Shown here one piece after another: positions 1 to 64,000 of a DNA stretch of 64,000 nt. Source of the DNA: Clostridia bacterium (GTDB lineage Bacteria > Bacillota > Clostridia > Christensenellales > CAG-138). Both the position numbers and the translations under genes were made by a program. Location: the NCBI GenBank assembly GCA_017541305.1, contig JAFXZJ010000055.1:25778-89777 (forward strand), read 5' to 3'. Numbering within the stretch: the first letter of the stretch is position 1; each line of letters opens with the position of its first letter. The notes under the pieces are model-generated. The model saw only the letters and a program-made list of their open reading frames with translations, made no database searches and was not told the origin of the DNA.

Positions 1-895
1 GCATCTGGGAATAGGTCACCTTGGCGGTGTGAGAGGTGCCGTGGCCCATGAATACGAATGCGGTGCCGGCGGCGCCTACGGCCTCGAGGGAATCGAAATC
101 GCTGTCCTCAACCGCGGCGGCAACTACGGCCCTTGCCGCGGCTTCCTTATCGGCGTTGATGACGGAAGCGTCCGCGCCGACTTCACCCAGCAGGGGCTCG
201 GCGATCACGATGGTATCGATCTTGTCGGCATACTTATCGACGGCGGCCTTGAGCTCATCATACTCGGCGCCGTGCATAAGGTGGGTGGGCTGGATGACAA
301 GGGTCTTCACGCCGTTGCTGACGGCGCGCTCGAGAGCCTGATCCATGTTGTCGATCTTCTCACCGTCGCGGGCCTGAACGTGATTGATTATGATCTGCGC
401 GGTGAAGGCGCGGCGCACGCTCCACTCGGGGAAGGCGGCGGCAAGAGCATCCTCGATGCCCTTGATATCCTTGGCGCGGCTTTCGTTGAAGGAGGTGCCG
501 AAGGACACTACCAGCAGCTCTCTGTCGCCGATCTCGTCGCCGTTGCGGGGATCGTCGGCCTTGGCGTCGCCGGTGTCGCGGCCGAAGTAATCGGGATCGG
601 CCTCTTCACCCTCAACAAGCTCCTTCTGAGCGTCGGTCAGGGCGTCCCAAGCGGCCTTTGCCGCGGCGCACTGCTCGTCGGTCTTGTCGGTGCGCTCCTG
701 AACGTAGATGGCGTCGATAAGCGCGGCGACCTCGTCGGCAAGCTCCTTATCGGTCTTGCCGGAATTGTCGGCGGGCTTTTCGGTGGCGTCGGCGGGCTTA
801 TCGTCGGGCTTGGCAGGCTCGCTGCCGCAGGCGGCAAGGCCGCAGGTCATGCAGATGGCAAGCGCCATGCAAAGGATCTTAACAAAAGTTTTCAT
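1..895 (-). CDS. cbiK: Sirohydrochlorin cobaltochelatase CbiK-like lipoprotein; 5' end at 895, C-terminus beyond window start
   Basis: Minus-strand reading frame opens with ATG at 895, preceded by GGAGG. The translation starts MKTFVKILCMALAICMTCGLAACGSEP (signal peptide plus lipobox), followed by a Pro/Lys/Asp-rich linker and then LLVVSFGTS...HLMHGAEYDEL...FMGHGTSH, which are CbiK motifs. There is no stop before position 1. The ORF-track 29..1081(+) is its antisense shadow. Confidence 0.7.
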   Translation of the reverse strand, partial: MKTFVKILCMALAICMTCGLAACGSEPAKPDDKPADATEKPADNSGKTDKELADEVAALIDAIYVQERTDKTDEQCAAAKAAWDALTDAQKELVEGEEADPDYFGRDTGDAKADDPRNGDEIGDRELLVVSFGTSFNESRAKDIKGIEDALAAAFPEWSVRRAFTAQIIINHVQARDGEKIDNMDQALERAVSNGVKTLVIQPTHLMHGAEYDELKAAVDKYADKIDTIVIAEPLLGEVGADASVINADKEAAARAVVAAAVEDSDFDSLEAVGAAGTAFVFMGHGTSHTAKVTYSQM

Positions 896-1049
896 GTGTA
901 TTCCTCCTATAATCCGGGGCTTTCGCCCCGTTTTTTTACATCACCGGAGATATCGAAGGATGAAAAAAGGCCGCCGTCGGATCATGCCGACTGCGACCGT
1001 ATTTACGCAGCAAAACGCAAGCCTGCCGCCCCGAAAGCCGCGGGGAAGC

Positions 1050-1262
1050 ATACCCTTCGAATATCCAAGCAGGTCTCCTGACTTGCGTCTCGGGCAAAAC
1101 CGGCCGGGCCTTCTCAAGGTTTCCCTCAATGACCGACTTTCGTCTTAAACGGCGGTTTCTTGGCGCTTACAGTGGCGGTACCGTTCCGGATTCGCACCGG
1201 ATTCCCTATTCTCCCGCCAAAGCCTGAAGGCTCTGGCGCGCACTGTGAATATCTGTTCAGTT
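1050..1262 (-). promoter_or_regulatory. Cobalamin (AdoCbl) riboswitch upstream of cbiK, minus strand
   Basis: The reverse complement contains GGGAATCCGGTGCGAATCCGGAACGGTACCGCCACTGTAAGCG (GGTG..AATCC..GCCACTG core) and the B12 box GCAAGTCAGGAGACCTGC (fwd 1069-1086). Hairpins and a T-tract lie between this and the cbiK RBS. Confidence 0.6.
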
Positions 1263-1269
1263 TTAAAAA

Positions 1270-1299
1270 ATCATATCGCAGGCCGCGGTATTTGTCAAC
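1270..1299 (-). promoter_or_regulatory. Sigma-70-like promoter for the minus-strand riboswitch/cbiK
   Basis: Reverse complement reads TTGACA-18nt-TATGAT. Confidence 0.4.
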
Positions 1300-1346
1300 A
1301 TCATTTCGCGGTATATTTTCACGGCTGCGATAAGCCTTATAAACGC

Positions 1347-1375
1347 TTGACAAACCGCCCGAACGAGAATACAAT
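1347..1375 (+). promoter_or_regulatory. Sigma-70-like promoter for the plus-strand riboswitch/cbi operon
   Basis: TTGACA (1347-1352), 17-nt spacer, TACAAT (1370-1375). Confidence 0.5.
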
Positions 1376-1399
1376 AATGAAAACGAATACCGCTTTGAG

Positions 1400-1600
1400 T
1401 GCCCGATACGTCCCTTGGGATCTGTCGGGATGATAGACAACCGGGTGAGAAGCCCGGGCGGAACCGCCGCCGTAAGCGTTGAGGCGAAGCGCATGACGAA
1501 AGTCGGCCATTGGGGCGATCCCCCGAGAAGGCGCGCCGAGCCGCTTGAAACGCAAGCCGGAAGACCTGCTCAAAGCCATCTTCCTCCGAAGGTATCAGGA
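1400..1600 (+). promoter_or_regulatory. Cobalamin (AdoCbl) riboswitch controlling the btuCD-like/cbi operon
   Basis: Contains GGTGAGAAGCCCGGGCGGAACCGCCGCCGTAAGCG, GCCATTGGGG, and the B12 box CAAGCCGGAAGACCTGC (1553-1569). Lies directly upstream of an intrinsic terminator. Confidence 0.65.
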
Positions 1601-1632
1601 GGGGGCATGTTTGTTTTTTACGCGGAAAAACG

Positions 1633-1675
1633 GCCGCGCAGAGCGATTTTGCTTTGCGCGGCTTTCTTTCATTCT
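1633..1675 (+). terminator. Riboswitch expression-platform intrinsic terminator
   Basis: 12-bp stem GCCGCGCAGAGC/GCTTTGCGCGGC with loop GATTTT, followed by TTTCTTTCATTCT. Confidence 0.5.
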
Positions 1676-1694
1676 GAATATTCGGGAGCGCTGC

Positions 1695-2729
1695 ATGAAA
1701 AGGAAAGGTTCCGAAAAGGCAATGGGTGCGGGAAGATTCCGGGCGGTCATTCTGCTTCTTTTCGTCATGCTCGTTTTTGCGCTGATACTGAATCTTGCGA
1801 CAGGCTCCGTGCGGCTGAGTCCGCGTGAGATATGGTCGCTCCTGACCGCCGGCGGGGACGCTTCGACCGAAAGCATCATTCTCTTCAACGTTCGCATGCC
1901 CCGCATGCTGCTTGCGGCGATCCTGGGCGGCGCGCTTGCGGTATCGGGCTTTTTGCTTCAAAGCTTCTTCCGCAACCCCATCGCGGGGCCCTTCGTGCTG
2001 GGCATATCCTCCGGAGCGAAAATGATAGTCGGCATAACGATGATATTCCTCTCGGGCAGCATCGCCATGAGCCCCGCAGTGATGGTGGCCGCGGCCTTCA
2101 TCGGCTCGCTGCTCATCACGGCGCTCGTGCTGCTGTTTTCGCAGAAGGTAAAAAACATGGAGCTCCTGCTCGTGGTCGGCATCATGGTGGGCTATATCTG
2201 CTCCGCCGTGACCGATATGGCGGTCACCTTCGCCTCCGAGCAGGATATCGTCAATCTCAAATACTGGTCCATGGGCACCTTTTCGGGCAAGGGGTGGGAT
2301 TCCGTCGTAACCGCCGCGGTAATATGCCTGCCCGCAGTGCTTGCCTCGTGGCTGCTTTCCAAGCCCATGGGCGCTTACGCGCTGGGCGAAGGTTATGCGA
2401 TAAGCATGGGCGTTAGCGTAAAGCCCTTCCGCATAGCGCTCATACTGCTTTCAAGCCTGCTTTCCGCCTGTGTGACGGCGCTTGCGGGGCCCATCTCGTT
2501 CGTAGGCATCGCCGTGCCGCACATAACGAGGCGCCTTTTGAAAAGCTCACGGCCCGTGCTCGTAATACCCGCGGCATTCCTTGCCGGCGCGGTTTTCTGC
2601 GTGTTCTGCGATCTCATCGCAAGAACGGTCTTTGCGCCGACGGAGCTGAATATCGGCACCGTCACAAGCATATTCGGCGCGCCGGTGGTCATCTCAATGA
2701 TGATATCAAGAAGGAGGCGCGAAGCATGA
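1695..2729 (+). CDS. FecCD/BtuC-family ABC transporter permease, probable cobalamin/corrinoid uptake
   Basis: Polytopic membrane protein of about 345 aa under the B12 riboswitch. ATG at 1695 follows GGGAG and lies after the terminator. The upstream part of ORF 1545.. overlaps the riboswitch and is rejected. Confidence 0.8.
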   Translation: MKRKGSEKAMGAGRFRAVILLLFVMLVFALILNLATGSVRLSPREIWSLLTAGGDASTESIILFNVRMPRMLLAAILGGALAVSGFLLQSFFRNPIAGPFVLGISSGAKMIVGITMIFLSGSIAMSPAVMVAAAFIGSLLITALVLLFSQKVKNMELLLVVGIMVGYICSAVTDMAVTFASEQDIVNLKYWSMGTFSGKGWDSVVTAAVICLPAVLASWLLSKPMGAYALGEGYAISMGVSVKPFRIALILLSSLLSACVTALAGPISFVGIAVPHITRRLLKSSRPVLVIPAAFLAGAVFCVFCDLIARTVFAPTELNIGTVTSIFGAPVVISMMISRRRREA

Positions 2730-3823
2730 CCGAGTTTTTCAAAACGAGCGGCCTTGCCGTCGGCTATAACGGCAAAGCGCTGATAAGGGATATAGATCTT
2801 GCCCTGGAACGCGGCGGCGTACTGACGCTCATAGGGCCCAACGGATCGGGCAAATCCACCATATTAAAGACCGTTGCCCGCCAGCTTGCGGCTGTCCGCG
2901 GCACGGTGGCGATAGACGGAAGCCCGCTTTCGGCCATGAGCGCGAAAGAGCTTGCAAAAAAACAGGCCGTGGTGCTGACCGACCGCATCCGTCCCGAGCT
3001 GCTTTCCGTGCGCGAGATAGTCTCGCTCGGGCGCTATCCCTATACCGATATGGTGGGAAGGCTGACCGCGGAGGATCGGCGCATAGTTTCGGACGCGCTC
3101 GCGCTCGTAAGCGTTTCGGAGCTTGCCGAGCGCGATTTCGCCACCCTTTCCGACGGGCAGAAGCAGCGCGTGATACTGGCCCGTGCGCTCGCGCAGCAGC
3201 CGGAGCTGCTTGTGCTCGACGAGCCCACCGCGTTCCTCGATATAAAGCACAAGACCGAGCTTTTATGCCTTTTGCGCTCACTTGCGCGCGAGCGCGGCAT
3301 GACGGTCATAATGAGTCTGCACGAGATAGATCTTGCCGCAAAGGCATCCGACCTGCTTCTGTGCGTCAGGGGCGAGACCATCGCCGCGTTCGGCACGCCC
3401 GACGAGGTTATGCAAAAGCTGCCCATAGAGGAGCTTTACGATCTGAAAAAGGGCTCCTATAACGCCGCGTTCGGCAGTGTGGAGCTTGAAAAAATCAACG
3501 GAAAACCAAGGGTTTTCGTTATATCCGGCAACGGCTTCGGCATACCGGTGATGCGCAGGCTTCAAAGGGAGCGCGTGCCGTTTGCCGCGGGCATACTGTT
3601 TGAAAACGACGTCGACGCCGCCGTGGCGGCAAGCCTGGCCTCGGAGTGCGTGATCGCCGCGGCATTCGAGCCGATCACTGACGCGACGTTTGAAAGGGCA
3701 AGGGCGCTGATGCTCTCGTGCGAAAGGGTGATCGACGCCGGCACGCCCATAGGAACGCTCAACGGTCATAACGGAAAGCTTATCGATACGGCAAGGGAAA
3801 AGGGGCTTTTAAGTGAGTATTGA
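2726..3823 (+). CDS. ABC transporter ATP-binding protein (BtuD/FecE-like) with a ~120-aa C-terminal extension
   Basis: Walker A GPNGSGKST, signature LSDGQKQRV, Walker B LLVLDEPTAFLD. ATGA overlap with the permease gene. Confidence 0.85.
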   Translation: MTEFFKTSGLAVGYNGKALIRDIDLALERGGVLTLIGPNGSGKSTILKTVARQLAAVRGTVAIDGSPLSAMSAKELAKKQAVVLTDRIRPELLSVREIVSLGRYPYTDMVGRLTAEDRRIVSDALALVSVSELAERDFATLSDGQKQRVILARALAQQPELLVLDEPTAFLDIKHKTELLCLLRSLARERGMTVIMSLHEIDLAAKASDLLLCVRGETIAAFGTPDEVMQKLPIEELYDLKKGSYNAAFGSVELEKINGKPRVFVISGNGFGIPVMRRLQRERVPFAAGILFENDVDAAVAASLASECVIAAAFEPITDATFERARALMLSCERVIDAGTPIGTLNGHNGKLIDTAREKGLLSEY

Positions 3824-5171
3824 GAGTGCGAATGTCAACAGAGTGATGATAGCGGGCACGGGCTCGGGCTGCGGGAAGACGACAGTGACCTGCGCGGTGC
3901 TTTCGGCGCTCAAAAACCGCGGGCTTGACGTTGGCGCGGCCAAATGCGGTCCCGATTACATCGATCCCATGTTTCACAGGAGCGTGATCGGCGCGCCCTC
4001 GACCAACCTCGATCCCTTCTTTTTCGACGACAACACGCTCCGCTTCCTGCTTGCGAAAAACGGCGCGGAAAGGGAGCTGACCGTGGCGGAGGGTGTTATG
4101 GGTTATTACGACGGCCTCGGCCTCACCACCGCGAAGGCAAGCGCTTACGATCTTGCCCGGATCACGAAAACGCCCGTCATACTGACGGTAAACGCCAAGG
4201 GCGCTTCGCTTTCGATTTTGGCGCAGATAAAGGGCTTTTCCGAGTTCGTTCCGGAAAGCTTCATAAAGGGCGTTATACTCAACAACTGCTCCGAAAGGGT
4301 CTATTCCGCGCTCGCGCCCGAGATTGCGGCCCGTCTGGGCATAAAGCCGCTGGGCTTCATGCCCCACGTGCCAGAGGCCGAGATAGGCAGCCGCCATCTG
4401 GGCCTTATCACGGCGGACGAGATAGACGATATCAAGGCAAGGACGTCAAGGCTTGCCGAGCAGGCGGAAAAAAGCCTCGATCTGGATGGGATCGTCGGGC
4501 TTGCGCGCACCGCGCCCCGGCTTTCGTTCGAGCCCTTCGTTCCCGCCCCGCGCGAGCCCGTGCGGATCGCGGTCGCGCGCGACAGGGCGTTCTGCTTTTA
4601 TTACGAGGACAGCCTCGGGCTTCTTCGTGAAATGGGCGCCCGGCTCGTCCCCTTCAGCCCGCTCGAGGACGCCGCGCTGCCCGACGGCATAAACGCCCTT
4701 TACCTTGGCGGCGGCTACCCGGAGCTTTACGCCGGGCGGCTTTCCGCCAATATCGCCATGCGGCAAAGCGTCTTGAACGCCCTAAAAAGCGGGCTGCCGT
4801 GCATAGCGGAATGCGGCGGGTTCATGTATCTCACCGACCGCATCGGGGAATATCCCATGGTCGGCCTGATCAAAGGAAGCTGCTTTGACAACGGCCGCCT
4901 CACCCGCTTCGGCTACGTCACGCTCACCGCCGAAACGGATAATATGCTCTGCAAAAAGGGCGGGCGCATCCCCGCGCACGAATTCCATCACTGGGACGCC
5001 GAGGCTCCCGGCGATTCATTCACAGCTCAAAAGCCCAACGGCCCTGCCCGGCCCTGCGTGCACGCCTCCGAAACGCTTTACGCGGGCTATCCTCACATAC
5101 ATTTTTACGCATGCCCGTCCTTTGCCGAGGGCTTCTATAACGCCTGTTTAAAGGAGAAACACCGTGTTTGA
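3813..5171 (+). CDS. cbiA: Cobyrinate a,c-diamide synthase
   Basis: MIAGTGSGCGKTTVTCAVL...CGPDYIDPMFH; C-terminal glutamine amidotransferase-like domain. Confidence 0.85.
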   Translation: MSIESANVNRVMIAGTGSGCGKTTVTCAVLSALKNRGLDVGAAKCGPDYIDPMFHRSVIGAPSTNLDPFFFDDNTLRFLLAKNGAERELTVAEGVMGYYDGLGLTTAKASAYDLARITKTPVILTVNAKGASLSILAQIKGFSEFVPESFIKGVILNNCSERVYSALAPEIAARLGIKPLGFMPHVPEAEIGSRHLGLITADEIDDIKARTSRLAEQAEKSLDLDGIVGLARTAPRLSFEPFVPAPREPVRIAVARDRAFCFYYEDSLGLLREMGARLVPFSPLEDAALPDGINALYLGGGYPELYAGRLSANIAMRQSVLNALKSGLPCIAECGGFMYLTDRIGEYPMVGLIKGSCFDNGRLTRFGYVTLTAETDNMLCKKGGRIPAHEFHHWDAEAPGDSFTAQKPNGPARPCVHASETLYAGYPHIHFYACPSFAEGFYNACLKEKHRV

Positions 5172-5793
5172 AATAATCAGACCCATGGAGATCGAAAAAC
5201 GCAGTTTTGAGATCATCTCGTCCGTTCTTGCCGATATGAACGTCACGCTCGATCCCGAAAACGAGCCCGTGATAAAGCGCGTGATACACACGACGGCCGA
5301 TTTCGATTACGTAAACAACCTCGTTTTCTCGGAAGGCGCGGTCAAAAAAGGCATTGAAGCGCTTAAAAGCGGCTGCGATATCGTGACCGACACGCAGATG
5401 GCCCGATCGGGCATAAGCAAGGCCGCGCTCTCATCGCTCGGCGGGCAGGCGCACTGCTTTATGTCAGACGAGGACGTGGCCGCCGAGGCCAAGGCGCGCG
5501 GCGTTACCCGTGCGGCCGTATCCATGGAAAAAGCGGCGGGGCTTACCAAGCCCCTGATATTCGCCATAGGCAACGCGCCCACCGCGCTGATCGCGTTGGA
5601 CGAGTTGATCAAAGCGGGCCGGCTCGCGCCCGAGCTTGTGATAGGCGTGCCCGTAGGATTTGTGAACGTGGTCGAATCAAAGGAGCTCATCATCGCCTCA
5701 GAAGTCCCGCACATAGTCGCGCGCGGCAGAAAGGGCGGCTCCAACGTTGCGGCGGCGATAGTGAACGCACTGCTTTACCGTATAACAAGATGA
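5164..5793 (+). CDS. cbiC: Cobalt-precorrin-8 methylmutase
   Basis: CbiC fold with motif HTTADFDY; 209 aa; overlaps cbiA end. Confidence 0.85.
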   Translation: MFEIIRPMEIEKRSFEIISSVLADMNVTLDPENEPVIKRVIHTTADFDYVNNLVFSEGAVKKGIEALKSGCDIVTDTQMARSGISKAALSSLGGQAHCFMSDEDVAAEAKARGVTRAAVSMEKAAGLTKPLIFAIGNAPTALIALDELIKAGRLAPELVIGVPVGFVNVVESKELIIASEVPHIVARGRKGGSNVAAAIVNALLYRITR

Positions 5794-6926
5794 ATGAATT
5801 TATAGAAAAAGAAGGCAAAAAGCTTCGGTTGGGCTACACCACCGGCTCCTGCGCGGCGGCGGCCTCCAAGGCCGCGGCCTATATGCTCCTTTCCGGCAGG
5901 CGCAAGGAGCGCATATCGCTTGAAACGCCCAAGGGGATAGCGCTCGAACTCGATATCGAGGACATTCGTATGACCGAAGCCTCCGTCTCCTGCGCGGTAC
6001 GCAAGGACGCGGGCGACGATCCCGATATCACCGACGGCGCGCTGGTGTATTCGACCGTTTCGTTTACGAACGGCACGGGCGTTTTCATCGACGGCGGCGC
6101 GGGAGTGGGCAGAGTGACCAAGCCCGGCCTCGATCAGCCCGTGGGGAACGCCGCGATCAACTCGGTGCCGCGCAGTATGATACGCGAAAACGTAGAGCAG
6201 GTGATGCGGCTTTTCGATTGCTCCGGCGGGCTTTCCGTGATCATCTCCATCCCCGAGGGCGCGGAGCTTGCCAAAAAGACTTTCAATCCCCGCCTTGGCA
6301 TAGTGGGCGGAATATCCGTGCTGGGCACCACGGGCATAGTGGAGCCCATGAGCGAAAAGGCGCTTATCGAGACCATCCGCGCCGAGCTTTCGCAAAGACG
6401 CGCGCTGGGGTTCGACGCCGCTCTGCTGACGCCCGGCAATTACGGCGCGGAATTCATAAGAACGGGCTTAGGACTCGATCCCGAAAAGGCCGTTCAGACC
6501 TCGAATTTCATAGGCGATTCCATAGATATCTGCCGCGAGCTGGGCTTCAAAAGGATACTGCTCATAGGGCATATAGGCAAGCTCGTCAAGCTCGCGGGCA
6601 ATATGATGAATACCCATTCGAAATACGGCGACTGCCGCATGGAGCTGCTTGCCGCCCACGCCGGCGCGGCTGGCGCGGACGCGCAGCTTATCGCCAAAAT
6701 ACTCGACTGCGCCGCGTGCGACGAGGCGGTAAGGCTCCTGCGCGAAAAAGCTCCCGCGCTTGAAGCGGCGGCGCTGTCCGGCGTTACCGCCGCGGCCAAG
6801 GCGAATCTTGCCCGCCGCGCGGGCGAAGCCGTTAGCGTGGAAATGATAATGTTTTCAAAGGAATACGGCGTGCTCGGCAGTACCGAAAACGCCGGTGAAT
6901 ACATAGATTTATTCAAGGAGAATTGA
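5790..6926 (+). CDS. cbiD: Cobalt-precorrin-5B C1-methyltransferase
   Basis: LRLGYTTGSCAAAASKAA motif; 378 aa. Confidence 0.85.
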   Translation: MNEFIEKEGKKLRLGYTTGSCAAAASKAAAYMLLSGRRKERISLETPKGIALELDIEDIRMTEASVSCAVRKDAGDDPDITDGALVYSTVSFTNGTGVFIDGGAGVGRVTKPGLDQPVGNAAINSVPRSMIRENVEQVMRLFDCSGGLSVIISIPEGAELAKKTFNPRLGIVGGISVLGTTGIVEPMSEKALIETIRAELSQRRALGFDAALLTPGNYGAEFIRTGLGLDPEKAVQTSNFIGDSIDICRELGFKRILLIGHIGKLVKLAGNMMNTHSKYGDCRMELLAAHAGAAGADAQLIAKILDCAACDEAVRLLREKAPALEAAALSGVTAAAKANLARRAGEAVSVEMIMFSKEYGVLGSTENAGEYIDLFKEN

Positions 6927-7681
6927 TCATGGTCCATTTTGTCGGAGCGGGGAGCGGAGCCGCCGATCTCATCACCGTGCGCGGTGCGAGGCTCCTTTCG
7001 GAGGCGGACGTCGTCATCTGGGCGGGTTCGCTCGTCAACCCCGAATTGCTTTCCCATTGCAGGCCCGGCTGCGAGCTGCACGACAGCGCGCGCCTGACCC
7101 TCGAAGAGGTGATCGGAATAATCAAGGAAGCCGAGGCCGCGGGCAAAACCACCGTGCGCCTGCACACCGGCGACAGCTCGATATACGGCGCGGTGCGCGA
7201 GCAGTTCGACGAGCTTGAAAGCCTTGGGATCGAATACGACGTCACGCCCGGGGTATCGTCCTTCTGCGGCGCGGCGGCCTCCCTTAAGGCCGAATACACG
7301 CTGCCCGGCGTCAGCCAAACGGTCATAATCACGCGCGCGGCGGGCAAAACGCCCGTGCCCGAGCGCGAGAGCATCGCTTCGCTCGCCCGCCACGGGGCGA
7401 CCATGGTGCTGTTCCTTTCCACCTCGCTCACGGAAAAGCTGCAGAGCGAGCTGATCGAGGGAGGCTATTCCCCGGATACTCCCGCCGCGGTCGTCTACAA
7501 GGCCACCTGGCCCGACGAGCGCATATACCGCTGCACCGTGGGCACGCTCCACAGGACCGTGACTGAAAACGGCCTTAAAAAGACGAGCCTCATGATCGTC
7601 GGCGGCTGTATGGGGGACGAATACCTGCGCTCGCTCCTCTACGATCCCAAATTCACGACCGAATTCAGGGAAGCGAAATGA
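6923..7681 (+). CDS. cbiF: Cobalt-precorrin-4 C11-methyltransferase
   Basis: VHFVGAGSGAADLITVRG...VIWAGSLV tetrapyrrole methylase motifs. Confidence 0.85.
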   Translation: MIMVHFVGAGSGAADLITVRGARLLSEADVVIWAGSLVNPELLSHCRPGCELHDSARLTLEEVIGIIKEAEAAGKTTVRLHTGDSSIYGAVREQFDELESLGIEYDVTPGVSSFCGAAASLKAEYTLPGVSQTVIITRAAGKTPVPERESIASLARHGATMVLFLSTSLTEKLQSELIEGGYSPDTPAAVVYKATWPDERIYRCTVGTLHRTVTENGLKKTSLMIVGGCMGDEYLRSLLYDPKFTTEFREAK

Positions 7682-8697
7682 TCACTCTGTTCGCATACAG
7701 CAGAAAAGGCATGGATACGGCGCGTCGGATAGCCGTGGCGCTTGACGAAGCGCCGCACCTCTATACGGTCGAGCGTCTTGCGGGAAACGGCTTCCTGCCT
7801 GTCCCCAAGCCCTCCGCGCCGCTCTACGAGGAGGCCTTCAATACCTCCGACGCGCTCATATTCGTTTCCTCCTGCGGGATAGCGGTGCGCTCCATAGCGC
7901 CGTATATCAGGAGCAAGACCACGGATCCCGCCGTGATCGCCGCGGACGAGACGGGCCGGTTCGTAATATCCCTGCTCTCCGGGCATCTGGGCGGAGCGAA
8001 CGCGCTTGCCGAGCGGATAGCAAAGGCCATCGGCGCGGTTCCCGTGATCACCACCGCGACCGATTCCAACGGCCGTTTTTCCGTGGATTCGTGGGCAAAA
8101 ACGCACGGCTTCGCATTAAGCGGCATGGACGCGGCAAAGGCCGTTTCAGCCGCGATACTCGAAGGGGATGTTCCTTTCATAAGCGATTTTGAGATTAAGG
8201 GCGAGCTTCCCAACGGCCTGTGCTGGGGCGAAACCGGCGGCGTGGGCGTCTATGCGACTTATGCCGACGAAAGCGCGGCGCCCTTTGACAGCACGCTGCG
8301 GCTCATCCCCAAATGCGTCGTGCTCGGCATAGGCTGCCGCAGGGGAACGCCCGCCGAAAGTATAAAATACGCCGTGGATAAAACGCTTGCGTATAACGGG
8401 ATCGATTTTCGCGCGGTAAAGCGCGCCGCCTCGATCGACCTTAAAAAGGACGAGGCGGGCCTTATCGAATACTGCCGCGATGCGGGACTGCCCCTGAGCT
8501 TTTATTCCGCGGAGGAGCTTGGCGCCGTGAAGGGGGATTTCACCCCGTCCGGATTCGTTAAGCGCGTAACCGGTGTGGACAACGTTTGCGAAAGGGCCGC
8601 GCTGCTCGGAGCAAGCGAGCTGATAATAAAAAAGACTGCGGAAAACGGGGTCACCGTTGCCGCCGCGCTTGAAAAAACGGAGGTGCGATTTGGGTAA
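7678..8697 (+). CDS. cbiG: Cobalt-precorrin-5A hydrolase
   Basis: CbiG N- and C-terminal domains with LGIGCRRG motif. Confidence 0.8.
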   Translation: MITLFAYSRKGMDTARRIAVALDEAPHLYTVERLAGNGFLPVPKPSAPLYEEAFNTSDALIFVSSCGIAVRSIAPYIRSKTTDPAVIAADETGRFVISLLSGHLGGANALAERIAKAIGAVPVITTATDSNGRFSVDSWAKTHGFALSGMDAAKAVSAAILEGDVPFISDFEIKGELPNGLCWGETGGVGVYATYADESAAPFDSTLRLIPKCVVLGIGCRRGTPAESIKYAVDKTLAYNGIDFRAVKRAASIDLKKDEAGLIEYCRDAGLPLSFYSAEELGAVKGDFTPSGFVKRVTGVDNVCERAALLGASELIIKKTAENGVTVAAALEKTEVRFG

Positions 8698-9421
8698 ACT
8701 GTACGTCGTGGGCATAGGCCCGGGTGATTATGAAAACATGACCGTCCGCGCGGACGAGGCTTTGAAGGCGGCCGACGTGATAATCGGCTATCACGTTTAC
8801 GTCGAGCTCGTGCGCGGGCGCTATCCCGAAAAGGAATATCTGACCACCCCGATGACCGGGGAAGCCGACCGCTGCCGCATGGCGCTGGATGAAGCCTCCG
8901 GCGGAAAAACCGCCGCGATCATCTGCTCGGGAGACAGCGGCATTTACGGCATGGCGGGGCTGTGCTTTGAACTGCGCGGGGATAACGACGGGCCCGAGAT
9001 CGAAGTCATACCGGGCCTCACCGCCGCCTGCTCCGGCGCCGCGCTTCTGGGCGCGCCGCTCACGCACGATTTTGCCGTAATATCGCTCTCCGACAGGCTT
9101 ACCGAATGGCCTCTCATCGAAAGGCGGCTCCTGCGCGCGGCAGAGGGGGATCTGTCCATAGTCCTTTATAATCCCGCAAGTCACGGCCGTCCCGATCATT
9201 TGAAAAAAGCCTGTGAAATACTTATGAAAGTCCTGCCGGCGGAGCGCGTCTGCGGCGTCGCCCGGAATATCGGGCGCAAGGGCGAGCAGCGCTTTTTCAT
9301 GCCGCTGTCCTCGCTTTGCGGGTTTCCCGCGGATATGTTCTGCACGGTATTCATAGGCAATTCTTCAACCGCAATGATAAACGGAAATATGGTAACGCCA
9401 AGGGGGTATAAAAATGTTTAA
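8690..9421 (+). CDS. cbiH: Cobalt-factor III/precorrin-3B C17-methyltransferase (probable TTG start)
   Basis: LGKLYVVGIGPGDYENMTVRA... motif. GGAGGTG lies 5 nt before TTG at 8690. The ORF-track start at 8657 overlaps the cbiG end. Confidence 0.75.
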   Translation: MGKLYVVGIGPGDYENMTVRADEALKAADVIIGYHVYVELVRGRYPEKEYLTTPMTGEADRCRMALDEASGGKTAAIICSGDSGIYGMAGLCFELRGDNDGPEIEVIPGLTAACSGAALLGAPLTHDFAVISLSDRLTEWPLIERRLLRAAEGDLSIVLYNPASHGRPDHLKKACEILMKVLPAERVCGVARNIGRKGEQRFFMPLSSLCGFPADMFCTVFIGNSSTAMINGNMVTPRGYKNV

Positions 9422-11384
9422 GATCTGCGTATTCGCCGGCACAACCGAAGGCCGCAGGCTCGTCGAATTCTTAAAGGAACAGCAGGCCGAAATAACCGCC
9501 TGCACCGCCACCGAGTACGGCGGCGAGCTCATAGAGCCGTCTGAAACGCTCAAGGTGCTGGCCGGGCGCATGGACGAGCCGCACATGGAGGAGCTTTTCG
9601 GCGCGGAGCGCTTCGAGCTCGTTATCGACGCGACTCATCCATACGCCTCCGCGGTCACGGAAAACCTCATGCAGGCCTGCCTCAATACGGGCACCGAGTA
9701 TCTGCGCCTTGAGCGCGGCGGCATAAGCTCGCCCCAAAGCGCGGTCTGCGTTCCCGATACCGCGGGCGCCGTCGAATATCTTAACGGTACCGTCGGAAAC
9801 ATACTTCTCACCACCGGCTCGAAGGAGCTCTGCGATTTTTCGGCGATAGAGGATTTTGCCGAGCGCGCCTTTGCCCGCGTACTGCCCGTTGAAAGCTCGA
9901 TCGCCGCCTGCCGTGACGCGGGCCTCAAGCCCGCGCACATACTCGCCATGCAGGGGCCGTTCTCGGTAGGGATGAACGCCGCTATGATAAAGTCCGTCAA
10001 CGCCGCCTACGTCGTCACAAAGGAATCGGGCAAGGCGGGCGGCTTCGAGGAGAAGGCGCTTGCCGCGATGAAGGCGGGAGCGAAGCTGGTAGTCATAGGC
10101 CGTCCGGAAAGCGGCGCGCTTGGCGTCTCCTTCGGCGAAACGCTTGATCTGCTTGAAAAGCGCTTTGGCTTCACCGCAAAGCCCGCGGTATCCGTGGTCG
10201 GCATTGGCCCCGGCCCGCGTCAGGGCATGACGATAGCCGCGTCCGAGGCGGTATCCTCGGCCGAATGTCTCATCGGCGCAAAGCGCATGCTCGATACCGC
10301 CCGCCCCGACCAGACGGTGTTCGAAGCGGTCTCCCCCGATGCGATAGCCGATTTCATCAAGGAACATAAGGATTTTTCACGCTTTGCCGTGCTCATGAGC
10401 GGCGACGTCGGCTTTTACAGCGGAGCAAAAAAGCTCCTGCCCAAGCTTGATTTCTGCCGGGTGGACGTCATACCCGGCGTAAGCTCGCTTTCATATCTTT
10501 GCTCCCGTATCGGCGCTTCCTACGAGGATACGGTCAGCGTCAGCCTGCACGGACGCGACGCGGGCATAGTGCCCGCCGTTCGCCGCAGCCGCAGTGTGTT
10601 CGTGCTTGTCGGCGGCGAAAACGGCGCTGGCAGGCTGCTTTGCGAGCTTAACGAAGCCGGCCTCGGCAGCGTCGGCGCCGCAGTCGGCGAAAGACTCGGT
10701 TACGCCGACGAACGCGTCACCCGCGGCGCCGTAAGCGAGCTTGCCGGCAAAAGCTTCGACCCGCTCTCCGCGCTTTTGATCGAAAATCCCGAGCCGGAAA
10801 GCGCGGCCGCAGGACTCCCCGACGAGGCGTTTTTAAGGAATCCTGCCGATAAACCAGTCGTGCCCATGACCAAATCCGAGGTGCGCGCGGTCGTGATGAG
10901 CAAGCTGCGGCTGACGCCCGATTCCGTTTGCTGGGATATCGGCGCGGGCACCGGCTCCGTCACGGCGGAAGCGGCGCTTGCCGCTTATAACGGCAGGGTG
11001 TGCGCGATAGAAAAAAAGCCCGAAGCCGCCGAGCTCCTGAAGGAGAACATTTCAAGGTTCGGCCTCAAAAACGTCGATATCATCGAAGGCTCCGCGCCCG
11101 AGGCCTGCCTTTCGCTGCCCTCGCCCACGCACGCTTTCATAGGCGGCAGCTCCGGCAATATGCGCGGGCTTATATCGCTCTTGCTTGATAAAAACCCGCA
11201 TTGCCGCATCGTTGCCGCGGCGATCTCCCTCGAGACCGTCTCCGAGCTGGGCGCGATAATGAAGGAGGGCGCCTTCACGCAGGCCGAAGCCGTCTGCCTC
11301 AACGTCTCAAAGAGCCGCGCTGCGGGCGGCTATAACCTCATGACCGCTCAGAACCCGGTCTATATCTTCACTCTTCAAGCCTGA
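9414..11384 (+). CDS. Trifunctional fusion of CbiJ (precorrin-6x reductase), CbiE and CbiT (precorrin-6Y methyltransferase/decarboxylase)
   Basis: N-terminal segment MFKICVFAGTTEGRRL is CbiJ/CobK-like. Middle segment VSVVGIGPGPRQGMTIAASEA is a CbiE methylase. C-terminal segment KSEVRAVVMSKLRL...DIGAGTGSVTAEAA is a CbiT SAM-methyltransferase. Confidence 0.75.
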   Translation: MFKICVFAGTTEGRRLVEFLKEQQAEITACTATEYGGELIEPSETLKVLAGRMDEPHMEELFGAERFELVIDATHPYASAVTENLMQACLNTGTEYLRLERGGISSPQSAVCVPDTAGAVEYLNGTVGNILLTTGSKELCDFSAIEDFAERAFARVLPVESSIAACRDAGLKPAHILAMQGPFSVGMNAAMIKSVNAAYVVTKESGKAGGFEEKALAAMKAGAKLVVIGRPESGALGVSFGETLDLLEKRFGFTAKPAVSVVGIGPGPRQGMTIAASEAVSSAECLIGAKRMLDTARPDQTVFEAVSPDAIADFIKEHKDFSRFAVLMSGDVGFYSGAKKLLPKLDFCRVDVIPGVSSLSYLCSRIGASYEDTVSVSLHGRDAGIVPAVRRSRSVFVLVGGENGAGRLLCELNEAGLGSVGAAVGERLGYADERVTRGAVSELAGKSFDPLSALLIENPEPESAAAGLPDEAFLRNPADKPVVPMTKSEVRAVVMSKLRLTPDSVCWDIGAGTGSVTAEAALAAYNGRVCAIEKKPEAAELLKENISRFGLKNVDIIEGSAPEACLSLPSPTHAFIGGSSGNMRGLISLLLDKNPHCRIVAAAISLETVSELGAIMKEGAFTQAEAVCLNVSKSRAAGGYNLMTAQNPVYIFTLQA

Positions 11385-12367
11385 TGTTCGGTATTTGGTC
11401 ACTGTATGCGCTCCTTGCTGGAGCGCTCATAGACGTTTTGACGGGCGACCCGCATTGGCTCCCGCATCCCGTGATGCTGATGGGGAAGCTCATTTCGCTT
11501 CTCGAAAAGCTGCTGCGCCGCGTCTTCCCGAAGACCGCGCGCGGCGAAAACCTTGCGGGAGGCGTGCTGTGGACGATCATGGCGGGGGTCTCCTTCCTCG
11601 TGCCCGCGGCGCTGCTGATGCTGTGTTATCACTTTTCCCATTGGCTCGGATTCGGCGTCGAAAGCATAATGTGCTGGCAGTGCCTGGCGGCGCGTTCGCT
11701 TTATACCGAGAGCATGAAGGTGAAAAAAGCCCTCGATTCCGGGGATATTTCCGCTTCGCGCCGCGCCGTTTCCATGATAGTGGGCCGCGATACGGCCCTG
11801 CTTGACGAGAAGGCGGTCGCCCGCGCGGCGGTCGAGACCGTGGCGGAGAACACCTCCGACGGCGTGATCGCCCCGCTCATATTCCTTGCGATAGGCGGCG
11901 GGCCCCTCGGCTTTTTCTACAAGGCCGTGAACACGATGGATTCCATGCTCGGCTATATCGAGCCGCCCTATAAGCACGTCGGCCTTGTGCCCGCAAAGCT
12001 CGACGACGTTTTCAATTTCATACCGGCAAGGCTTTCCGCCCTCATAATGCTTGTCGGCGGCGGGCTGCTCGGCTTCAGCATCAAAAACGGTTGGCGCATA
12101 TTCCGGCGCGACCGTTATAAGCACGCAAGCCCCAATTCCGCGCAGACGGAATCCGTTATGGCGGGCCTGCTGGGTCTGCGCCTTGCGGGCGACGCTTACT
12201 ACCACGGCGTGCTTCACAAAAAGGATTTCATAGGCGATCCCCTGCGGGAGATCGAGAACGGGGATATCGCCCGTTCCAACCGCGTTATGTTTATGACGGC
12301 GGCGCTTTCGCTCCTGCTTTTCGGGGGGCTGCGCCTTGCCGCATTGGTTATCATCCATGCTTTATAA
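11384..12367 (+). CDS. cbiB: Adenosylcobinamide-phosphate synthase
   Basis: Membrane CobD/CbiB family: ...LTGDPHWLPHPVMLMGKLIS... Confidence 0.85.
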   Translation: MFGIWSLYALLAGALIDVLTGDPHWLPHPVMLMGKLISLLEKLLRRVFPKTARGENLAGGVLWTIMAGVSFLVPAALLMLCYHFSHWLGFGVESIMCWQCLAARSLYTESMKVKKALDSGDISASRRAVSMIVGRDTALLDEKAVARAAVETVAENTSDGVIAPLIFLAIGGGPLGFFYKAVNTMDSMLGYIEPPYKHVGLVPAKLDDVFNFIPARLSALIMLVGGGLLGFSIKNGWRIFRRDRYKHASPNSAQTESVMAGLLGLRLAGDAYYHGVLHKKDFIGDPLREIENGDIARSNRVMFMTAALSLLLFGGLRLAALVIIHAL

Positions 12368-13394
12368 AACAAAAAATCCCCACGGCGGGGATATTTACGA
12401 AGGAAATATCGAGCTTGATTTTTCCGCCAACACCAACCCCTTCGGCACGCCCGAGGGCGTGAAGTCGGCGGTCCTTTCAAGCCTCGGCGCCCTCTCCGCA
12501 TATCCCGATCCATATTGCCGCGGTCTCGTTTCGGCGATAGCGGAGCACGAAAACGTTCCCAAGGAATACGTCCTTTGCGGCGCGGGAGCGGCGGAGCTGA
12601 TCTATTCGTTCGCTTTCGCGGAAAATCCCGGGAAGGCGATCGAGCTTGCCCCGACTTTTGCCGAATACTGTCTGCCGCTTAAGGGCGCGCAAATAAAAAG
12701 GTTCCGGCTCAAGGAGGAAAACGACTTTCGCCCGAACGCGGAGCTCGTCGATTTCATCGGTGAGACCGAGCCCGACGCCGTGTTCCTGTGCAATCCCAAC
12801 AACCCGACGGGGCAAATGGCCGATCCCGCGCTTATCGAAGCCGCCGCAGAAAAATGCCGCGCCATCGGCTGCCGTCTCTTCCTTGACGAATGCTTTATGG
12901 ATCTTGCCGACGCGCCGTCAAGCTTTGTGCCGCGCCTTGCGGAATTCACGAACGTATTGGTGCTCAAGGCCTTCACCAAGGGCTTCGGCATGGCGGGGCT
13001 GCGCCTCGGTTACTGCCTGAGCGCGGATGAAGCCCTGCTCGGCCGCATGTCACGCGCCGTTCAGCCGTGGAACGTATCGATCCCGGCGCAGGCGGCGGGC
13101 ACGGCCGCCCTGAAAGAAACCGCCTTTCTTGAAAGAACGCGCGCGCTTATAAAAGCGGAGCGCCCGCGGATAGCCGAAAAGCTCAAAAAGCTCGGCATCG
13201 CGGTTTTCGGTTCCGACGTGAATTTCCTGCTTATAAAGGCCCCGCCCGAACTCGGCGAAAGGCTTCTTCAAAGGGGCATAAGGATAAGGGACTGCTCGAA
13301 TTTTCACGGCCTTGCAGAAGGCTTTTACCGCATAGCCGTGAAGCTTCCCGAAGAAAACGACCGACTGATCTCGGCGATCAAGGAGACGCTATGA
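12357..13394 (+). CDS. cobD: L-threonine-O-3-phosphate decarboxylase (class I/II aminotransferase family)
   Basis: [14 protein letters not shown]... with an aminotransferase fold. ATG at 12357 is more plausible than the track start at 12336. Confidence 0.8.
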
Positions 13395-14851
13395 AAGCCA
13401 GAAACATTATGATACAGGGCACCATGTCCAACGCGGGCAAAAGCCTGCTCTGCGCGGGGCTCTGCCGCATCTTCAAGCAGGACGGCCTGCGCGCCGCGCC
13501 CTTCAAGAGCCAGAATATGGCCCTTAACTCCTTTATCACAAAGGACGGCTTCGAGATGGGCCGCGCTCAGGTCGTGCAGGCCGAGGCGGCGGGAAAGGAG
13601 CCCGACGTGCGCATGAACCCGATCCTCCTGAAGCCGACGACGGACGTCGGCAGTCAGGTCATAGTCAACGGAAAGCCCATAGGCAATATGCGCGCCATGG
13701 AATACTATAAACGCAAGCGCGAATTCATCCCCGCGATCATGGAGGCTTACGATTCCCTCGCCGCCGAAAACGACGTCATGGTGATCGAAGGCGCGGGCAG
13801 TCCGGCGGAGATCAACCTGAAGGCCGGCGACATAGTCAATATGGGGCTTGCAAAGCTCGTCGACGCCCCCGTGCTGCTCGTGGGCGATATCGACCGCGGC
13901 GGCGTTTTCGCTCAGCTTTACGGCACGATCGCCCTTTTGGAAGAGGACGAGCGCGCGCGCGTTAAGGGCACCGTGGTCAACAAATTCCGCGGCGACAGAA
14001 AGATATTGGAGCCCGGGCTCGAGATACTCGAGCGCCTGTGCGGAGTGCCCGTTGCGGGCGTCATCCCCTATATCCGCGTCGATATCGACGACGAGGACAG
14101 CCTTTCCGAGCGCTTCACAAGGACGGGCGCCGCAAAGCTCGTCGACGTCGCCGTGATAAAGCTTCCGCGCATATCGAATTTCACCGATCTCGCACCCTTT
14201 GAGCGCTTCGAAAACGTTTCGGTGCGCTATATCGAGCGCCCGGCCGAGCTCGGTGAGCCCGATCTGATCGTGATCCCCGGCACCAAGAGCACCGTATCCG
14301 ATCTCGTCTGGCTTAGGGAGAGCGGCCTTGAAGCCCGGATAAAGCAGGCCGTGTCGCGCGGGACGCCCGTTTTCGGCGTCTGCGGCGGTTATCAGATGCT
14401 CGGCAGAAGCGTGAAGGATCCCGAAGGGGTCGAGGCCTCCGGCAGGACCGAGATCGCCGGCATGGGGCTTCTGCCGATCGAAACCGTATTCGAGGGCGAG
14501 AAGGTCCGGCGCCAGACGCGCGGCGTTTTTTCGGATATCCCCGGCATTTTCGCTTCACTGAACGGTCTTGCCTACGAGGGCTACGAGATCCATATGGGCA
14601 GAAGCGGGCAACTCCCGCCCGTCGTCTGCTGCGGCGGCGTTTACGGCAGTTATATCCACGGCATATTCGACGCCGCCGGTATTGCCGAAGCGATGCTTCG
14701 CGCGCTCTGCGAAAAGAAAAACGTCCCGTTTGATTCCCTCGGCTCATTCGACCCCAAGGCGCATAAGCAGGCCCAGTACGATAAGCTCGCCGCCGCCGTG
14801 CGCGAAGGGCTCGATATGGAGCTGGTGTATCGTATCCTCGGCCTCGGTTGA
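13391..14851 (+). CDS. cobQ: Cobyric acid synthase
   Basis: CobQ/CbiP N-terminal DTB-synthetase-like domain plus C-terminal GATase domain ([10 protein letters not shown]). Confidence 0.85.
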
Positions 14852-15075
14852 CTTTGCGCCCCTGCCGCAGCCGATGCGCCATTATCCGCTGCGCTTCGCC
14901 GGATATAATATTGAAATCTCAATCAAAACCGCGTATAATTAAGGCGTATCGATCCGCCGCCCATATCGGCGTACTGCCCGATGCGGGCGGCGGTAATTTA
15001 CCCGACCGGTTTTTAGCAAGCCGGGGACCCGAAGGCGCAGGGCTTCCTGCGGCGCGATAAGCGCAGGTAACGATC

Positions 15076-16689
15076 ATGGAAAAGATTTTTGTAACCGGGC
15101 ACCGCAATCCGGATACCGATTCGATCGTATCCGCAATGAGCTATGCGGCGCTTCGCAACGCTCTGGGCGAGCGGAACTGCGTTGCGGTGCGTCTCGGGCC
15201 GCTGAACGACGAATCAAAGCGCATACTCGACCGATTCGGCTTCGAGCCCCCGGTCTTCGTTAAGGATATGCGCATCCAGGTCAAGGATCTGGATTACGAC
15301 ACCCCGCCGGCGCTCAGCGCCGCGCTGACCGTCAACCGCGGCTGGAAGGTGCTCCGCAGCGACTCGAGCATCACAGCGATCCCCGTCACCAACGAGGAAG
15401 GCAAGCTGTTGGGCATGCTCACCGCGGGCGACGTGGCAAGCTATGATATCGAAACGATCGAGGATCCCACCGTTCGTGATATCCCTCTTTTCAACATACT
15501 CTCCGCGCTCGAGGGGCGCCTTCAGAACGATGACGCCGCCATTGAAAGCATATCGGGCGAGGTGGTCATAGGCGTGCCCAACGGCATGGATCGGGGGCTT
15601 TTCGGTCACGAAAATTACATTGCCGTCTGCGGCGATCAGCCGGACGTCATACGATCGGCGCTGGAGGCCAACATCCATTGCCTCATACTCTGCGAGACCG
15701 AGCTTTCGCCCGAGCTTCGCAGCATCCCGACCCGCACCTGCATCATCACCACCCCTTATTCCGCTTACCGCGCGGCAAGGCTCATATTCCAGGCTATCCC
15801 CATCGAGCGCATATGCCAGACTTCGGATCTGGTCACCTTCCGGCTCGATGACTATCTTGACGACGTGCGCGAGGTCGTATCCAAGACCCGCTATCGCTGT
15901 TATCCGATACTCGATCCGGATGACAGGGTCGTCGGCACCCTTTCGCGCTATCACATGCTCAAGCCGCGCCGCAAGAAGGTGGTGCTCGTCGATCACAACG
16001 AGGCCGCGCAGTCGGTCACGGGGCTCGATCAGGTAGAACTGCTCGGCATCATCGACCATCACCGCATCGCTGATATCCAGACGGCGAACCCGATATTCTT
16101 CCGCAACGAGATAATAGGCAGCACCACCACTATCGTCGCCGAGATGTATCAGGAAAAGGGCCTGATGCCCTCCGCCAAGATGGCGGGGCTCATGTGCGCC
16201 GCGATCATTTCGGACACGGTGATATTCAAATCGCCCACCGCCACCCCGCGCGACAGGGTGATAGCCGAGCGGCTTGCGCGCGTTGCGGGGCTCGATCTCG
16301 ACGAGCTTGGGCGCTTCATATTCACGTCCTCGCAGGGCGATGACAAGACCTGCCGCGAACTGATGTACAATGATTTCAAGGAATTCCACATCGCGGGGCA
16401 TTTCCTGGGCGTAAGCCAGATCACCTGCATGGATTCCGTCACCATGCTCGACCGCAAGGACGAATTCCTTGCCGAGATGAAAAAAGCCACGGCCGAAAAG
16501 CGCTATGACATAATGCTGCTTATGCTGACGGACGTGCTGCTCGAAGGCACCCAGATCATATTCCTGGGCAATGCCGACGATATCGCGCAGGCCTTCGGCG
16601 TAGAGCCCCGAGATTCCACCTTCTTCCTGCCGGGGGTCATGAGCCGCAAAAAGCAGGTCATCCCGATGCTCTCGGCCATGTGGGGATGA
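15076..16689 (+). CDS. CBS-domain family II (DHH-DHHA2) Mn-dependent inorganic pyrophosphatase
   Basis: DHH motifs GHRNPDTDSI and DHN, CBS pair in the middle, DHHA2 C-terminus. Confidence 0.8.
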   Translation: MEKIFVTGHRNPDTDSIVSAMSYAALRNALGERNCVAVRLGPLNDESKRILDRFGFEPPVFVKDMRIQVKDLDYDTPPALSAALTVNRGWKVLRSDSSITAIPVTNEEGKLLGMLTAGDVASYDIETIEDPTVRDIPLFNILSALEGRLQNDDAAIESISGEVVIGVPNGMDRGLFGHENYIAVCGDQPDVIRSALEANIHCLILCETELSPELRSIPTRTCIITTPYSAYRAARLIFQAIPIERICQTSDLVTFRLDDYLDDVREVVSKTRYRCYPILDPDDRVVGTLSRYHMLKPRRKKVVLVDHNEAAQSVTGLDQVELLGIIDHHRIADIQTANPIFFRNEIIGSTTTIVAEMYQEKGLMPSAKMAGLMCAAIISDTVIFKSPTATPRDRVIAERLARVAGLDLDELGRFIFTSSQGDDKTCRELMYNDFKEFHIAGHFLGVSQITCMDSVTMLDRKDEFLAEMKKATAEKRYDIMLLMLTDVLLEGTQIIFLGNADDIAQAFGVEPRDSTFFLPGVMSRKKQVIPMLSAMWG

Positions 16690-16732
16690 TCCGGCGAAAG
16701 CAGTCCTTTGCGCCGCGGCAGTGAGGAGAAAT

Positions 16733-17527
16733 ATGATCTGCGAGCTTAAAGACGTTTCCAGGGCCGAATGGCTTTTCAGCGGGATCGAGGATTCGATCGT
16801 CCGCTCCTGCCTTGCGGGGATGATGGGCGGTAAGATCTACGTGACCGACGCCGAAAAGCCGAAGTCGGCCGCCGCATTTCTTGCCTGCTTCGTTTTTTAC
16901 GTTGGCGAACCCTCAAGGGAGCTTGTCATGGCAAAGCCCCGGGGGCTCGTCTGCATGGTGCCGCAGAACGCGGAATGGGAAAAGCTGATAACCGAATGCC
17001 ACCCTTGCGCGGGCAGGGACACGCGATATGCGATCAGAAAGGATACGCGCTTTCAAAGGGACAGGCTCCGTGCCATCGCCGCCTCGCTTCCCGAAGGTTA
17101 TGAGTTCCGCCGCATCGACGCCGAGCTCTATGACGCCTGCCTCGGCGCCGAGCTTTTCACCGACTGCGTATGCCATTTCTCATCCGTTGAAGAATATTTG
17201 AGCCTGGGCCGGGGGTATGCCGTCATCAAGGAAGGGCGCATCGTTTCCGCCGCCTCTTCCTACACCGTGTTCCCCGGCGGGATCGAGGTCGAGATCGATA
17301 CCGTGCCGGAGGAGCGCCGAAAGGGCCTTGCCTCGGCCGTCGGCGCAAAGCTCATACTCTCCTGCCTGGATGACGGACTGTACCCCAGCTGGGATGCGGC
17401 GAATATGGATTCGGTGCGCCTGGCTCAAAGGCTGGGCTATGAATTAGACCGCGAATACACCTGCTGGTGGCTTGACGGATCCTCCGATCAGCCGATAAAG
17501 GATCCCGATAGACCGATCCTTCCTTAG
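16733..17527 (+). CDS. GNAT-family acetyltransferase-like protein
   Basis: C-terminal acetyl-CoA-binding-like region IEVEIDTVPEERRKGLASAVGAKL. GAGGAG RBS precedes ATG at 16733. Confidence 0.6.
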   Translation: MICELKDVSRAEWLFSGIEDSIVRSCLAGMMGGKIYVTDAEKPKSAAAFLACFVFYVGEPSRELVMAKPRGLVCMVPQNAEWEKLITECHPCAGRDTRYAIRKDTRFQRDRLRAIAASLPEGYEFRRIDAELYDACLGAELFTDCVCHFSSVEEYLSLGRGYAVIKEGRIVSAASSYTVFPGGIEVEIDTVPEERRKGLASAVGAKLILSCLDDGLYPSWDAANMDSVRLAQRLGYELDREYTCWWLDGSSDQPIKDPDRPILP

Positions 17528-17607
17528 GCGGCTTTGCGATTTGCGGCGATCCCGCCTGCAAAAAGCCGGCGTGACCGCTCCCATAATATCAAAAACGGCG
17601 CATTTGT

Positions 17608-17638
17608 CGCCCGGCATGCGACCCGGGCGGCTTTTTTT
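17608..17638 (+). terminator. Intrinsic terminator
   Basis: CGCCCGG-loop-CCGGGCG stem followed by GCTTTTTTT. Confidence 0.6.
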
Positions 17639-17682
17639 CGTGCTATAATATGCCTGTAAAACAAATCAAGGAGGTAAGACTT

Positions 17683-17862
17683 ATGTTTGGAGCAATTTTG
17701 GGAGATATGATAGGAGCGCCGTATGAATTCGACCGCGGGGATAAAACGAAGGATTTCCCGCTGTTCACTAAGGGCTCGGAATTCACCGACGATACCGTGA
17801 TGACCGTTGCCGTTGCCGAAGCGCTGATGGATGCCATGTGTATGATTATTGTACATTTTTAG
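17683..17862 (+). pseudogene. Truncated duplicate of the ADP-ribosylglycohydrolase 5' end, about 53 codons, with own promoter-like copy
   Basis: Positions 17683-17842 are nearly identical (one mismatch) to 20452-20611. The sequence then diverges into low-GC DNA and stops after MCMIIVHF. Confidence 0.6.
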
Positions 17863-18066
17863 AGCAACTCATCTGTTAACTGCATCCAGCATAGATGATG
17901 CCTATTAAAAGAATGCTGACAAGAACAAAAAGCAGTCCCCACTTTCCATCTTCCTTCCCAAGCATGTAAGCCAAATAAAATAAAGCAATTATCGCCATTA
18001 TTACTCCTTTCAAATAAGAAAAGCTTGCGATTATTCCGCAAGCGTCAATAAAAGCTTATCTATTTT

Positions 18067-19248
18067 TCAATCAATCAGTGTTTTGCGCGGGATATATTCC
18101 TCTACGATCAAGAATCTATTTTTATTAAATTTATATGCCGAAATAAAGTCTTTGTCTTTCTCCCATTTCGCACGCGCCAGTTCGTATTTCTCGTTTTGAT
18201 GTGTGTCGATGAAGAAATCAAGATAGCTTACGATTTCGTAAATCGGCATTATATCCATATCGACCAAATCCTTCAATACCTCGCGTCTTTCATATGTGCT
18301 TTTGTTTGATGCCTGATCCACCGAATACCCAAAGCTCTTTAAAACCGACTCCGCATTCAGTTTATCCCAGCCTCTCAAGCCTCGTCCTGTTTTTCCTGCA
18401 TTGTATATCGGCAATCCCGGATTACCATATTTATAAACAAAATCTCTGTATCTCTTATAATCAACATAACTTTGCTTGGTGGAATTGTTAAATGTTGCGT
18501 TTATTATTTCATATCTTTTTGTAAAAGGAGAGTACAGCAATAAATGTACAAGCTCCTCTTCCGATTCGGTTTTTTGCGTGAAATATCCTCCTCCTTTTTT
18601 GATTATAACCTCATTGATCAATACTCGTGAGAGCTTCTGTGTTTGACTGTCGAATTGCGAAGCCAGCACCTTAAATCTTACGCCTCTGATTTCTCCCTTA
18701 TGGGCCCTGCTTTTATGAAACGCCGCTGTAAGAATCTCCCTTGCGTCTTGTGATTCATAGAAAAGTATGTCTTTGTTTGCTGCTGTGCAATCTTCTTTAT
18801 CCGCAACGATCAGATAGTCATGAATCGTATCCTCGTTCTCCTTAACTCTGATCCCCACAATTGCCGAAGAGATCTTCTTCATTTTCGTATCCAGCTCTTT
18901 TCTTATTCTTTCCCTCTCTTTTTTCTCCGTGTATCTTGGCAGATCCTCGCCATTAAGAGTTATTCCCTTTGATAAATGATTATCTAAAAGCAGCTCTCTG
19001 AGATTCAAGTCATCCTTAACATACAATCTTCCGCAAAGCTCGCACTTCAAGCCTTCGATCCGCTGCATCTTATTCTCTCTTGATCTGATTTTGGTGTACC
19101 CATTTCTGAGAACAATCCCGCAATTGGCGCACTTTTCCATGCTACCCGAATACGTATATATTTTTCTTGGAAGATGATTGTTTTTCAAATAATCCGAAAA
19201 AGTACCCGGGTATTTTCTTGCCCCATCTTCGGTTCGATTCTTTTCCAC
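18067..19248 (-). CDS. Hypothetical 393-aa protein (AT-rich, CxxC...CxxC pairs), foreign origin
   Basis: Long intact ORF in the low-GC insert. Contains CANCG...CELCG zinc-ribbon-like cysteines. No recognisable family. Confidence 0.55.
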   Translation of the reverse strand: MEKNRTEDGARKYPGTFSDYLKNNHLPRKIYTYSGSMEKCANCGIVLRNGYTKIRSRENKMQRIEGLKCELCGRLYVKDDLNLRELLLDNHLSKGITLNGEDLPRYTEKKERERIRKELDTKMKKISSAIVGIRVKENEDTIHDYLIVADKEDCTAANKDILFYESQDAREILTAAFHKSRAHKGEIRGVRFKVLASQFDSQTQKLSRVLINEVIIKKGGGYFTQKTESEEELVHLLLYSPFTKRYEIINATFNNSTKQSYVDYKRYRDFVYKYGNPGLPIYNAGKTGRGLRGWDKLNAESVLKSFGYSVDQASNKSTYERREVLKDLVDMDIMPIYEIVSYLDFFIDTHQNEKYELARAKWEKDKDFISAYKFNKNRFLIVEEYIPRKTLID

Positions 19249-19260
19249 AACTGCCTCCTC

Positions 19261-19470
19261 CTACGCTGCCATTTCCTTGAGTCTTATTATATCATGAACA
19301 AGACGCTTTCTGCAATTCATCGTTCCGGTATATGTCTTTTTCCTTTTCTTTCTGCACTCCGGGCAGCGCTTCGGATCCTTCCAGTCCTTTGAGAGGAACC
19401 TCCTCTGTTCTTTGACATAAAAGACAAATTCTCTGTGGCAATCCTTGCATGTTAAGATCTCATTTTTCAT
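19261..19470 (-). CDS. Small zinc-ribbon protein (69 aa)
   Basis: MKNEILTCKDCHREF...RCPECRKKRKK. Start placed at the ATG immediately after the upstream gene's stop. Confidence 0.4.
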   Translation of the reverse strand: MKNEILTCKDCHREFVFYVKEQRRFLSKDWKDPKRCPECRKKRKKTYTGTMNCRKRLVHDIIRLKEMAA

Positions 19471-19471
19471 T

Positions 19472-19813
19472 TTACGCCTCCCTAAGTATGTCTTTAAAAG
19501 TGATCTCCAACCTGATCGTTCCGTTTGAAAGCGGATATATCTCAAAGCAGGCTGCATCCGAGATAATGCTTTTGAATTCCTCCGCGTCGCTTATGGATAA
19601 GGAATCGCCTTCGATCTGCACAGCTGCCATATTGAACTGCTTTACAAACTCGATCCTGTTGCCGCATCCCCCTCCTTCCCCTGCAAAGAGTTTGAAGGCC
19701 CTGTCTGCTTTGCGAACAAGCTCCGTGCATTTTTCGGGGTCAAGCTCCAGTTCGCTTTCGTCCGGCAGGCCCTTCAACAGATCCATAAGCTCTTCGATTT
19801 GTTTGTACTTGTC
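19472..19813 (-). CDS. Hypothetical 113-aa protein
   Basis: AAAGGAG RBS before ATG at 19813. Translation MDKYKQIEELMDLL.... Operonic with the two downstream genes. Confidence 0.45.
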   Translation of the reverse strand, partial: DKYKQIEELMDLLKGLPDESELELDPEKCTELVRKADRAFKLFAGEGGGCGNRIEFVKQFNMAAVQIEGDSLSISDAEEFKSIISDAACFEIYPLSNGTIRLEITFKDILREA

Positions 19814-19993
19814 CATTTGTAGATCTCCTTTATTGGTTTTGTCCACTCTGCATTTTCCCGGGCTTGTGACCGGTCGGCATAAACCGAGCTGCATTAGACG
19901 GGCGAGGTCGATTCCGTAAGACCTCGCCCTCAAGAGTATGAGGCACCACCAACCTGCCTCACCTCGTGCGCGGGCCGATCATGCCCGCATTGG

Positions 19994-20235
19994 AGCGCGT
20001 CGGAGCCCTGCCCCTCGGGTATTACCGCAAAGGGGTTAAGAAGCCTCCTCGGCGGCGCGTGGGCGCGTCGGGGCCTTGCCCCTCGGGTATTACCGCAAAG
20101 GGGGAGACAAGCCCCTCGGCGGCGCGTGAGCGCGTCGGAGCCTTGCCCCTCGGGTATTACCGCAAAGGGGACTACAAGCCCGCAGGAAGCGGCCTCGGCG
20201 CCTTGCCCCTCGTGTATTACGCAAAAGGGGTACAG
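19994..20235. repeat. Tandem array of four 59-70-bp repeats
   Basis: Unit GCGCGTCGGAGCCYTGCCCCTCGGGTATTACCGCAAAGGGG starts at 19994, 20064, 20130 and 20189 (last copy degenerate). Confidence 0.7.
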
Positions 20236-20451
20236 AACCCCCCTCCGCGTGCTTTTGTTGTTATGCGAGCGCTCATCTATATGTGTTCTGAAACGGCATT
20301 TGACTACATTTTCTAAAAATATATTTTATTTCGGAGCATTATTGCAACTGTTTGCCCTTCTTTTTTTCATTCGTCGCCGTGCAGGCGACCTATTCGGGCC
20401 GTTCATGTGCTATAATGTAGGCGCAAAACAGATCAGGGAGGTGTTTTAGAT

Positions 20452-21249
20452 ATGTTTGGAGCAATTTTGGGAGATATGATAGGAGCGCCGTATGAATTCG
20501 ACCGCGGGGATAAGACGAAGGATTTCCCGCTGTTCACTAAGGGCTCGGAATTCACCGACGATACCGTGATGACCGTTGCCGTTGCCGAAGCGCTGATGGA
20601 CACTCTCGGCGGCACGGACGACGAGATACGTGCGGTGATGATCCGCTCAATGCAAAAATGGGGACGCCGCTATCCCGCCGCCGGCTACGGCGCAAGGTTC
20701 ATCGGATGGGTCCGTTCCGACGATCCCACCCCTTACAACAGCTGCGGCAACGGCTCGGCCATGCGCGTTTCCGCCGCCGGCTGGCTTGGCGATACGCTCG
20801 GTGAGGTCCGCCGTCTCGCGCGGCTCTCCGCCGAGGTCACGCATAATCACCCCGAGGGCATAAAGGGCGCGGAAGCCGCCGCTTCCGCCATATTCCTTGC
20901 CCGCACCGGCAAAAGCAAGGCGCAGATCGAGGACTATATCACAAGCGAATTCGGCTATGATCTCTCCCGCACCTGCGACGAGATCCGTCCCGCCTACCGC
21001 CACGTGGAGATCTGTCAGCAGACCGTGCCCGAGGCGATCACCGCGTTCCTCGAGGGCGAAAGCTTTGAGGACGTGATCCGCACCGCCGTCTCGCTTGGCG
21101 GCGACTGCGACACGCTCACCTGCATCGCCGGAAGCATCGCCGAGGCATATTACGGCATACCCGACGAGCTCATACGGGCGGCTGAAAAACGCCTGACCCT
21201 TGACCTGCTCGCCGTGGAGCAGCGGCTTTACAAAACCATTTCGCGGTGA
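20452..21249 (+). CDS. ADP-ribosylglycohydrolase family protein
   Basis: MFGAILGDMIGAPYEFD...GNGSAMR...GGDCDTLTCIAG, typical ARH/DraG motifs. Confidence 0.8.
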   Translation: MFGAILGDMIGAPYEFDRGDKTKDFPLFTKGSEFTDDTVMTVAVAEALMDTLGGTDDEIRAVMIRSMQKWGRRYPAAGYGARFIGWVRSDDPTPYNSCGNGSAMRVSAAGWLGDTLGEVRRLARLSAEVTHNHPEGIKGAEAAASAIFLARTGKSKAQIEDYITSEFGYDLSRTCDEIRPAYRHVEICQQTVPEAITAFLEGESFEDVIRTAVSLGGDCDTLTCIAGSIAEAYYGIPDELIRAAEKRLTLDLLAVEQRLYKTISR

Positions 21250-21264
21250 TACCGATAAACCAAA

Positions 21265-21291
21265 GGGGCTCCGGCATTCAGCCGGAGCCCC
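21265..21291. terminator. Bidirectional hairpin terminator between convergent genes
   Basis: 11-bp stem GGGGCTCCGGC/GCCGGAGCCCC with loop ATTCA. Confidence 0.5.
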
Positions 21292-21307
21292 GCGCTTATT
21301 CATCTCG

Positions 21308-21769
21308 TCATTCCTTTGAGCGCACGGCGGACATCAGCGCGTTCTGCACGTGAGCGCGCGCCTCGGGCGAAAGCTTATCAAGCTCCTCGAACATTCTTGT
21401 AAAGTGGCGCCGCAGCACGCCCCTGGAATAATCCTCATAAAGCTCGCGTCCCAGCTCAGTGACCTCAACACGCTGATCCCTCCTGCAGCCGGGCATGCAC
21501 TTCTTTTCCACAAGCCCCTTCTGCTCAAGCCTTTGAGCGATCTTGGTAAAATTGCTGCGCGTTATGCCCAGGCGTTTTGCAACGGCGGCCATGTTGTCGC
21601 CCCGCTCCTCGTTCTCAAGCAGATATTCGACCACCTGTATCTGCGAATACGAATAGCTCACGCCCCCAAATTCCATCTTTTCAGTGCGGTAAACGCCCGC
21701 GTAGATATTGCAGTAACGGATCAGCGCTTCCACCACTCCGCGGTTCTCCCCCATCCAGTCGAGCTTCAT
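21308..21769 (-). CDS. MarR-family transcriptional regulator
   Basis: Winged-HTH MarR pattern ...MAAVAKRLGITRSNFTKIAQRLEQKGLVEK...RDQRV.... Confidence 0.8.
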   Translation of the reverse strand: MKLDWMGENRGVVEALIRYCNIYAGVYRTEKMEFGGVSYSYSQIQVVEYLLENEERGDNMAAVAKRLGITRSNFTKIAQRLEQKGLVEKKCMPGCRRDQRVEVTELGRELYEDYSRGVLRRHFTRMFEELDKLSPEARAHVQNALMSAVRSKE

Positions 21770-21910
21770 ACGCCTCGCCTCCTTCTATTGCATTATAGCA
21801 TATCCCCCGGCGCGATACAAAATATATATTGAGGTCTTGCCAAGCGGAACGATAGGGTGTATAATAGTATTGTTTCCAATGGAAACAATACTACGCATGG
21901 AGGAATCGAT

Positions 21911-23941
21911 ATGAAAAAGAAAGCATTGATCCTGCTTATCGTCGGGCTTTGCCTGATCCTTGCGGGAAGCGTTTTGGCAAGCGTCTTCAATTCGGGGGGC
22001 TTCACTTCCAACGTGAGCCGCATAACCTTTGAGGCGCAGAACGGAACCCTGAGCGGTCTTCTCTATATGCCGAACGGCGCTTCGGCCGAGGATCCCCGCC
22101 CCACCGTCATAGTCACGCACGGCTATCTCAACTCCGCCGAGATGCAGGACGCCAACGCGATCGAGCTGAGCCGCAGGGGGTTCGTGGTACTTGCGCTGGA
22201 TCAGTACGATCACGGCCATTCCGACCTTGACAATTCCGTCTACACCGGCACGAGCTTCATGGAGATCTGGGCTCCCTTCTGGATCAATTCTATGCATGAC
22301 GCCGTGGCCTATATGTATGAGCAGCCCTACGTGCTCAAGGACGCCGCGGGCAACGGCATGATCGGCGTGACCGGTCATTCCATGGGCGGCTTCGGCAGCA
22401 CGATGGCGCTTGCGATGGACGAGCAGGAGGCCGCGGCCACCGGAGTCCGCAAGATCTATTGCGGCCTGACCGAGGGCTCCGATTTCCTCTACACCGGCTT
22501 CTTTGCCGTCGACGTAGCCGCGGCCGACGCTTTGGGCGGCGGACGCACGATGGGCAAGGTCGCCGCGCAGTATGATGAATTCTTCTTCAACGCGCCCGAC
22601 GCGCCCGAAGGCACCGTGCGCCACAAGGACTTCGTTTCCACTCCCGACGGCATGGCGTTCCTGCAGCAGACCTCTCCCGCGCAGGCGGGCACCTGGTATA
22701 ACACCTCGGACGGCGGCCGCCGCATAATCTACCAGCCCGCGCAGACGCATCCCTGGAACCATTTCTCCAAGATCACCACCGCAAACGCCATTGAGTTCTA
22801 TACCGAAGCCTTCAAGGATCAGGCGACGTCCCTCAACGCGATCGATCCCGGCGACCAGCTCTGGCAGCTCAAGGAAGCTTCCGAGTGCCTCGCGCTCGTG
22901 GGCTTTGTGATATTCATACTCGGCGCGGCCTCCATCCTCATAGAGGTCCCGTTCTTCAGGCTTGCAAAGACCGGCGAGATCGCTCTGCAGCCCAAGGCCG
23001 GCGCGGGAAAATCCTGGCTCACCGCGCTCATACTCTGCATCGCGATAGTGCTTCCCGGCCTGTTCTTCACCCCGCTGATGGATGAAGGCCCCGGCTCTGC
23101 CTGGATGACCGCGCTGTTCATATTCGGTCTGGTCGTTGCCGCGGGCGGCCTTATTGCGTGCATAGTCAATATCGCCAAGATCAGGAAGGGCAGCGTTGCC
23201 GTGGGCTCCGTATTCATGATCGTCTCCGGCGCGGCCCTTGCGCTCGTTTCCAAATTCGCCATGTATCCCGACGGCGATTACTGGACCGCTCCCGGCCTTA
23301 ACAGCATCGCCTACTGGACGCTTGGCTGTGCGCTCATCAGCGCCTGCATACTCTCCACCGTGTTCGTCTGCCTCAAGGCAAAGGACGGCGCGAACTTCTC
23401 CACCTACGGCATACGCTTCAAGCCCCTTGCGATAATCGCGTCGCTCTGCACCGCGGTAGTATCCGTCGCCGCGGCTTACGGCGTGCTGTTCCTGATGGAT
23501 CTGCTCTTCAAGGCCGATTTCCGCATCTGGACCTTCGCCTTCAAGACCTTCGACGCCAATATATTCCCCGCTATACTCCGCTATCTGCCCACGTTCCTGC
23601 TGTTCTACGTCGTATCCACGATAGGCATAACCGTGAACACCAACACCGAGCGCATGAAGGGCTTCAAGGGATATCTGCTCGCCATCGCTCTCAATGCGGG
23701 CGGCGCGATACTCTGGCTCATACTGCAGTATGGCAAGCTCTTCTCCACCGGCGTCGCCATGCATCCCGGCTCCGCGCTCTCGGGCATAGTGCTCGTAGCC
23801 ATGGTGCCCACGCTCTCCATCGCCGCCATCATCTCGCGCAATCTGTATAAGAAGACCGGCAATATCTGGACTCCCGCCTTCCTCAACGCGCTGCTGATGA
23901 CCACGATGGCCGTTGCCAACACCATGGTCGCGTTCAAGTAA
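21911..23941 (+). CDS. Alpha/beta-hydrolase (GHSMG nucleophile elbow) fused to a C-terminal polytopic membrane domain
   Basis: N-terminal TM segment, VTHGY...VTGHSMGGFGS lipase/esterase motif, then about 10 hydrophobic helices. GGAGGA RBS before ATG at 21911. Confidence 0.7.
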   Translation: MKKKALILLIVGLCLILAGSVLASVFNSGGFTSNVSRITFEAQNGTLSGLLYMPNGASAEDPRPTVIVTHGYLNSAEMQDANAIELSRRGFVVLALDQYDHGHSDLDNSVYTGTSFMEIWAPFWINSMHDAVAYMYEQPYVLKDAAGNGMIGVTGHSMGGFGSTMALAMDEQEAAATGVRKIYCGLTEGSDFLYTGFFAVDVAAADALGGGRTMGKVAAQYDEFFFNAPDAPEGTVRHKDFVSTPDGMAFLQQTSPAQAGTWYNTSDGGRRIIYQPAQTHPWNHFSKITTANAIEFYTEAFKDQATSLNAIDPGDQLWQLKEASECLALVGFVIFILGAASILIEVPFFRLAKTGEIALQPKAGAGKSWLTALILCIAIVLPGLFFTPLMDEGPGSAWMTALFIFGLVVAAGGLIACIVNIAKIRKGSVAVGSVFMIVSGAALALVSKFAMYPDGDYWTAPGLNSIAYWTLGCALISACILSTVFVCLKAKDGANFSTYGIRFKPLAIIASLCTAVVSVAAAYGVLFLMDLLFKADFRIWTFAFKTFDANIFPAILRYLPTFLLFYVVSTIGITVNTNTERMKGFKGYLLAIALNAGGAILWLILQYGKLFSTGVAMHPGSALSGIVLVAMVPTLSIAAIISRNLYKKTGNIWTPAFLNALLMTTMAVANTMVAFK

Positions 23942-23958
23942 TACCGGATCGCAACTGA

Positions 23959-23986
23959 GGCCGGGCGGACCGCCCGGTCTCTTTTT
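23959..23986 (+). terminator. Intrinsic terminator
   Basis: CCGGGC-loop-GCCCGG stem followed by TCTCTTTTT. Confidence 0.5.
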
Positions 23987-24019
23987 CAAAATATATTTCG
24001 ATAAGTATCGAAACAGTTA

Positions 24020-24048
24020 TTGACTTGGCGCACATCCCGTGCTATATT
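24020..24048 (+). promoter_or_regulatory. Sigma-70-like promoter
   Basis: TTGACT-17nt-TATATT. Confidence 0.45.
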
Positions 24049-24093
24049 TATTTCGATGGCTGTCAAATCAGAATACGAAATAAGGTGAATGAC

Positions 24094-24426
24094 ATGAAGG
24101 AATTTATCGAATCTCTTAAAGCAGAAAACGCCGCGCTCAACAAAAAGGCGGCCGCGCTTCGCGCCGAAAACAAGGCCGACGAGGCGGTGTTCGCCACCGT
24201 GCGGGCGAACGTGTACGACATCTGCGCCACGGTTTGCGGCGTAAAGATGAAAACGGGCGATATCGAAGGCTTCGGCGCAATGCTCGACCGCTTCGAGGGC
24301 GAATGGGGCGCTTCGCTGCAGGCCGCCGAAAAGCAGGATAACGCCAAGAAGATCTGCGTTGAGCAGACCAAGCTCGAGGCGCTGGCGGACGTTCGCGCGC
24401 GCTTTGCGGCGGCAAGGGGCGAATGA
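24094..24426 (+). CDS. Small coiled-coil protein (111 aa), unknown function
   Basis: AAGGTGA RBS followed by ATG at 24094. The ATG at 24025 lies inside the promoter. Confidence 0.5.
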   Translation: MKEFIESLKAENAALNKKAAALRAENKADEAVFATVRANVYDICATVCGVKMKTGDIEGFGAMLDRFEGEWGASLQAAEKQDNAKKICVEQTKLEALADVRARFAAARGE

Positions 24427-24980
24427 TGGACAGGGACACGGCGATACGCATATTCAAAGCCCTCTCGGACGCTTCGCGGCTGAACATCATATCCGCCCTG
24501 CAAAACGGCGAGGCTTACGGCGAGCTGCTTGCCGAGCGGCTGGGCCTGAGCGCCTCCACCCTCTCCTTTCACATGAAAAAGCTGGAGGAAGCGGGGCTTG
24601 TCAGCTCCCGCAAGGAGCAGTATTACACCGTTTACACGCTGAACGGCTCGCTCACGAAGCTGCGCCTTTCCGACCTGATCTGCGGCGGCAGCCCCGCGGC
24701 GGAGGACGAGGCGCAGCGGCGCGAGGAGGAGTATCGGCAAAAGGTGCTAAAGGCGTTCTTCGAAGGCGACACGCTGCGCTCGATACCCGTTCAGCGAAAG
24801 AAAAAGCTGATATGCTATCAGCACATCGCCCGGCTTTTCGAGCCCGGCAGGGTGTATGAGGAAAAGGAGCTGAGCGATATCATCGCCTCCGTCCACGAGG
24901 ATTACTGCACGATCCGCCGCGACATGATCTCCGAAGGGATCCTCACGCGGGAAAACGGAAAGTATGTGCGCATAAAATGA
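24423..24980 (+). CDS. ArsR/SmtB-family HTH regulator with C-terminal DUF2087-like domain
   Basis: IFKALSDASRLNIISALQNGEAYGELLAERLGLSASTLSFHMKKLEEAGLV. Confidence 0.75.
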   Translation: MMDRDTAIRIFKALSDASRLNIISALQNGEAYGELLAERLGLSASTLSFHMKKLEEAGLVSSRKEQYYTVYTLNGSLTKLRLSDLICGGSPAAEDEAQRREEEYRQKVLKAFFEGDTLRSIPVQRKKKLICYQHIARLFEPGRVYEEKELSDIIASVHEDYCTIRRDMISEGILTRENGKYVRIK

Positions 24981-25123
24981 AACATGCTGCTCTCTGCCGT
25001 CCGCCGGCTGAACGCGGCAATAACGCCGCAGGCCTGCGGGCGGTTTATTCCTCCGCACGATTGAATTATCCGCAAGTATGTGTTAGACTTTATACAATAA
25101 AACGCACGGGGAAGTGATATCTT

Positions 25124-25693
25124 ATGCTGACGCTGAAAAGAGCCATGGAGCTTAACGATTCGCAGGTGACCGAGCATCACCTGATCATACACGCAAAAAA
25201 CGTGATGTACGCCATGGGCGCGATGGCCGATCATTTCGGCGAGGACCGCGCGCATTGGATGGCGATAGGCTATCTGCACGATTACGATTATGAAAAATAC
25301 CCCGATGAGCATCTTCGCCATACCGAAAACGAGCTTGCCGCCGAGGGAGTCGACCGGGCGGACGTCCGCGCGATACTCAGCCACGGCTGGGGAAGCTGCA
25401 CCGACGTGAAGCCCGAAACGAATATGGAAAAGAGCCTTTACACCGTGGACGAGCTGACGGGCATAATACAGGCCTGCGCGCACATGCGTCCCAACGGGAT
25501 ATCCGATCTTGAGGTGAAGAGCTTTATGAAAAAGTTCAAGGACAAGCGCTTCGCCGCAAAATGTGACCGCGAGCTGATAAAGAACGGCTGTGAAATGCTC
25601 GGCATGGAGGTATCCCAAGTCGCTTCCATAGTCATAGAGGGCATGAAGCCCTATGCCCGGGAGCTTGAGCTGCTCGGGACGGAGCACGAATAA
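25124..25693 (+). CDS. HD-domain phosphohydrolase
   Basis: H...HD metal-binding pattern (HHLIIHAKN...YLHDYDYEKY). Confidence 0.65.
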   Translation: MLTLKRAMELNDSQVTEHHLIIHAKNVMYAMGAMADHFGEDRAHWMAIGYLHDYDYEKYPDEHLRHTENELAAEGVDRADVRAILSHGWGSCTDVKPETNMEKSLYTVDELTGIIQACAHMRPNGISDLEVKSFMKKFKDKRFAAKCDRELIKNGCEMLGMEVSQVASIVIEGMKPYARELELLGTEHE

Positions 25694-25699
25694 AGCGAT

Positions 25700-26101
25700 A
25701 TGAGATTCACGCACACAAACAGGAAGGGCTTCTGGCTCGGCTTTATCGATTTCTTCACCGCCGGGCTGTTCTTTCTTTACTACATACCCTTCGGCGGCCT
25801 GCAGGATGAGCTGGAGGACGTGTTGGGGCACAAGCTGCAGCCCTATTGGCTCGCATACCTTTTGGGCATTCCCACCTTCTTCGTCTACACCCTCGTGTGG
25901 ATGTCAAGGATCGCCGAGGAGCTAAAGGCCAGGGCGATCGCACTCGGCATAGAGGGTCCGCACACCTCGTGGCGGCATCTTTTTTGGTGGAACATGCTCG
26001 GCTGCTTCACCTTCGGAGCTATGATCGCCACCGAAAGGTTCTTCGATACGCTGAACAAGATCGAGATAAAGCTGAACGAAGAGTCCGAAGGACGCGGGTG
26101 A
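25700..26101 (+). CDS. Small integral membrane protein
   Basis: Three to four hydrophobic helices; no recognisable family. Confidence 0.45.
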   Translation: MRFTHTNRKGFWLGFIDFFTAGLFFLYYIPFGGLQDELEDVLGHKLQPYWLAYLLGIPTFFVYTLVWMSRIAEELKARAIALGIEGPHTSWRHLFWWNMLGCFTFGAMIATERFFDTLNKIEIKLNEESEGRG

Positions 26102-26193
26102 ATATGAACGATAATGCCGTCCGATGCGCGATACCGTCCCTCCTTCGGAGATCCGCAAACCGCATCGCTTCGGGGAAAGGTTGATTTGTAATT

Positions 26194-27144
26194 GTGAAAT
26201 ACGGGTATTCGAAAAAGGCCGCCGCCGCAGTCTGCATAGTATTCATCACGGTCTGCGTTGGGATAACGATCGCCGCGTTCGCGTCCGACGGATGGGCGTT
26301 CAACTCCCGAACGATTCCGATTCTCGCCTTGTTCGGCAGCTTCGCTCTTGCTTCCGCGCTCCTGCTCATCGCCGTGCTCAACCGCAGGACAACGCCCGGA
26401 GAAGACGGCTTCGTTTACCGCACGTGGCTCGGCGCCGAGAGCGAATACCGCTATGACGAGGTCGAATGGTACACCGTTAACGATAATTCCACCGCCCATA
26501 TCGGCGTGCGCGGAAAAAAGCTCACGATAGATATTGACGAGGCAAACGGCCCCGCAGTGATAAAGCGGCTTGCCGCTGCCCGCGTTCCCGATCATGATCC
26601 CAAAATGACCGACGGCGTATTCGACGATTCCGGCGAACAGGCGAAAAGGGTGCTTTACCGCCGCGGCCGCGCAGGAATGGCGGGCATAGGGATCGGTTTT
26701 TCGGCGGCGCTTGTTCTGTTTGGGCTCGGCCCCGTTCTTCTCGGCGGCAATATCGACGGCTCCCCTGCCGAAAAAGCTCTGTTCATCGCCTTATGGGCGC
26801 TATTATGCTGCGGCGGCACTGCGTATTTCCTGCACACCGCGCTCGTGGGCATAAACGCCCGCGTCGAGCTTTACGGAGATCATTTCATATTCAGAAACGC
26901 TTTGGGCAAAAGAACGCGCTATGCGTATTCCGACTGCGTCTCCGTGAACGAGACCCGCTTTTACAACCGCGCGCCCGCACCCTCTCCGAACCCCCGTATT
27001 TTTCACATTTCAAAGATCAAAATGAGCGACGGCTCAAAAATAACCGTTGACGACAGGATGCTTCGCGACGGCCTGGGCGCCGCCATAGGTTACGCCGGGC
27101 TGCCGAAAAAGGTCAAAAACCCCGGAGAGATCGTGTTTCACTGA
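26194..27144 (+). CDS. Membrane protein, unknown function
   Basis: Multiple TM helices separated by soluble segments. Confidence 0.5.
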   Translation: MKYGYSKKAAAAVCIVFITVCVGITIAAFASDGWAFNSRTIPILALFGSFALASALLLIAVLNRRTTPGEDGFVYRTWLGAESEYRYDEVEWYTVNDNSTAHIGVRGKKLTIDIDEANGPAVIKRLAAARVPDHDPKMTDGVFDDSGEQAKRVLYRRGRAGMAGIGIGFSAALVLFGLGPVLLGGNIDGSPAEKALFIALWALLCCGGTAYFLHTALVGINARVELYGDHFIFRNALGKRTRYAYSDCVSVNETRFYNRAPAPSPNPRIFHISKIKMSDGSKITVDDRMLRDGLGAAIGYAGLPKKVKNPGEIVFH

Positions 27145-27239
27145 TAGTATCATCGGCATTTTGCTGTCGATCGGAACCGACGGGCCGATATTTATTATAG
27201 AATAACGGCCACCCGTCCGTTTTCGTTCCCATTTTGGAA

Positions 27240-27268
27240 TTGACTTGCCGGAAAAAAGGATGTATAAT
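27240..27268 (+). promoter_or_regulatory. Perfect sigma-70 promoter for tRNA-Leu
   Basis: TTGACT-17nt-TATAAT, about 10 nt upstream of the tRNA 5' end. Confidence 0.6.
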
Positions 27269-27277
27269 CATCACACT

Positions 27278-27360
27278 GCAGATGTGGTGGAACGGCATAC
27301 ACAGCGGACTTAAAATCCGCCGGCGAAAGCTTGAGGGTTCAAATCCCTCCATCTGCACCA
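27278..27360 (+). tRNA. tRNA-Leu (anticodon TAA), CCA-encoded
   Basis: Acceptor stem GCAGATG/CATCTGC, anticodon loop CTTAAAA, long variable arm, T-arm GGTTCAAATCC, 3' ACCA. Confidence 0.8.
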
Positions 27361-27395
27361 ATACCCCCATAGCCATCGGCTATGGGGGTATTGGT
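27357..27395. other. Perfect 16-17-bp palindrome abutting the tRNA 3' end (terminator or att-associated structure)
   Basis: CCAATACCCCCATAGC-CATCG-GCTATGGGGGTATTGG. Confidence 0.5.
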
Positions 27396-27503
27396 ATATA
27401 TGAATGAAGGGATTTGAAGGGCGGGTCAGCGAAAGCAACGGTGTTGCGCTCCTGATAAGGATACATCACTAGAACAATAAGCACAGTATAAGGCAGAACG
27501 AAA

Positions 27504-27540
27504 TCGAGACAGGCAGCGGGCTTGTCTCGATTATCTTTTT
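27504..27540 (+). terminator. Intrinsic terminator-like hairpin
   Basis: TCGAGACA/TGTCTCGA stem followed by TTATCTTTTT. Confidence 0.35.
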
Positions 27541-27654
27541 AGAAAACATTTTTGCACATCCGTTAAAGCGTATCCGGTCTGCTATCGAATTTCCAAAAAG
27601 TCAAAGGAGGATGCCTTCCGGCATGCCAAACCGAAGATGTGCCCTCACATTAAT

Positions 27655-28170
27655 TCAGCTTCTGCTTCTGCTTTTGCCGAACAGCGCAAGCGCTGCAATA
27701 CTCACAACGACGGAAGCGATGATGATGATGATCGTCTTTCGCGAGAGTTGGCCTTTGCTCCAAAGTATAATAAGATACACGACGCCTGCGATCGCCGCAG
27801 CAGCGAAAAATACCGTCAGGATCAAAAGGGCTATCCCGATCTTTGTGTTTTTTTCATCCTCTCGCCTAACAAGCGCTCTTCGATGCTCTGCTTTTTCCTG
27901 CAGTTCCTTTAGCCGCTTTTCACATTCCGCCTGTTTCTCTCTTGCTCCGGAGACAAACGGAATTGAAGCTGTCAGACGGATCGCGTCCTCGCATCCCGCC
28001 GTTGTATTATGCTGCATCAAACGGTCCGCCTCCTGTAGGATCCTGCCGTACTTCCGTACGTCCGCCAAATCAGCGTCAAATGCATTTCCGCAGGAATCAC
28101 AGACCATAAGTCCGGACTCAATCACGATATGCATATCTCCCCCACAGATGGGGCAGACGAATGGTTTCAT
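27655..28170 (-). CDS. Zinc-ribbon (CPICG...CDSCG) membrane-anchored protein, 171 aa
   Basis: N-terminal double CxxC, helical linker, two C-terminal TM helices. Confidence 0.6.
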   Translation of the reverse strand: MKPFVCPICGGDMHIVIESGLMVCDSCGNAFDADLADVRKYGRILQEADRLMQHNTTAGCEDAIRLTASIPFVSGAREKQAECEKRLKELQEKAEHRRALVRREDEKNTKIGIALLILTVFFAAAAIAGVVYLIILWSKGQLSRKTIIIIIASVVVSIAALALFGKSRSRS

Positions 28171-28199
28171 TATTTCATCACCACTCCTTCTTAAACACT

Positions 28200-28670
28200 A
28201 AATTGATTTTGTTACAAGAGCCGGACCGCTGTTTTATTATTCGCGCGACCGCCTAACGGTGGATAAGGCAAGGGCTTCACCCGCTTAAGATCAGCGCCTT
28301 CGGCGAGCCTTTCAAGATAGATGTATTTTTCGTTGTCACTAAGCTGCTTTCGTGATCTATCAATAACGTATTCCTTGTTATTTTTATAAAGACTGATTAT
28401 GAATTTGCAGCCGTATTTTCTTACTGTCTTTTCTGAATAAACGTGCGGATTGACGCCGGTGCACAGACGTTCCGCCCTTCCAAAGAAGTTTCAAGTCATT
28501 ATAAAATGGTCCTTCTCCTTCTTATCCCAGGGCACATCTCTGTGATAGGAATCGAGCAATTCATTCAATGCATTCAGCGTTCTGTCACGCCTTAACAGAA
28601 TCTTGTCGACAACGCATGTGATGACGCCAATAAGTATCGAAACAGCCGTCAGTATTTCTCCGATGAGCAT
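28200..28670 (-). pseudogene. Decayed paralog of the small membrane protein at 32955..33431
   Basis: The intact 59-codon N-terminal ORF 28491..28670 (MLIGEILTAVSILIGVITCVVDKILLRRDRTLNALNELLDSYHRD) aligns to MELIGTGIAALSLMLTTATFIWDKLLSRKQRTLETLNKLKDSYHRE. Downstream DNA still encodes ...YVIDRSRKQLSDNEKYIYLERLAEG in another frame (compare YLIDQRRKQFKDDEYYISIERLAEKF). Confidence 0.5.
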
Positions 28671-28687
28671 TGTATGCCTCCATCTAA

Positions 28688-30328
28688 TTATGTAATCAGA
28701 ATCGCGATTGTGATTGCAGCAATAATGACTGCCGCAACAATCAAGAGGACAATCCTCTCCCTCTTGTTTTTCTTCTTTGCATTTATCTCTTCTTCTTCTT
28801 TCTCAGCTTTCAGAGACTCGATCTTTTTTCGGCAGATCTCTATCTGATGCTCCGAATCCTTCCATCCGGGAATCGACTCAAATATCTTGATGGCTTTTTC
28901 ATAATCGTCAATATAATGACTACCCATTTTGCTGAAAGCCGCATTATAGAAAGAATCCATATATACAGCATTGGCTTTTTCTCGGCAGTCCGCAGCACGC
29001 TGTTCGGCATCCTTGAATCCGTTGATGCCAAGAAATGCTTTTTCGGCCTGCTTAAAATCATATTCGGACTTAGCGCAATTTGCGAGACCGTCAGCCTTGC
29101 GATAAAGTATGGCATTATTATACCCTATAAGCTCATCTTGCAGCTTTTTATCACCAAAACGGAGTGCTTTTTTGTAATTACTGAGTTGTTCAAAAGCATC
29201 TGTGCGGGAAACAAGATCGGCTCTTGTTGTGACCTTGAGTTCCGCCATAAGCTTAGCAACATATGCTTCCGCATTCTCAGGATCCTGATCCAGCACCTTT
29301 TCGGCGTATTCGTCCGCGCTCTGCCACTCGCCATCCTCCAGATACATGAAAGCGCGCTTCAAAAGCGGCGCTATGTTCGCACTGCCGCCAGTGACCACGG
29401 TGGTTTCCTTTACGACCGGCTTCGATTCGCCGTCACGGACGATCTTCTTGATTCCGCGGATAAGATCCTGCATGAAGCCAAGCTTACTCATATCCTGAGC
29501 CTGCAGATGGGAGAACTCGTCGGGCAGATCGTAGGGATCCATATCGCGGTAGGCGGGGATGAGCACCTTCTTGCCGCCGCTCTGCTTGACAAGCGAAAGG
29601 TAGCGGCTCCATTCGTTCTTTACCCACACCGCTTTGAAATGCTCCGGCTTGGTGCCGAGCACGACCATGACCTTTGCGCTGTTCAGCGCGGCGAAAATAT
29701 AGGGCTCGTAGGCCGTGCCGAGCTTATCCTCCAGTGTGATGCGCGAGAAGAAGACCTTGAAGCCCTCCTGCGTGAGCTGATGGTAGAGGTCGTTCGCCAG
29801 CACGGAATCCATCGTTCGCCTGCCGTTTGCATCCGTTTCCTTATAGCAAATGAAAACATCGAACGGCTCTTCCTTCTGCGATATGGCAAGGATGCCCTTT
29901 TGAATCTCATTTATGGCGTTTGCTTCCGCTTCATAGAGGGATCGCTGATACCCGTCAGCGTACCGCAGGGCGGATTTGTAGTTGTCGTCATCAAAAACGG
30001 AAGTGAATTGCGCGCGGTTGACCGTAGGCATACGTTTGCGTGTCGCAGGATCTTCCACGTATTCGATACCGTAGCGGCAGAGCACCAGCGACCAGTAAGC
30101 CTCCGCGTCCGTCGTGTCCTCGTTCAGTATCTGCTCGTAGATCCCCGCAGCCTTGTCGAACTCGTTGTTCCGGCGAAAATGGTTCGCGCGGTCGTATAGA
30201 TTTTCCTTACGCTCGGAGTCAAGCTTTGGCAAAGTCTGCTTAGAACCACAGTACTCGCACTCCGCAACGGTAGAGCCCTTGTCGATGATCAGGTCGCCCC
30301 CGCACATTTTGCATTTGAAAATGGACAT
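28688..30328 (-). CDS. Zinc-ribbon-TPR-TIR-domain protein with C-terminal TM anchor (TIR paralog 1)
   Basis: N-terminal MSIFKCKMCGG...CEYCGS. TIR block FDVFICYKETD...FFSRITLEDKLG...AALNSAKVMVVLGT...AVWVKNEWSRYL. TPR-like helices. C-terminal IVLLIVAAVIIAAITIAILIT. Confidence 0.8.
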   Translation of the reverse strand: MSIFKCKMCGGDLIIDKGSTVAECEYCGSKQTLPKLDSERKENLYDRANHFRRNNEFDKAAGIYEQILNEDTTDAEAYWSLVLCRYGIEYVEDPATRKRMPTVNRAQFTSVFDDDNYKSALRYADGYQRSLYEAEANAINEIQKGILAISQKEEPFDVFICYKETDANGRRTMDSVLANDLYHQLTQEGFKVFFSRITLEDKLGTAYEPYIFAALNSAKVMVVLGTKPEHFKAVWVKNEWSRYLSLVKQSGGKKVLIPAYRDMDPYDLPDEFSHLQAQDMSKLGFMQDLIRGIKKIVRDGESKPVVKETTVVTGGSANIAPLLKRAFMYLEDGEWQSADEYAEKVLDQDPENAEAYVAKLMAELKVTTRADLVSRTDAFEQLSNYKKALRFGDKKLQDELIGYNNAILYRKADGLANCAKSEYDFKQAEKAFLGINGFKDAEQRAADCREKANAVYMDSFYNAAFSKMGSHYIDDYEKAIKIFESIPGWKDSEHQIEICRKKIESLKAEKEEEEINAKKKNKRERIVLLIVAAVIIAAITIAILIT

Positions 30329-30348
30329 ATTGTTCCCTCCGGATATAG

Positions 30349-31050
30349 TTATTTATTCAGTTTGCAAAGCCTGTTCCTCTCCGAAAGAACTGACTGGGCT
30401 TTTTTGCATAGCGGCATTATGCTCTCGTTATCGCCATCGACTATTGCGCGCTGAATCTCCTGCATCAGGGCGTTGAGCTCGCCTTCGGCTTCGGCTGTCG
30501 CGTCATTTGAAACGGGATCGCAGTAGTTGAGCGCGTCTGCAAGCTTTTTCAGTTCCGCCCTTGCCTCTTCGTTTTCGCAGCCGGCCGCAAGGCTGTTGCC
30601 GATAGAGCGAAGCTCCCGGATCTTCTCGACGTCCTTTTTCAATACCGTATCCTGCCGCTCGATCTCATCTCTTGTGGCGTCGGTCGCAACGGCCCCGAGG
30701 ATTGCTACGGCAAAGAGAAGAATGAACACAAGCACGAAAGGCCACGCGGGAATGCCGGGAATGGCAGCAAGGCCCATTGCAAGAAAGCTCAGTATCAGCT
30801 GTACCGTCGCATAGATACTACCAACGCGAGCGATCGGAAAACCGTAAAAGCGGCTCTTTGCCGAATCGCCCTTGCCGAAAGCAACTGCAAATATGAGCAG
30901 ACTTGTAAGTATCGCGAGAAGGCCAAACCCGTAGCCCACCCAGAACACGGAGTTGTGTTTGAAAGGAAGCACGAATGCAAGAACGTTATAAACGACCAGG
31001 ATTACTGCGACCGTGATGATCGCGCGTATCATTTTTTTGCTGAGCTTCAT
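30349..31050 (-). CDS. 4-TM membrane protein with cytoplasmic coiled-coil tail
   Basis: Hydrophobic N-terminal half and coiled-coil C-terminal half. Gene is adjacent to (1-bp gap) the SPFH gene. Confidence 0.55.
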   Translation of the reverse strand: MKLSKKMIRAIITVAVILVVYNVLAFVLPFKHNSVFWVGYGFGLLAILTSLLIFAVAFGKGDSAKSRFYGFPIARVGSIYATVQLILSFLAMGLAAIPGIPAWPFVLVFILLFAVAILGAVATDATRDEIERQDTVLKKDVEKIRELRSIGNSLAAGCENEEARAELKKLADALNYCDPVSNDATAEAEGELNALMQEIQRAIVDGDNESIMPLCKKAQSVLSERNRLCKLNK

Positions 31051-31051
31051 A

Positions 31052-32950
31052 TTATTCTCCCTTCTTAAAGCCGCAGTCCGGGCAGAACTTGCTTGTTATG
31101 TCCTTTGCTCCGCATTCCGGGCAGATCCAACCCTTTTTTTCCTCAGGCTTCTTCGCGCCGCAATTCGGGCAGAATTTTGATTTGATTCCATTCGTTCCGC
31201 ATTCGGGGCATGTCCAGCCTGCCGTCTCATCTGGCTTTTTTGCTCCGCATTCGGGACAGAATTTGCTTGATATGTTTGTTGTTCCGCATACAGGGCACGT
31301 CCAACCGACTTTTGGTTCCGGCTTCTTTGCCCCGCAGTCCGGGCAGAACTTGCTTGTTATGTTTCGGGTCCCGCATTCGGGGCACGTCCAGCCTGCAGGA
31401 ACAGGCGTGCCTTCTGCGACAGAGGTCTGCTCCTGGGCATTCGGGTTTATCCCATTCATTATATTGCCTATCTGCGGAGCCATTGCGCTCATTGCAGCCA
31501 TACCCACGCCAAGACCCATGATATCACCCATCACACTGCCTCCGCCGACGCTGACTCCAGAGCCCATGTTGCCGATGCCCTCGGCGTATGCCTTCTGAAC
31601 TTCCGTCTGCAGGACGTCCTTCTGGTTGTATCCCTTTGCGGCCATGATCTCCGCCTCGGTCAAGCCATGCACCCGCGCGGCCTGTGCTTCCGCCTGTGCC
31701 TCAATGATCTTGCGCTCAGCCTCACGCCTTGCGACCTCTGTCTTTGTCGTTTCCCCCTGCAGGACTGCTTCGCGCCTTGCCGCCTCGACCTGCGCCTTTG
31801 CCTGCTCCTCAACGGTCTTCACAGTCGCCTGTGCCTGAACCACGCGGGTCTGCAGAACGATGGTATGCAGTTCACGGATGCGCTTGAAATTCGGATCGTC
31901 CTCGGGAAGGACGATATGCGTAACATAAAGCTGCGGAACGGTGAGGCCGTACTCCTCAAAGCCCTCTGTTACCTTTTGACGGAGCGAATCGGAGATGATC
32001 TCCAGCTTTTCATCCACCTCGAGTATGTCGATATCATTCGTCTTTATTACCGTTGGTAGATTGGTTTTGACTGCGCTTGCTATCATCGGACGGAAGGAGG
32101 CCTGCAGGCTCTTTGTGAATCCGGCACTGTCGCGATCTTCCCAAGCGACGCCGCTCGTCGTTCCCACAAGCTTAATAAGCAGTTTCCTCGAATCGCCAAC
32201 GGCAATGTTCATTTCTCCAGATGCGCCGATCTCAAGAGGCGTCCCGGTCAGAGGATCGATGAAACGCACCTTATCAGGCGTACCCCATTTGATGGCCATC
32301 TGAACGGTCTTGTTTATGAAATAGATCTCGCTGTGGAAGGTCCTCTCCGCGTTTGTGGGAAGCTTATACAGCTTTTCGAGCATCGGCAGCTGCTGTGTCT
32401 CAAGCGTGTAACGGCCCGGCCCGAACAGGTCGAGCGCCTGTCCGTCACGGAAGAATACCGCTTCCTGACTTTCATGGACGATGAGCTGGGAGCCGTAGTT
32501 GAAGTCCTCAACGGGATGCTTCCAGATGAAGGTAGAGTTGTCGCCCTCGTACTTGATTATGGATGCAAGGCCCTCCGCCTTGATGCGCTCCTTCTCAACG
32601 CGCTCGGCGACGTCGTTGTCATGGTCGCACACGGGGCAGACGTAGTGCGAAGCGGCCTTCGAGGTCTGGAGCCGGACGCCGCACTGCGCGCAGGAGAACT
32701 CGACAGTCTTGTCCTGCTCTGCCATCGTATTGATGGGCTCATGGCAGACGGGGCATTTAGCGCCGGCACCCTTGGATTGATCAAATACCACGTTGTTCCC
32801 GCAGTGCGGGCAAACGCGGCTTGCCAGCTTGTCCGTGCGGACATCAATAGTATACCCGCACGCACAGCTGATCTTTTTACTTGCGAAGAACCCAGCCTTC
32901 GCCTCAGCATAGCGCCCGCAGTTGGGGCATTCGATTACGAATTTTGCCAT
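31052..32950 (-). CDS. Multi-zinc-ribbon SPFH/Band-7 (PF13421-like) protein with four tandem C-terminal zinc-ribbon repeats
   Basis: Three N-terminal CxxC pairs. SPFH core IIKYEGDNSTFIWKHPVEDFNYGSQLIVHESQEAVFFRDGQALDLFGPGRYTL. Coiled coil. Four repeats of GWTCPECGT..I.SKFCPDCGAKKPE. Confidence 0.75.
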   Translation of the reverse strand: MAKFVIECPNCGRYAEAKAGFFASKKISCACGYTIDVRTDKLASRVCPHCGNNVVFDQSKGAGAKCPVCHEPINTMAEQDKTVEFSCAQCGVRLQTSKAASHYVCPVCDHDNDVAERVEKERIKAEGLASIIKYEGDNSTFIWKHPVEDFNYGSQLIVHESQEAVFFRDGQALDLFGPGRYTLETQQLPMLEKLYKLPTNAERTFHSEIYFINKTVQMAIKWGTPDKVRFIDPLTGTPLEIGASGEMNIAVGDSRKLLIKLVGTTSGVAWEDRDSAGFTKSLQASFRPMIASAVKTNLPTVIKTNDIDILEVDEKLEIISDSLRQKVTEGFEEYGLTVPQLYVTHIVLPEDDPNFKRIRELHTIVLQTRVVQAQATVKTVEEQAKAQVEAARREAVLQGETTKTEVARREAERKIIEAQAEAQAARVHGLTEAEIMAAKGYNQKDVLQTEVQKAYAEGIGNMGSGVSVGGGSVMGDIMGLGVGMAAMSAMAPQIGNIMNGINPNAQEQTSVAEGTPVPAGWTCPECGTRNITSKFCPDCGAKKPEPKVGWTCPVCGTTNISSKFCPECGAKKPDETAGWTCPECGTNGIKSKFCPNCGAKKPEEKKGWICPECGAKDITSKFCPDCGFKKGE

Positions 32951-32954
32951 GGTT

Positions 32955-33431
32955 TTATTCCTCCGTTTGAATATTGTCTGTTGAATTTGTTTTTTCCGAC
33001 GGGCTGTTCGTCTCCTGCCCGTTTGCGGCGCCGCGCGATCTGCGGAATTTCTCGGCGAGCCTTTCTATGCTGATATAGTATTCGTCATCCTTGAACTGCT
33101 TCCTTCTCTGGTCGATCAGATACACCTTGAAATCATCGTATAATCTGATTATCAACCTGCTTCCGCTGCTCTTCACGGTGCGGTAGGAATAGTACCCCGA
33201 AAGAACGCCCGAGCAGAAGCTCTCAAGCTTCCCGAAGTAATTGACGCAGTTTCTGTAATAATCCGAATTATCCTTCCTGTTCCTTCCGGCGATCTCTCTG
33301 TGATAGCTGTCCTTGAGCTTGTTGAGCGTTTCAAGCGTCCTCTGCTTTCTCGAAAGCAGCTTATCCCAGATAAACGTTGCCGTCGTCAGCATGAGCGATA
33401 AAGCGGCTATACCGGTTCCGATCAGTTCCAT
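32955..33431 (-). CDS. Small N-terminally membrane-anchored protein (158 aa)
   Basis: One N-terminal TM helix and a charged C-terminus. Paralogous decayed copy at 28200..28670. Confidence 0.55.
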   Translation of the reverse strand: MELIGTGIAALSLMLTTATFIWDKLLSRKQRTLETLNKLKDSYHREIAGRNRKDNSDYYRNCVNYFGKLESFCSGVLSGYYSYRTVKSSGSRLIIRLYDDFKVYLIDQRRKQFKDDEYYISIERLAEKFRRSRGAANGQETNSPSEKTNSTDNIQTEE

Positions 33432-33472
33432 TTTTCCTCCTCTGTTTACAAGGCTTACAGCGTATTCGGCGG

Positions 33473-36145
33473 TCAGTTTTGCATTGCCCTTATCCGCGAA
33501 TCGAGCTGCGCTATCTCCGCCTCGAGCTCCCTTCTGCGCTTGCCGGTAAAGAGGCCCTTGAGGTTTTTGAGCTCCGCTTCGGCTTCGGCACGGCGCTTTA
33601 AAAGGGTCTCGAGCAGAAGCCTGCGCTCGTTTTCCGCACGCTCCGCGGCTTCCCGGCGCTCACGCTCTGCGCGCTCAGCGGCTTCCCGGCGTTCACGCTC
33701 TCTCTGCTCATCTTTGGACTTTTGCTCCTGTTCAAGAGTATCGATACCGTCGAAAAGCTTCCAGTCCTTTGTATTGCATTGTCCATAATCAAACCCATTA
33801 CTTTTCCGAGTCTCAATGTACTTAGTCGCAACAACGGTGCCGTCTGATTTCAATCCGACTGTTCGTCCTGGCGCCGCAAATACCGCGACAATATCCGTCC
33901 AGTTCTTGACGTTGCACTGACCGTTAGTATTACTTCCTGCAGCTACTACAGTTCCATCCTCCTTAAGGCCTACAATATGATAATCGGAATCATCCTTGTT
34001 AGCCCATCCGACATCACTGGATCCGGCAATCGATAGGATGCCTTTCCATTTTTTGACCTGTGAGAGGAACCCGAAGTCGTCGGAACACACAACACGTCCG
34101 TCCTCTTTTAAGCCGATGATGGACGAATACGGTTCGTCGTAGAAAACGGAAACAGCGATGATGTCCGCCCATTTTGAAACCCGGTTTTTAAGCTTGTTGA
34201 GACCTTTGACAATATCTTCATATTCTTCATCATCCTCATCGTACTCGATGGAGTGATACGGAGAGACGACGACCTTCTTATCGTTCTTTATACCGACGAT
34301 CAGATCATAGGTGCTTGCAACTGAAACAATATTATTCCAACTCGCAAACGCTTCTGTATCGTCTGGATCGGTAGAAACGACCGTTCCATCCTTTCTGATA
34401 CCGAATACATCAGATTCGGAGGCAAACACATCTGTAATATCACGCCAGGCGACGGTCTTAGTATCCCCGGCGCAAACAGCCGAACCGTCGTTTCTCAGTC
34501 CGATAAGGAATCTATCTCCGGCAGCTAACTTGACTATGCCTCGCCATTTATCAATGTCAAAACTCTTCTTCGAGGCGAAAGCAACCGTACCGTCGCCTCT
34601 TAATCCGGCGGTAAAACTGTTACCGGCAGCTATCGAAACGATGTCTGACCAATCGCCGACTTCGCATTGGCCATCATAGGAAGAATACAATTCGCCGCGC
34701 AGACGGGAATAATCGTTTTGGACATGTTCTTTGTATTTTGTGGCAAATACTTTACCTTGGATATTCAATGCGACCGTATGGTTTTTTCCACAGCAGACCA
34801 GGTTTTGAGCCGAAGCATACTTGGCTCTCAAATCGATAAGGCGCTGCTTCCCGGCAGCAATGCTTTTTTCTTCCTGCTCGATTCTTGCCTTCTCCCTATC
34901 TTTCTGTTCCTTTTCGATTCTTGAGAACCATTCGGCTGTCTCCTTGTCTGCGAAGCGTTTAGCGCGTTCGTATTCCTTTCCCTGTTGTATCAAGGAAGAA
35001 AAATTCTGCTCAAAATCTTCCTTAGACCTCACGTTTGCCTCTGCAAGCATAATGCCCAGATAGGCTCTGCTGTTCTCCGGGTCGATATCGAGCACCTTGT
35101 TGAAATATCCCTCGGCTTGCCCGAACTCGCCCTCCTCAAGGAAGAGCTGCGCCCGCTTGAGCAGCGAACCCACGCTCGGACCCGCGTCCGTCTGCTGTAT
35201 CACCTGCTGAATTATCCGCTGCTCCGACTGCGCCTTTTCGGGCTCGTCCTTTCCGATCACCTTTTTGATGCCGCGGATCAGGTCCTGTATAAAGCCGATC
35301 TTTGCCATATCATAGCTTTGCAGAACGGAGAGCTGCTCGGGAAGATCGTATGGATCCATGCCCTTGTAGCATGGCAAAAGGAGCTTTGAGCGATCCTTGC
35401 GCATCAGCGCGAGAAAACGGCTCCACTCGTTCTTGACCCAGACGGCGTTGAAATATTCCGGCTTCGAGCCGATCGCGATCATAACCTTTGCGGAATTGAG
35501 CGCGGCGAAGATATAGGGCTCGTACTCGGAGCCTACCTTATCCTCGAGCGTTATCCTCGAGAAGAACACGCGGTAGCCTTCGCTTGTGAGCTGATAGTAG
35601 ATCTCCTGCGCGTCGATGCTGTCCTTTGTACGCTCCTTGGTGTTGTCGTCGGTCTCCTTATAGCAGATGAAAACGTCGAAAGGCTCCTCGTTCTGCGAGG
35701 TGGCGAGTATGCCCTTCTGTACCTCCGCGATCTTCGCTCCGTCCTTCTGATACTGGCGGCGGGTGATGCCATCGGAGTTTTCGAGCGCGGCGATGTAATC
35801 CACGTCCTCAAGGAAGCTGTCAAAGCTCGCCCTGTGGCAGGTGGGGATGTATTCATACGTGTTCGGATCCTCAACGTACTCTATACCGAACCTGCACAGC
35901 GCGCAGCACCAGTGCGCCTCGGCGTCGGCGTCGTCCTCACGAACGATGTTCTCGTAGATCGCAAGCGCCTTATCGAATTCGCCCGCGCGCCTGAAATGAT
36001 TTCCCCTGTTGAACAGCGCCGCCCGCTGCTCGTCCGATACCTTAGGCAGAGTCATCGTCGACCCGCAGTATTCGCAGGTCCCAAAGGTCTTTTCTTCATT
36101 GAGGACTATGTCCCCACCGCACATTTTGCATTTGATAATCGCCAT
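33473..36145 (-). CDS. Zinc-ribbon-TPR-TIR protein with RCC1-like beta-propeller repeats and C-terminal ERERREAAERA coiled-coil (TIR paralog 2)
   Basis: N-terminal MAIIKCKMCGG...CEYCGS. TIR block FDVFICYKETDDNTKERT...AVWVKNEWSRFL. Seven to eight RCC1-like repeats such as GLKEDGTVVAAGSNTNGQCNVKNW. Duplicated ERERREAAERAE segment. Confidence 0.8.
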   Translation of the reverse strand: MAIIKCKMCGGDIVLNEEKTFGTCEYCGSTMTLPKVSDEQRAALFNRGNHFRRAGEFDKALAIYENIVREDDADAEAHWCCALCRFGIEYVEDPNTYEYIPTCHRASFDSFLEDVDYIAALENSDGITRRQYQKDGAKIAEVQKGILATSQNEEPFDVFICYKETDDNTKERTKDSIDAQEIYYQLTSEGYRVFFSRITLEDKVGSEYEPYIFAALNSAKVMIAIGSKPEYFNAVWVKNEWSRFLALMRKDRSKLLLPCYKGMDPYDLPEQLSVLQSYDMAKIGFIQDLIRGIKKVIGKDEPEKAQSEQRIIQQVIQQTDAGPSVGSLLKRAQLFLEEGEFGQAEGYFNKVLDIDPENSRAYLGIMLAEANVRSKEDFEQNFSSLIQQGKEYERAKRFADKETAEWFSRIEKEQKDREKARIEQEEKSIAAGKQRLIDLRAKYASAQNLVCCGKNHTVALNIQGKVFATKYKEHVQNDYSRLRGELYSSYDGQCEVGDWSDIVSIAAGNSFTAGLRGDGTVAFASKKSFDIDKWRGIVKLAAGDRFLIGLRNDGSAVCAGDTKTVAWRDITDVFASESDVFGIRKDGTVVSTDPDDTEAFASWNNIVSVASTYDLIVGIKNDKKVVVSPYHSIEYDEDDEEYEDIVKGLNKLKNRVSKWADIIAVSVFYDEPYSSIIGLKEDGRVVCSDDFGFLSQVKKWKGILSIAGSSDVGWANKDDSDYHIVGLKEDGTVVAAGSNTNGQCNVKNWTDIVAVFAAPGRTVGLKSDGTVVATKYIETRKSNGFDYGQCNTKDWKLFDGIDTLEQEQKSKDEQRERERREAAERAERERREAAERAENERRLLLETLLKRRAEAEAELKNLKGLFTGKRRRELEAEIAQLDSRIRAMQN

Positions 36146-36188
36146 ACTATTCTCCTATAGCAAATTAAGCATTTTAACACTGACTTTT

Positions 36189-36614
36189 CTAAACTCTACG
36201 ATCACGTTCTAAGTCTATTGCTATCTGCTCTGTCTCCTGAGTGGAACACTCAAAAACATACAGTTTATGTAACAGCTCCGAATCTGAAGGATAGGATGCA
36301 CCTCGTCTGTTAATTTCGATTTGTATTTCAGACTTAAGAGATTGGTTCTTAAAGAAAGTATCGTATAATTCGACTCTCTCTTTTGTCATTTGATCTTTGC
36401 TGTTAATGTACTCCTGCATTAGATCATGAAGAAATAACGGGTCATAAGCTTTAATGTTAGCAATTGTATCATCCGCCCTTTTAAGAGTATTATTCACATA
36501 ATTGGTGAACCTCTGAATGTTTTCAATGCCAAAGAACACAATCTTGCAATCATCACAAAGAAAAGCTTCGTTCTTCCATTCACACGGTTTATTGCAACTT
36601 GGGCAGTTATACAT
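36189..36614 (-). CDS. Small zinc-ribbon protein (CPSCN...CDDC), 141 aa
   Basis: Low-GC ORF between TIR paralogs 2 and 3. Confidence 0.45.
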   Translation of the reverse strand: MYNCPSCNKPCEWKNEAFLCDDCKIVFFGIENIQRFTNYVNNTLKRADDTIANIKAYDPLFLHDLMQEYINSKDQMTKERVELYDTFFKNQSLKSEIQIEINRRGASYPSDSELLHKLYVFECSTQETEQIAIDLERDRRV

Positions 36615-36760
36615 AATCTTTCCTCCTAAACGTATTATACTAATTAAGTTGTGTAACGCAAGTAGTAGCTTGAATCAGCATACCTATTATTGCCCTTTTT
36701 CTAACAAGCGGAAGCACAATCCTTCTTTACCAAACAGACGTTTTCATAAGCACATGCATT

Positions 36761-39196
36761 CTAATCTCCAACCTTATTATCTAACCTGACCCACATTGCA
36801 GGACGAATAGCAGCATAACCATAACCGTTATTGCCCGAAACTGAGCAATGAGGGCTAATCCAACCTTCATCCGTGACTTTTGTTGCTTTTGTTGGATCTT
36901 CACCCGGTGTTCTCAGCCACCATCCGATCCTTGCATCGTTAGCTTTTCCGCCAACCCATTTGGCCTTGCCATTTACGATTTTATATGGAGAAACATATGA
37001 GTTATAAGCTTCTGCCTCCGATATTGTATAATATGTTGGGGCACATAATCTTTCAGTTTCTGACCGATAATACTTCTCAACATCCAAGACGCTAAGAAGA
37101 AACACCTTGTCGGTTGTGCCTTTACCTGGGGTAGAACTATACTTAGGGTTTTTATCAGCAGAAACCTTAGATGCTACAATACGGCTACGTTCTTCCGAAG
37201 TAAATGCGGTGATATAGAAAGAATTATTCAGCCATTTTCTCAATGAGCAAGTTTCCCATGTAACGCTCGTGACACAAAAGTTATACTGCTTATAGTCTAA
37301 TGCATATTTGCTGATGAGTAGCATACAATCATTCTCTACTGCGTACACCTGCCACTCGATAGGTTCGGAAGGGCTCCCTTTTTTTTGAATGTATCTACCA
37401 AACATATACGAAATAGGCGGAGCTTCTGGAAAAAGCTCTTTCACTGCAAGAGCAACATCTCGCCTTTTTTTATAAATATCAAGTGCTTCATTATAGCTAT
37501 ATGCGCTTGTAGTATTGTTGTGATTTGTCTCAGATAGAGTTTCAAGTTTTTTCGCAAACGCGGTTGCTTTTTCAAGATCATGCTCGATTTCTTCTCTTGA
37601 TGCATAGCCTTGAAGTTTTGTTTCTAACTGGTTAAGTCGTGAACGAACGGAATCCTTCTTCCTCTCATAATCAGAAAGCAGATAATCTATTTGTTTCTTC
37701 TCTTTACCAGCAAAAATGCCGAGTTTTGATTTCTGCGCTGTAAGCTCTGTCTGCTTAGATGAGTAGTCGCGAATCTCATTATTCATCAGCCCAATCTGTT
37801 CCTTAATATCATCAAAACAGATTAGTATTCCTTTAATGAATTCTATTCTTTTATTCGCAGACGAAATGCGTTCCTTGAGAGTAGGCGCACTAGGATTTGC
37901 TCTCATGAGTGCATCAGCAACTAGCTCAACTATGTTGTTCTCTTTAAACGCCTCTTCATCTTTAATGCGTTCATTTATCACATCAATATAGTTGCTTAGT
38001 TCTGATACAATGCTTGGTTCACCAAAACGTGCTATTTTTAAATAATTATAGTTTCCTTCAAACGGTCTCTTGCATCCTGCAAGTTCTGTTTGATGGGATA
38101 CTCTCAACTCGGCCATCAGTTTCACGAGATAAGCTCTAGCATTCTCCGGTTCATAGTCAAGAACCTTTTCAGCATACTCGTCTGCGTTCTTCCATTCCCC
38201 GTCTTCGAGATACAGAAACGCACGGTTCAAAAGCGCAGAAGTATTTGCACCAGGCGAACTTTGGACAAACGAATGCACAGGAGCTATTTCTTTCGTATCT
38301 TCCTTTGGCAGCAGTTTCTTTATTGCACGAATAAGATCCTGATCTGCGCCGACCTTGCCCATATCCTGAGATTGGAGTTTCGAAAACTCTTTGGGCATAT
38401 CATATGCGTCGATATCCTTGAAGCAAGGAATGAGCCGTTTCGTCTTGTCCTTTTCCATGAGCTTGAGGAAGCGGCTCCATTCGTTCTTGACCCAGACCGC
38501 ATTGAAATACTCATAATCAGTTCCAAATACAAGCATGATCTTTGCGCTGTTGAGCGCAGCAAAAACATAAGGCTCATACTCCTGCCCGAGCTTGTCCTCC
38601 AGCGTTATCCTTGAGAAAAACACACGATAGCCGGCATCGTTCAGCTTATCGTAGATATCTTGCGCAAGCACTGAGTCTATGGTGCGCTGCCCGACCTCTG
38701 CCGTTTCCTTATAGCAGATGAAAATATCATAGGGCTCTTCTTTACCCGAAACTTCAATTATGCTTTTACGCAGTTCCTCTATCCGCTTGGCTTCCTCCCG
38801 ATAGACCTTACGGGAAAGAGCGTCGGAATTCTCCATGACTTGTTCAAAATCCTTGTCGTCCATCACGCTGTCAAAGCTCGAGCGGTGACAGGTCGGGATC
38901 TTTTTTCCTGTGGCAGGATCATCCACATACTCTATACCGTAGCGGCAAAGCACGAGACCCCAGTAGGCCTCTGCTTCCTCGGGAAAGTCCGCAACGACGG
39001 ACTCAAAAACACCGGCGGCCTTGTCGAACTCGCACGCCGCACGCAGCCTGTTCGCCCTCGCAAACAGCGTCATTTTTTTGTCATTATCAGCTGTGGGAAC
39101 TGTCTGAACGCTGCCGCAGTATTCGCATTCCGCTACTGTTGAGCCTTCCGTCAGGATCAGATCGCCTCCGCACATTTTGCATTTGATAATCGCCAT
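36761..39196 (-). CDS. Zinc-ribbon-TPR-TIR protein with long coiled-coil and C-terminal DUF6273-like domain (TIR paralog 3)
   Basis: Same N-terminus and TIR core as paralogs 1 and 2. C-terminal motifs IEWQVYAVEN...LRKWLNNSFY...KVFLLSVLDVEKYY...GWWLRTPGEDP...AIRPAMWVRLD. Confidence 0.8.
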   Translation of the reverse strand: MAIIKCKMCGGDLILTEGSTVAECEYCGSVQTVPTADNDKKMTLFARANRLRAACEFDKAAGVFESVVADFPEEAEAYWGLVLCRYGIEYVDDPATGKKIPTCHRSSFDSVMDDKDFEQVMENSDALSRKVYREEAKRIEELRKSIIEVSGKEEPYDIFICYKETAEVGQRTIDSVLAQDIYDKLNDAGYRVFFSRITLEDKLGQEYEPYVFAALNSAKIMLVFGTDYEYFNAVWVKNEWSRFLKLMEKDKTKRLIPCFKDIDAYDMPKEFSKLQSQDMGKVGADQDLIRAIKKLLPKEDTKEIAPVHSFVQSSPGANTSALLNRAFLYLEDGEWKNADEYAEKVLDYEPENARAYLVKLMAELRVSHQTELAGCKRPFEGNYNYLKIARFGEPSIVSELSNYIDVINERIKDEEAFKENNIVELVADALMRANPSAPTLKERISSANKRIEFIKGILICFDDIKEQIGLMNNEIRDYSSKQTELTAQKSKLGIFAGKEKKQIDYLLSDYERKKDSVRSRLNQLETKLQGYASREEIEHDLEKATAFAKKLETLSETNHNNTTSAYSYNEALDIYKKRRDVALAVKELFPEAPPISYMFGRYIQKKGSPSEPIEWQVYAVENDCMLLISKYALDYKQYNFCVTSVTWETCSLRKWLNNSFYITAFTSEERSRIVASKVSADKNPKYSSTPGKGTTDKVFLLSVLDVEKYYRSETERLCAPTYYTISEAEAYNSYVSPYKIVNGKAKWVGGKANDARIGWWLRTPGEDPTKATKVTDEGWISPHCSVSGNNGYGYAAIRPAMWVRLDNKVGD

Positions 39197-39217
39197 ATGA
39201 GCCTCCTATATGAACGT

Positions 39218-39409
39218 TTATTTTTCCGTTATCTCCATATGACGGAGCGCGAACTCCAACCCTAACAAAATGATCTCGTTTCGCGTGCGCCCGGTATCCT
39301 GCGCGACCTTATCGACGTCGTGCAGCATATCCTTTGGCATACGAACCGAGATCACCTGTGATTCCTCCGTGTATCTTTTCGGAGTTATTATCAGCTTCTG
39401 CTCTGTCAT
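39218..39409 (-). CDS. Ribbon-helix-helix (CopG/antitoxin-like) DNA-binding protein, 64 aa
   Basis: MTEQKLIITPKRYTEESQVISVRMPKDMLHDVDKVAQDTGRTRNEIILLGLEF. GGAGGT RBS precedes the ATG. Confidence 0.55.
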   Translation of the reverse strand: MTEQKLIITPKRYTEESQVISVRMPKDMLHDVDKVAQDTGRTRNEIILLGLEFALRHMEITEK

Positions 39410-39821
39410 GCAGTACCTCCGTGTCCTTGTTCCATTGTAACACAATTGTATTCTGTTTGCAATACCCAATTATATTTAATTTCGATTAATAGTCATTTTC
39501 CATCTCCGCTATGCAAGTATAAGGGCCACAGAGATCTACACTACTCTAAAAAACGCCCCGAAGCGTAGCTGCCAAAATCGATTTGCCTGAAAGTTGTGTT
39601 GAAATCTTCGATTCGCCTCATTACGGCATTAAATCGGTGTAATAGTGTGCAGCAGTCTACTTCTGCCTCGTCAACCCAAGATCATACTGCTGATAATCCG
39701 GCAGCTCATATTCCATACGGATATCGAACTGCGCGTGGTGCTTACTCTTCACCGGGGGATCGGGATTTGTCAGCGCACCCTTGCCGACTCAGTTGAACAA
39801 AAGTGTCATGCTATGTTGACG

Positions 39822-40166
39822 TCATTGCTTCTCAATAAAATCCGATAGTATCTTCAGCAGTTCGGGGACGTCGTTTTTGACGGTGTCATAAATGATGGTG
39901 AGATCAACACTGCCGTATTCGTGGACGATCCTGTTGCGCAGACCCTTGACCGCCCTCCACGGGATCTCCGTGTTCTGTGCTTTGAAATCCTCGGAAAGCT
40001 TGTCCGCGCTTTCCGAGACCTGAATAAGCCTGAACATGGCGGAGTCGGCCAAAACTTCGTCTTTTTCAAGCTCCTCTTTCGTAATACGCGCGGTGTGAGC
40101 GACGATGAAGCCAAGATCGTTAATGATCCGATTCACATAGTAGCGGTCATTTTTGACATTATCCAT
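39822..40166 (-). CDS. hepT: HepT-like (DUF86) RNase toxin
   Basis: RNRIVHEY motif (Rx4HxY). Overlaps the upstream mntA by 8 nt. Confidence 0.8.
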   Translation of the reverse strand: MDNVKNDRYYVNRIINDLGFIVAHTARITKEELEKDEVLADSAMFRLIQVSESADKLSEDFKAQNTEIPWRAVKGLRNRIVHEYGSVDLTIIYDTVKNDVPELLKILSDFIEKQ

Positions 40167-40629
40167 AGATCTTTATACCATCCTTCAATACTTCATTTAC
40201 AAGATCGGGGTTTTCGGCAAGCTGCGAATAAGAAAGCACATCCACCTTCTTCTTCAAGCCTTCTCGAAGAGCTTCCACGAGATCGTAGAACCGGATCCCG
40301 GAAACCTTTGTCGAGAGAAGCAGATCGACGTCGCTCTCTTCACCGGCTTTGCCTTTCGCATAAGAGCCGAAAAGATAGCAGTATTCGACTTCATAAGCCG
40401 GAAGTATCTCGGCGCATTTTTGAGTGATGGCCTCAATACTCAATACTCCATGGCTTTCGTCCATATACCCGTACTGCTCGAGCTTTTGGAAAATGTAAAG
40501 GTACTTGAAGGATGTGCGCTTCCTCTCATCGTTCTCGTAGTTTTGATATGTTCGCAAGGGCATTCCGAGGAAAGCAGCGCTTTCCGCCTGCGTCAACCCC
40601 TTGCTTTTTCTTAGTTCTTTTAGTGTCAT
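40159..40629 (-). CDS. mntA: MntA-like nucleotidyltransferase antitoxin with N-terminal XRE HTH
   Basis: HTH LKELRKSKGLTQAESAAFLG. NTase motif LFGSYAKGKAGEESDVDLLL. AGGTGA RBS before ATG at 40629. Confidence 0.8.
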   Translation of the reverse strand: MTLKELRKSKGLTQAESAAFLGMPLRTYQNYENDERKRTSFKYLYIFQKLEQYGYMDESHGVLSIEAITQKCAEILPAYEVEYCYLFGSYAKGKAGEESDVDLLLSTKVSGIRFYDLVEALREGLKKKVDVLSYSQLAENPDLVNEVLKDGIKIYG

Positions 40630-40906
40630 AGCATTCACCTCGGTATGATTATAGCATACTTGCGTCCGCTTCGCAAGCAACAATACGCAACAATTGCGCA
40701 TTATATGCAACAATTACACGCAATTGCTGCGTTTAATGTTGCATATTCGTGCGCAAAGGCTGCGTATATCGGCTGATTTAGCCTCACAGATTAGTTTTGC
40801 ATTATGCAGCCAAACGTATCCCCGTTGCTCCGCAAGAGCTCACATTTTTCATTCCCGTATCGCCATTTGGAATCAATTGCTAGCTAACGAAAGGATTCCC
40901 CGAGTT

Positions 40907-41046
40907 GTTTGGTTGCCCCATAGATTTACACTACTCTCAAACCTTCCCGGCGTACACCGCGACGTCCGCCGGTTTGAGTACCCCATAGATTTACACTACT
41001 CTCAAACTGATGCTGATAGTTATAGTATCGCCGAACTGTTTGAGTA
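40907..41046 (+). CRISPR. CRISPR-like remnant: two 36-nt repeats, 29- and 30-nt spacers, truncated third repeat; type II-like repeat termini
   Basis: GTTTGGTTGCCCCATAGATTTACACTACTCTCAAAC at 40907-40942 and GTTTGAGTACCCCATAGATTTACACTACTCTCAAAC at 40972-41007. Termini GTTTGAG/CTCAAAC are reverse-complementary. A partial repeat GTTTGAGTA at 41038 runs into the recombinase fragment. No cas genes in the window. Confidence 0.45.
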
Positions 41047-41234
41047 TCAAAGAGCTGACGCCCGAGCTTGTGAATACTCTCATCCGCCGAATCGAAATCC
41101 ATGAACCACAGCTAATCGACGGTCAGCGAACTGTAAACGTTGACATTTTCTTCACCGGCATCGGAATGTTCTCAGTACCCGATTCGGAAGAGCTGTCCGC
41201 TTTGATCGCCGAATTTTCCAAACATTCAGCATAA
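41044..41234 (+). pseudogene. 3' fragment of a large serine recombinase gene (last ~62 codons) plus conserved downstream hairpin
   Basis: [20 protein letters not shown]...[27 protein letters not shown] is about 85% identical to the C-terminus of 53342..55009. The next 60 bp (hairpin GGTGCAGGC..GCCTGCACC plus ACCCTCAAAAG) match 55010-55070. Confidence 0.65.
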
Positions 41235-41437
41235 AAAAACGGTGCAGGCCTTGAAAGCCTGCACCACCCCTCAAAAGGGATCCTTATACGGAACGTACCG
41301 TAAGACGGTTTTTCTCATTCTCTGTTCCTCCGGGGCGGATAGGTCTAATTTGACAGCGACGTTATTATACTATGCCCCAACCGCTGCTGTCAACAGGAAG
41401 AGAAAGCGCCGACCGTGTCAAGTTCTTCTGGGAGAAA

Positions 41438-42877
41438 TCAAACGACGGAATCGAGAGGCATGAGCTTCGCGTAAGCCTTGAGGATGGCGGTAGTGCCGGT
41501 GAGCTTGCCGTAGGACAGGCCAGCGGGAGCATGCTCGTTCTCGAATACGCTCCAATCGTGATATCCGCCGAAAGCCTCGTTGATCTGCTTTTCGGCGTAT
41601 TTGCTGTATATCTCAAGCCCGTTTTTAAGGGCATTGTGATCCTTAGTGCGTTCCTTTCGGCTCCTTGAAACGCGGATGTGATCCGGGGTGACCTTGCCGC
41701 CGTTTTCGGTGAAGATGCGGAGCATTGCCATCTTGCCAAGACCCTCCCTTGTCCATGCGAGAGGATTCCTTGAAAGGCGCTCCGAAAGCAGATGACTGAC
41801 GAGGGGTTCTGTGCAGCTTCCGGGATGATCGCCGGTAAGGCGTTCTACTATCGAATCCCAGTTATTTTGGAAGTAGTTGACAAGCTCGGAGAGCGCTTTC
41901 TCCCCCTTCTCGTCCTGCTTCTCGCCTATCGAAGCACAGAAGCGGACGAATGAATCGAAGTCATTCTCTCTTACAGCCTTCTTGATAACTCCGGCATAGG
42001 AGGAGGCTCCCTTGAGCATGAACAGCTTTTTGAAGTATTTCTCCAAATGGAAGCCATCCATCACGAATACGGCGTTCGGCATCAGCGTTCCGAGATTCGT
42101 GATCCAGTTCCCGCCGTCGGCGTGGATATAAACGTTCTTTACTTTGTCCATGTCATATCGCTCGTATATGGCGGCAGTAACGTTCTCAATAAAAGCTCCG
42201 TTATCCATCCCGAAGCCCTGAAAATGCACCGGGTTTATCGTTTTGTGCCTCTTTGGGTCCGAGGTATCCATACCCTCGGTAACGGTAACAAGAGGCACGA
42301 AAGCGCTTTTCCTCGGACGCAGATGAACGTGATCCTCATCGGCAAATACGTGAAGCTCGGAGGGAGTGTGCTTCGCTCTCTCCATTGCCGTTACAGGCGC
42401 TTTCATGGACAGAAGCTTGTTGTTTACAGTCTGACGGCTGACAAGACCTCCGGCAACATTTGCAGACTTCTGCATGGACATGGATGCGGCATACTGCACG
42501 AGCTCAGCGCAGAGCTCCTTTGACAGCCTCTCGTTCGGCTCTATCCCGATAAGGTGATCTACAAGATAGATGTTCCTTCCGTCTTTAAAGGAGAAATACG
42601 TCCGCTTGAAACGAAGCTCTCCCAATGCGGTCGTAAACACACGGGGAACATTCCGTTCTTTCACAGTCAGCCCGTCGAGCTTTCTCTCCTTCTTTGCGGC
42701 AAGAACAGCGTTATCTATTTCGCCTATAGCGGCGGATACAATCTCCAACGTGCCGGACTTCACGACCGAAGATAGCTTCTCAACGATCTTTGCCAGGTCA
42801 GACAGACCGACTTTTTCGATCGTTTTTAAAATTTCCTCTACCAATCCACAGGCTGTTTGTGTTATAATGTCTTTCAC
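41438..42877 (-). CDS. DDE transposase-like protein (ISLre2/UPF0236-family-like), 479 aa
   Basis: Family assignment is from memory. Acidic residues appear in IHADGGNWI...VFVMDGFHLEKY contexts. No clear terminal inverted repeats found by eye. Confidence 0.5.
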   Translation of the reverse strand: MKDIITQTACGLVEEILKTIEKVGLSDLAKIVEKLSSVVKSGTLEIVSAAIGEIDNAVLAAKKERKLDGLTVKERNVPRVFTTALGELRFKRTYFSFKDGRNIYLVDHLIGIEPNERLSKELCAELVQYAASMSMQKSANVAGGLVSRQTVNNKLLSMKAPVTAMERAKHTPSELHVFADEDHVHLRPRKSAFVPLVTVTEGMDTSDPKRHKTINPVHFQGFGMDNGAFIENVTAAIYERYDMDKVKNVYIHADGGNWITNLGTLMPNAVFVMDGFHLEKYFKKLFMLKGASSYAGVIKKAVRENDFDSFVRFCASIGEKQDEKGEKALSELVNYFQNNWDSIVERLTGDHPGSCTEPLVSHLLSERLSRNPLAWTREGLGKMAMLRIFTENGGKVTPDHIRVSRSRKERTKDHNALKNGLEIYSKYAEKQINEAFGGYHDWSVFENEHAPAGLSYGKLTGTTAILKAYAKLMPLDSVV

Positions 42878-43159
42878 GGGGCGCGCCTCACTTTCGTAAT
42901 GTTTGTAGGGTAAACAAATAATATCACGAAAGGTGCGTTCCCGTATTTCTTTTTTCTAAAACGAAACCACGTCTGTTTTCCGCTCCGCCCCCGCGGGGGC
43001 GGAGGCCCCGCCTCCCGGCGGGAAGGGTTTCGTTCTTTCTCCCAGATTTATTTTACACTAACGAAAGCGCCGCCGGCGGCTGTTATTCCCCGTTTTTCTT
43101 GAAAAAGAAGAACGTTTATGATACATTCAGATCGATCGTCGGTCTTTGCGGAGGTTATT

Positions 43160-43882
43160 ATGAAAAAGCTTTTTTATGCGATCATCGCGCTGCTTCTTGT
43201 ATGCGCAATGCTTTGGGGCTGTGCTCCGAAAAATGATGCCAAAGGCGGTACCGGGCCGCAGGAGGACGAGTATGCTTTCAACGTCGAAAACCAGGCGTAC
43301 TGGCGTGAAAGGCTTCAGTACTACCGCAAGGACGACGGCGTTCGCCAGATCATGCTCGTTCGGTGCACGGAGGGCAGCAATGCGACCGTTCAGTTTTATA
43401 CCAAGCTTACCAATCAGAACAACGCATGGACGCTCCTGTTTGAAACGGACGCCTATATCGGCAAGAACGGAGCCGGCAAAACTCAGGAGGGAGACGCCAA
43501 AACGCCCTACGGGGATTTCGGCGTTTTAAGCGCGTTCGGGATCCTGTACGATCCCGGAACGAAGCTCGATTATATCAACGTGACCGAGACCACCTATGCC
43601 TGCGATGAGGAGTGCGAATATTACAATCGGATCATCGACACCCGGGAGACCGGCCATGACTGCAGCGGCGAGGAGATGTTCATCTATTCGCCCGAATACA
43701 ATTACGGCATCGCGCTTGATTATAATCCGGCGTGCGAATGGCCTCTCGGCTCTTCCATCTTCCTCCATTGCAAGGGCGCAAAGGTCTTCACCGGGGGCTG
43801 CATCGCCATCGATGAAGAGCTGATGAAGCTCGTTCTTATGAACGCCGAGCCCGGCATGCGCGTCATTATTCATGAAGAATGA
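43160..43882 (+). CDS. Lipoprotein with L,D-transpeptidase (YkuD)-like catalytic motif
   Basis: Signal peptide plus lipobox LWGCAPKND. C-terminal FLHCKGAKVFTGGCIAID resembles the LDT H...G..C active site. GGAGG RBS before ATG at 43160. Confidence 0.5.
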   Translation: MKKLFYAIIALLLVCAMLWGCAPKNDAKGGTGPQEDEYAFNVENQAYWRERLQYYRKDDGVRQIMLVRCTEGSNATVQFYTKLTNQNNAWTLLFETDAYIGKNGAGKTQEGDAKTPYGDFGVLSAFGILYDPGTKLDYINVTETTYACDEECEYYNRIIDTRETGHDCSGEEMFIYSPEYNYGIALDYNPACEWPLGSSIFLHCKGAKVFTGGCIAIDEELMKLVLMNAEPGMRVIIHEE

Positions 43883-43914
43883 GCAATAAATACTGCATTA
43901 TTGGAGAAACAAGT

Positions 43915-45312
43915 ATGAAAAGGCTGCTTTTCTCGATCATCGCGCTGCTCCTTGCGTGCTGCATGCTTTGGGGCTGCGCTCCGAAGAACGACGTCCCGGA
44001 CGCCACCGAGCCGCCGGAGCCCGCGAGCACCGACGCCGCTCAGCCGACCGAGGCTGCAGGCACGGACGTTCCCGGGACCGAAGCGCCGGAGGCTGTAACG
44101 GCAGGCATGGCGTATGAAGGTGTAAGCAATTACTGCCGGTACGTGTACGGCTGGGGAACGGGCAGAGAAGGCACCGAAAACTGCTCGCTGATGATGGGCG
44201 AAGAGACGGAAACGGAATACCTGGTGCTGTTCCGCAGCTATACCGATACTTTTGTTGATTTCTACGTCGATAAAACGAGCGGCTCCACGAGGATGGTGGA
44301 GCGCATACCGTCGCTCAATATCGAGGAAGAAGCGGGAACGTTCGATCTGTTCGATTATCTTGGGGAAAATGCTCCTACGCCCGTTCCGGAAGAGCCGACG
44401 GCGGAGCCTGAACGCTTCGTTTTCCGGCCGAAGGTCTGCTCCGTGTATCTTGAGGAGATATTCGGCGAGACCATGTGCGAGACCTGGTTCAACCTTGTGG
44501 ATGCGGTCATGGCGGGCGAAAACACCTTTGCCTGCCCCGATAAGCACACCTACGATTGGGTCATGGGACAGTTCCCGAATAAGTGCTTCCCGGTGTTCGT
44601 GGAGCTCATCGACTTTGCGTATGACCGGAACGATCCGGTCAAAGACGGCGTCGGGAGCTTTACCTGGCTCGTTTCCCCCGAGGAAGCCGCGGCGAGGATC
44701 GCGGAGTTCGCGGAGCAGATCGAAGGCATCCTAAACGAGGTGCTCGAACCCGATTGGTCGGACGTTGAAAAAGCGCTTGCGCTGTACGTTTACTTCTCGA
44801 GGACCTATGAATACGATTGGGATACGTACCATGTGGATATGGAAAATCAGGTGGATTATACCACGACCTTACGCCTCTTCGAAACGGGGACGGGCATCTG
44901 CCGCGAGATCGCTCCGGCGTATTCCTACCTTTTGATGCAGGCCGGCGTCGACGCCGCCACTGTCAAGGGCAGCTTGCATGAATGGAGCTATGTCCGCATA
45001 AACGGCCGCAATTACCATATCGACCCGACATACGTGCTCAGCGAGATGGATAAGCTGATCTATTTTATGATGACGGACGATCAGCGCGACGCGACCGGCT
45101 GCAGTAAGGATAATTTTATCTACGTCTCCAACTATGCGCAGGATCATCCTCATCCTGACTACAAGGCGGACGACGACTTTTTCGCGCCGGTATGGGATTA
45201 CCGCTTTGAAAAGCTTTTCCCGGACGAGAACAGGATCCGCTGCTGGCGGTATGCCGAAGGCGATGCGCAGGAGCATTTCGAATTCGATTATTCCGGTTTT
45301 GATCAGCAATAA
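43915..45312 (+). CDS. Transglutaminase-like cysteine protease domain lipoprotein
   Basis: Signal peptide and lipobox identical to the neighbour (LWGCAPKND). GTGICREIAPAYSYLLMQAGVDAATVKGSLHEWSYVRINGRNYHIDPTY forms a Cys-His-Asp core. Confidence 0.65.
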   Translation: MKRLLFSIIALLLACCMLWGCAPKNDVPDATEPPEPASTDAAQPTEAAGTDVPGTEAPEAVTAGMAYEGVSNYCRYVYGWGTGREGTENCSLMMGEETETEYLVLFRSYTDTFVDFYVDKTSGSTRMVERIPSLNIEEEAGTFDLFDYLGENAPTPVPEEPTAEPERFVFRPKVCSVYLEEIFGETMCETWFNLVDAVMAGENTFACPDKHTYDWVMGQFPNKCFPVFVELIDFAYDRNDPVKDGVGSFTWLVSPEEAAARIAEFAEQIEGILNEVLEPDWSDVEKALALYVYFSRTYEYDWDTYHVDMENQVDYTTTLRLFETGTGICREIAPAYSYLLMQAGVDAATVKGSLHEWSYVRINGRNYHIDPTYVLSEMDKLIYFMMTDDQRDATGCSKDNFIYVSNYAQDHPHPDYKADDDFFAPVWDYRFEKLFPDENRIRCWRYAEGDAQEHFEFDYSGFDQQ

Positions 45313-45388
45313 AGCGGTGCATACGGCAGAATAATAAGACCGGAGCCGATCCGGGTAAACAAACGGTAACGGAAAAGGAGAAAGCAGG

Positions 45389-45991
45389 ATGCGATCAGAT
45401 ACGATCCACGTAACGAACGGAGGCGCCGGCTTCGGCAAGGCGCTTGAGCAGGCGGAGCGCGTTGCGGCGTTCAAGGACCTGACCGAAAAGAGCGCGATGC
45501 ATCTTCGGCTGCTGACCGAAGAGATGATGGGCATAATGCACGCGCTGACCGGCGAAAAGGAAGCCGATTTCTGGATAGATGACGAAGAGGGAGTGTTCTC
45601 GCTGCATCTTACAGCCAAAGCGGAGATGGATTCGGAAATGCGGAAAAAGCTGCTGGCCGTTTCCCAAAGCGGCAAAAACGCCGCCAGGGGCGTAACGGGA
45701 AAGCTGCGAGATCTGTTCGAAAGGTTCATGGCTCCCGGCGATATGAGCGTCGGCCAGTCGCTTGCAGCCGGCTTTTGCTGTGATAACATAGATCTGGAAT
45801 TCGGCATGATGCATTTTATGCCGGATGATTACTGGTCCCTGCGCCGCTACAGCGCTTCACTTGAAAGGGCTTCCGAACCGGATGAAAACTGGGATGAGCT
45901 TGAAAGATCCGTTGTCGCGAACCTTGCGGACGACGTGAGGATCGGCATAAAGGGCCGCGACGTCGAGATCATCATTATCAAGAGATTCTGA
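45389..45991 (+). CDS. Hypothetical 200-aa protein upstream of a STAS protein
   Basis: No recognisable motif; operonic with 46003..46299. Confidence 0.45.
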   Translation: MRSDTIHVTNGGAGFGKALEQAERVAAFKDLTEKSAMHLRLLTEEMMGIMHALTGEKEADFWIDDEEGVFSLHLTAKAEMDSEMRKKLLAVSQSGKNAARGVTGKLRDLFERFMAPGDMSVGQSLAAGFCCDNIDLEFGMMHFMPDDYWSLRRYSASLERASEPDENWDELERSVVANLADDVRIGIKGRDVEIIIIKRF

Positions 45992-46002
45992 AAGGAGCCA
46001 CC

Positions 46003-46299
46003 ATGGAACTGAATTTTGAAAGCAGCAACAGTGCCGCCGTCATCGGCATCACCGGCAGGCTGGACACCGTGACCGCGCCGGAACTGGAGGAGTACATCAA
46101 TTCCAGGCTCGGCGGCGTCGAAACGCTGACGCTTGACTGCGCAGGCCTTGAATACATCTCCTCCGCGGGCCTTCGCGTGCTGCTGCGCACACAGAAGAAA
46201 ATGGCCGCGTGCGGAGAACTGAAGCTGATAAACGTGAGTCCGATAATCATGGAGATCTTCGAGATCACGGGCTTTAATGAGATACTGACGATCGAATGA
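46003..46299 (+). CDS. STAS-domain anti-sigma-factor antagonist (SpoIIAA-like)
   Basis: ...AVIGITGRLDTVTAPELEEYI...LDCAGLEYISSAGLRVLL... STAS signature including the phosphorylatable Ser. Confidence 0.75.
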   Translation: MELNFESSNSAAVIGITGRLDTVTAPELEEYINSRLGGVETLTLDCAGLEYISSAGLRVLLRTQKKMAACGELKLINVSPIIMEIFEITGFNEILTIE

Positions 46300-46481
46300 A
46301 GCCGGGACGGCGGGCATGACCCGCCGGAGGTCCGAGCACTGAATAAGTGATGAGCATCGAGCTCATCGGTAAAGCGTCTGCCCAAAGCATGAAACACGTA
46401 TTTCGAGTTCCCGGTCGCTTCCGTGTATCTGAAACGATAACGGAAGCGGAGCGATTCCGTACAATTATATTCACGCAAAAA

Positions 46482-46508
46482 GCACCGCAAAGAACGGTGC
46501 TTTAATTT
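46482..46508. terminator. Bidirectional hairpin terminator
   Basis: AAGCACCG-CAAAGAA-CGGTGCTT with T-rich flanks, between convergent genes. Confidence 0.45.
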
Positions 46509-46547
46509 ATTCATGTGCCGACTTGGTACTCAGCTCTATGAATGGCG

Positions 46548-48182
46548 TTACAGGTCAGCCGCGGCTTCGATAGCCGTTTCAGGCGCTTGATCCTTTTTGA
46601 TGCATCCGGACTTTTGCGCGCTCATGAGAAGCTCGAGCTGCATGCAGTAGCCGTTCAGTGCGGGCATCAGATATCCCACCGTGGAACCGATGATGACTGC
46701 GAGCGGCATCATGGAAAGATCCGTTCCGCAGGATGAGAACATGATCGGCAAGACCGCAAAGGCCGAGCCTGGGATGGGCGGAGCGGCAATAGCAACAATG
46801 ACCGAAACGAAAACCAGCTTTGCAAGCATAATCGTGTCGACCGACCCTGCGGACATATATGTGAGGACCCAAACTATCGAGCCGAGCATTATCGCGCCGC
46901 AGGGCATATATATGACGATGCCGAGCGGCAGTCCGAAATTGACAAACTTTTCGTCGATACCCCACTTTTGCTTGCAGCATTTCATGCTCTCGGGAAGAGC
47001 CGAAACCTGCGAGCTGGTGGTAAGGTTGATGATAAGCGCCGGAAGCTGTGCGGAGAAAAGCTCTTTGAACGGACGCTTTGTGACGATCAGAGCCCGGACC
47101 AAAGTCACAGCGACGGTAATTGCGGAGGCGCCGAGGCAAATGATGACGATCTTGGATACGCCGCCCAGCTCCGAAAGCTTTCCGCTCAAAAGCAGATTCG
47201 TAAAGCCGAGGTAAACGAACAGCGGAAGCAGCTTGCAGACCGCCGCCATCATACGGTTAACGAGCGTTCCGGCTTCGTCGATGAACGTGCGTAGATGTCC
47301 CACCTTGTCGCCAAGGCCGAGCATGATCACGCCTATGAAGACGGCGATAACTATGACCTGCAGGTCGTTGTCTATACGGAAGGGCTCGATGAGGTTGCCG
47401 GGGATGATATCGAGGATGAGATTTGTGAGGTCGCCGAATACGTTTCCTCCGCCCGCCGATGAGGTCGGGGAGATGATGCCCATTGGCAGACCAACGGCGA
47501 TCATAGCGATCATAGCGATCCCATAGGTCACCATCATTCTTTTCAGGAGTCTTCCGCCGAGTTTTCCAAAAGAGGAAACGTCACCGATCCCGCTTATCCC
47601 AAGAATTACCGCGCAGAACACCAGCGGAGTTGCCAGAGCCGAAAAGACGGCGGAAAGCTTGGTGAACAGCCCCGAAACGAGCGGGATCATATAATCATTA
47701 AGAGCTGCCTCGGGGAGAAGTCCCGATACGAGCCAGGTGACGACCGACAGCACTGCTGCAAGAAGAATCCCGATCAGCATCGAGTTTTTTCGTTTCCTTA
47801 GGGGCGCCGGGACCGTTACGACGTTAAGACCGCGGTTCTGGCGGTAGGCATATTGCGGATCAAGATTGAGTTTGGCAAGAATGCTATACGATAAGCTTGC
47901 TTCCGGATCTGTCTCAAGAGGATTTCGCGGAGCGCCCTTTTGCGACAGTTCAAACGAGATGCTCCCGAACCTGCGAATACCTTTAATGGTGCATGGCTCA
48001 TCTGTTCCGTACAGATCACGAAAACGCAAAAGCAGCTCCTCAATGGTAAGCCGCAGCTTTACCGTGCTTTCCGCTCGTTTGCCGGCGTATTCCCGGTACG
48101 CATTGACGGCATTTTCCGACCATGAATCGATTGCTTCGTTCGTCAGTTTTTTCGTATCCTGAAAGAATATCATTCTCATCAT
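46548..48182 (-). CDS. Dicarboxylate/amino acid:cation symporter (DAACS) family transporter with ~130-aa N-terminal soluble extension
   Basis: Multiple TM helices. C-terminal NFGLPLGIVIYMPCGAIMLG resembles the DAACS PLGATINMDG motif. Confidence 0.65.
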   Translation of the reverse strand: MMRMIFFQDTKKLTNEAIDSWSENAVNAYREYAGKRAESTVKLRLTIEELLLRFRDLYGTDEPCTIKGIRRFGSISFELSQKGAPRNPLETDPEASLSYSILAKLNLDPQYAYRQNRGLNVVTVPAPLRKRKNSMLIGILLAAVLSVVTWLVSGLLPEAALNDYMIPLVSGLFTKLSAVFSALATPLVFCAVILGISGIGDVSSFGKLGGRLLKRMMVTYGIAMIAMIAVGLPMGIISPTSSAGGGNVFGDLTNLILDIIPGNLIEPFRIDNDLQVIVIAVFIGVIMLGLGDKVGHLRTFIDEAGTLVNRMMAAVCKLLPLFVYLGFTNLLLSGKLSELGGVSKIVIICLGASAITVAVTLVRALIVTKRPFKELFSAQLPALIINLTTSSQVSALPESMKCCKQKWGIDEKFVNFGLPLGIVIYMPCGAIMLGSIVWVLTYMSAGSVDTIMLAKLVFVSVIVAIAAPPIPGSAFAVLPIMFSSCGTDLSMMPLAVIIGSTVGYLMPALNGYCMQLELLMSAQKSGCIKKDQAPETAIEAAADL

Positions 48183-48344
48183 CCTCGCTTTCCGAATTCT
48201 TTATATTATAACGCCGTGTCCAGCAAATGTCCAACAAACACGGGCGGCTTCAAAATAATTTGGGAAGTTATGCGAAAAAGCGGCGGAAGCAATTCCGCTG
48301 CCGGGTGGTTTAGAGCCTTATCGGCAACACGTACTGTCACAACT

Positions 48345-48911
48345 TTATTTGCGGAATCTTCTTTCGATCTCCTCTTCGCATTCGCGCAATATTTCCTCGA
48401 CCGGGGCGCCTTCAATATCGAGCCCGACGGCCTTTATCAGCTCAACGGTCTCGATCCCGTAGAAATTCTGCGCAAGCGCCCTGACGTATCCAAACCCGTA
48501 TTCCTCCGGGAAGAAGTCCCCTCCGGCTGTCGTGACGTAATACAGCTTCTTCGCACGGCACATTCCGACCGGCACGCCCTCCGGCGTGTATCGGAAGGTT
48601 ATACCGACCACGTTGATCTGCTCAAAATAGGTCTTAAATGCCGCCGGGAACGAGAGATCCCAGAACGGAGCGGCGATAACGATCGCATCCGCTTGTACAA
48701 ACTGCCTTGCATAGCCGAACATCGGATCCGCAAGATCCCCTTCCTGCAAAAGACGGTCCCGTTTTTGAAGGAAAGCCTCGTCGACCTTCGGAAAATCGCA
48801 TTTTTCAAGGTTTACGTGCTCGTAAGCACCGCCGAGAACATCAAGCAGGCGGAGCGCGAGTCGCCTCGTCCGGGAGGCTTCACGAACACAGGCGTCAATG
48901 AAAAGTATCAT
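48345..48911 (-). CDS. FMN-dependent NAD(P)H oxidoreductase (azoreductase/flavodoxin_2-like)
   Basis: IVIAAPFWDLSFPAAFKTYFEQINVVGITFRYTPEG...YYVTTAGG parallels AzoR IVIAAPMYNF...GVTFRYTENG...ITSRGG. Confidence 0.7.
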   Translation of the reverse strand: MILFIDACVREASRTRRLALRLLDVLGGAYEHVNLEKCDFPKVDEAFLQKRDRLLQEGDLADPMFGYARQFVQADAIVIAAPFWDLSFPAAFKTYFEQINVVGITFRYTPEGVPVGMCRAKKLYYVTTAGGDFFPEEYGFGYVRALAQNFYGIETVELIKAVGLDIEGAPVEEILRECEEEIERRFRK

Positions 48912-48939
48912 TTTTCAGCTCCTTTGACTTTACCGGGCT

Positions 48940-50076
48940 TTACTTCCCCAGCCTTGCGGTCAGCGCATCGAGCTGTTCGCGGCTGAGCCCGATCGAAAGC
49001 AGGTATTCTGCTGCTGCTTCCTTCATGTCGGCCGTCTCAAGATCGTACTTTCCAAACAGAGCGGAAAGCGTCTTAATAAGGTTGTTCCTGAGGATGATCG
49101 CATACGTTGCGTCGTCGGGCCCGACGTGATAAAAGTTTCGGTAAGTGAGCATATAATCTGCCGCGACCTCATCATAGTCTGCGCCGACGAAGCATTCGAG
49201 GATCGCGCACAGGATGCCGCTGCGGTCCTTGCCCTCCTTGCAGTGGATAAGATACGGTCCGTCGTTCCCGATGATAAACAGCACGCACTCCCGGACCTTT
49301 TCGCCGAACTCCGCCGAGGCGAAATCATAGCTCATTTCGATATTTGCTATCGTACAATCGCTGTAATAGCTTCCGGGGAAAGTATCGAACTCATTCATCC
49401 CGTCAGCCGGGTCGCCGAGGTTTATCACCGATCGGATCCCCGCTTTTTCCATCGCCTGCATGGCGAACTCGTTCCTGCCGAGATCCGGATCGATCGGCGA
49501 GCTGCTGCGATAGAGAACGCCTTCCCTCATTCCCGAGACCGCGACCGCTCTGAAATTGGCATAATCCTCGTCCGAAAGATCGGCGTAATCGTCGCGATCG
49601 TTCGTCCTCTCAAGGTTGCGGGCGTTGTATTCGTCAAGATAGCCGCGCTTTTCCTTCAGCGCAACAGCGACCTCGGTGACGGACTGATCCCATTCGTAGC
49701 CCGGATCCTCTTCGATCGTCCGCTTTTCGCCGATACCGGTTTCCTGAGCGAACGACCCCATATTGATCGCGAGGGTGATATCGTCGTCCTCGGGATCGTA
49801 TCTCATTATCATACACCCGGCGTCGACGTCGGTGTAGGACGTTCCGACTGGAAGCGCATATTCCCGGTCCGCGATCTTCACGGTGACGATATCGCCGATT
49901 TCAATTCCGTTTGCCTTCAACTCGTCGAACGTCGTGTCCAGCATCACGTTTCCGGACTTCTTGATGTTCGCGATCTCCACGACAAAGGGCTTAGCGGCTT
50001 TATTGCAGCCCGAAAACAAAAGCAGCACGGACATGGCAGCAAGCAGGATGCAAATGGCCTGTTTGAACGTTTTCAC
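48940..50076 (-). CDS. Lipoprotein with protein-tyrosine-phosphatase-like CX5R domain
   Basis: Signal peptide plus lipobox LLFSGCNKA. P-loop HCKEGKDRSG (CX5R). Confidence 0.6.
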   Translation of the reverse strand: MKTFKQAICILLAAMSVLLLFSGCNKAAKPFVVEIANIKKSGNVMLDTTFDELKANGIEIGDIVTVKIADREYALPVGTSYTDVDAGCMIMRYDPEDDDITLAINMGSFAQETGIGEKRTIEEDPGYEWDQSVTEVAVALKEKRGYLDEYNARNLERTNDRDDYADLSDEDYANFRAVAVSGMREGVLYRSSSPIDPDLGRNEFAMQAMEKAGIRSVINLGDPADGMNEFDTFPGSYYSDCTIANIEMSYDFASAEFGEKVRECVLFIIGNDGPYLIHCKEGKDRSGILCAILECFVGADYDEVAADYMLTYRNFYHVGPDDATYAIILRNNLIKTLSALFGKYDLETADMKEAAAEYLLSIGLSREQLDALTARLGK

Positions 50077-50428
50077 AGCGAAACACCTCAGCTAAATTAT
50101 TACTGACGTTATTATACCGTTTTTAATGCTTCCGCACAAGAGAAAACAAGGCGGAGTTTTACTGCGGATGCTTACTGCATCAGTGTTAACTGCAAAAGGT
50201 TCTTTACCGCGACGCGGCATAGGGTCAGAGGGCACAGCCCTTGCAAGCGGCCGTTTGGGTATAAAAAGGCGATGCTTGCAGGGACATTAACCCATCGGTA
50301 ATTCATATGGCCTCGCAGAGCGCAAAGCACTTTTGATGGACTTGCTCCGTCAAAAGTGCTTTTGCGTTACTTTCGCAGAAAGTAACAAAGGCATTAACCG
50401 GGTTGTTGGTAGCTTTATCAGATTCACG

Positions 50429-50992
50429 TCAGCAACCGTATTCGTAGTAGTCGGGAACAGTCATGCTTTTGAGGAATTTGCTGTTTGCGGTGATCGGCGA
50501 ATCTCCGAGCTCATAGCCCTTTTCTTTCATGAGCCTTGCCTTGAAATCAAGAAACTCAGCCGGAACGTTCAAGGATGAAGCGGCCTGGGAGAAAGACTGA
50601 CCATCATCCAACGCGCCGAAGAAATCATCGTCGGAGATCAGGAGTTCCGATGCGAAGAGGTTCGCTTCCTTTTCACAGCGGCTGCTTTCGTCAAAAAGTG
50701 CAAGCTCATGGAAAGCGTGCATGCCCGAATCGGCGTGCAACATAGCGTGCCCGAGCTCATGTGCGGTAATTATGCGCTGTATCATGTAGGGAAGATCGGA
50801 GTTGACCGTGATCACTTTGATGCGGTTGCTTTTGACGAAAAAACCCTTTATCGCATCTTTGCCCTTGCCCATAGGGGAACAGCATACCGGGATGCCGAGG
50901 AGAGAACACAAAGCAAAGGGATCCGTCTCGCCGCATTTCGCTTTGAGCTTTGCGACAGAACGAACGATGTTATCGCATGCCATTATCTTCAC
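50429..50992 (-). CDS. ImmA/IrrE-family metallopeptidase (DUF955)
   Basis: HELGHAMLH HEXXH motif. Gene lies immediately downstream of an XRE regulator gene. Confidence 0.7.
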   Translation of the reverse strand: MKIMACDNIVRSVAKLKAKCGETDPFALCSLLGIPVCCSPMGKGKDAIKGFFVKSNRIKVITVNSDLPYMIQRIITAHELGHAMLHADSGMHAFHELALFDESSRCEKEANLFASELLISDDDFFGALDDGQSFSQAASSLNVPAEFLDFKARLMKEKGYELGDSPITANSKFLKSMTVPDYYEYGC

Positions 50993-51093
50993 CCCTTTCG
51001 CATAGGTTATCCGCCGATATTATACTGCATTCTTCCAGATCTGCAATACAAAAAATGGTACTCACTTACCGACTGGACAAATATATCCGAAGA

Positions 51094-51528
51094 TCAATCC
51101 TGATCCTTTTTGCCGAACTTCCTTCGCGCCTCTTCCTTGCAGGTGATGTATGCCTTCATGACGGCTTCAAAGAATGCGTCCTTCTGCTCCTGTGAAAGCT
51201 CACCGCCTGCAAACAGAGCTGTATTGGCGGACAGTAGCTCATCCATATTCTTTGCTCCTGCGGCTCCGTAACGCTCTCGAGCTTCGGCGATGTAATCGTC
51301 CTTTTCGATATCCGCCATAGGATCCTCGCATTCATCATCGGAAAGGAATTTGACCGAAACACCCAAAGCCTTTGCCAGCTTCAGCATAGAAGCCGGGCGG
51401 GGCTTTTTTTCGCCCTTCTCATATGCGATCACGGAACGGACCGATAAGCCAATCTTCTTGCCAAGCTGCGGTTGAGAGATTCCGAGGGATACCCTCGCTT
51501 CCTTCACTTTCTCAGAAAAGGTCTTCAT
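51094..51528 (-). CDS. XRE-family HTH transcriptional regulator
   Basis: KEARVSLGISQPQLGKKIGLSVRSVIAYEKGEKKP HTH_3 motif. Confidence 0.8.
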   Translation of the reverse strand: MKTFSEKVKEARVSLGISQPQLGKKIGLSVRSVIAYEKGEKKPRPASMLKLAKALGVSVKFLSDDECEDPMADIEKDDYIAEARERYGAAGAKNMDELLSANTALFAGGELSQEQKDAFFEAVMKAYITCKEEARRKFGKKDQD

Positions 51529-51573
51529 TGGAACACCACCTTATAATTATTCATAAAAGTTCAATGAACCCTA

Positions 51574-51602
51574 TTGACATTAGTTCAACACAGTGATACA
51601 AT
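51574..51602 (+). promoter_or_regulatory. Perfect sigma-70 promoter driving the mobC-parB-int operon
   Basis: TTGACA-17nt-TACAAT. GTTCA/TGAAC half-sites nearby are possible XRE operators. Confidence 0.5.
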
Positions 51603-51699
51603 CACGCATGAACAATATTGAACTATCATGCATATTATACTTGAACCGCAGCCCCGTGTCAAGCGTAAATGCAAAAAAGTTCACCGGTTTATTCGAGGG

Positions 51700-51860
51700 A
51701 GTCCCTGCAAGCATCGCCTTTGTCATGACAAAGGCCGCTTGCGTTCGGACTTGCAAGCATCGCCTTTGTGTTCACAAAGTCTGCATGCGTGCAATTGTCC
51801 TTGCAAGCATGGGATTTGTGTCCCCAAATCCGCTTGTCGAGGCACGCCCCAAGCCCCTAT
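51700..51860 (+). repeat. Three tandem imperfect palindromes (CTTGCAAGCATCGCCTTTGT..ACAAAGGC..GCTTGC), oriT/operator-like
   Basis: Repeated hairpin-forming units in the leader of mobC. An inverted homologous copy lies at 58389-58450 and another unit at 59790-59835. Confidence 0.55.
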
Positions 51861-51903
51861 TCCGCACAGCGAGAGAGAGAATGATGATCAAACGGAGGTA
51901 TAA

Positions 51904-52224
51904 ATGAGAAACCGAGAGTATGACATGCACCTGCGTCTGAACGAAGCGGAGTACCGCAAGCTCGGCGAGCTGGCACAAAAAGCGGGAGTCACCCGATCTG
52001 TAGTGCTGCGAAAAATGATCGTGGGCACGGAGATCAAGGAACGTCCTAACGTCGATTTCATTGATCTGGTCAGCACGATCGACCATCTGTGCATAAACGT
52101 GAACCAGATCGCGCATCACGCAAACGTGCAGGGCGGTATCACCGCAGAGGAGGCCACTGAAGCAAAACGGTTGGTGACGGAGATCAGAAAAAGGCTTTAC
52201 TTGAAAAAGGACATTTGGATGTGA
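51904..52224 (+). CDS. mobC: MobC-family relaxosome accessory protein (RHH)
   Basis: MRNREYDMHLRLNEAEYRKLGELAQKAGVTRSVVLRK... About 88% identical to the minus-strand copy at 58033..58353. Confidence 0.7.
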   Translation: MRNREYDMHLRLNEAEYRKLGELAQKAGVTRSVVLRKMIVGTEIKERPNVDFIDLVSTIDHLCINVNQIAHHANVQGGITAEEATEAKRLVTEIRKRLYLKKDIWM

Positions 52225-53070
52225 AGGAATTGAAAGAAATAAGGATCTGTGATTTGAAGCCCTTTGAGGAACACCCTTACAAGGTGCTTGACAATGAAGA
52301 GATGGACGCATTGGTAGAAAGCATCTTGGAACACGGGATAATGACACCACTGATCGTACGGCGGGTCGGTAACGGTTACGAGATCATATCCGGGCACAGG
52401 CGCGCGCATGCGGCAGAATTGGCGGGACTGGAGACTGTTCCGGCGATCGAGATGGATATGACAAAGGATGAGGCAGAGGTTGCTCTTGTTGACAGTAATC
52501 TTCACCGCGAACATCTGCTGCCGAGCGAAAAGGCGTTTGCTTACAAGCTCAAACTCGAAGCTCTGTCCCGTCAGGGCAGGCGGACGGACTTAACTTCGGG
52601 ACAAGTTGTCCCGAAGTCAGATGGCAACCGAACGACTGCTGTCATCGGGGGGCAGACTGGTGAAAGCTACAAGACCGTGCAGCGCTACATCCGCCTCACA
52701 CACCTTATCCCCGCTCTTCTCGATATGGTAGATGACGGACGTATCGCGTTTTCCGTCGGTGTTGAACTTTCATTCCTTGACAGCGATCTGCAGGCAGCGC
52801 TCATGACCGCTATTGATCTGAACGACTGTACGCCGTCATATGCCCAGGCCTGCCGGATGCACAAGGCCGTGAACGACGGCTCTATCAGCGAGGAAATGAT
52901 CGATAAAATCATGGCGGAAGAAAAGCCGAATCAGAAGGAAAAGGTCAGCATATCCGCGGATGAGCTTCGCGGGTACGTGCCAAACGGCACTCCATCCGAG
53001 ATGAAGGCGTTTATCAGAAAAGCATGTGAGCATTATTCGGATTATCTCAAGCGAAAGGAGCGTAATAGCG

Positions 53071-53084
<14 letters not shown>
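52215..53084 (+). CDS. ParB/Srx N-terminal domain nuclease-like protein
   Basis: GHRRAHAAELAGL motif. About 93% identical to 57179..58057. Confidence 0.8.
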
Positions 53085-55009
<1,925 letters not shown>

Positions 55010-55158
55010 AAACGGTGCAGGCATTAACCGCCTGCACCAACCCTCAAAAAGTATCCTTATACGGAATGCCCCGTGTTGCTTTCGCCCGCCCCGGGTTTTG
55101 ATCCCTGCCCGTTTTGCGCAGCACGAAGTGCAAGCTAAACGTGGCAATAGGGTCAAAA

Positions 55159-55179
55159 CAAATCCCTCCATCTGCACCA
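55159..55179 (+). repeat. Direct repeat of the tRNA-Leu 3' end (att-like), 21/21 identical to 27340-27360
   Basis: CAAATCCCTCCATCTGCACCA. Flanked on both sides by convergent serine recombinase genes. Confidence 0.6.
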
Positions 55180-55180
55180 T

Positions 55181-55226
55181 AGCGAGTATTGACAACGGAT
55201 TTCAGTCAATACTCGCTTTTCTTTTG
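55181..55226 (+). terminator. Hairpin terminator
   Basis: AGCGAGTATTGAC-loop-GTCAATACTCGCT followed by TTTCTTTTG. Confidence 0.5.
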
Positions 55227-55236
55227 CCTAAAATGC

Positions 55237-57178
<1,942 letters not shown>

Positions 57179-57182
<4 letters not shown>

Positions 57183-58057
57183 CTTACTTCCTCACGCTTC
57201 CGCTTGAGATAATCCGAGTAGTGTTCACAGGCCTTGCGGATAAACGCCTTCATCTCGGAGGGCGTGCCGTTTGGAATATAACCGCGAAGCTCATCCGCGT
57301 AGATGCTGATCTTCTCCTTCTGATTCGGTTTTTCCTCGGCCATGATCTTATCGATCATTTCCTCGCTGATAGTCCCGTCGTTCACGGCCTTGTGCATACG
57401 GCATGCCTGGGCATATGACGGCGTGCAGTCGTTCAGATCAATAGCAGTCATGAGCGCGGCCTGCAGATCGCTGTCAAGGAAGGAGAGTTCAACGCCTACG
57501 GAGAACGCGATGCGCTGATCATCGACCATATCAAGCAGGGCGGGGATAAGGTGTGTGAGACGTATGTAGCGCTGCACGGTCTTGTAGCTTTCACCGGTCT
57601 GCTCCCCGATGACAGCAGTCGTTCGGTTGCCATCCGACTTCGGGACAACTTGTACCGAAGCTAAATCCGTTCTCTTGCCCTGACGGGATAGAGCTTCGAG
57701 TCTAAGCTTGTAAGCAAACGCCTTTTCGCTCGGCAGCAGATGTTCGCGGTGAAGATTACTGTCAACAAGAGCTACGGCGGCCTCATCCTTTGTCATATCC
57801 ATCTCGATCGCCGGAACAGTCTCCAGTCCCGCCAATTCCGCCGCATGCGCACGCCTGTGCCCGGATACGATCTCATACTTGTTATCACCAATTCGCCGCA
57901 CGATCAGCGGCGTCATTATCCCGTGTTCCCGGATGCTCTCCGCCAGAGCGTCCATTTCTTCATTGTCGATCACCTTGTACGGGTGCCCCTCAAAGGGCCT
58001 CAAATCACTTATCCTTATTTCTTTCAATTCCTTCACATCCATATCTCCTTTTTCCAA
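57179..58057 (-). CDS. ParB/Srx N-terminal domain protein (mirror copy)
   Basis: GHRRAHAAELAGL motif. About 93% identical to 52215..53084. Confidence 0.8.
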
Positions 58058-58353
58058 TATAGCCTTTTCCTGATCTCCATTACCAATCGCTTTGCCTCGG
58101 CTGCTTCCTCCGCGGTGATACCGCCCTGCATGTTCGCGTGATGCGCGATCTGGTTGACGTTTATCGCCAGATGGTCGATCGACTGAATAAGTTCGATGAA
58201 ATCGACGTTCGGACGTTCCTTTATCTCCGTGCCCATTATGAACTTTCGCAGCACAACCGATCGGGTAACGCCCGCTTTCTGTGCCAGCTCGCCGAGCTTG
58301 CGGTACTCCGCTTCGTTCAGCCGCAGGTGCATGTCGTACTCTCGTTTTCTCAT
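58033..58353 (-). CDS. mobC: MobC-family relaxosome accessory protein (mirror copy)
   Basis: About 88% identical to 51904..52224. Confidence 0.7.
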   Translation of the reverse strand: MRKREYDMHLRLNEAEYRKLGELAQKAGVTRSVVLRKFIMGTEIKERPNVDFIELIQSIDHLAINVNQIAHHANMQGGITAEEAAEAKRLVMEIRKRLYWKKEIWM

Positions 58354-58745
58354 TTATACCTCCGTTTATTTATCGTTCTTCCTACCGCTGTGCGGCATAG
58401 GGGCTTGGGGCTTGCCTCAACAAGCGGATTTGGGGACACAAATCCCATGCTTGCGGGGACAATCACGGGTCATATGCATGGCATCACGGCGGCATCACCG
58501 TTCTGCCCTGTGATGCCAAAAACGGCGTGTTTGGCACCATGCTCTTCAAGGCATTTAGTGTAAATAAAGAGGCTCCCGACGATAGACCTATCCCGTGTGG
58601 GGTAGGCTATCTGTCGGAAGCCTCTTGGTTCAATGCCAAGTCCGATCCCATAACAGATCTTACCGCTGCGGCCGGCGACCCTGACGGTTCATGCCGAATC
58701 CGACGCTTCATGCGCAGCGGAGTTTGTATTCAATTGTTTTTCATG

Positions 58746-58931
58746 TCACGCCCGTTTTCTTTCCCGCTCCCTGCGGAGAAGCTCGACCTCCACGCGGCTG
58801 TTCTCGTCCACGCTTATATGAAGATCGGCTCCGCACTTGGGGCAGTTCAATTCCATTCCGTCACAAGTTTTCGCCTTGCAGATATGCTTGCCGCATTTCG
58901 GACAGCAAGCGTACAGCATAACGTCTTCCAA
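58746..58931 (-). CDS. Small double zinc-ribbon protein (61 aa)
   Basis: CPKCGK...CPKCGADL. Confidence 0.4.
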   Translation of the reverse strand: MEDVMLYACCPKCGKHICKAKTCDGMELNCPKCGADLHISVDENSRVEVELLRRERERKRA

Positions 58932-58945
58932 TTCTTCTTGCCTCC

Positions 58946-59542
58946 TTAAGTCAGATCCTTGAATACACTCACCGCGACGCCCTGTATCTCACAGGAGTCG
59001 ACGTAAATATCCTCCAGCCTGCTGTTTTCCGGGTGGAGTCTTATCCGGTGCTTCCCGGGCTCGGGGTAATAGCGCTTGAGTGTTGCTTCATCCTCGATGA
59101 GAGCGACGACTATCTGCCCGGGCTCGGCGGTATCCTGTTTCCTGACGAGCACCATATCTCCGTCGTCGATACCGGCCTCGATCATACTTTCGCCGTTGGC
59201 ATACAGCAGATAGAAGGGGCCCTCTCCAAACAGTGACACCGGGAGCTTGACGTATCCCTCGATATTCTCCTCCGCAAGCTTAGGCAGCCCGCAGGCGACG
59301 CGGCCGGGGATTCCGACTCTCGTGACGCGAGGATCATCCTTCGCCGCACGGACGTTCCTTACTCCGGAATACTCCAGTATGCCGTCCCGGTTCATCTGGC
59401 TGATGTACCGATACACCGTAGGCTTGGAGCTTCCGACGCCGTCGGCGATCTCCTGCATCGAAGGGGAATAGCCGTGCCTGTCCGCATATTCGCAAACGAA
59501 CCGCTCTATTGCAGCCATTAGCGTCTTATCCTTGCTTCTCAT
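58946..59542 (-). CDS. lexA: LexA-like repressor (S24 peptidase with N-terminal winged HTH)
   Basis: HTH SMQEIADGVGSSKPTVYRYISQM. S24 motifs GESM (Ser) and LKRY (Lys). GGAGGTGG RBS before ATG at 59542. Confidence 0.75.
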   Translation of the reverse strand: MRSKDKTLMAAIERFVCEYADRHGYSPSMQEIADGVGSSKPTVYRYISQMNRDGILEYSGVRNVRAAKDDPRVTRVGIPGRVACGLPKLAEENIEGYVKLPVSLFGEGPFYLLYANGESMIEAGIDDGDMVLVRKQDTAEPGQIVVALIEDEATLKRYYPEPGKHRIRLHPENSRLEDIYVDSCEIQGVAVSVFKDLT

Positions 59543-59944
59543 GCCACCTCCGATTAAATAAAACATATGTTTCATTACCACACATATTATGCATACCCCG
59601 ATCTTCACTGTCAATACCTTTTTGAAAACTTTTTTGCGAAATGACAATTTTGTCGCGCGATACACAGAACTCGTTTCTTTCGGTATTGTCCTGTGGCATC
59701 AAAAACATATGAAAATGGCATCACGGAAAGGCGTTTATCCAAACCGTGATGCCATGTTCATTTTCAACTATTCCCAGTTTTCCCTGCGGTTAATGTCCTT
59801 GCAAGCATCGCCTTTCTATACCCAAAAGGCCGCTTGATAGAGGTTAGCCCCCTTGGACCCGATGCCGCAGGAGCGGGTTAAAGTACTTTTCAATTACAGT
59901 AACAGCCTATACCAGCAAATGCAACCAACAAATTTATGCTGCAT

Positions 59945-60430
59945 TTAGTCACCATTTAGATAGAACTCCCTCTTAATTTCTAACATTCTGCTTTTCATAT
60001 TAGCAACTATCATAAACCCCGCCTTGTATCCAAAGCCGTAATCATAACTCACCATATTTGAAAGGCGTCTTTCATCACTTGTGCAGCCTTTTCGATTGGT
60101 ACTCTTTTTCATTTCAACACATATAAGATTTGTAAAACCATACTCGTAGGATTGCCCTCTTTTATGAACGATCAAGTCGACTGTTATCGGCGCATCGTAC
60201 ATGCGTTTTTCAGCCCTGTCTTTACCGTCATAACCTCTGTTATACTCTACATCAACGACATAGTCATGATAATCCGTTCCAATTAGAGCTTTTGACAAAT
60301 GCATTGCAAATCTGGCGCAAACACATCGCTCACTCAAGTCGTTTTCCAAAAGGTACTTTTCGCAAGAGTTAAAGCTTTCAACGGCAGTGCTCACGATTCT
60401 TTTCAGTTCGGCGTTCATAATAATCTCCAT
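59945..60430 (-). CDS. Hypothetical protein with possible PD-(D/E)XK nuclease-like motif
   Basis: ITVDLIVHKRG...NLICVEMKKS (D...ExK pattern). Weak call. Confidence 0.4.
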   Translation of the reverse strand: MEIIMNAELKRIVSTAVESFNSCEKYLLENDLSERCVCARFAMHLSKALIGTDYHDYVVDVEYNRGYDGKDRAEKRMYDAPITVDLIVHKRGQSYEYGFTNLICVEMKKSTNRKGCTSDERRLSNMVSYDYGFGYKAGFMIVANMKSRMLEIKREFYLNGD

Positions 60431-60547
60431 TTATCAAGTTAGTCCAGTCAACCACCAGTCAACTAAATGTCATCATCAAAAAGCCTTTAATATCAATGCT
60501 TTTTATAGCCTGACACACGTCAAAATCAACTATGGATCAACTAAAAC

Positions 60548-62011
60548 TCACGCCCAATACGGCAGATATTTTCTGCTCTTATCGGAGGTGTATTCGGGCG
60601 AAATATAGATCAGCCCGGCGTTGCAGGTATCGGTTAGAAGCCTCGACACCATGGAGCTGTTCTTCTTGTCGATATTGAATCTTTCCCGAAGCGAGGAATT
60701 CGTCATGTATTCGCGATTCACTCGTTTGAGGCAGGCGTGAAGATAACAAGCGCGCAGCCTGTCGTCCCGACTCATCTTTGCGAATTCCTTATGCGCATAA
60801 AGAACGACCTTAGTATGGTCGTTATAGATCTCGATCTCCGGCGCGGGAAGCTGGTAAAACTCGGTTTCAAAAACGACCTTATCGTATCCGCTGCCGCGTT
60901 CCTCACAGACGCCTATGCGCCGCATAAACGACGCAAGCTGCTCATTGCGGGAGATTGGCGGATGATCGACGAATCTTGCCTTATCAATGAGAGGCGCGCC
61001 GGGGTTTGTTATCTCCATGCGGTCGCTGAATATCTCGATCATGGGGCCGGTGCCGATCATATAGAAATTCTGGTGTATCAAAGCGTTTGCGATAAGCTCG
61101 CGAACGGCGATATCGGGATACATCGGAACGACCTTCCTCAAAGCCTTACCTATAATTTCATTATTCGGCAGGAGATTTGTCACGAAAGAGATCAGACCTT
61201 CAAATCCACTCGCATATCCCTTGCCGCCGACCTGCTCCTTGCTTGCCGCGCTGATCCTGTCCTTGCCCTCGTACTTGATTACCCTGACGGCTTTGCGCTC
61301 AAGCGACGGGAAATCACTGAGTCTCTTTGCAAAAAGTATCGCGCCGAGATTCGTGATGTTGTAATTTCCGGTTTCGGCTTTTGCAATGAGCTTATCATTC
61401 AGCAATGCTTCCAGTATTTTCTTCTTGTCCGACGGAAGATCGGCCGAAAGCAGATCGAAGTATGAAGAATAATCCAACTCACGCAGAACGAAATCACCCG
61501 ACACGTTTTCCATGGCGATGAGCGTTTCAAAGGGTTTCTTGGAGAAGATCGCCCAAAGCTCGCGCTCGGTATCGGGATAATCCTTGAGCTTCTTTTTGTA
61601 TGAATCGATACGGATGTAATCGACAGACCTGAACTTAACGGGCACGCTTGAGGCGCGTGCGATCTCGAGCAAAACTACGCTTTTGCCTTCCATCTCCGTT
61701 GTGTGGAAATAGAACTGTACCTGCGGATCGAGCTGTGTACTTATCCACAAATCGAGGCCCTGGTTCCCGACCTTTGTCTGCTGGGGGATGAAAGACGTCC
61801 CGACGATCTCGTGCGTTGTATCATCAACGCCCCATATCATAAATGCGTGTTCCTGATTGAACAGCGCTGCTGTGTTTGACAGCGCGCTTATGTACTCGCC
61901 TATCTGCTGCGGATCGACGATGTTGGTTTTGAACTCAATCCAAGGCTGCTCGTATAAGTGCTTTCGTGCCTCATCGATTATTGAGTTTATCATATTGTTA
62001 GGGAATGGCAT
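60548..62011 (-). CDS. AlbA_2 (Schlafen-like DNA-binding) plus HATPase_c_4 divergent AAA domain protein, putative regulator
   Basis: Architecture typical of proteins annotated RecG-like/ATP-dependent DNA helicase C-terminal domain: ...RELIANALIHQNFYMIGTGPMIEIFSDRMEITNPG.... Confidence 0.65.
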   Translation of the reverse strand: MPFPNNMINSIIDEARKHLYEQPWIEFKTNIVDPQQIGEYISALSNTAALFNQEHAFMIWGVDDTTHEIVGTSFIPQQTKVGNQGLDLWISTQLDPQVQFYFHTTEMEGKSVVLLEIARASSVPVKFRSVDYIRIDSYKKKLKDYPDTERELWAIFSKKPFETLIAMENVSGDFVLRELDYSSYFDLLSADLPSDKKKILEALLNDKLIAKAETGNYNITNLGAILFAKRLSDFPSLERKAVRVIKYEGKDRISAASKEQVGGKGYASGFEGLISFVTNLLPNNEIIGKALRKVVPMYPDIAVRELIANALIHQNFYMIGTGPMIEIFSDRMEITNPGAPLIDKARFVDHPPISRNEQLASFMRRIGVCEERGSGYDKVVFETEFYQLPAPEIEIYNDHTKVVLYAHKEFAKMSRDDRLRACYLHACLKRVNREYMTNSSLRERFNIDKKNSSMVSRLLTDTCNAGLIYISPEYTSDKSRKYLPYWA

Positions 62012-62285
62012 AAACGCACCTCCTCATATTAATTATATCATTTATTATGCGATCAGTCAACTAATCAATTCGAAACAATCAAGATAATTTTAGGCAATTT
62101 TAATTGGTTTTTATGTACGATTGTTTGATGCAACAAATCATGCTGTATAAATCAATCAAGTAAAATAGTTTATCGGTTTGCAATATCAAAAAAGCCATGC
62201 TTTATAAGCACAGCATTTGATTTCGACTAATTCAATTCGCTTCCATATTGTTCATGAATATGCAATGAGCTCAAACACCATTTCG

Positions 62286-63062
62286 TCAATATTCATCTGT
62301 TATACTCAGATATTCCTCCAAACACAGTGAGTGCTCGTAAATGTACTCCGCCGCATTCTTCCCTACATAGCGGAAATGCCAGGGCTCGTACTGGACGCCC
62401 GTTATGTGCTGCTTGTCATTTGGGTAACGCAGTATAAATCCGAAACGGTGAGCGTTTTGCGCGAGCCACTGCGCCTCGGGAGTCAACTCATAGCCGGGGT
62501 TTGAGTGAGGGCAGCTTTCGCAGAGGATGTCGAAGGCAAGGCCTGTGGTGTGCTCCGAGCAGTTGGTCGGCATCAGCTTTACGGGATTGTTGTACGGATC
62601 GCTGCCGTAGGTCGGATCCTCTTTGATCTTACCCTCCCACATCATCTGCTGCTCCCAGATATAGCGGAACGCGCTTGCGATTATGAAATGGAAATCGCAC
62701 TCCTGCTCCGCGGCAAGAAGCATCTCATTAAGCGCCTTGACCGCGGTCTCGTTCGCATGGCGGCGGGGATCGCAATAGACGTTGTTTGCCGTGAGATAGT
62801 CGCAGACGAGTACGACGGGCGGCTCTTCATAGATCTGATGATCGAAATTGACGAGAATCAGAAACGGATCGCCCGACGGTATTGGGGACCAAGTTTCCGT
62901 CGGGCCTGCCGTATCCGAAGGTGAAGCGAGTTCAAACGGGCGTATGGCTTCCGTTGCTGAAGTGTTCTCCTCCGGATAGATGCCTAACGTATCTTTTGCC
63001 GAGCATGCGGCAAGAATAAACGCCGATACCAATATTATCGCCATCAAAAACAGTTTCTTCAT
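62286..63062 (-). CDS. VanY-like D-Ala-D-Ala carboxypeptidase (M15 family) lipoprotein
   Basis: Lipobox ILAACSA. SEHTTGLAFDI zinc-ligand motif. C-terminal EPWHFRY. Confidence 0.75.
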   Translation of the reverse strand: MKKLFLMAIILVSAFILAACSAKDTLGIYPEENTSATEAIRPFELASPSDTAGPTETWSPIPSGDPFLILVNFDHQIYEEPPVVLVCDYLTANNVYCDPRRHANETAVKALNEMLLAAEQECDFHFIIASAFRYIWEQQMMWEGKIKEDPTYGSDPYNNPVKLMPTNCSEHTTGLAFDILCESCPHSNPGYELTPEAQWLAQNAHRFGFILRYPNDKQHITGVQYEPWHFRYVGKNAAEYIYEHSLCLEEYLSITDEY

Positions 63063-63137
63063 AAAACCGCCTCCTTGCTTTGCTTAAAGCATAGGGGGCG
63101 GTTGTAAAATCGTTTTTTTGAAGTTGTAGCCGGGATG

Positions 63138-63992
63138 TTAACTATTCGGCAAATATCTGTTAAATATGCTTTCGAGTCCGGCTATTGTCAGAACTATGAT
63201 CATTGGCATGTAGTTTGAAAAGTATCGCCATCTCGCCTCCCAGAAGAGCAGGAAGAGCATCAGCCCAAACAGCGCAAGGCGCGGCGCGAAAAGATCCCGC
63301 GCGGTGCGTTTGCCTTTGACGTCGAGCACGCATGATACGATAAGCGGGATATAGAGCGCGATCAGCGCACCGGTGCAGATATGCTTGTAGACGGCATGAT
63401 GCTCCCCGTCCTTTACGAGAAAGCTTTGGAGCGCGTTGTCATCTCCGTGCGGACAGTCGAGACAGTCGGAAAGTCCGTACGTGCCGTCGCCGAAGTCTAT
63501 CCCGAGCTTCCTCGTGAAAAGCTCTGCATAATCGCCGATATCATAGCTTTTCAGCCTTTCAAGAAGTCTTTCCTTCACCGCGTTCCTGCGTTCCGCGGTA
63601 TCCTCAAAAGACTTTGTGAATGCGTACTCGTTTCTATTGTACGTACCGTTACCCACAGTTCCCATCATCACCCAATGGAGAATAGGCGTTTCAAGCCTTT
63701 TAGCCTCCCTCCTGTCAAGATGTCGGAATATGATCCCCTGCGCGGCAAGGGAGCAAGCCAACATCAATATTGCGGTTATGGGCAGCATCGGGACGAACTT
63801 TTTCAGGTCCTGATTTAGCACAGCGTCGACGATCACGGCTATCAGCATTATTACGACCGTAGCCTTTATGCCGTATCCCACTCCCGCGGCAAGGCCCATA
63901 AGGGCAAATATGAGGAGCCTTTTTATCAGTTTTTCCTGCTCACGCGCAGCGAGATAGAGGCTGAATATGAGTATCGGAAAGACCATCGTCAA
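63138..63992 (-). CDS. Polytopic membrane protein, possibly 5'-truncated by the window edge
   Basis: Multiple hydrophobic helices. The ORF opens 8 nt from the window end, so the true start may lie upstream. Confidence 0.45.
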   Translation of the reverse strand: MTMVFPILIFSLYLAAREQEKLIKRLLIFALMGLAAGVGYGIKATVVIMLIAVIVDAVLNQDLKKFVPMLPITAILMLACSLAAQGIIFRHLDRREAKRLETPILHWVMMGTVGNGTYNRNEYAFTKSFEDTAERRNAVKERLLERLKSYDIGDYAELFTRKLGIDFGDGTYGLSDCLDCPHGDDNALQSFLVKDGEHHAVYKHICTGALIALYIPLIVSCVLDVKGKRTARDLFAPRLALFGLMLFLLFWEARWRYFSNYMPMIIVLTIAGLESIFNRYLPNS

Positions 63993-64000
63993 AGCATCAG

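What the first reader, a model, noticed from the sequence alone, without database searches (positions are those of the whole stretch)
40907..41300. Type-II-like CRISPR repeat remnant truncated by and fused to the 3' end of a serine recombinase gene
- Two complete 36-nt repeats have termini GTTTGAG...CTCAAAC, reverse-complementary as in type II repeats. Spacers of 29 and 30 nt are unrelated in sequence.
- A third repeat breaks off after 9 nt exactly where homology to the last 62 codons of the large serine recombinase (53342..55009) begins.
- The conserved downstream hairpin (41235-41300) matches 55010-55070.
- No cas genes are in the window.
- A degenerate repeat-like copy (AGATCTACACTACTCTAAAAAAC, 39529-39552) lies on the other side of the HepT/MntA cassette.
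- This looks like a recombination scar: an element carrying int captured or deleted through a CRISPR array.
Basis: seen in the sequence. Interest (0 to 1): 0.6.

Follow-up and report, generated by a model that had tools for sequence, protein, structure and literature searches.

The report
Decayed type II-A CRISPR array stump
This is the dead tail end of a Cas9-type (II-A) CRISPR array: two old spacers survive, and a deletion that removed the rest of the array and the cas genes joined them to the last 62 codons of a mobile-element recombinase gene. It is a real genomic scar but an ordinary one.

Summary
There are two 36-nt repeats (40907-40942 and 40972-41007), unrelated spacers of 29 and 30 nt, and a 9-nt repeat stub (41038-41046). 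At 41047 the stub passes directly into the last 62 codons, hairpin and end motif of a TnpX-like large serine recombinase (LSR). This stretch is 80% identical to the resident gene at 54820-55074.

The same 36-mer forms arrays of 7-12 copies in rumen/gut Clostridia MAGs. In L001 it lies beside cas9-cas1-cas2-csn2 and a classic tracrRNA, so the repeat is type II-A. Comparison with those loci shows three things:
- The crRNA strand is the window's minus strand.
- 40907 is the degenerate terminal repeat.
- The leader, the younger spacers, the cas operon and the tracrRNA all lay on the side that was lost.

The window holds no cas gene and no tracrRNA. The joint shares only 2 nt (TA) between the parent sequences, which fits an illegitimate deletion. 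LSR homology stops at about 41301 in five different contexts, so that point is probably a mobile-element end.

The copy at 39517-39552 (27/36 matches; background maximum 20/36) is a decayed repeat, not a tracrRNA. A portable HepT/MntA cassette (39824-40854) lies between it and the array. All ten related contigs compared are 100% identical across the scar. No spacer target was found. The stump is most likely inert, and interest is low.

The parts
39517..39552 (-). Solitary decayed repeat copy (GTATAAGGGCCACAGAGATCTACACTACTCTAAAAA on the + strand), in the same orientation as the array.
   Evidence: 27/36 matches against a background maximum of 20/36. It keeps the repeat's TCT rather than the GAGT bulge of the tracrRNA anti-repeat, and it lacks a nexus, hairpins and terminator.
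39553..39566 (-). Terminator-like hairpin (ACGCTTCGGGGCGT plus a T-run) whose T-run runs into the decayed repeat.
39824..40854 (-). Portable HTH-MntA / HepT toxin-antitoxin cassette with its promoter region, lying between the decayed copy and the array.
   Evidence: Pfam HepT-like, Polbeta/NTP_transf_2 and HTH_3. Exactly 39824-40854 is 87% identical to L029, L030 and L032, which sit in an unrelated context without any CRISPR.
40855..40906 (-). Trailer flank of the array (52 nt).
   Evidence: It lies between the cassette boundary and the terminal repeat. It has no homology to the trailers of other loci.
40907..40942 (-). Degenerate terminal (trailer-end) repeat.
   Evidence: Its 3 mismatches are all in the 3' part of the crRNA-sense repeat. 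L008 shows the same polarity of decay at its cas-distal repeat.
40943..40971 (-). Spacer 1, the oldest (29 nt).
   Evidence: No credible target: searches found nothing, and the 20/29 hit in L028 is judged chance.
40972..41007 (-). Consensus 36-nt type II-A repeat.
   Evidence: Identical to the repeats of L001, L005, L008 and L010. L001 carries cas9-cas1-cas2-csn2.
41008..41037 (-). Spacer 2 (30 nt).
   Evidence: No target in phages, plasmids or IMG/VR.
41038..41046 (-). 9-nt stub of the third repeat. The deletion joint lies here, with TA at 41045-41046 shared by both parent sequences.
   Evidence: Alignment with the parent-like allele L035 and the resident LSR...CGGA|TA|TCAAAG against the repeat GAG|TA|CCCC.
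41047..41234 (+). Last 62 codons plus the stop codon of a TnpX-like large serine recombinase (DUF4368 region). It is a pseudogene fragment.
   Evidence: Pfam DUF4368, E 2.5e-15. 80% nt identity to 54820-55009 and about 95% to L035. The window holds no N-terminal part.
41241..41265 (.). Conserved hairpin after the recombinase stop codon. On the minus strand it is followed by T7, so it is terminator-like in the direction that leads towards the array.
   Evidence: plus the sequence.
41280..41301 (+). Conserved end motif ATCCTTATACGGAACGTACCGT. Homology to all other copies stops here, so this is the probable end or att half-site of the recombinase-bearing element.
   Evidence: Five-way alignment. 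The motif occurs only here and at 55053-55074 in the window, against 0 expected.
41364..41393 (-). Perfect sigma-70 consensus promoter (TTGACA-18-TATAAT) outside the IS, pointing towards the scar.
   Evidence: 12/12 matches.
41415..43058 (-). ISLre2-type insertion sequence (UPF0236 transposase at 41438-42877). Terminal inverted repeats are at 41415-41437 and 43036-43058. The flanking direct repeat GAAAGCGCCG is at 41402-41411 and 43063-43072.
   Evidence: Pfam UPF0236, E 3.7e-45. Inverted repeats. The direct repeat was read. It is a simple insertion 114 nt beyond the element end, not at the array joint.

Best explanation
The locus is the trailer-end stump of a type II-A (Cas9/Csn2) CRISPR array, read on the minus strand. 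One deletion had an endpoint 9 nt into a repeat and the other at codon 501/502 of a large serine recombinase (LSR) gene at the end of a neighbouring, or carrying, mobile element.

The deletion removed the leader, all younger repeat-spacer units, csn2-cas2-cas1-cas9, the tracrRNA and the first ~500 codons of the recombinase. It joined the two breakpoints across a 2-nt (TA) microhomology.

What remains is:
- the degenerate terminal repeat;
- one consensus repeat;
- the two oldest spacers;
- a 9-nt stub;
- the element's last ~255 bp (62 codons, hairpin and end motif).

With no leader, Cas9 or tracrRNA within 64 kb, the stump is most likely inert. It sits in a low-GC accessory region full of defence genes and mobile-element debris, and the same scar is fixed in every related contig compared.

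Shown by tool results:
- the anatomy;
- type II-A identity of the repeat;
- orientation of the array;
- absence of cas genes and tracrRNA;
- the microhomology;
- conservation of the scar.

Inferred, not shown:
- that a single deletion produced the joint;
- that 41301 is an element end;
- that the stump is inactive.
For: Identity of the repeat:
- A 22-mer from the repeat finds 17 arrays in Clostridia, Oscillospiraceae and Lachnospiraceae MAGs.
- L001, L005, L008 and L010 carry the identical 36-mer with 29-31-nt spacers.
- L001 encodes Cas9 (REC, PI, HNH, RuvC and BH domains), Cas1, Cas2 and Csn2 next to the array. Its Cas9 is SpCas9-like (E 1e-134).
- L001 and L008 have a tracrRNA with an anti-repeat duplex, nexus, three hairpins and a U-run.

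Orientation and what is missing:
- In L001 and L008 the cas genes lie on the side that corresponds to coordinates above 41046 in the window. The cas-distal repeat decays in the same positions as the 40907 copy.
- The window has no cas gene, tracrRNA or leader homology.

The recombinase side:
- The fragment is DUF4368, 80% identical to the resident LSR 3' end and about 95% identical to allele L035, whose upstream sequence reveals the TA microhomology.
- No LSR N-terminal part exists in the window.
- Homology ends at about 41301 in five contexts.

Setting:
- The IS has its own inverted repeats and target duplication and is not at the joint.
- Ten related contigs are 100% identical over 39401-41500 (nine over all 2,100 nt; L026 to its contig end at 41219).
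- GC drops from about 0.60 to 0.39-0.55 from roughly 26 kb onward.
Against: - No ancestral locus with a continuing array or an intact parent recombinase next to cas9 was recovered. A scan for spacer 2 followed by an intact third repeat found nothing. That collection may not contain this organism at all. The parent-like allele is known only from a 524-nt contig.
- A single deletion is the simplest history but is not proven. Several steps, an inversion, or IS-assisted rearrangement could give the same joint.
- Inactivity is not shown. Both surviving spacers are still followed by a full repeat, which is all that crRNA maturation requires, and the rest of the genome was not available to exclude a cognate cas9 and tracrRNA acting in trans.
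- The 2-nt microhomology assumes the true parent recombinase had the same bases as L035 and the resident gene at that point.
Confidence: 0.85

Rival explanations
1. A functional orphan mini-array. The two spacers are still transcribed and are used in trans by a type II-A Cas9 and tracrRNA with the same repeat encoded elsewhere in the genome, as with Enterococcus faecalis CRISPR2.
For: - Each spacer is followed, in crRNA sense, by a complete repeat.
- A weak promoter-like site spans the joint on the minus strand at 41050->41022 (9/12 matches), and a perfect promoter lies upstream at 41393->41364.
- The stump is 100% conserved in the 10 contigs compared.
- Orphan II-A arrays that work with a trans Cas9 are documented (PMC5491264, PMC4580645).
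Against: - No leader, cas9 or tracrRNA is present in the 64-kb window.
- On the minus strand the hairpin at 41265-41241 followed by T7 looks like a terminator between the perfect promoter and the array (sequence).
- Neither spacer has a credible target.
- The conservation carries no weight, because the flanking 2 kb is equally identical.
- The genome-collection scan with a 22-mer from the repeat, which covers one representative genome per species, returned no locus whose sequence outside the repeats matches this window.
Confidence: 0.08
2. Site-specific integration. A serine-recombinase element uses the CRISPR repeat as its attB, so the joint is an att junction rather than a deletion.
For: - The break falls inside a repeat.
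- Another locus with the same repeat (L008) has an LSR gene directly upstream of cas9 and the tracrRNA.
Against: - The joint is 188 nt inside the recombinase ORF. The conserved module end lies 255 nt further on, at about 41301, where five copies diverge.
- No 5' part of the recombinase lies elsewhere in the window.
- The L008 recombinase has an unrelated C-terminus and the opposite orientation.
- Other fragments of this family end at different codons and are not beside CRISPR repeats.
Confidence: 0.03
3. A mini-array carried as cargo by a mobile element, built to exploit a host Cas9 against competing elements.
For: - The array is small and lies next to an element end, inside an accessory region rich in mobile elements and defence genes.
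Against: - The third repeat is cut mid-sequence and fused in the middle of an ORF. That is damage, not design.
- The terminal-repeat decay matches that of ordinary chromosomal arrays of the same family.
- The spacers match no virus or plasmid.
- The element's own recombinase is destroyed.
Confidence: 0.03
4. Not CRISPR at all, but a chance tandem duplication or minisatellite.
For: Only two and a quarter copies are present. Rfam has no matching family.
Against: - The identical 36-mer forms arrays of 7-12 copies in L001, L005, L008 and L010, and in L001 and L010 these lie next to cas9 and cas1, with cas2 and csn2 also confirmed in L001. Near-identical variants form arrays of up to 25 copies.
- The spacers are unique.
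- Rfam also fails on the intact L001 locus, so its silence is uninformative.
Confidence: 0.01

Closest known systems
Type II-A CRISPR-Cas loci (cas9-cas1-cas2-csn2, tracrRNA upstream of cas9, Streptococcus pyogenes type)
   Same: The 36-nt repeat is identical to that of intact II-A loci in L001, L005, L008 and L010. Spacer length is about 30 nt. The terminal repeat is degenerate at the cas-distal end. The repeat pairs with the anti-repeat of the cognate tracrRNA.
   Different: Here only the last two units survive. There is no leader, Cas9, Cas1, Cas2, Csn2 or tracrRNA in 64 kb.
Enterococcus faecalis orphan CRISPR2 (a type II-A array without cas genes; PMC4580645, PMC5491264)
   Same: It is a type II-A repeat array standing alone without cas genes.
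   Different: My understanding, from memory and not re-read here, is that CRISPR2 is a complete array that works with CRISPR1 Cas9 supplied in trans. The two abstracts retrieved say only that it is an orphan locus lacking cas genes. This locus is visibly truncated in the middle of a repeat, has lost its leader side, and no trans Cas9 is known for it.
TnpX/TndX-like large serine recombinases of clostridial mobile elements (Resolvase + Recombinase + Zn_ribbon_recom + DUF4368)
   Same: The fragment is the DUF4368 C-terminal tail plus the conserved downstream hairpin and end motif. Two full-length genes of the same family lie in the window at 53318-55009 and 55237-56967, but the hairpin and end motif recur only after the first, at 55053-55074.
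   Different: Only 62 of about 563 codons remain. The catalytic, recombinase and zinc-ribbon domains are gone, so it cannot act.
Loss of CRISPR-Cas by spontaneous or mobile-element-associated deletion (general knowledge; reported in staphylococci, streptococci and Pectobacterium)
   Same: A deletion with one endpoint in the array and the other in nearby mobile DNA removes the cas operon.
   Different: This joint is not at an IS end. The neighbouring IS is a separate simple insertion with its own target duplication.

Membership tests
CRISPR array, type II-A | Direct repeats of about 36 nt separated by unique spacers of about 30 nt | tested here: met
   Two full repeats plus a 9-nt stub, with spacers of 29 and 30 nt that are unrelated and unique. 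Arrays with the same repeat have 29-31-nt spacers.
CRISPR array, type II-A | The repeat sequence belongs to arrays that lie next to cas9, cas1, cas2 and csn2 | tested here: met
   The identical 36-mer lies beside Cas9, Cas1, Cas2 and Csn2 in L001. That Cas9 is SpCas9-like.
CRISPR array, type II-A | A tracrRNA whose anti-repeat pairs with the repeat | tested here: met
   Met in the cognate loci L001 and L008: duplex with a bulge, nexus, hairpins and U-run. No tracrRNA is present in the window itself.
CRISPR array, type II-A | cas genes and a leader adjacent to the array in this genome | tested here: not met
   tblastn with Cas9, Cas1, Cas2 and Csn2 gives E > 0.03 throughout. The window has no homology to the L001 leader. 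Hence this is a remnant, not a working locus.
CRISPR array, type II-A | Degenerate terminal repeat at the cas-distal end | tested here: met
   The 40907 copy has 3 changes in the 3' part of the crRNA-sense repeat. L008 shows the same polarity.
CRISPR array, type II-A | Spacers match mobile genetic elements | tested here: inconclusive
   No hits in the phage, plasmid or IMG/VR collections. One 20/29 match lies in a 63% GC viral contig and is judged chance.
Large serine recombinase (TnpX-like) | N-terminal resolvase catalytic domain, recombinase domain and zinc ribbon | tested here: not met
   The fragment has only DUF4368. No N-terminal part is found anywhere in the window. It is a pseudogene fragment.
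Large serine recombinase (TnpX-like) | C-terminal DUF4368 tail homologous to full-length family members | tested here: met
   Pfam E 2.5e-15. About 70% amino-acid and 80% nucleotide identity to the resident 563-aa LSR.
Functional orphan array (E. faecalis CRISPR2-like) | Cognate Cas9 and tracrRNA supplied from elsewhere in the genome, and transcription of the array | not testable with these tools
   Only 64 kb of the genome is available, and there are no expression data. Promoter-like and terminator-like sites are consensus matches only.
Mobile-element-borne mini-array | Complete repeats bracket the spacers, and the spacers target competing elements | tested here: not met
   The leader-side repeat is cut to 9 nt and fused to a broken ORF. 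No targets were found.

The most novel reading that the evidence does not exclude
The two-spacer stump is not dead. It is transcribed, either from the promoter-like site created across the joint (41050->41022) or by read-through, and its crRNAs are loaded by a Cas9/tracrRNA pair with the same repeat encoded elsewhere in the genome. A 'scar' would then be retained as a working orphan memory inside a defence island.
Probability: 0.08. Interest if true: 0.35.

Novelty: new member of a known kind. Interest (0 to 1): 0.15.

Why it matters
It matters little beyond annotation. The locus is a clean, base-resolved example of how a type II-A CRISPR-Cas system is lost: a deletion from inside a repeat into neighbouring mobile-element DNA across a 2-nt microhomology. 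It also shows that such a scar can become fixed in a gut/rumen Clostridia lineage, within a region where defence genes (TIR-TPR proteins, HepT/MntA) and mobile-element debris accumulate. For annotation pipelines it is a reminder that a two-repeat 'array' next to a short DUF4368 ORF is a relic and not a new system.

Tried and rejected
- **tracrRNA hypothesis for 39517-39552.** Rejected. The copy keeps the repeat's TCT instead of the GAGT bulge of the anti-repeat. It has no nexus, hairpins or terminator, unlike the L001 and L008 tracrRNAs.
- **Rfam.** There was no CRISPR-DR or tracrRNA hit in the window, but also none in the intact L001 locus, so the result is uninformative.
- **Spacer targets.** Phage and plasmid BLAST, plus four IMG/VR scans with full spacers and 20-mers, gave nothing credible.
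- **Ancestral array.** A metagenome scan for spacer 2 followed by an intact third repeat gave 0 hits. That collection may lack this organism, since all related contigs came from ENA or Logan.
- **Related strains through the MntA protein.**
  - Ten contigs carrying the identical protein all have the identical scar.
  - The 96% relative sits in an unrelated context without any CRISPR. It served only to delimit the cassette.
- **Parent recombinase.** Protein searches with the 62-aa fragment and with the 100-aa P0122 returned only short ORFs. Their contigs hold pseudogenes, fragments or tandem LSRs, and none lies beside CRISPR.
- **Insertion into the recombinase gene.** I looked for the 5' part of the gene elsewhere in the window. 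There is none.
- **Synteny between the window and the 17 repeat-bearing loci.** Only the repeats match.

Full report
**1. Observation**

- Two 36-nt direct repeats lie at 40907-40942 (GTTTGGTTGCCCC..., 3 mismatches) and 40972-41007 (GTTTGAGTACCCCATAGATTTACACTACTCTCAAAC).
- They are separated by a 29-nt spacer. A 30-nt spacer follows, and then only the first 9 nt of a third repeat (41038-46).
- From 41045/41047 to 41301 the sequence aligns with 54820-55074 at 80% identity (E 7e-62). That region is the last 62 codons, the stop codon, a hairpin and about 35 further bases of the 563-aa large serine recombinase (LSR) at 53318-55009.
- The 74-aa ORF across the joint is Pfam DUF4368.
- The more distant copy at 39517-39552 matches the repeat at 27/36 positions. 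No other position on either strand of the 64-kb window exceeds 20/36, so it is a real relic.

**2. Is it CRISPR, and which type?**

- A 22-mer from the repeat found 17 loci in one-genome-per-species bacterial collections. All are Clostridia, Oscillospiraceae or Lachnospiraceae MAGs, many from rumen or gut, with arrays of up to 25 copies.
- Four loci (L001, L005, L008, L010) have exactly the same 36-mer, with spacers of 29-31 nt.
- In L001 the array lies next to genes with Pfam Cas9 (REC, PI, HNH, RuvC and bridge-helix domains), Cas1, Cas2 and Csn2. The Cas9 is SpCas9-like (E 1e-134 to S. pyogenes Cas9 structures).
- Upstream of cas9, on the opposite strand, L001 and L008 carry a textbook tracrRNA. 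Its anti-repeat pairs with the repeat around a small bulge and is followed by a nexus, three hairpins and a U-run.
- The repeat is therefore a bona fide type II-A repeat, and the 'minisatellite' alternative is excluded.
- Rfam recognises neither the repeat nor the tracrRNA, even in L001, so its silence carries no weight.

**3. Orientation and what is missing**

- In L001 and L008 the cas operon is on the strand opposite to the GTTTGAGTACCCC... reading. It lies on the side that corresponds to coordinates above 41046 in the window.
- The crRNA-sense repeat is therefore GTTTGAGAGTAGTGTAAATCTATGGGGTACTCAAAC, on the window's minus strand.
- The 40907 copy, whose three changes fall in the 3' part of that reading, is the degenerate terminal repeat. 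L008 shows the same polarity of decay at its cas-distal end.
- So the oldest end of the array survives. The leader, all younger units, csn2-cas2-cas1-cas9 and the tracrRNA lay exactly where the recombinase fragment now begins.
- tblastn with the four L001 Cas proteins and blastn with the L001 tracrRNA and leader find nothing in the window.

**4. The joint**

- The recombinase fragment is not a duplicate of the resident gene (80% nt identity). It comes from another allele.
- A 524-nt gut-metagenome contig (L035) is about 95% identical to the fragment and continues upstream.
- The three sequences line up as follows:
  - repeat: GTTTGAG-TA-CCCC
  - parent-like allele: ...CGGA-TA-TCAAAGAG
  - scar: GTTTGAG-TA-TCAAAGAG
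- The two parents therefore share only the dinucleotide TA at the breakpoint. This is the signature of illegitimate, microhomology-level joining rather than site-specific recombination.
- No 5' portion of a third LSR gene exists in the window, so the recombinase gene was truncated, not split by an insertion.

**5. The recombinase side is an element end**

- I aligned five copies of this 3' module:
  - the scar;
  - the resident LSR1;
  - L035;
  - the pseudogene in L036;
  - the fragment in L039.
- All conserve the hairpin and the motif ATCCTTATACGGAAYG..CCGT, and all diverge immediately after it into five unrelated flanks.
- The motif occurs only at 41280-41301 and 55053-55074 in the window, against 0 expected.
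- I infer that about 41301 is the end (att half) of an LSR-bearing element whose body lay to the left, where the CRISPR remnant now is.
- The data cannot say whether the CRISPR-Cas locus was cargo of that element or a chromosomal neighbour.
- The ISLre2-type IS to the right (UPF0236 transposase) is a separate event. Its inverted repeats are at 41415-41437 and 43036-43058. It is flanked by the direct repeat GAAAGCGCCG at 41402-41411 and 43063-43072. It is a simple insertion 114 nt beyond the element end and not at the joint.

**6. The other side**

- The HTH-MntA/HepT pair is a portable module.
- Exactly 39824-40854 is 87% identical to contigs where a 96%-identical MntA sits between a lyase gene and acetyltransferase genes, with no CRISPR nearby.
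- This cassette separates the array's 52-nt trailer flank from a 271-nt non-coding stretch that ends at the decayed copy 39517-39552.
- That copy retains the repeat's ...CTACTCT... core rather than the anti-repeat's ...CTACGAGTTCAAAT... .
- It has no tracrRNA tail or terminator. On the minus strand it is overlapped by the T-run of a terminator-like hairpin.
- I read it as an older, decayed repeat and not as a tracrRNA.

**7. Population and context**

- Twenty-three public contigs (ENA and Logan; several sample names point to ruminant gut surveys) encode the identical MntA protein.
- All ten contigs examined are 100% identical to the window across 39401-41500 (L026 only to its contig end at 41219), although genes a few kb away differ between them. 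Examples are an 839-aa versus 890-aa TIR protein, and YaaC versus DUF4760.
- The scar is thus fixed in this lineage.
- It lies in an accessory region. GC falls from about 0.60 to 0.39-0.55 from roughly 26 kb onward, just after a tRNA gene.
- That region contains three TIR-TPR paralogues, a Band-7/zinc-ribbon protein, two toxin-antitoxin-like modules, an IS and two convergent LSR genes with ParB-like neighbours.

**8. Function**

The most likely state is inert.
- There is no leader, Cas9 or tracrRNA in 64 kb.
- On the crRNA strand, the conserved hairpin followed by T7 (41265-41241) sits between the only strong promoter-like site (41393->41364, 12/12) and the array.
- Neither spacer matches phage, plasmid or IMG/VR sequences. 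One 20/29 match in a 63% GC viral contig is judged chance.

A residual possibility of about 8% is that a cognate Cas9/tracrRNA elsewhere uses the two spacers in trans, as E. faecalis does with its orphan CRISPR2 (PMC4580645, PMC5491264). Each spacer is still followed by a complete repeat. This cannot be tested without the rest of the genome.

**9. Verdict**

- the array reads on the minus strand;
- the surviving part is the trailer end;
- the fragment comes from a non-resident recombinase allele;
- the joint is a 2-nt-microhomology deletion inside the ORF, not an att junction;
- the distant copy is a decayed repeat beyond a portable toxin-antitoxin cassette.

This is a new instance of a well-known kind of thing, a degraded orphan CRISPR array left by deletion of the cas locus. 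Interest is low (0.15).

Noticed in passing
L008:531-5105 (compared with L001:444-6599): This locus has the same repeat and keeps cas9, the tracrRNA, the leader and an 8-repeat array. Relative to L001 it has lost about 1.6 kb covering most of csn2, all of cas2 and most of cas1, leaving an 88-aa ORF that starts with the Cas1 N-terminus. It is an interference-only II-A locus. A large serine recombinase gene (5427-7055, minus strand) lies directly upstream of cas9 and the tracrRNA.
   Followed up: partly
L009:4997-5032 and L011:1012-1047: The genome scan found solitary single copies of the repeat family with no array around them. They may be further-decayed arrays or solo repeats.
   Followed up: no
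window 52215-58057: Two convergent large serine recombinase genes (53318-55009 on the plus strand, 55237-56967 on the minus strand) are only 37% identical to each other. Each is preceded by a ParB_N protein, and those two are 92% identical and in inverted orientation (52215-53084 and 57179-58057). Two elements appear to sit tail to tail, or this is an inverted duplication with recombinase replacement.
   Followed up: partly
window 28688-39196: The region holds three paralogous TIR-TPR proteins with different C-terminal modules: 546 aa, 890 aa with RCC1 repeats, and 811 aa with DUF6273. It also holds a Band-7/multi-zinc-ribbon protein (31052-32950) and a DUF4760 protein. Gene content varies between otherwise identical strains (839-aa versus 890-aa TIR protein; YaaC versus DUF4760). 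It looks like a variable defence island.
   Followed up: partly
window 41364-41393 (minus strand): A perfect TTGACA-18-TATAAT promoter sits in the 114 nt between the recombinase-element end and the IS, pointing into the element end. It drives no obvious gene. It may be the orphaned promoter of a gene disrupted by the element.
   Followed up: no
window 1051-1263 (minus strand) and 1380-1587 (plus strand): Two divergent cobalamin riboswitches lie back to back (Rfam 89 and 88 bits) at the start of a high-GC gene cluster.
   Followed up: no
L036:1000-1400, L039:6627-6776, L040:3065-4764: Pseudogenised or truncated 3' ends of the same DUF4368 recombinase family recur in unrelated contexts, always with the conserved hairpin and the ATCCTTATACGGAA motif. 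Examples are an in-frame stop, a 49-aa fragment and a frameshifted third gene of a tandem LSR triplet. The element ends seem to outlive the recombinase genes. The protein search returned only short ORFs, so how common this is remains unknown.
   Followed up: partly
window 18001-20000 and 36001-38000: There are sharp local GC dips, to 0.43 and 0.39 against about 0.60 in the core. The first lies around the 393-aa ORF 18067-19248, inside otherwise high-GC sequence.
   Followed up: no
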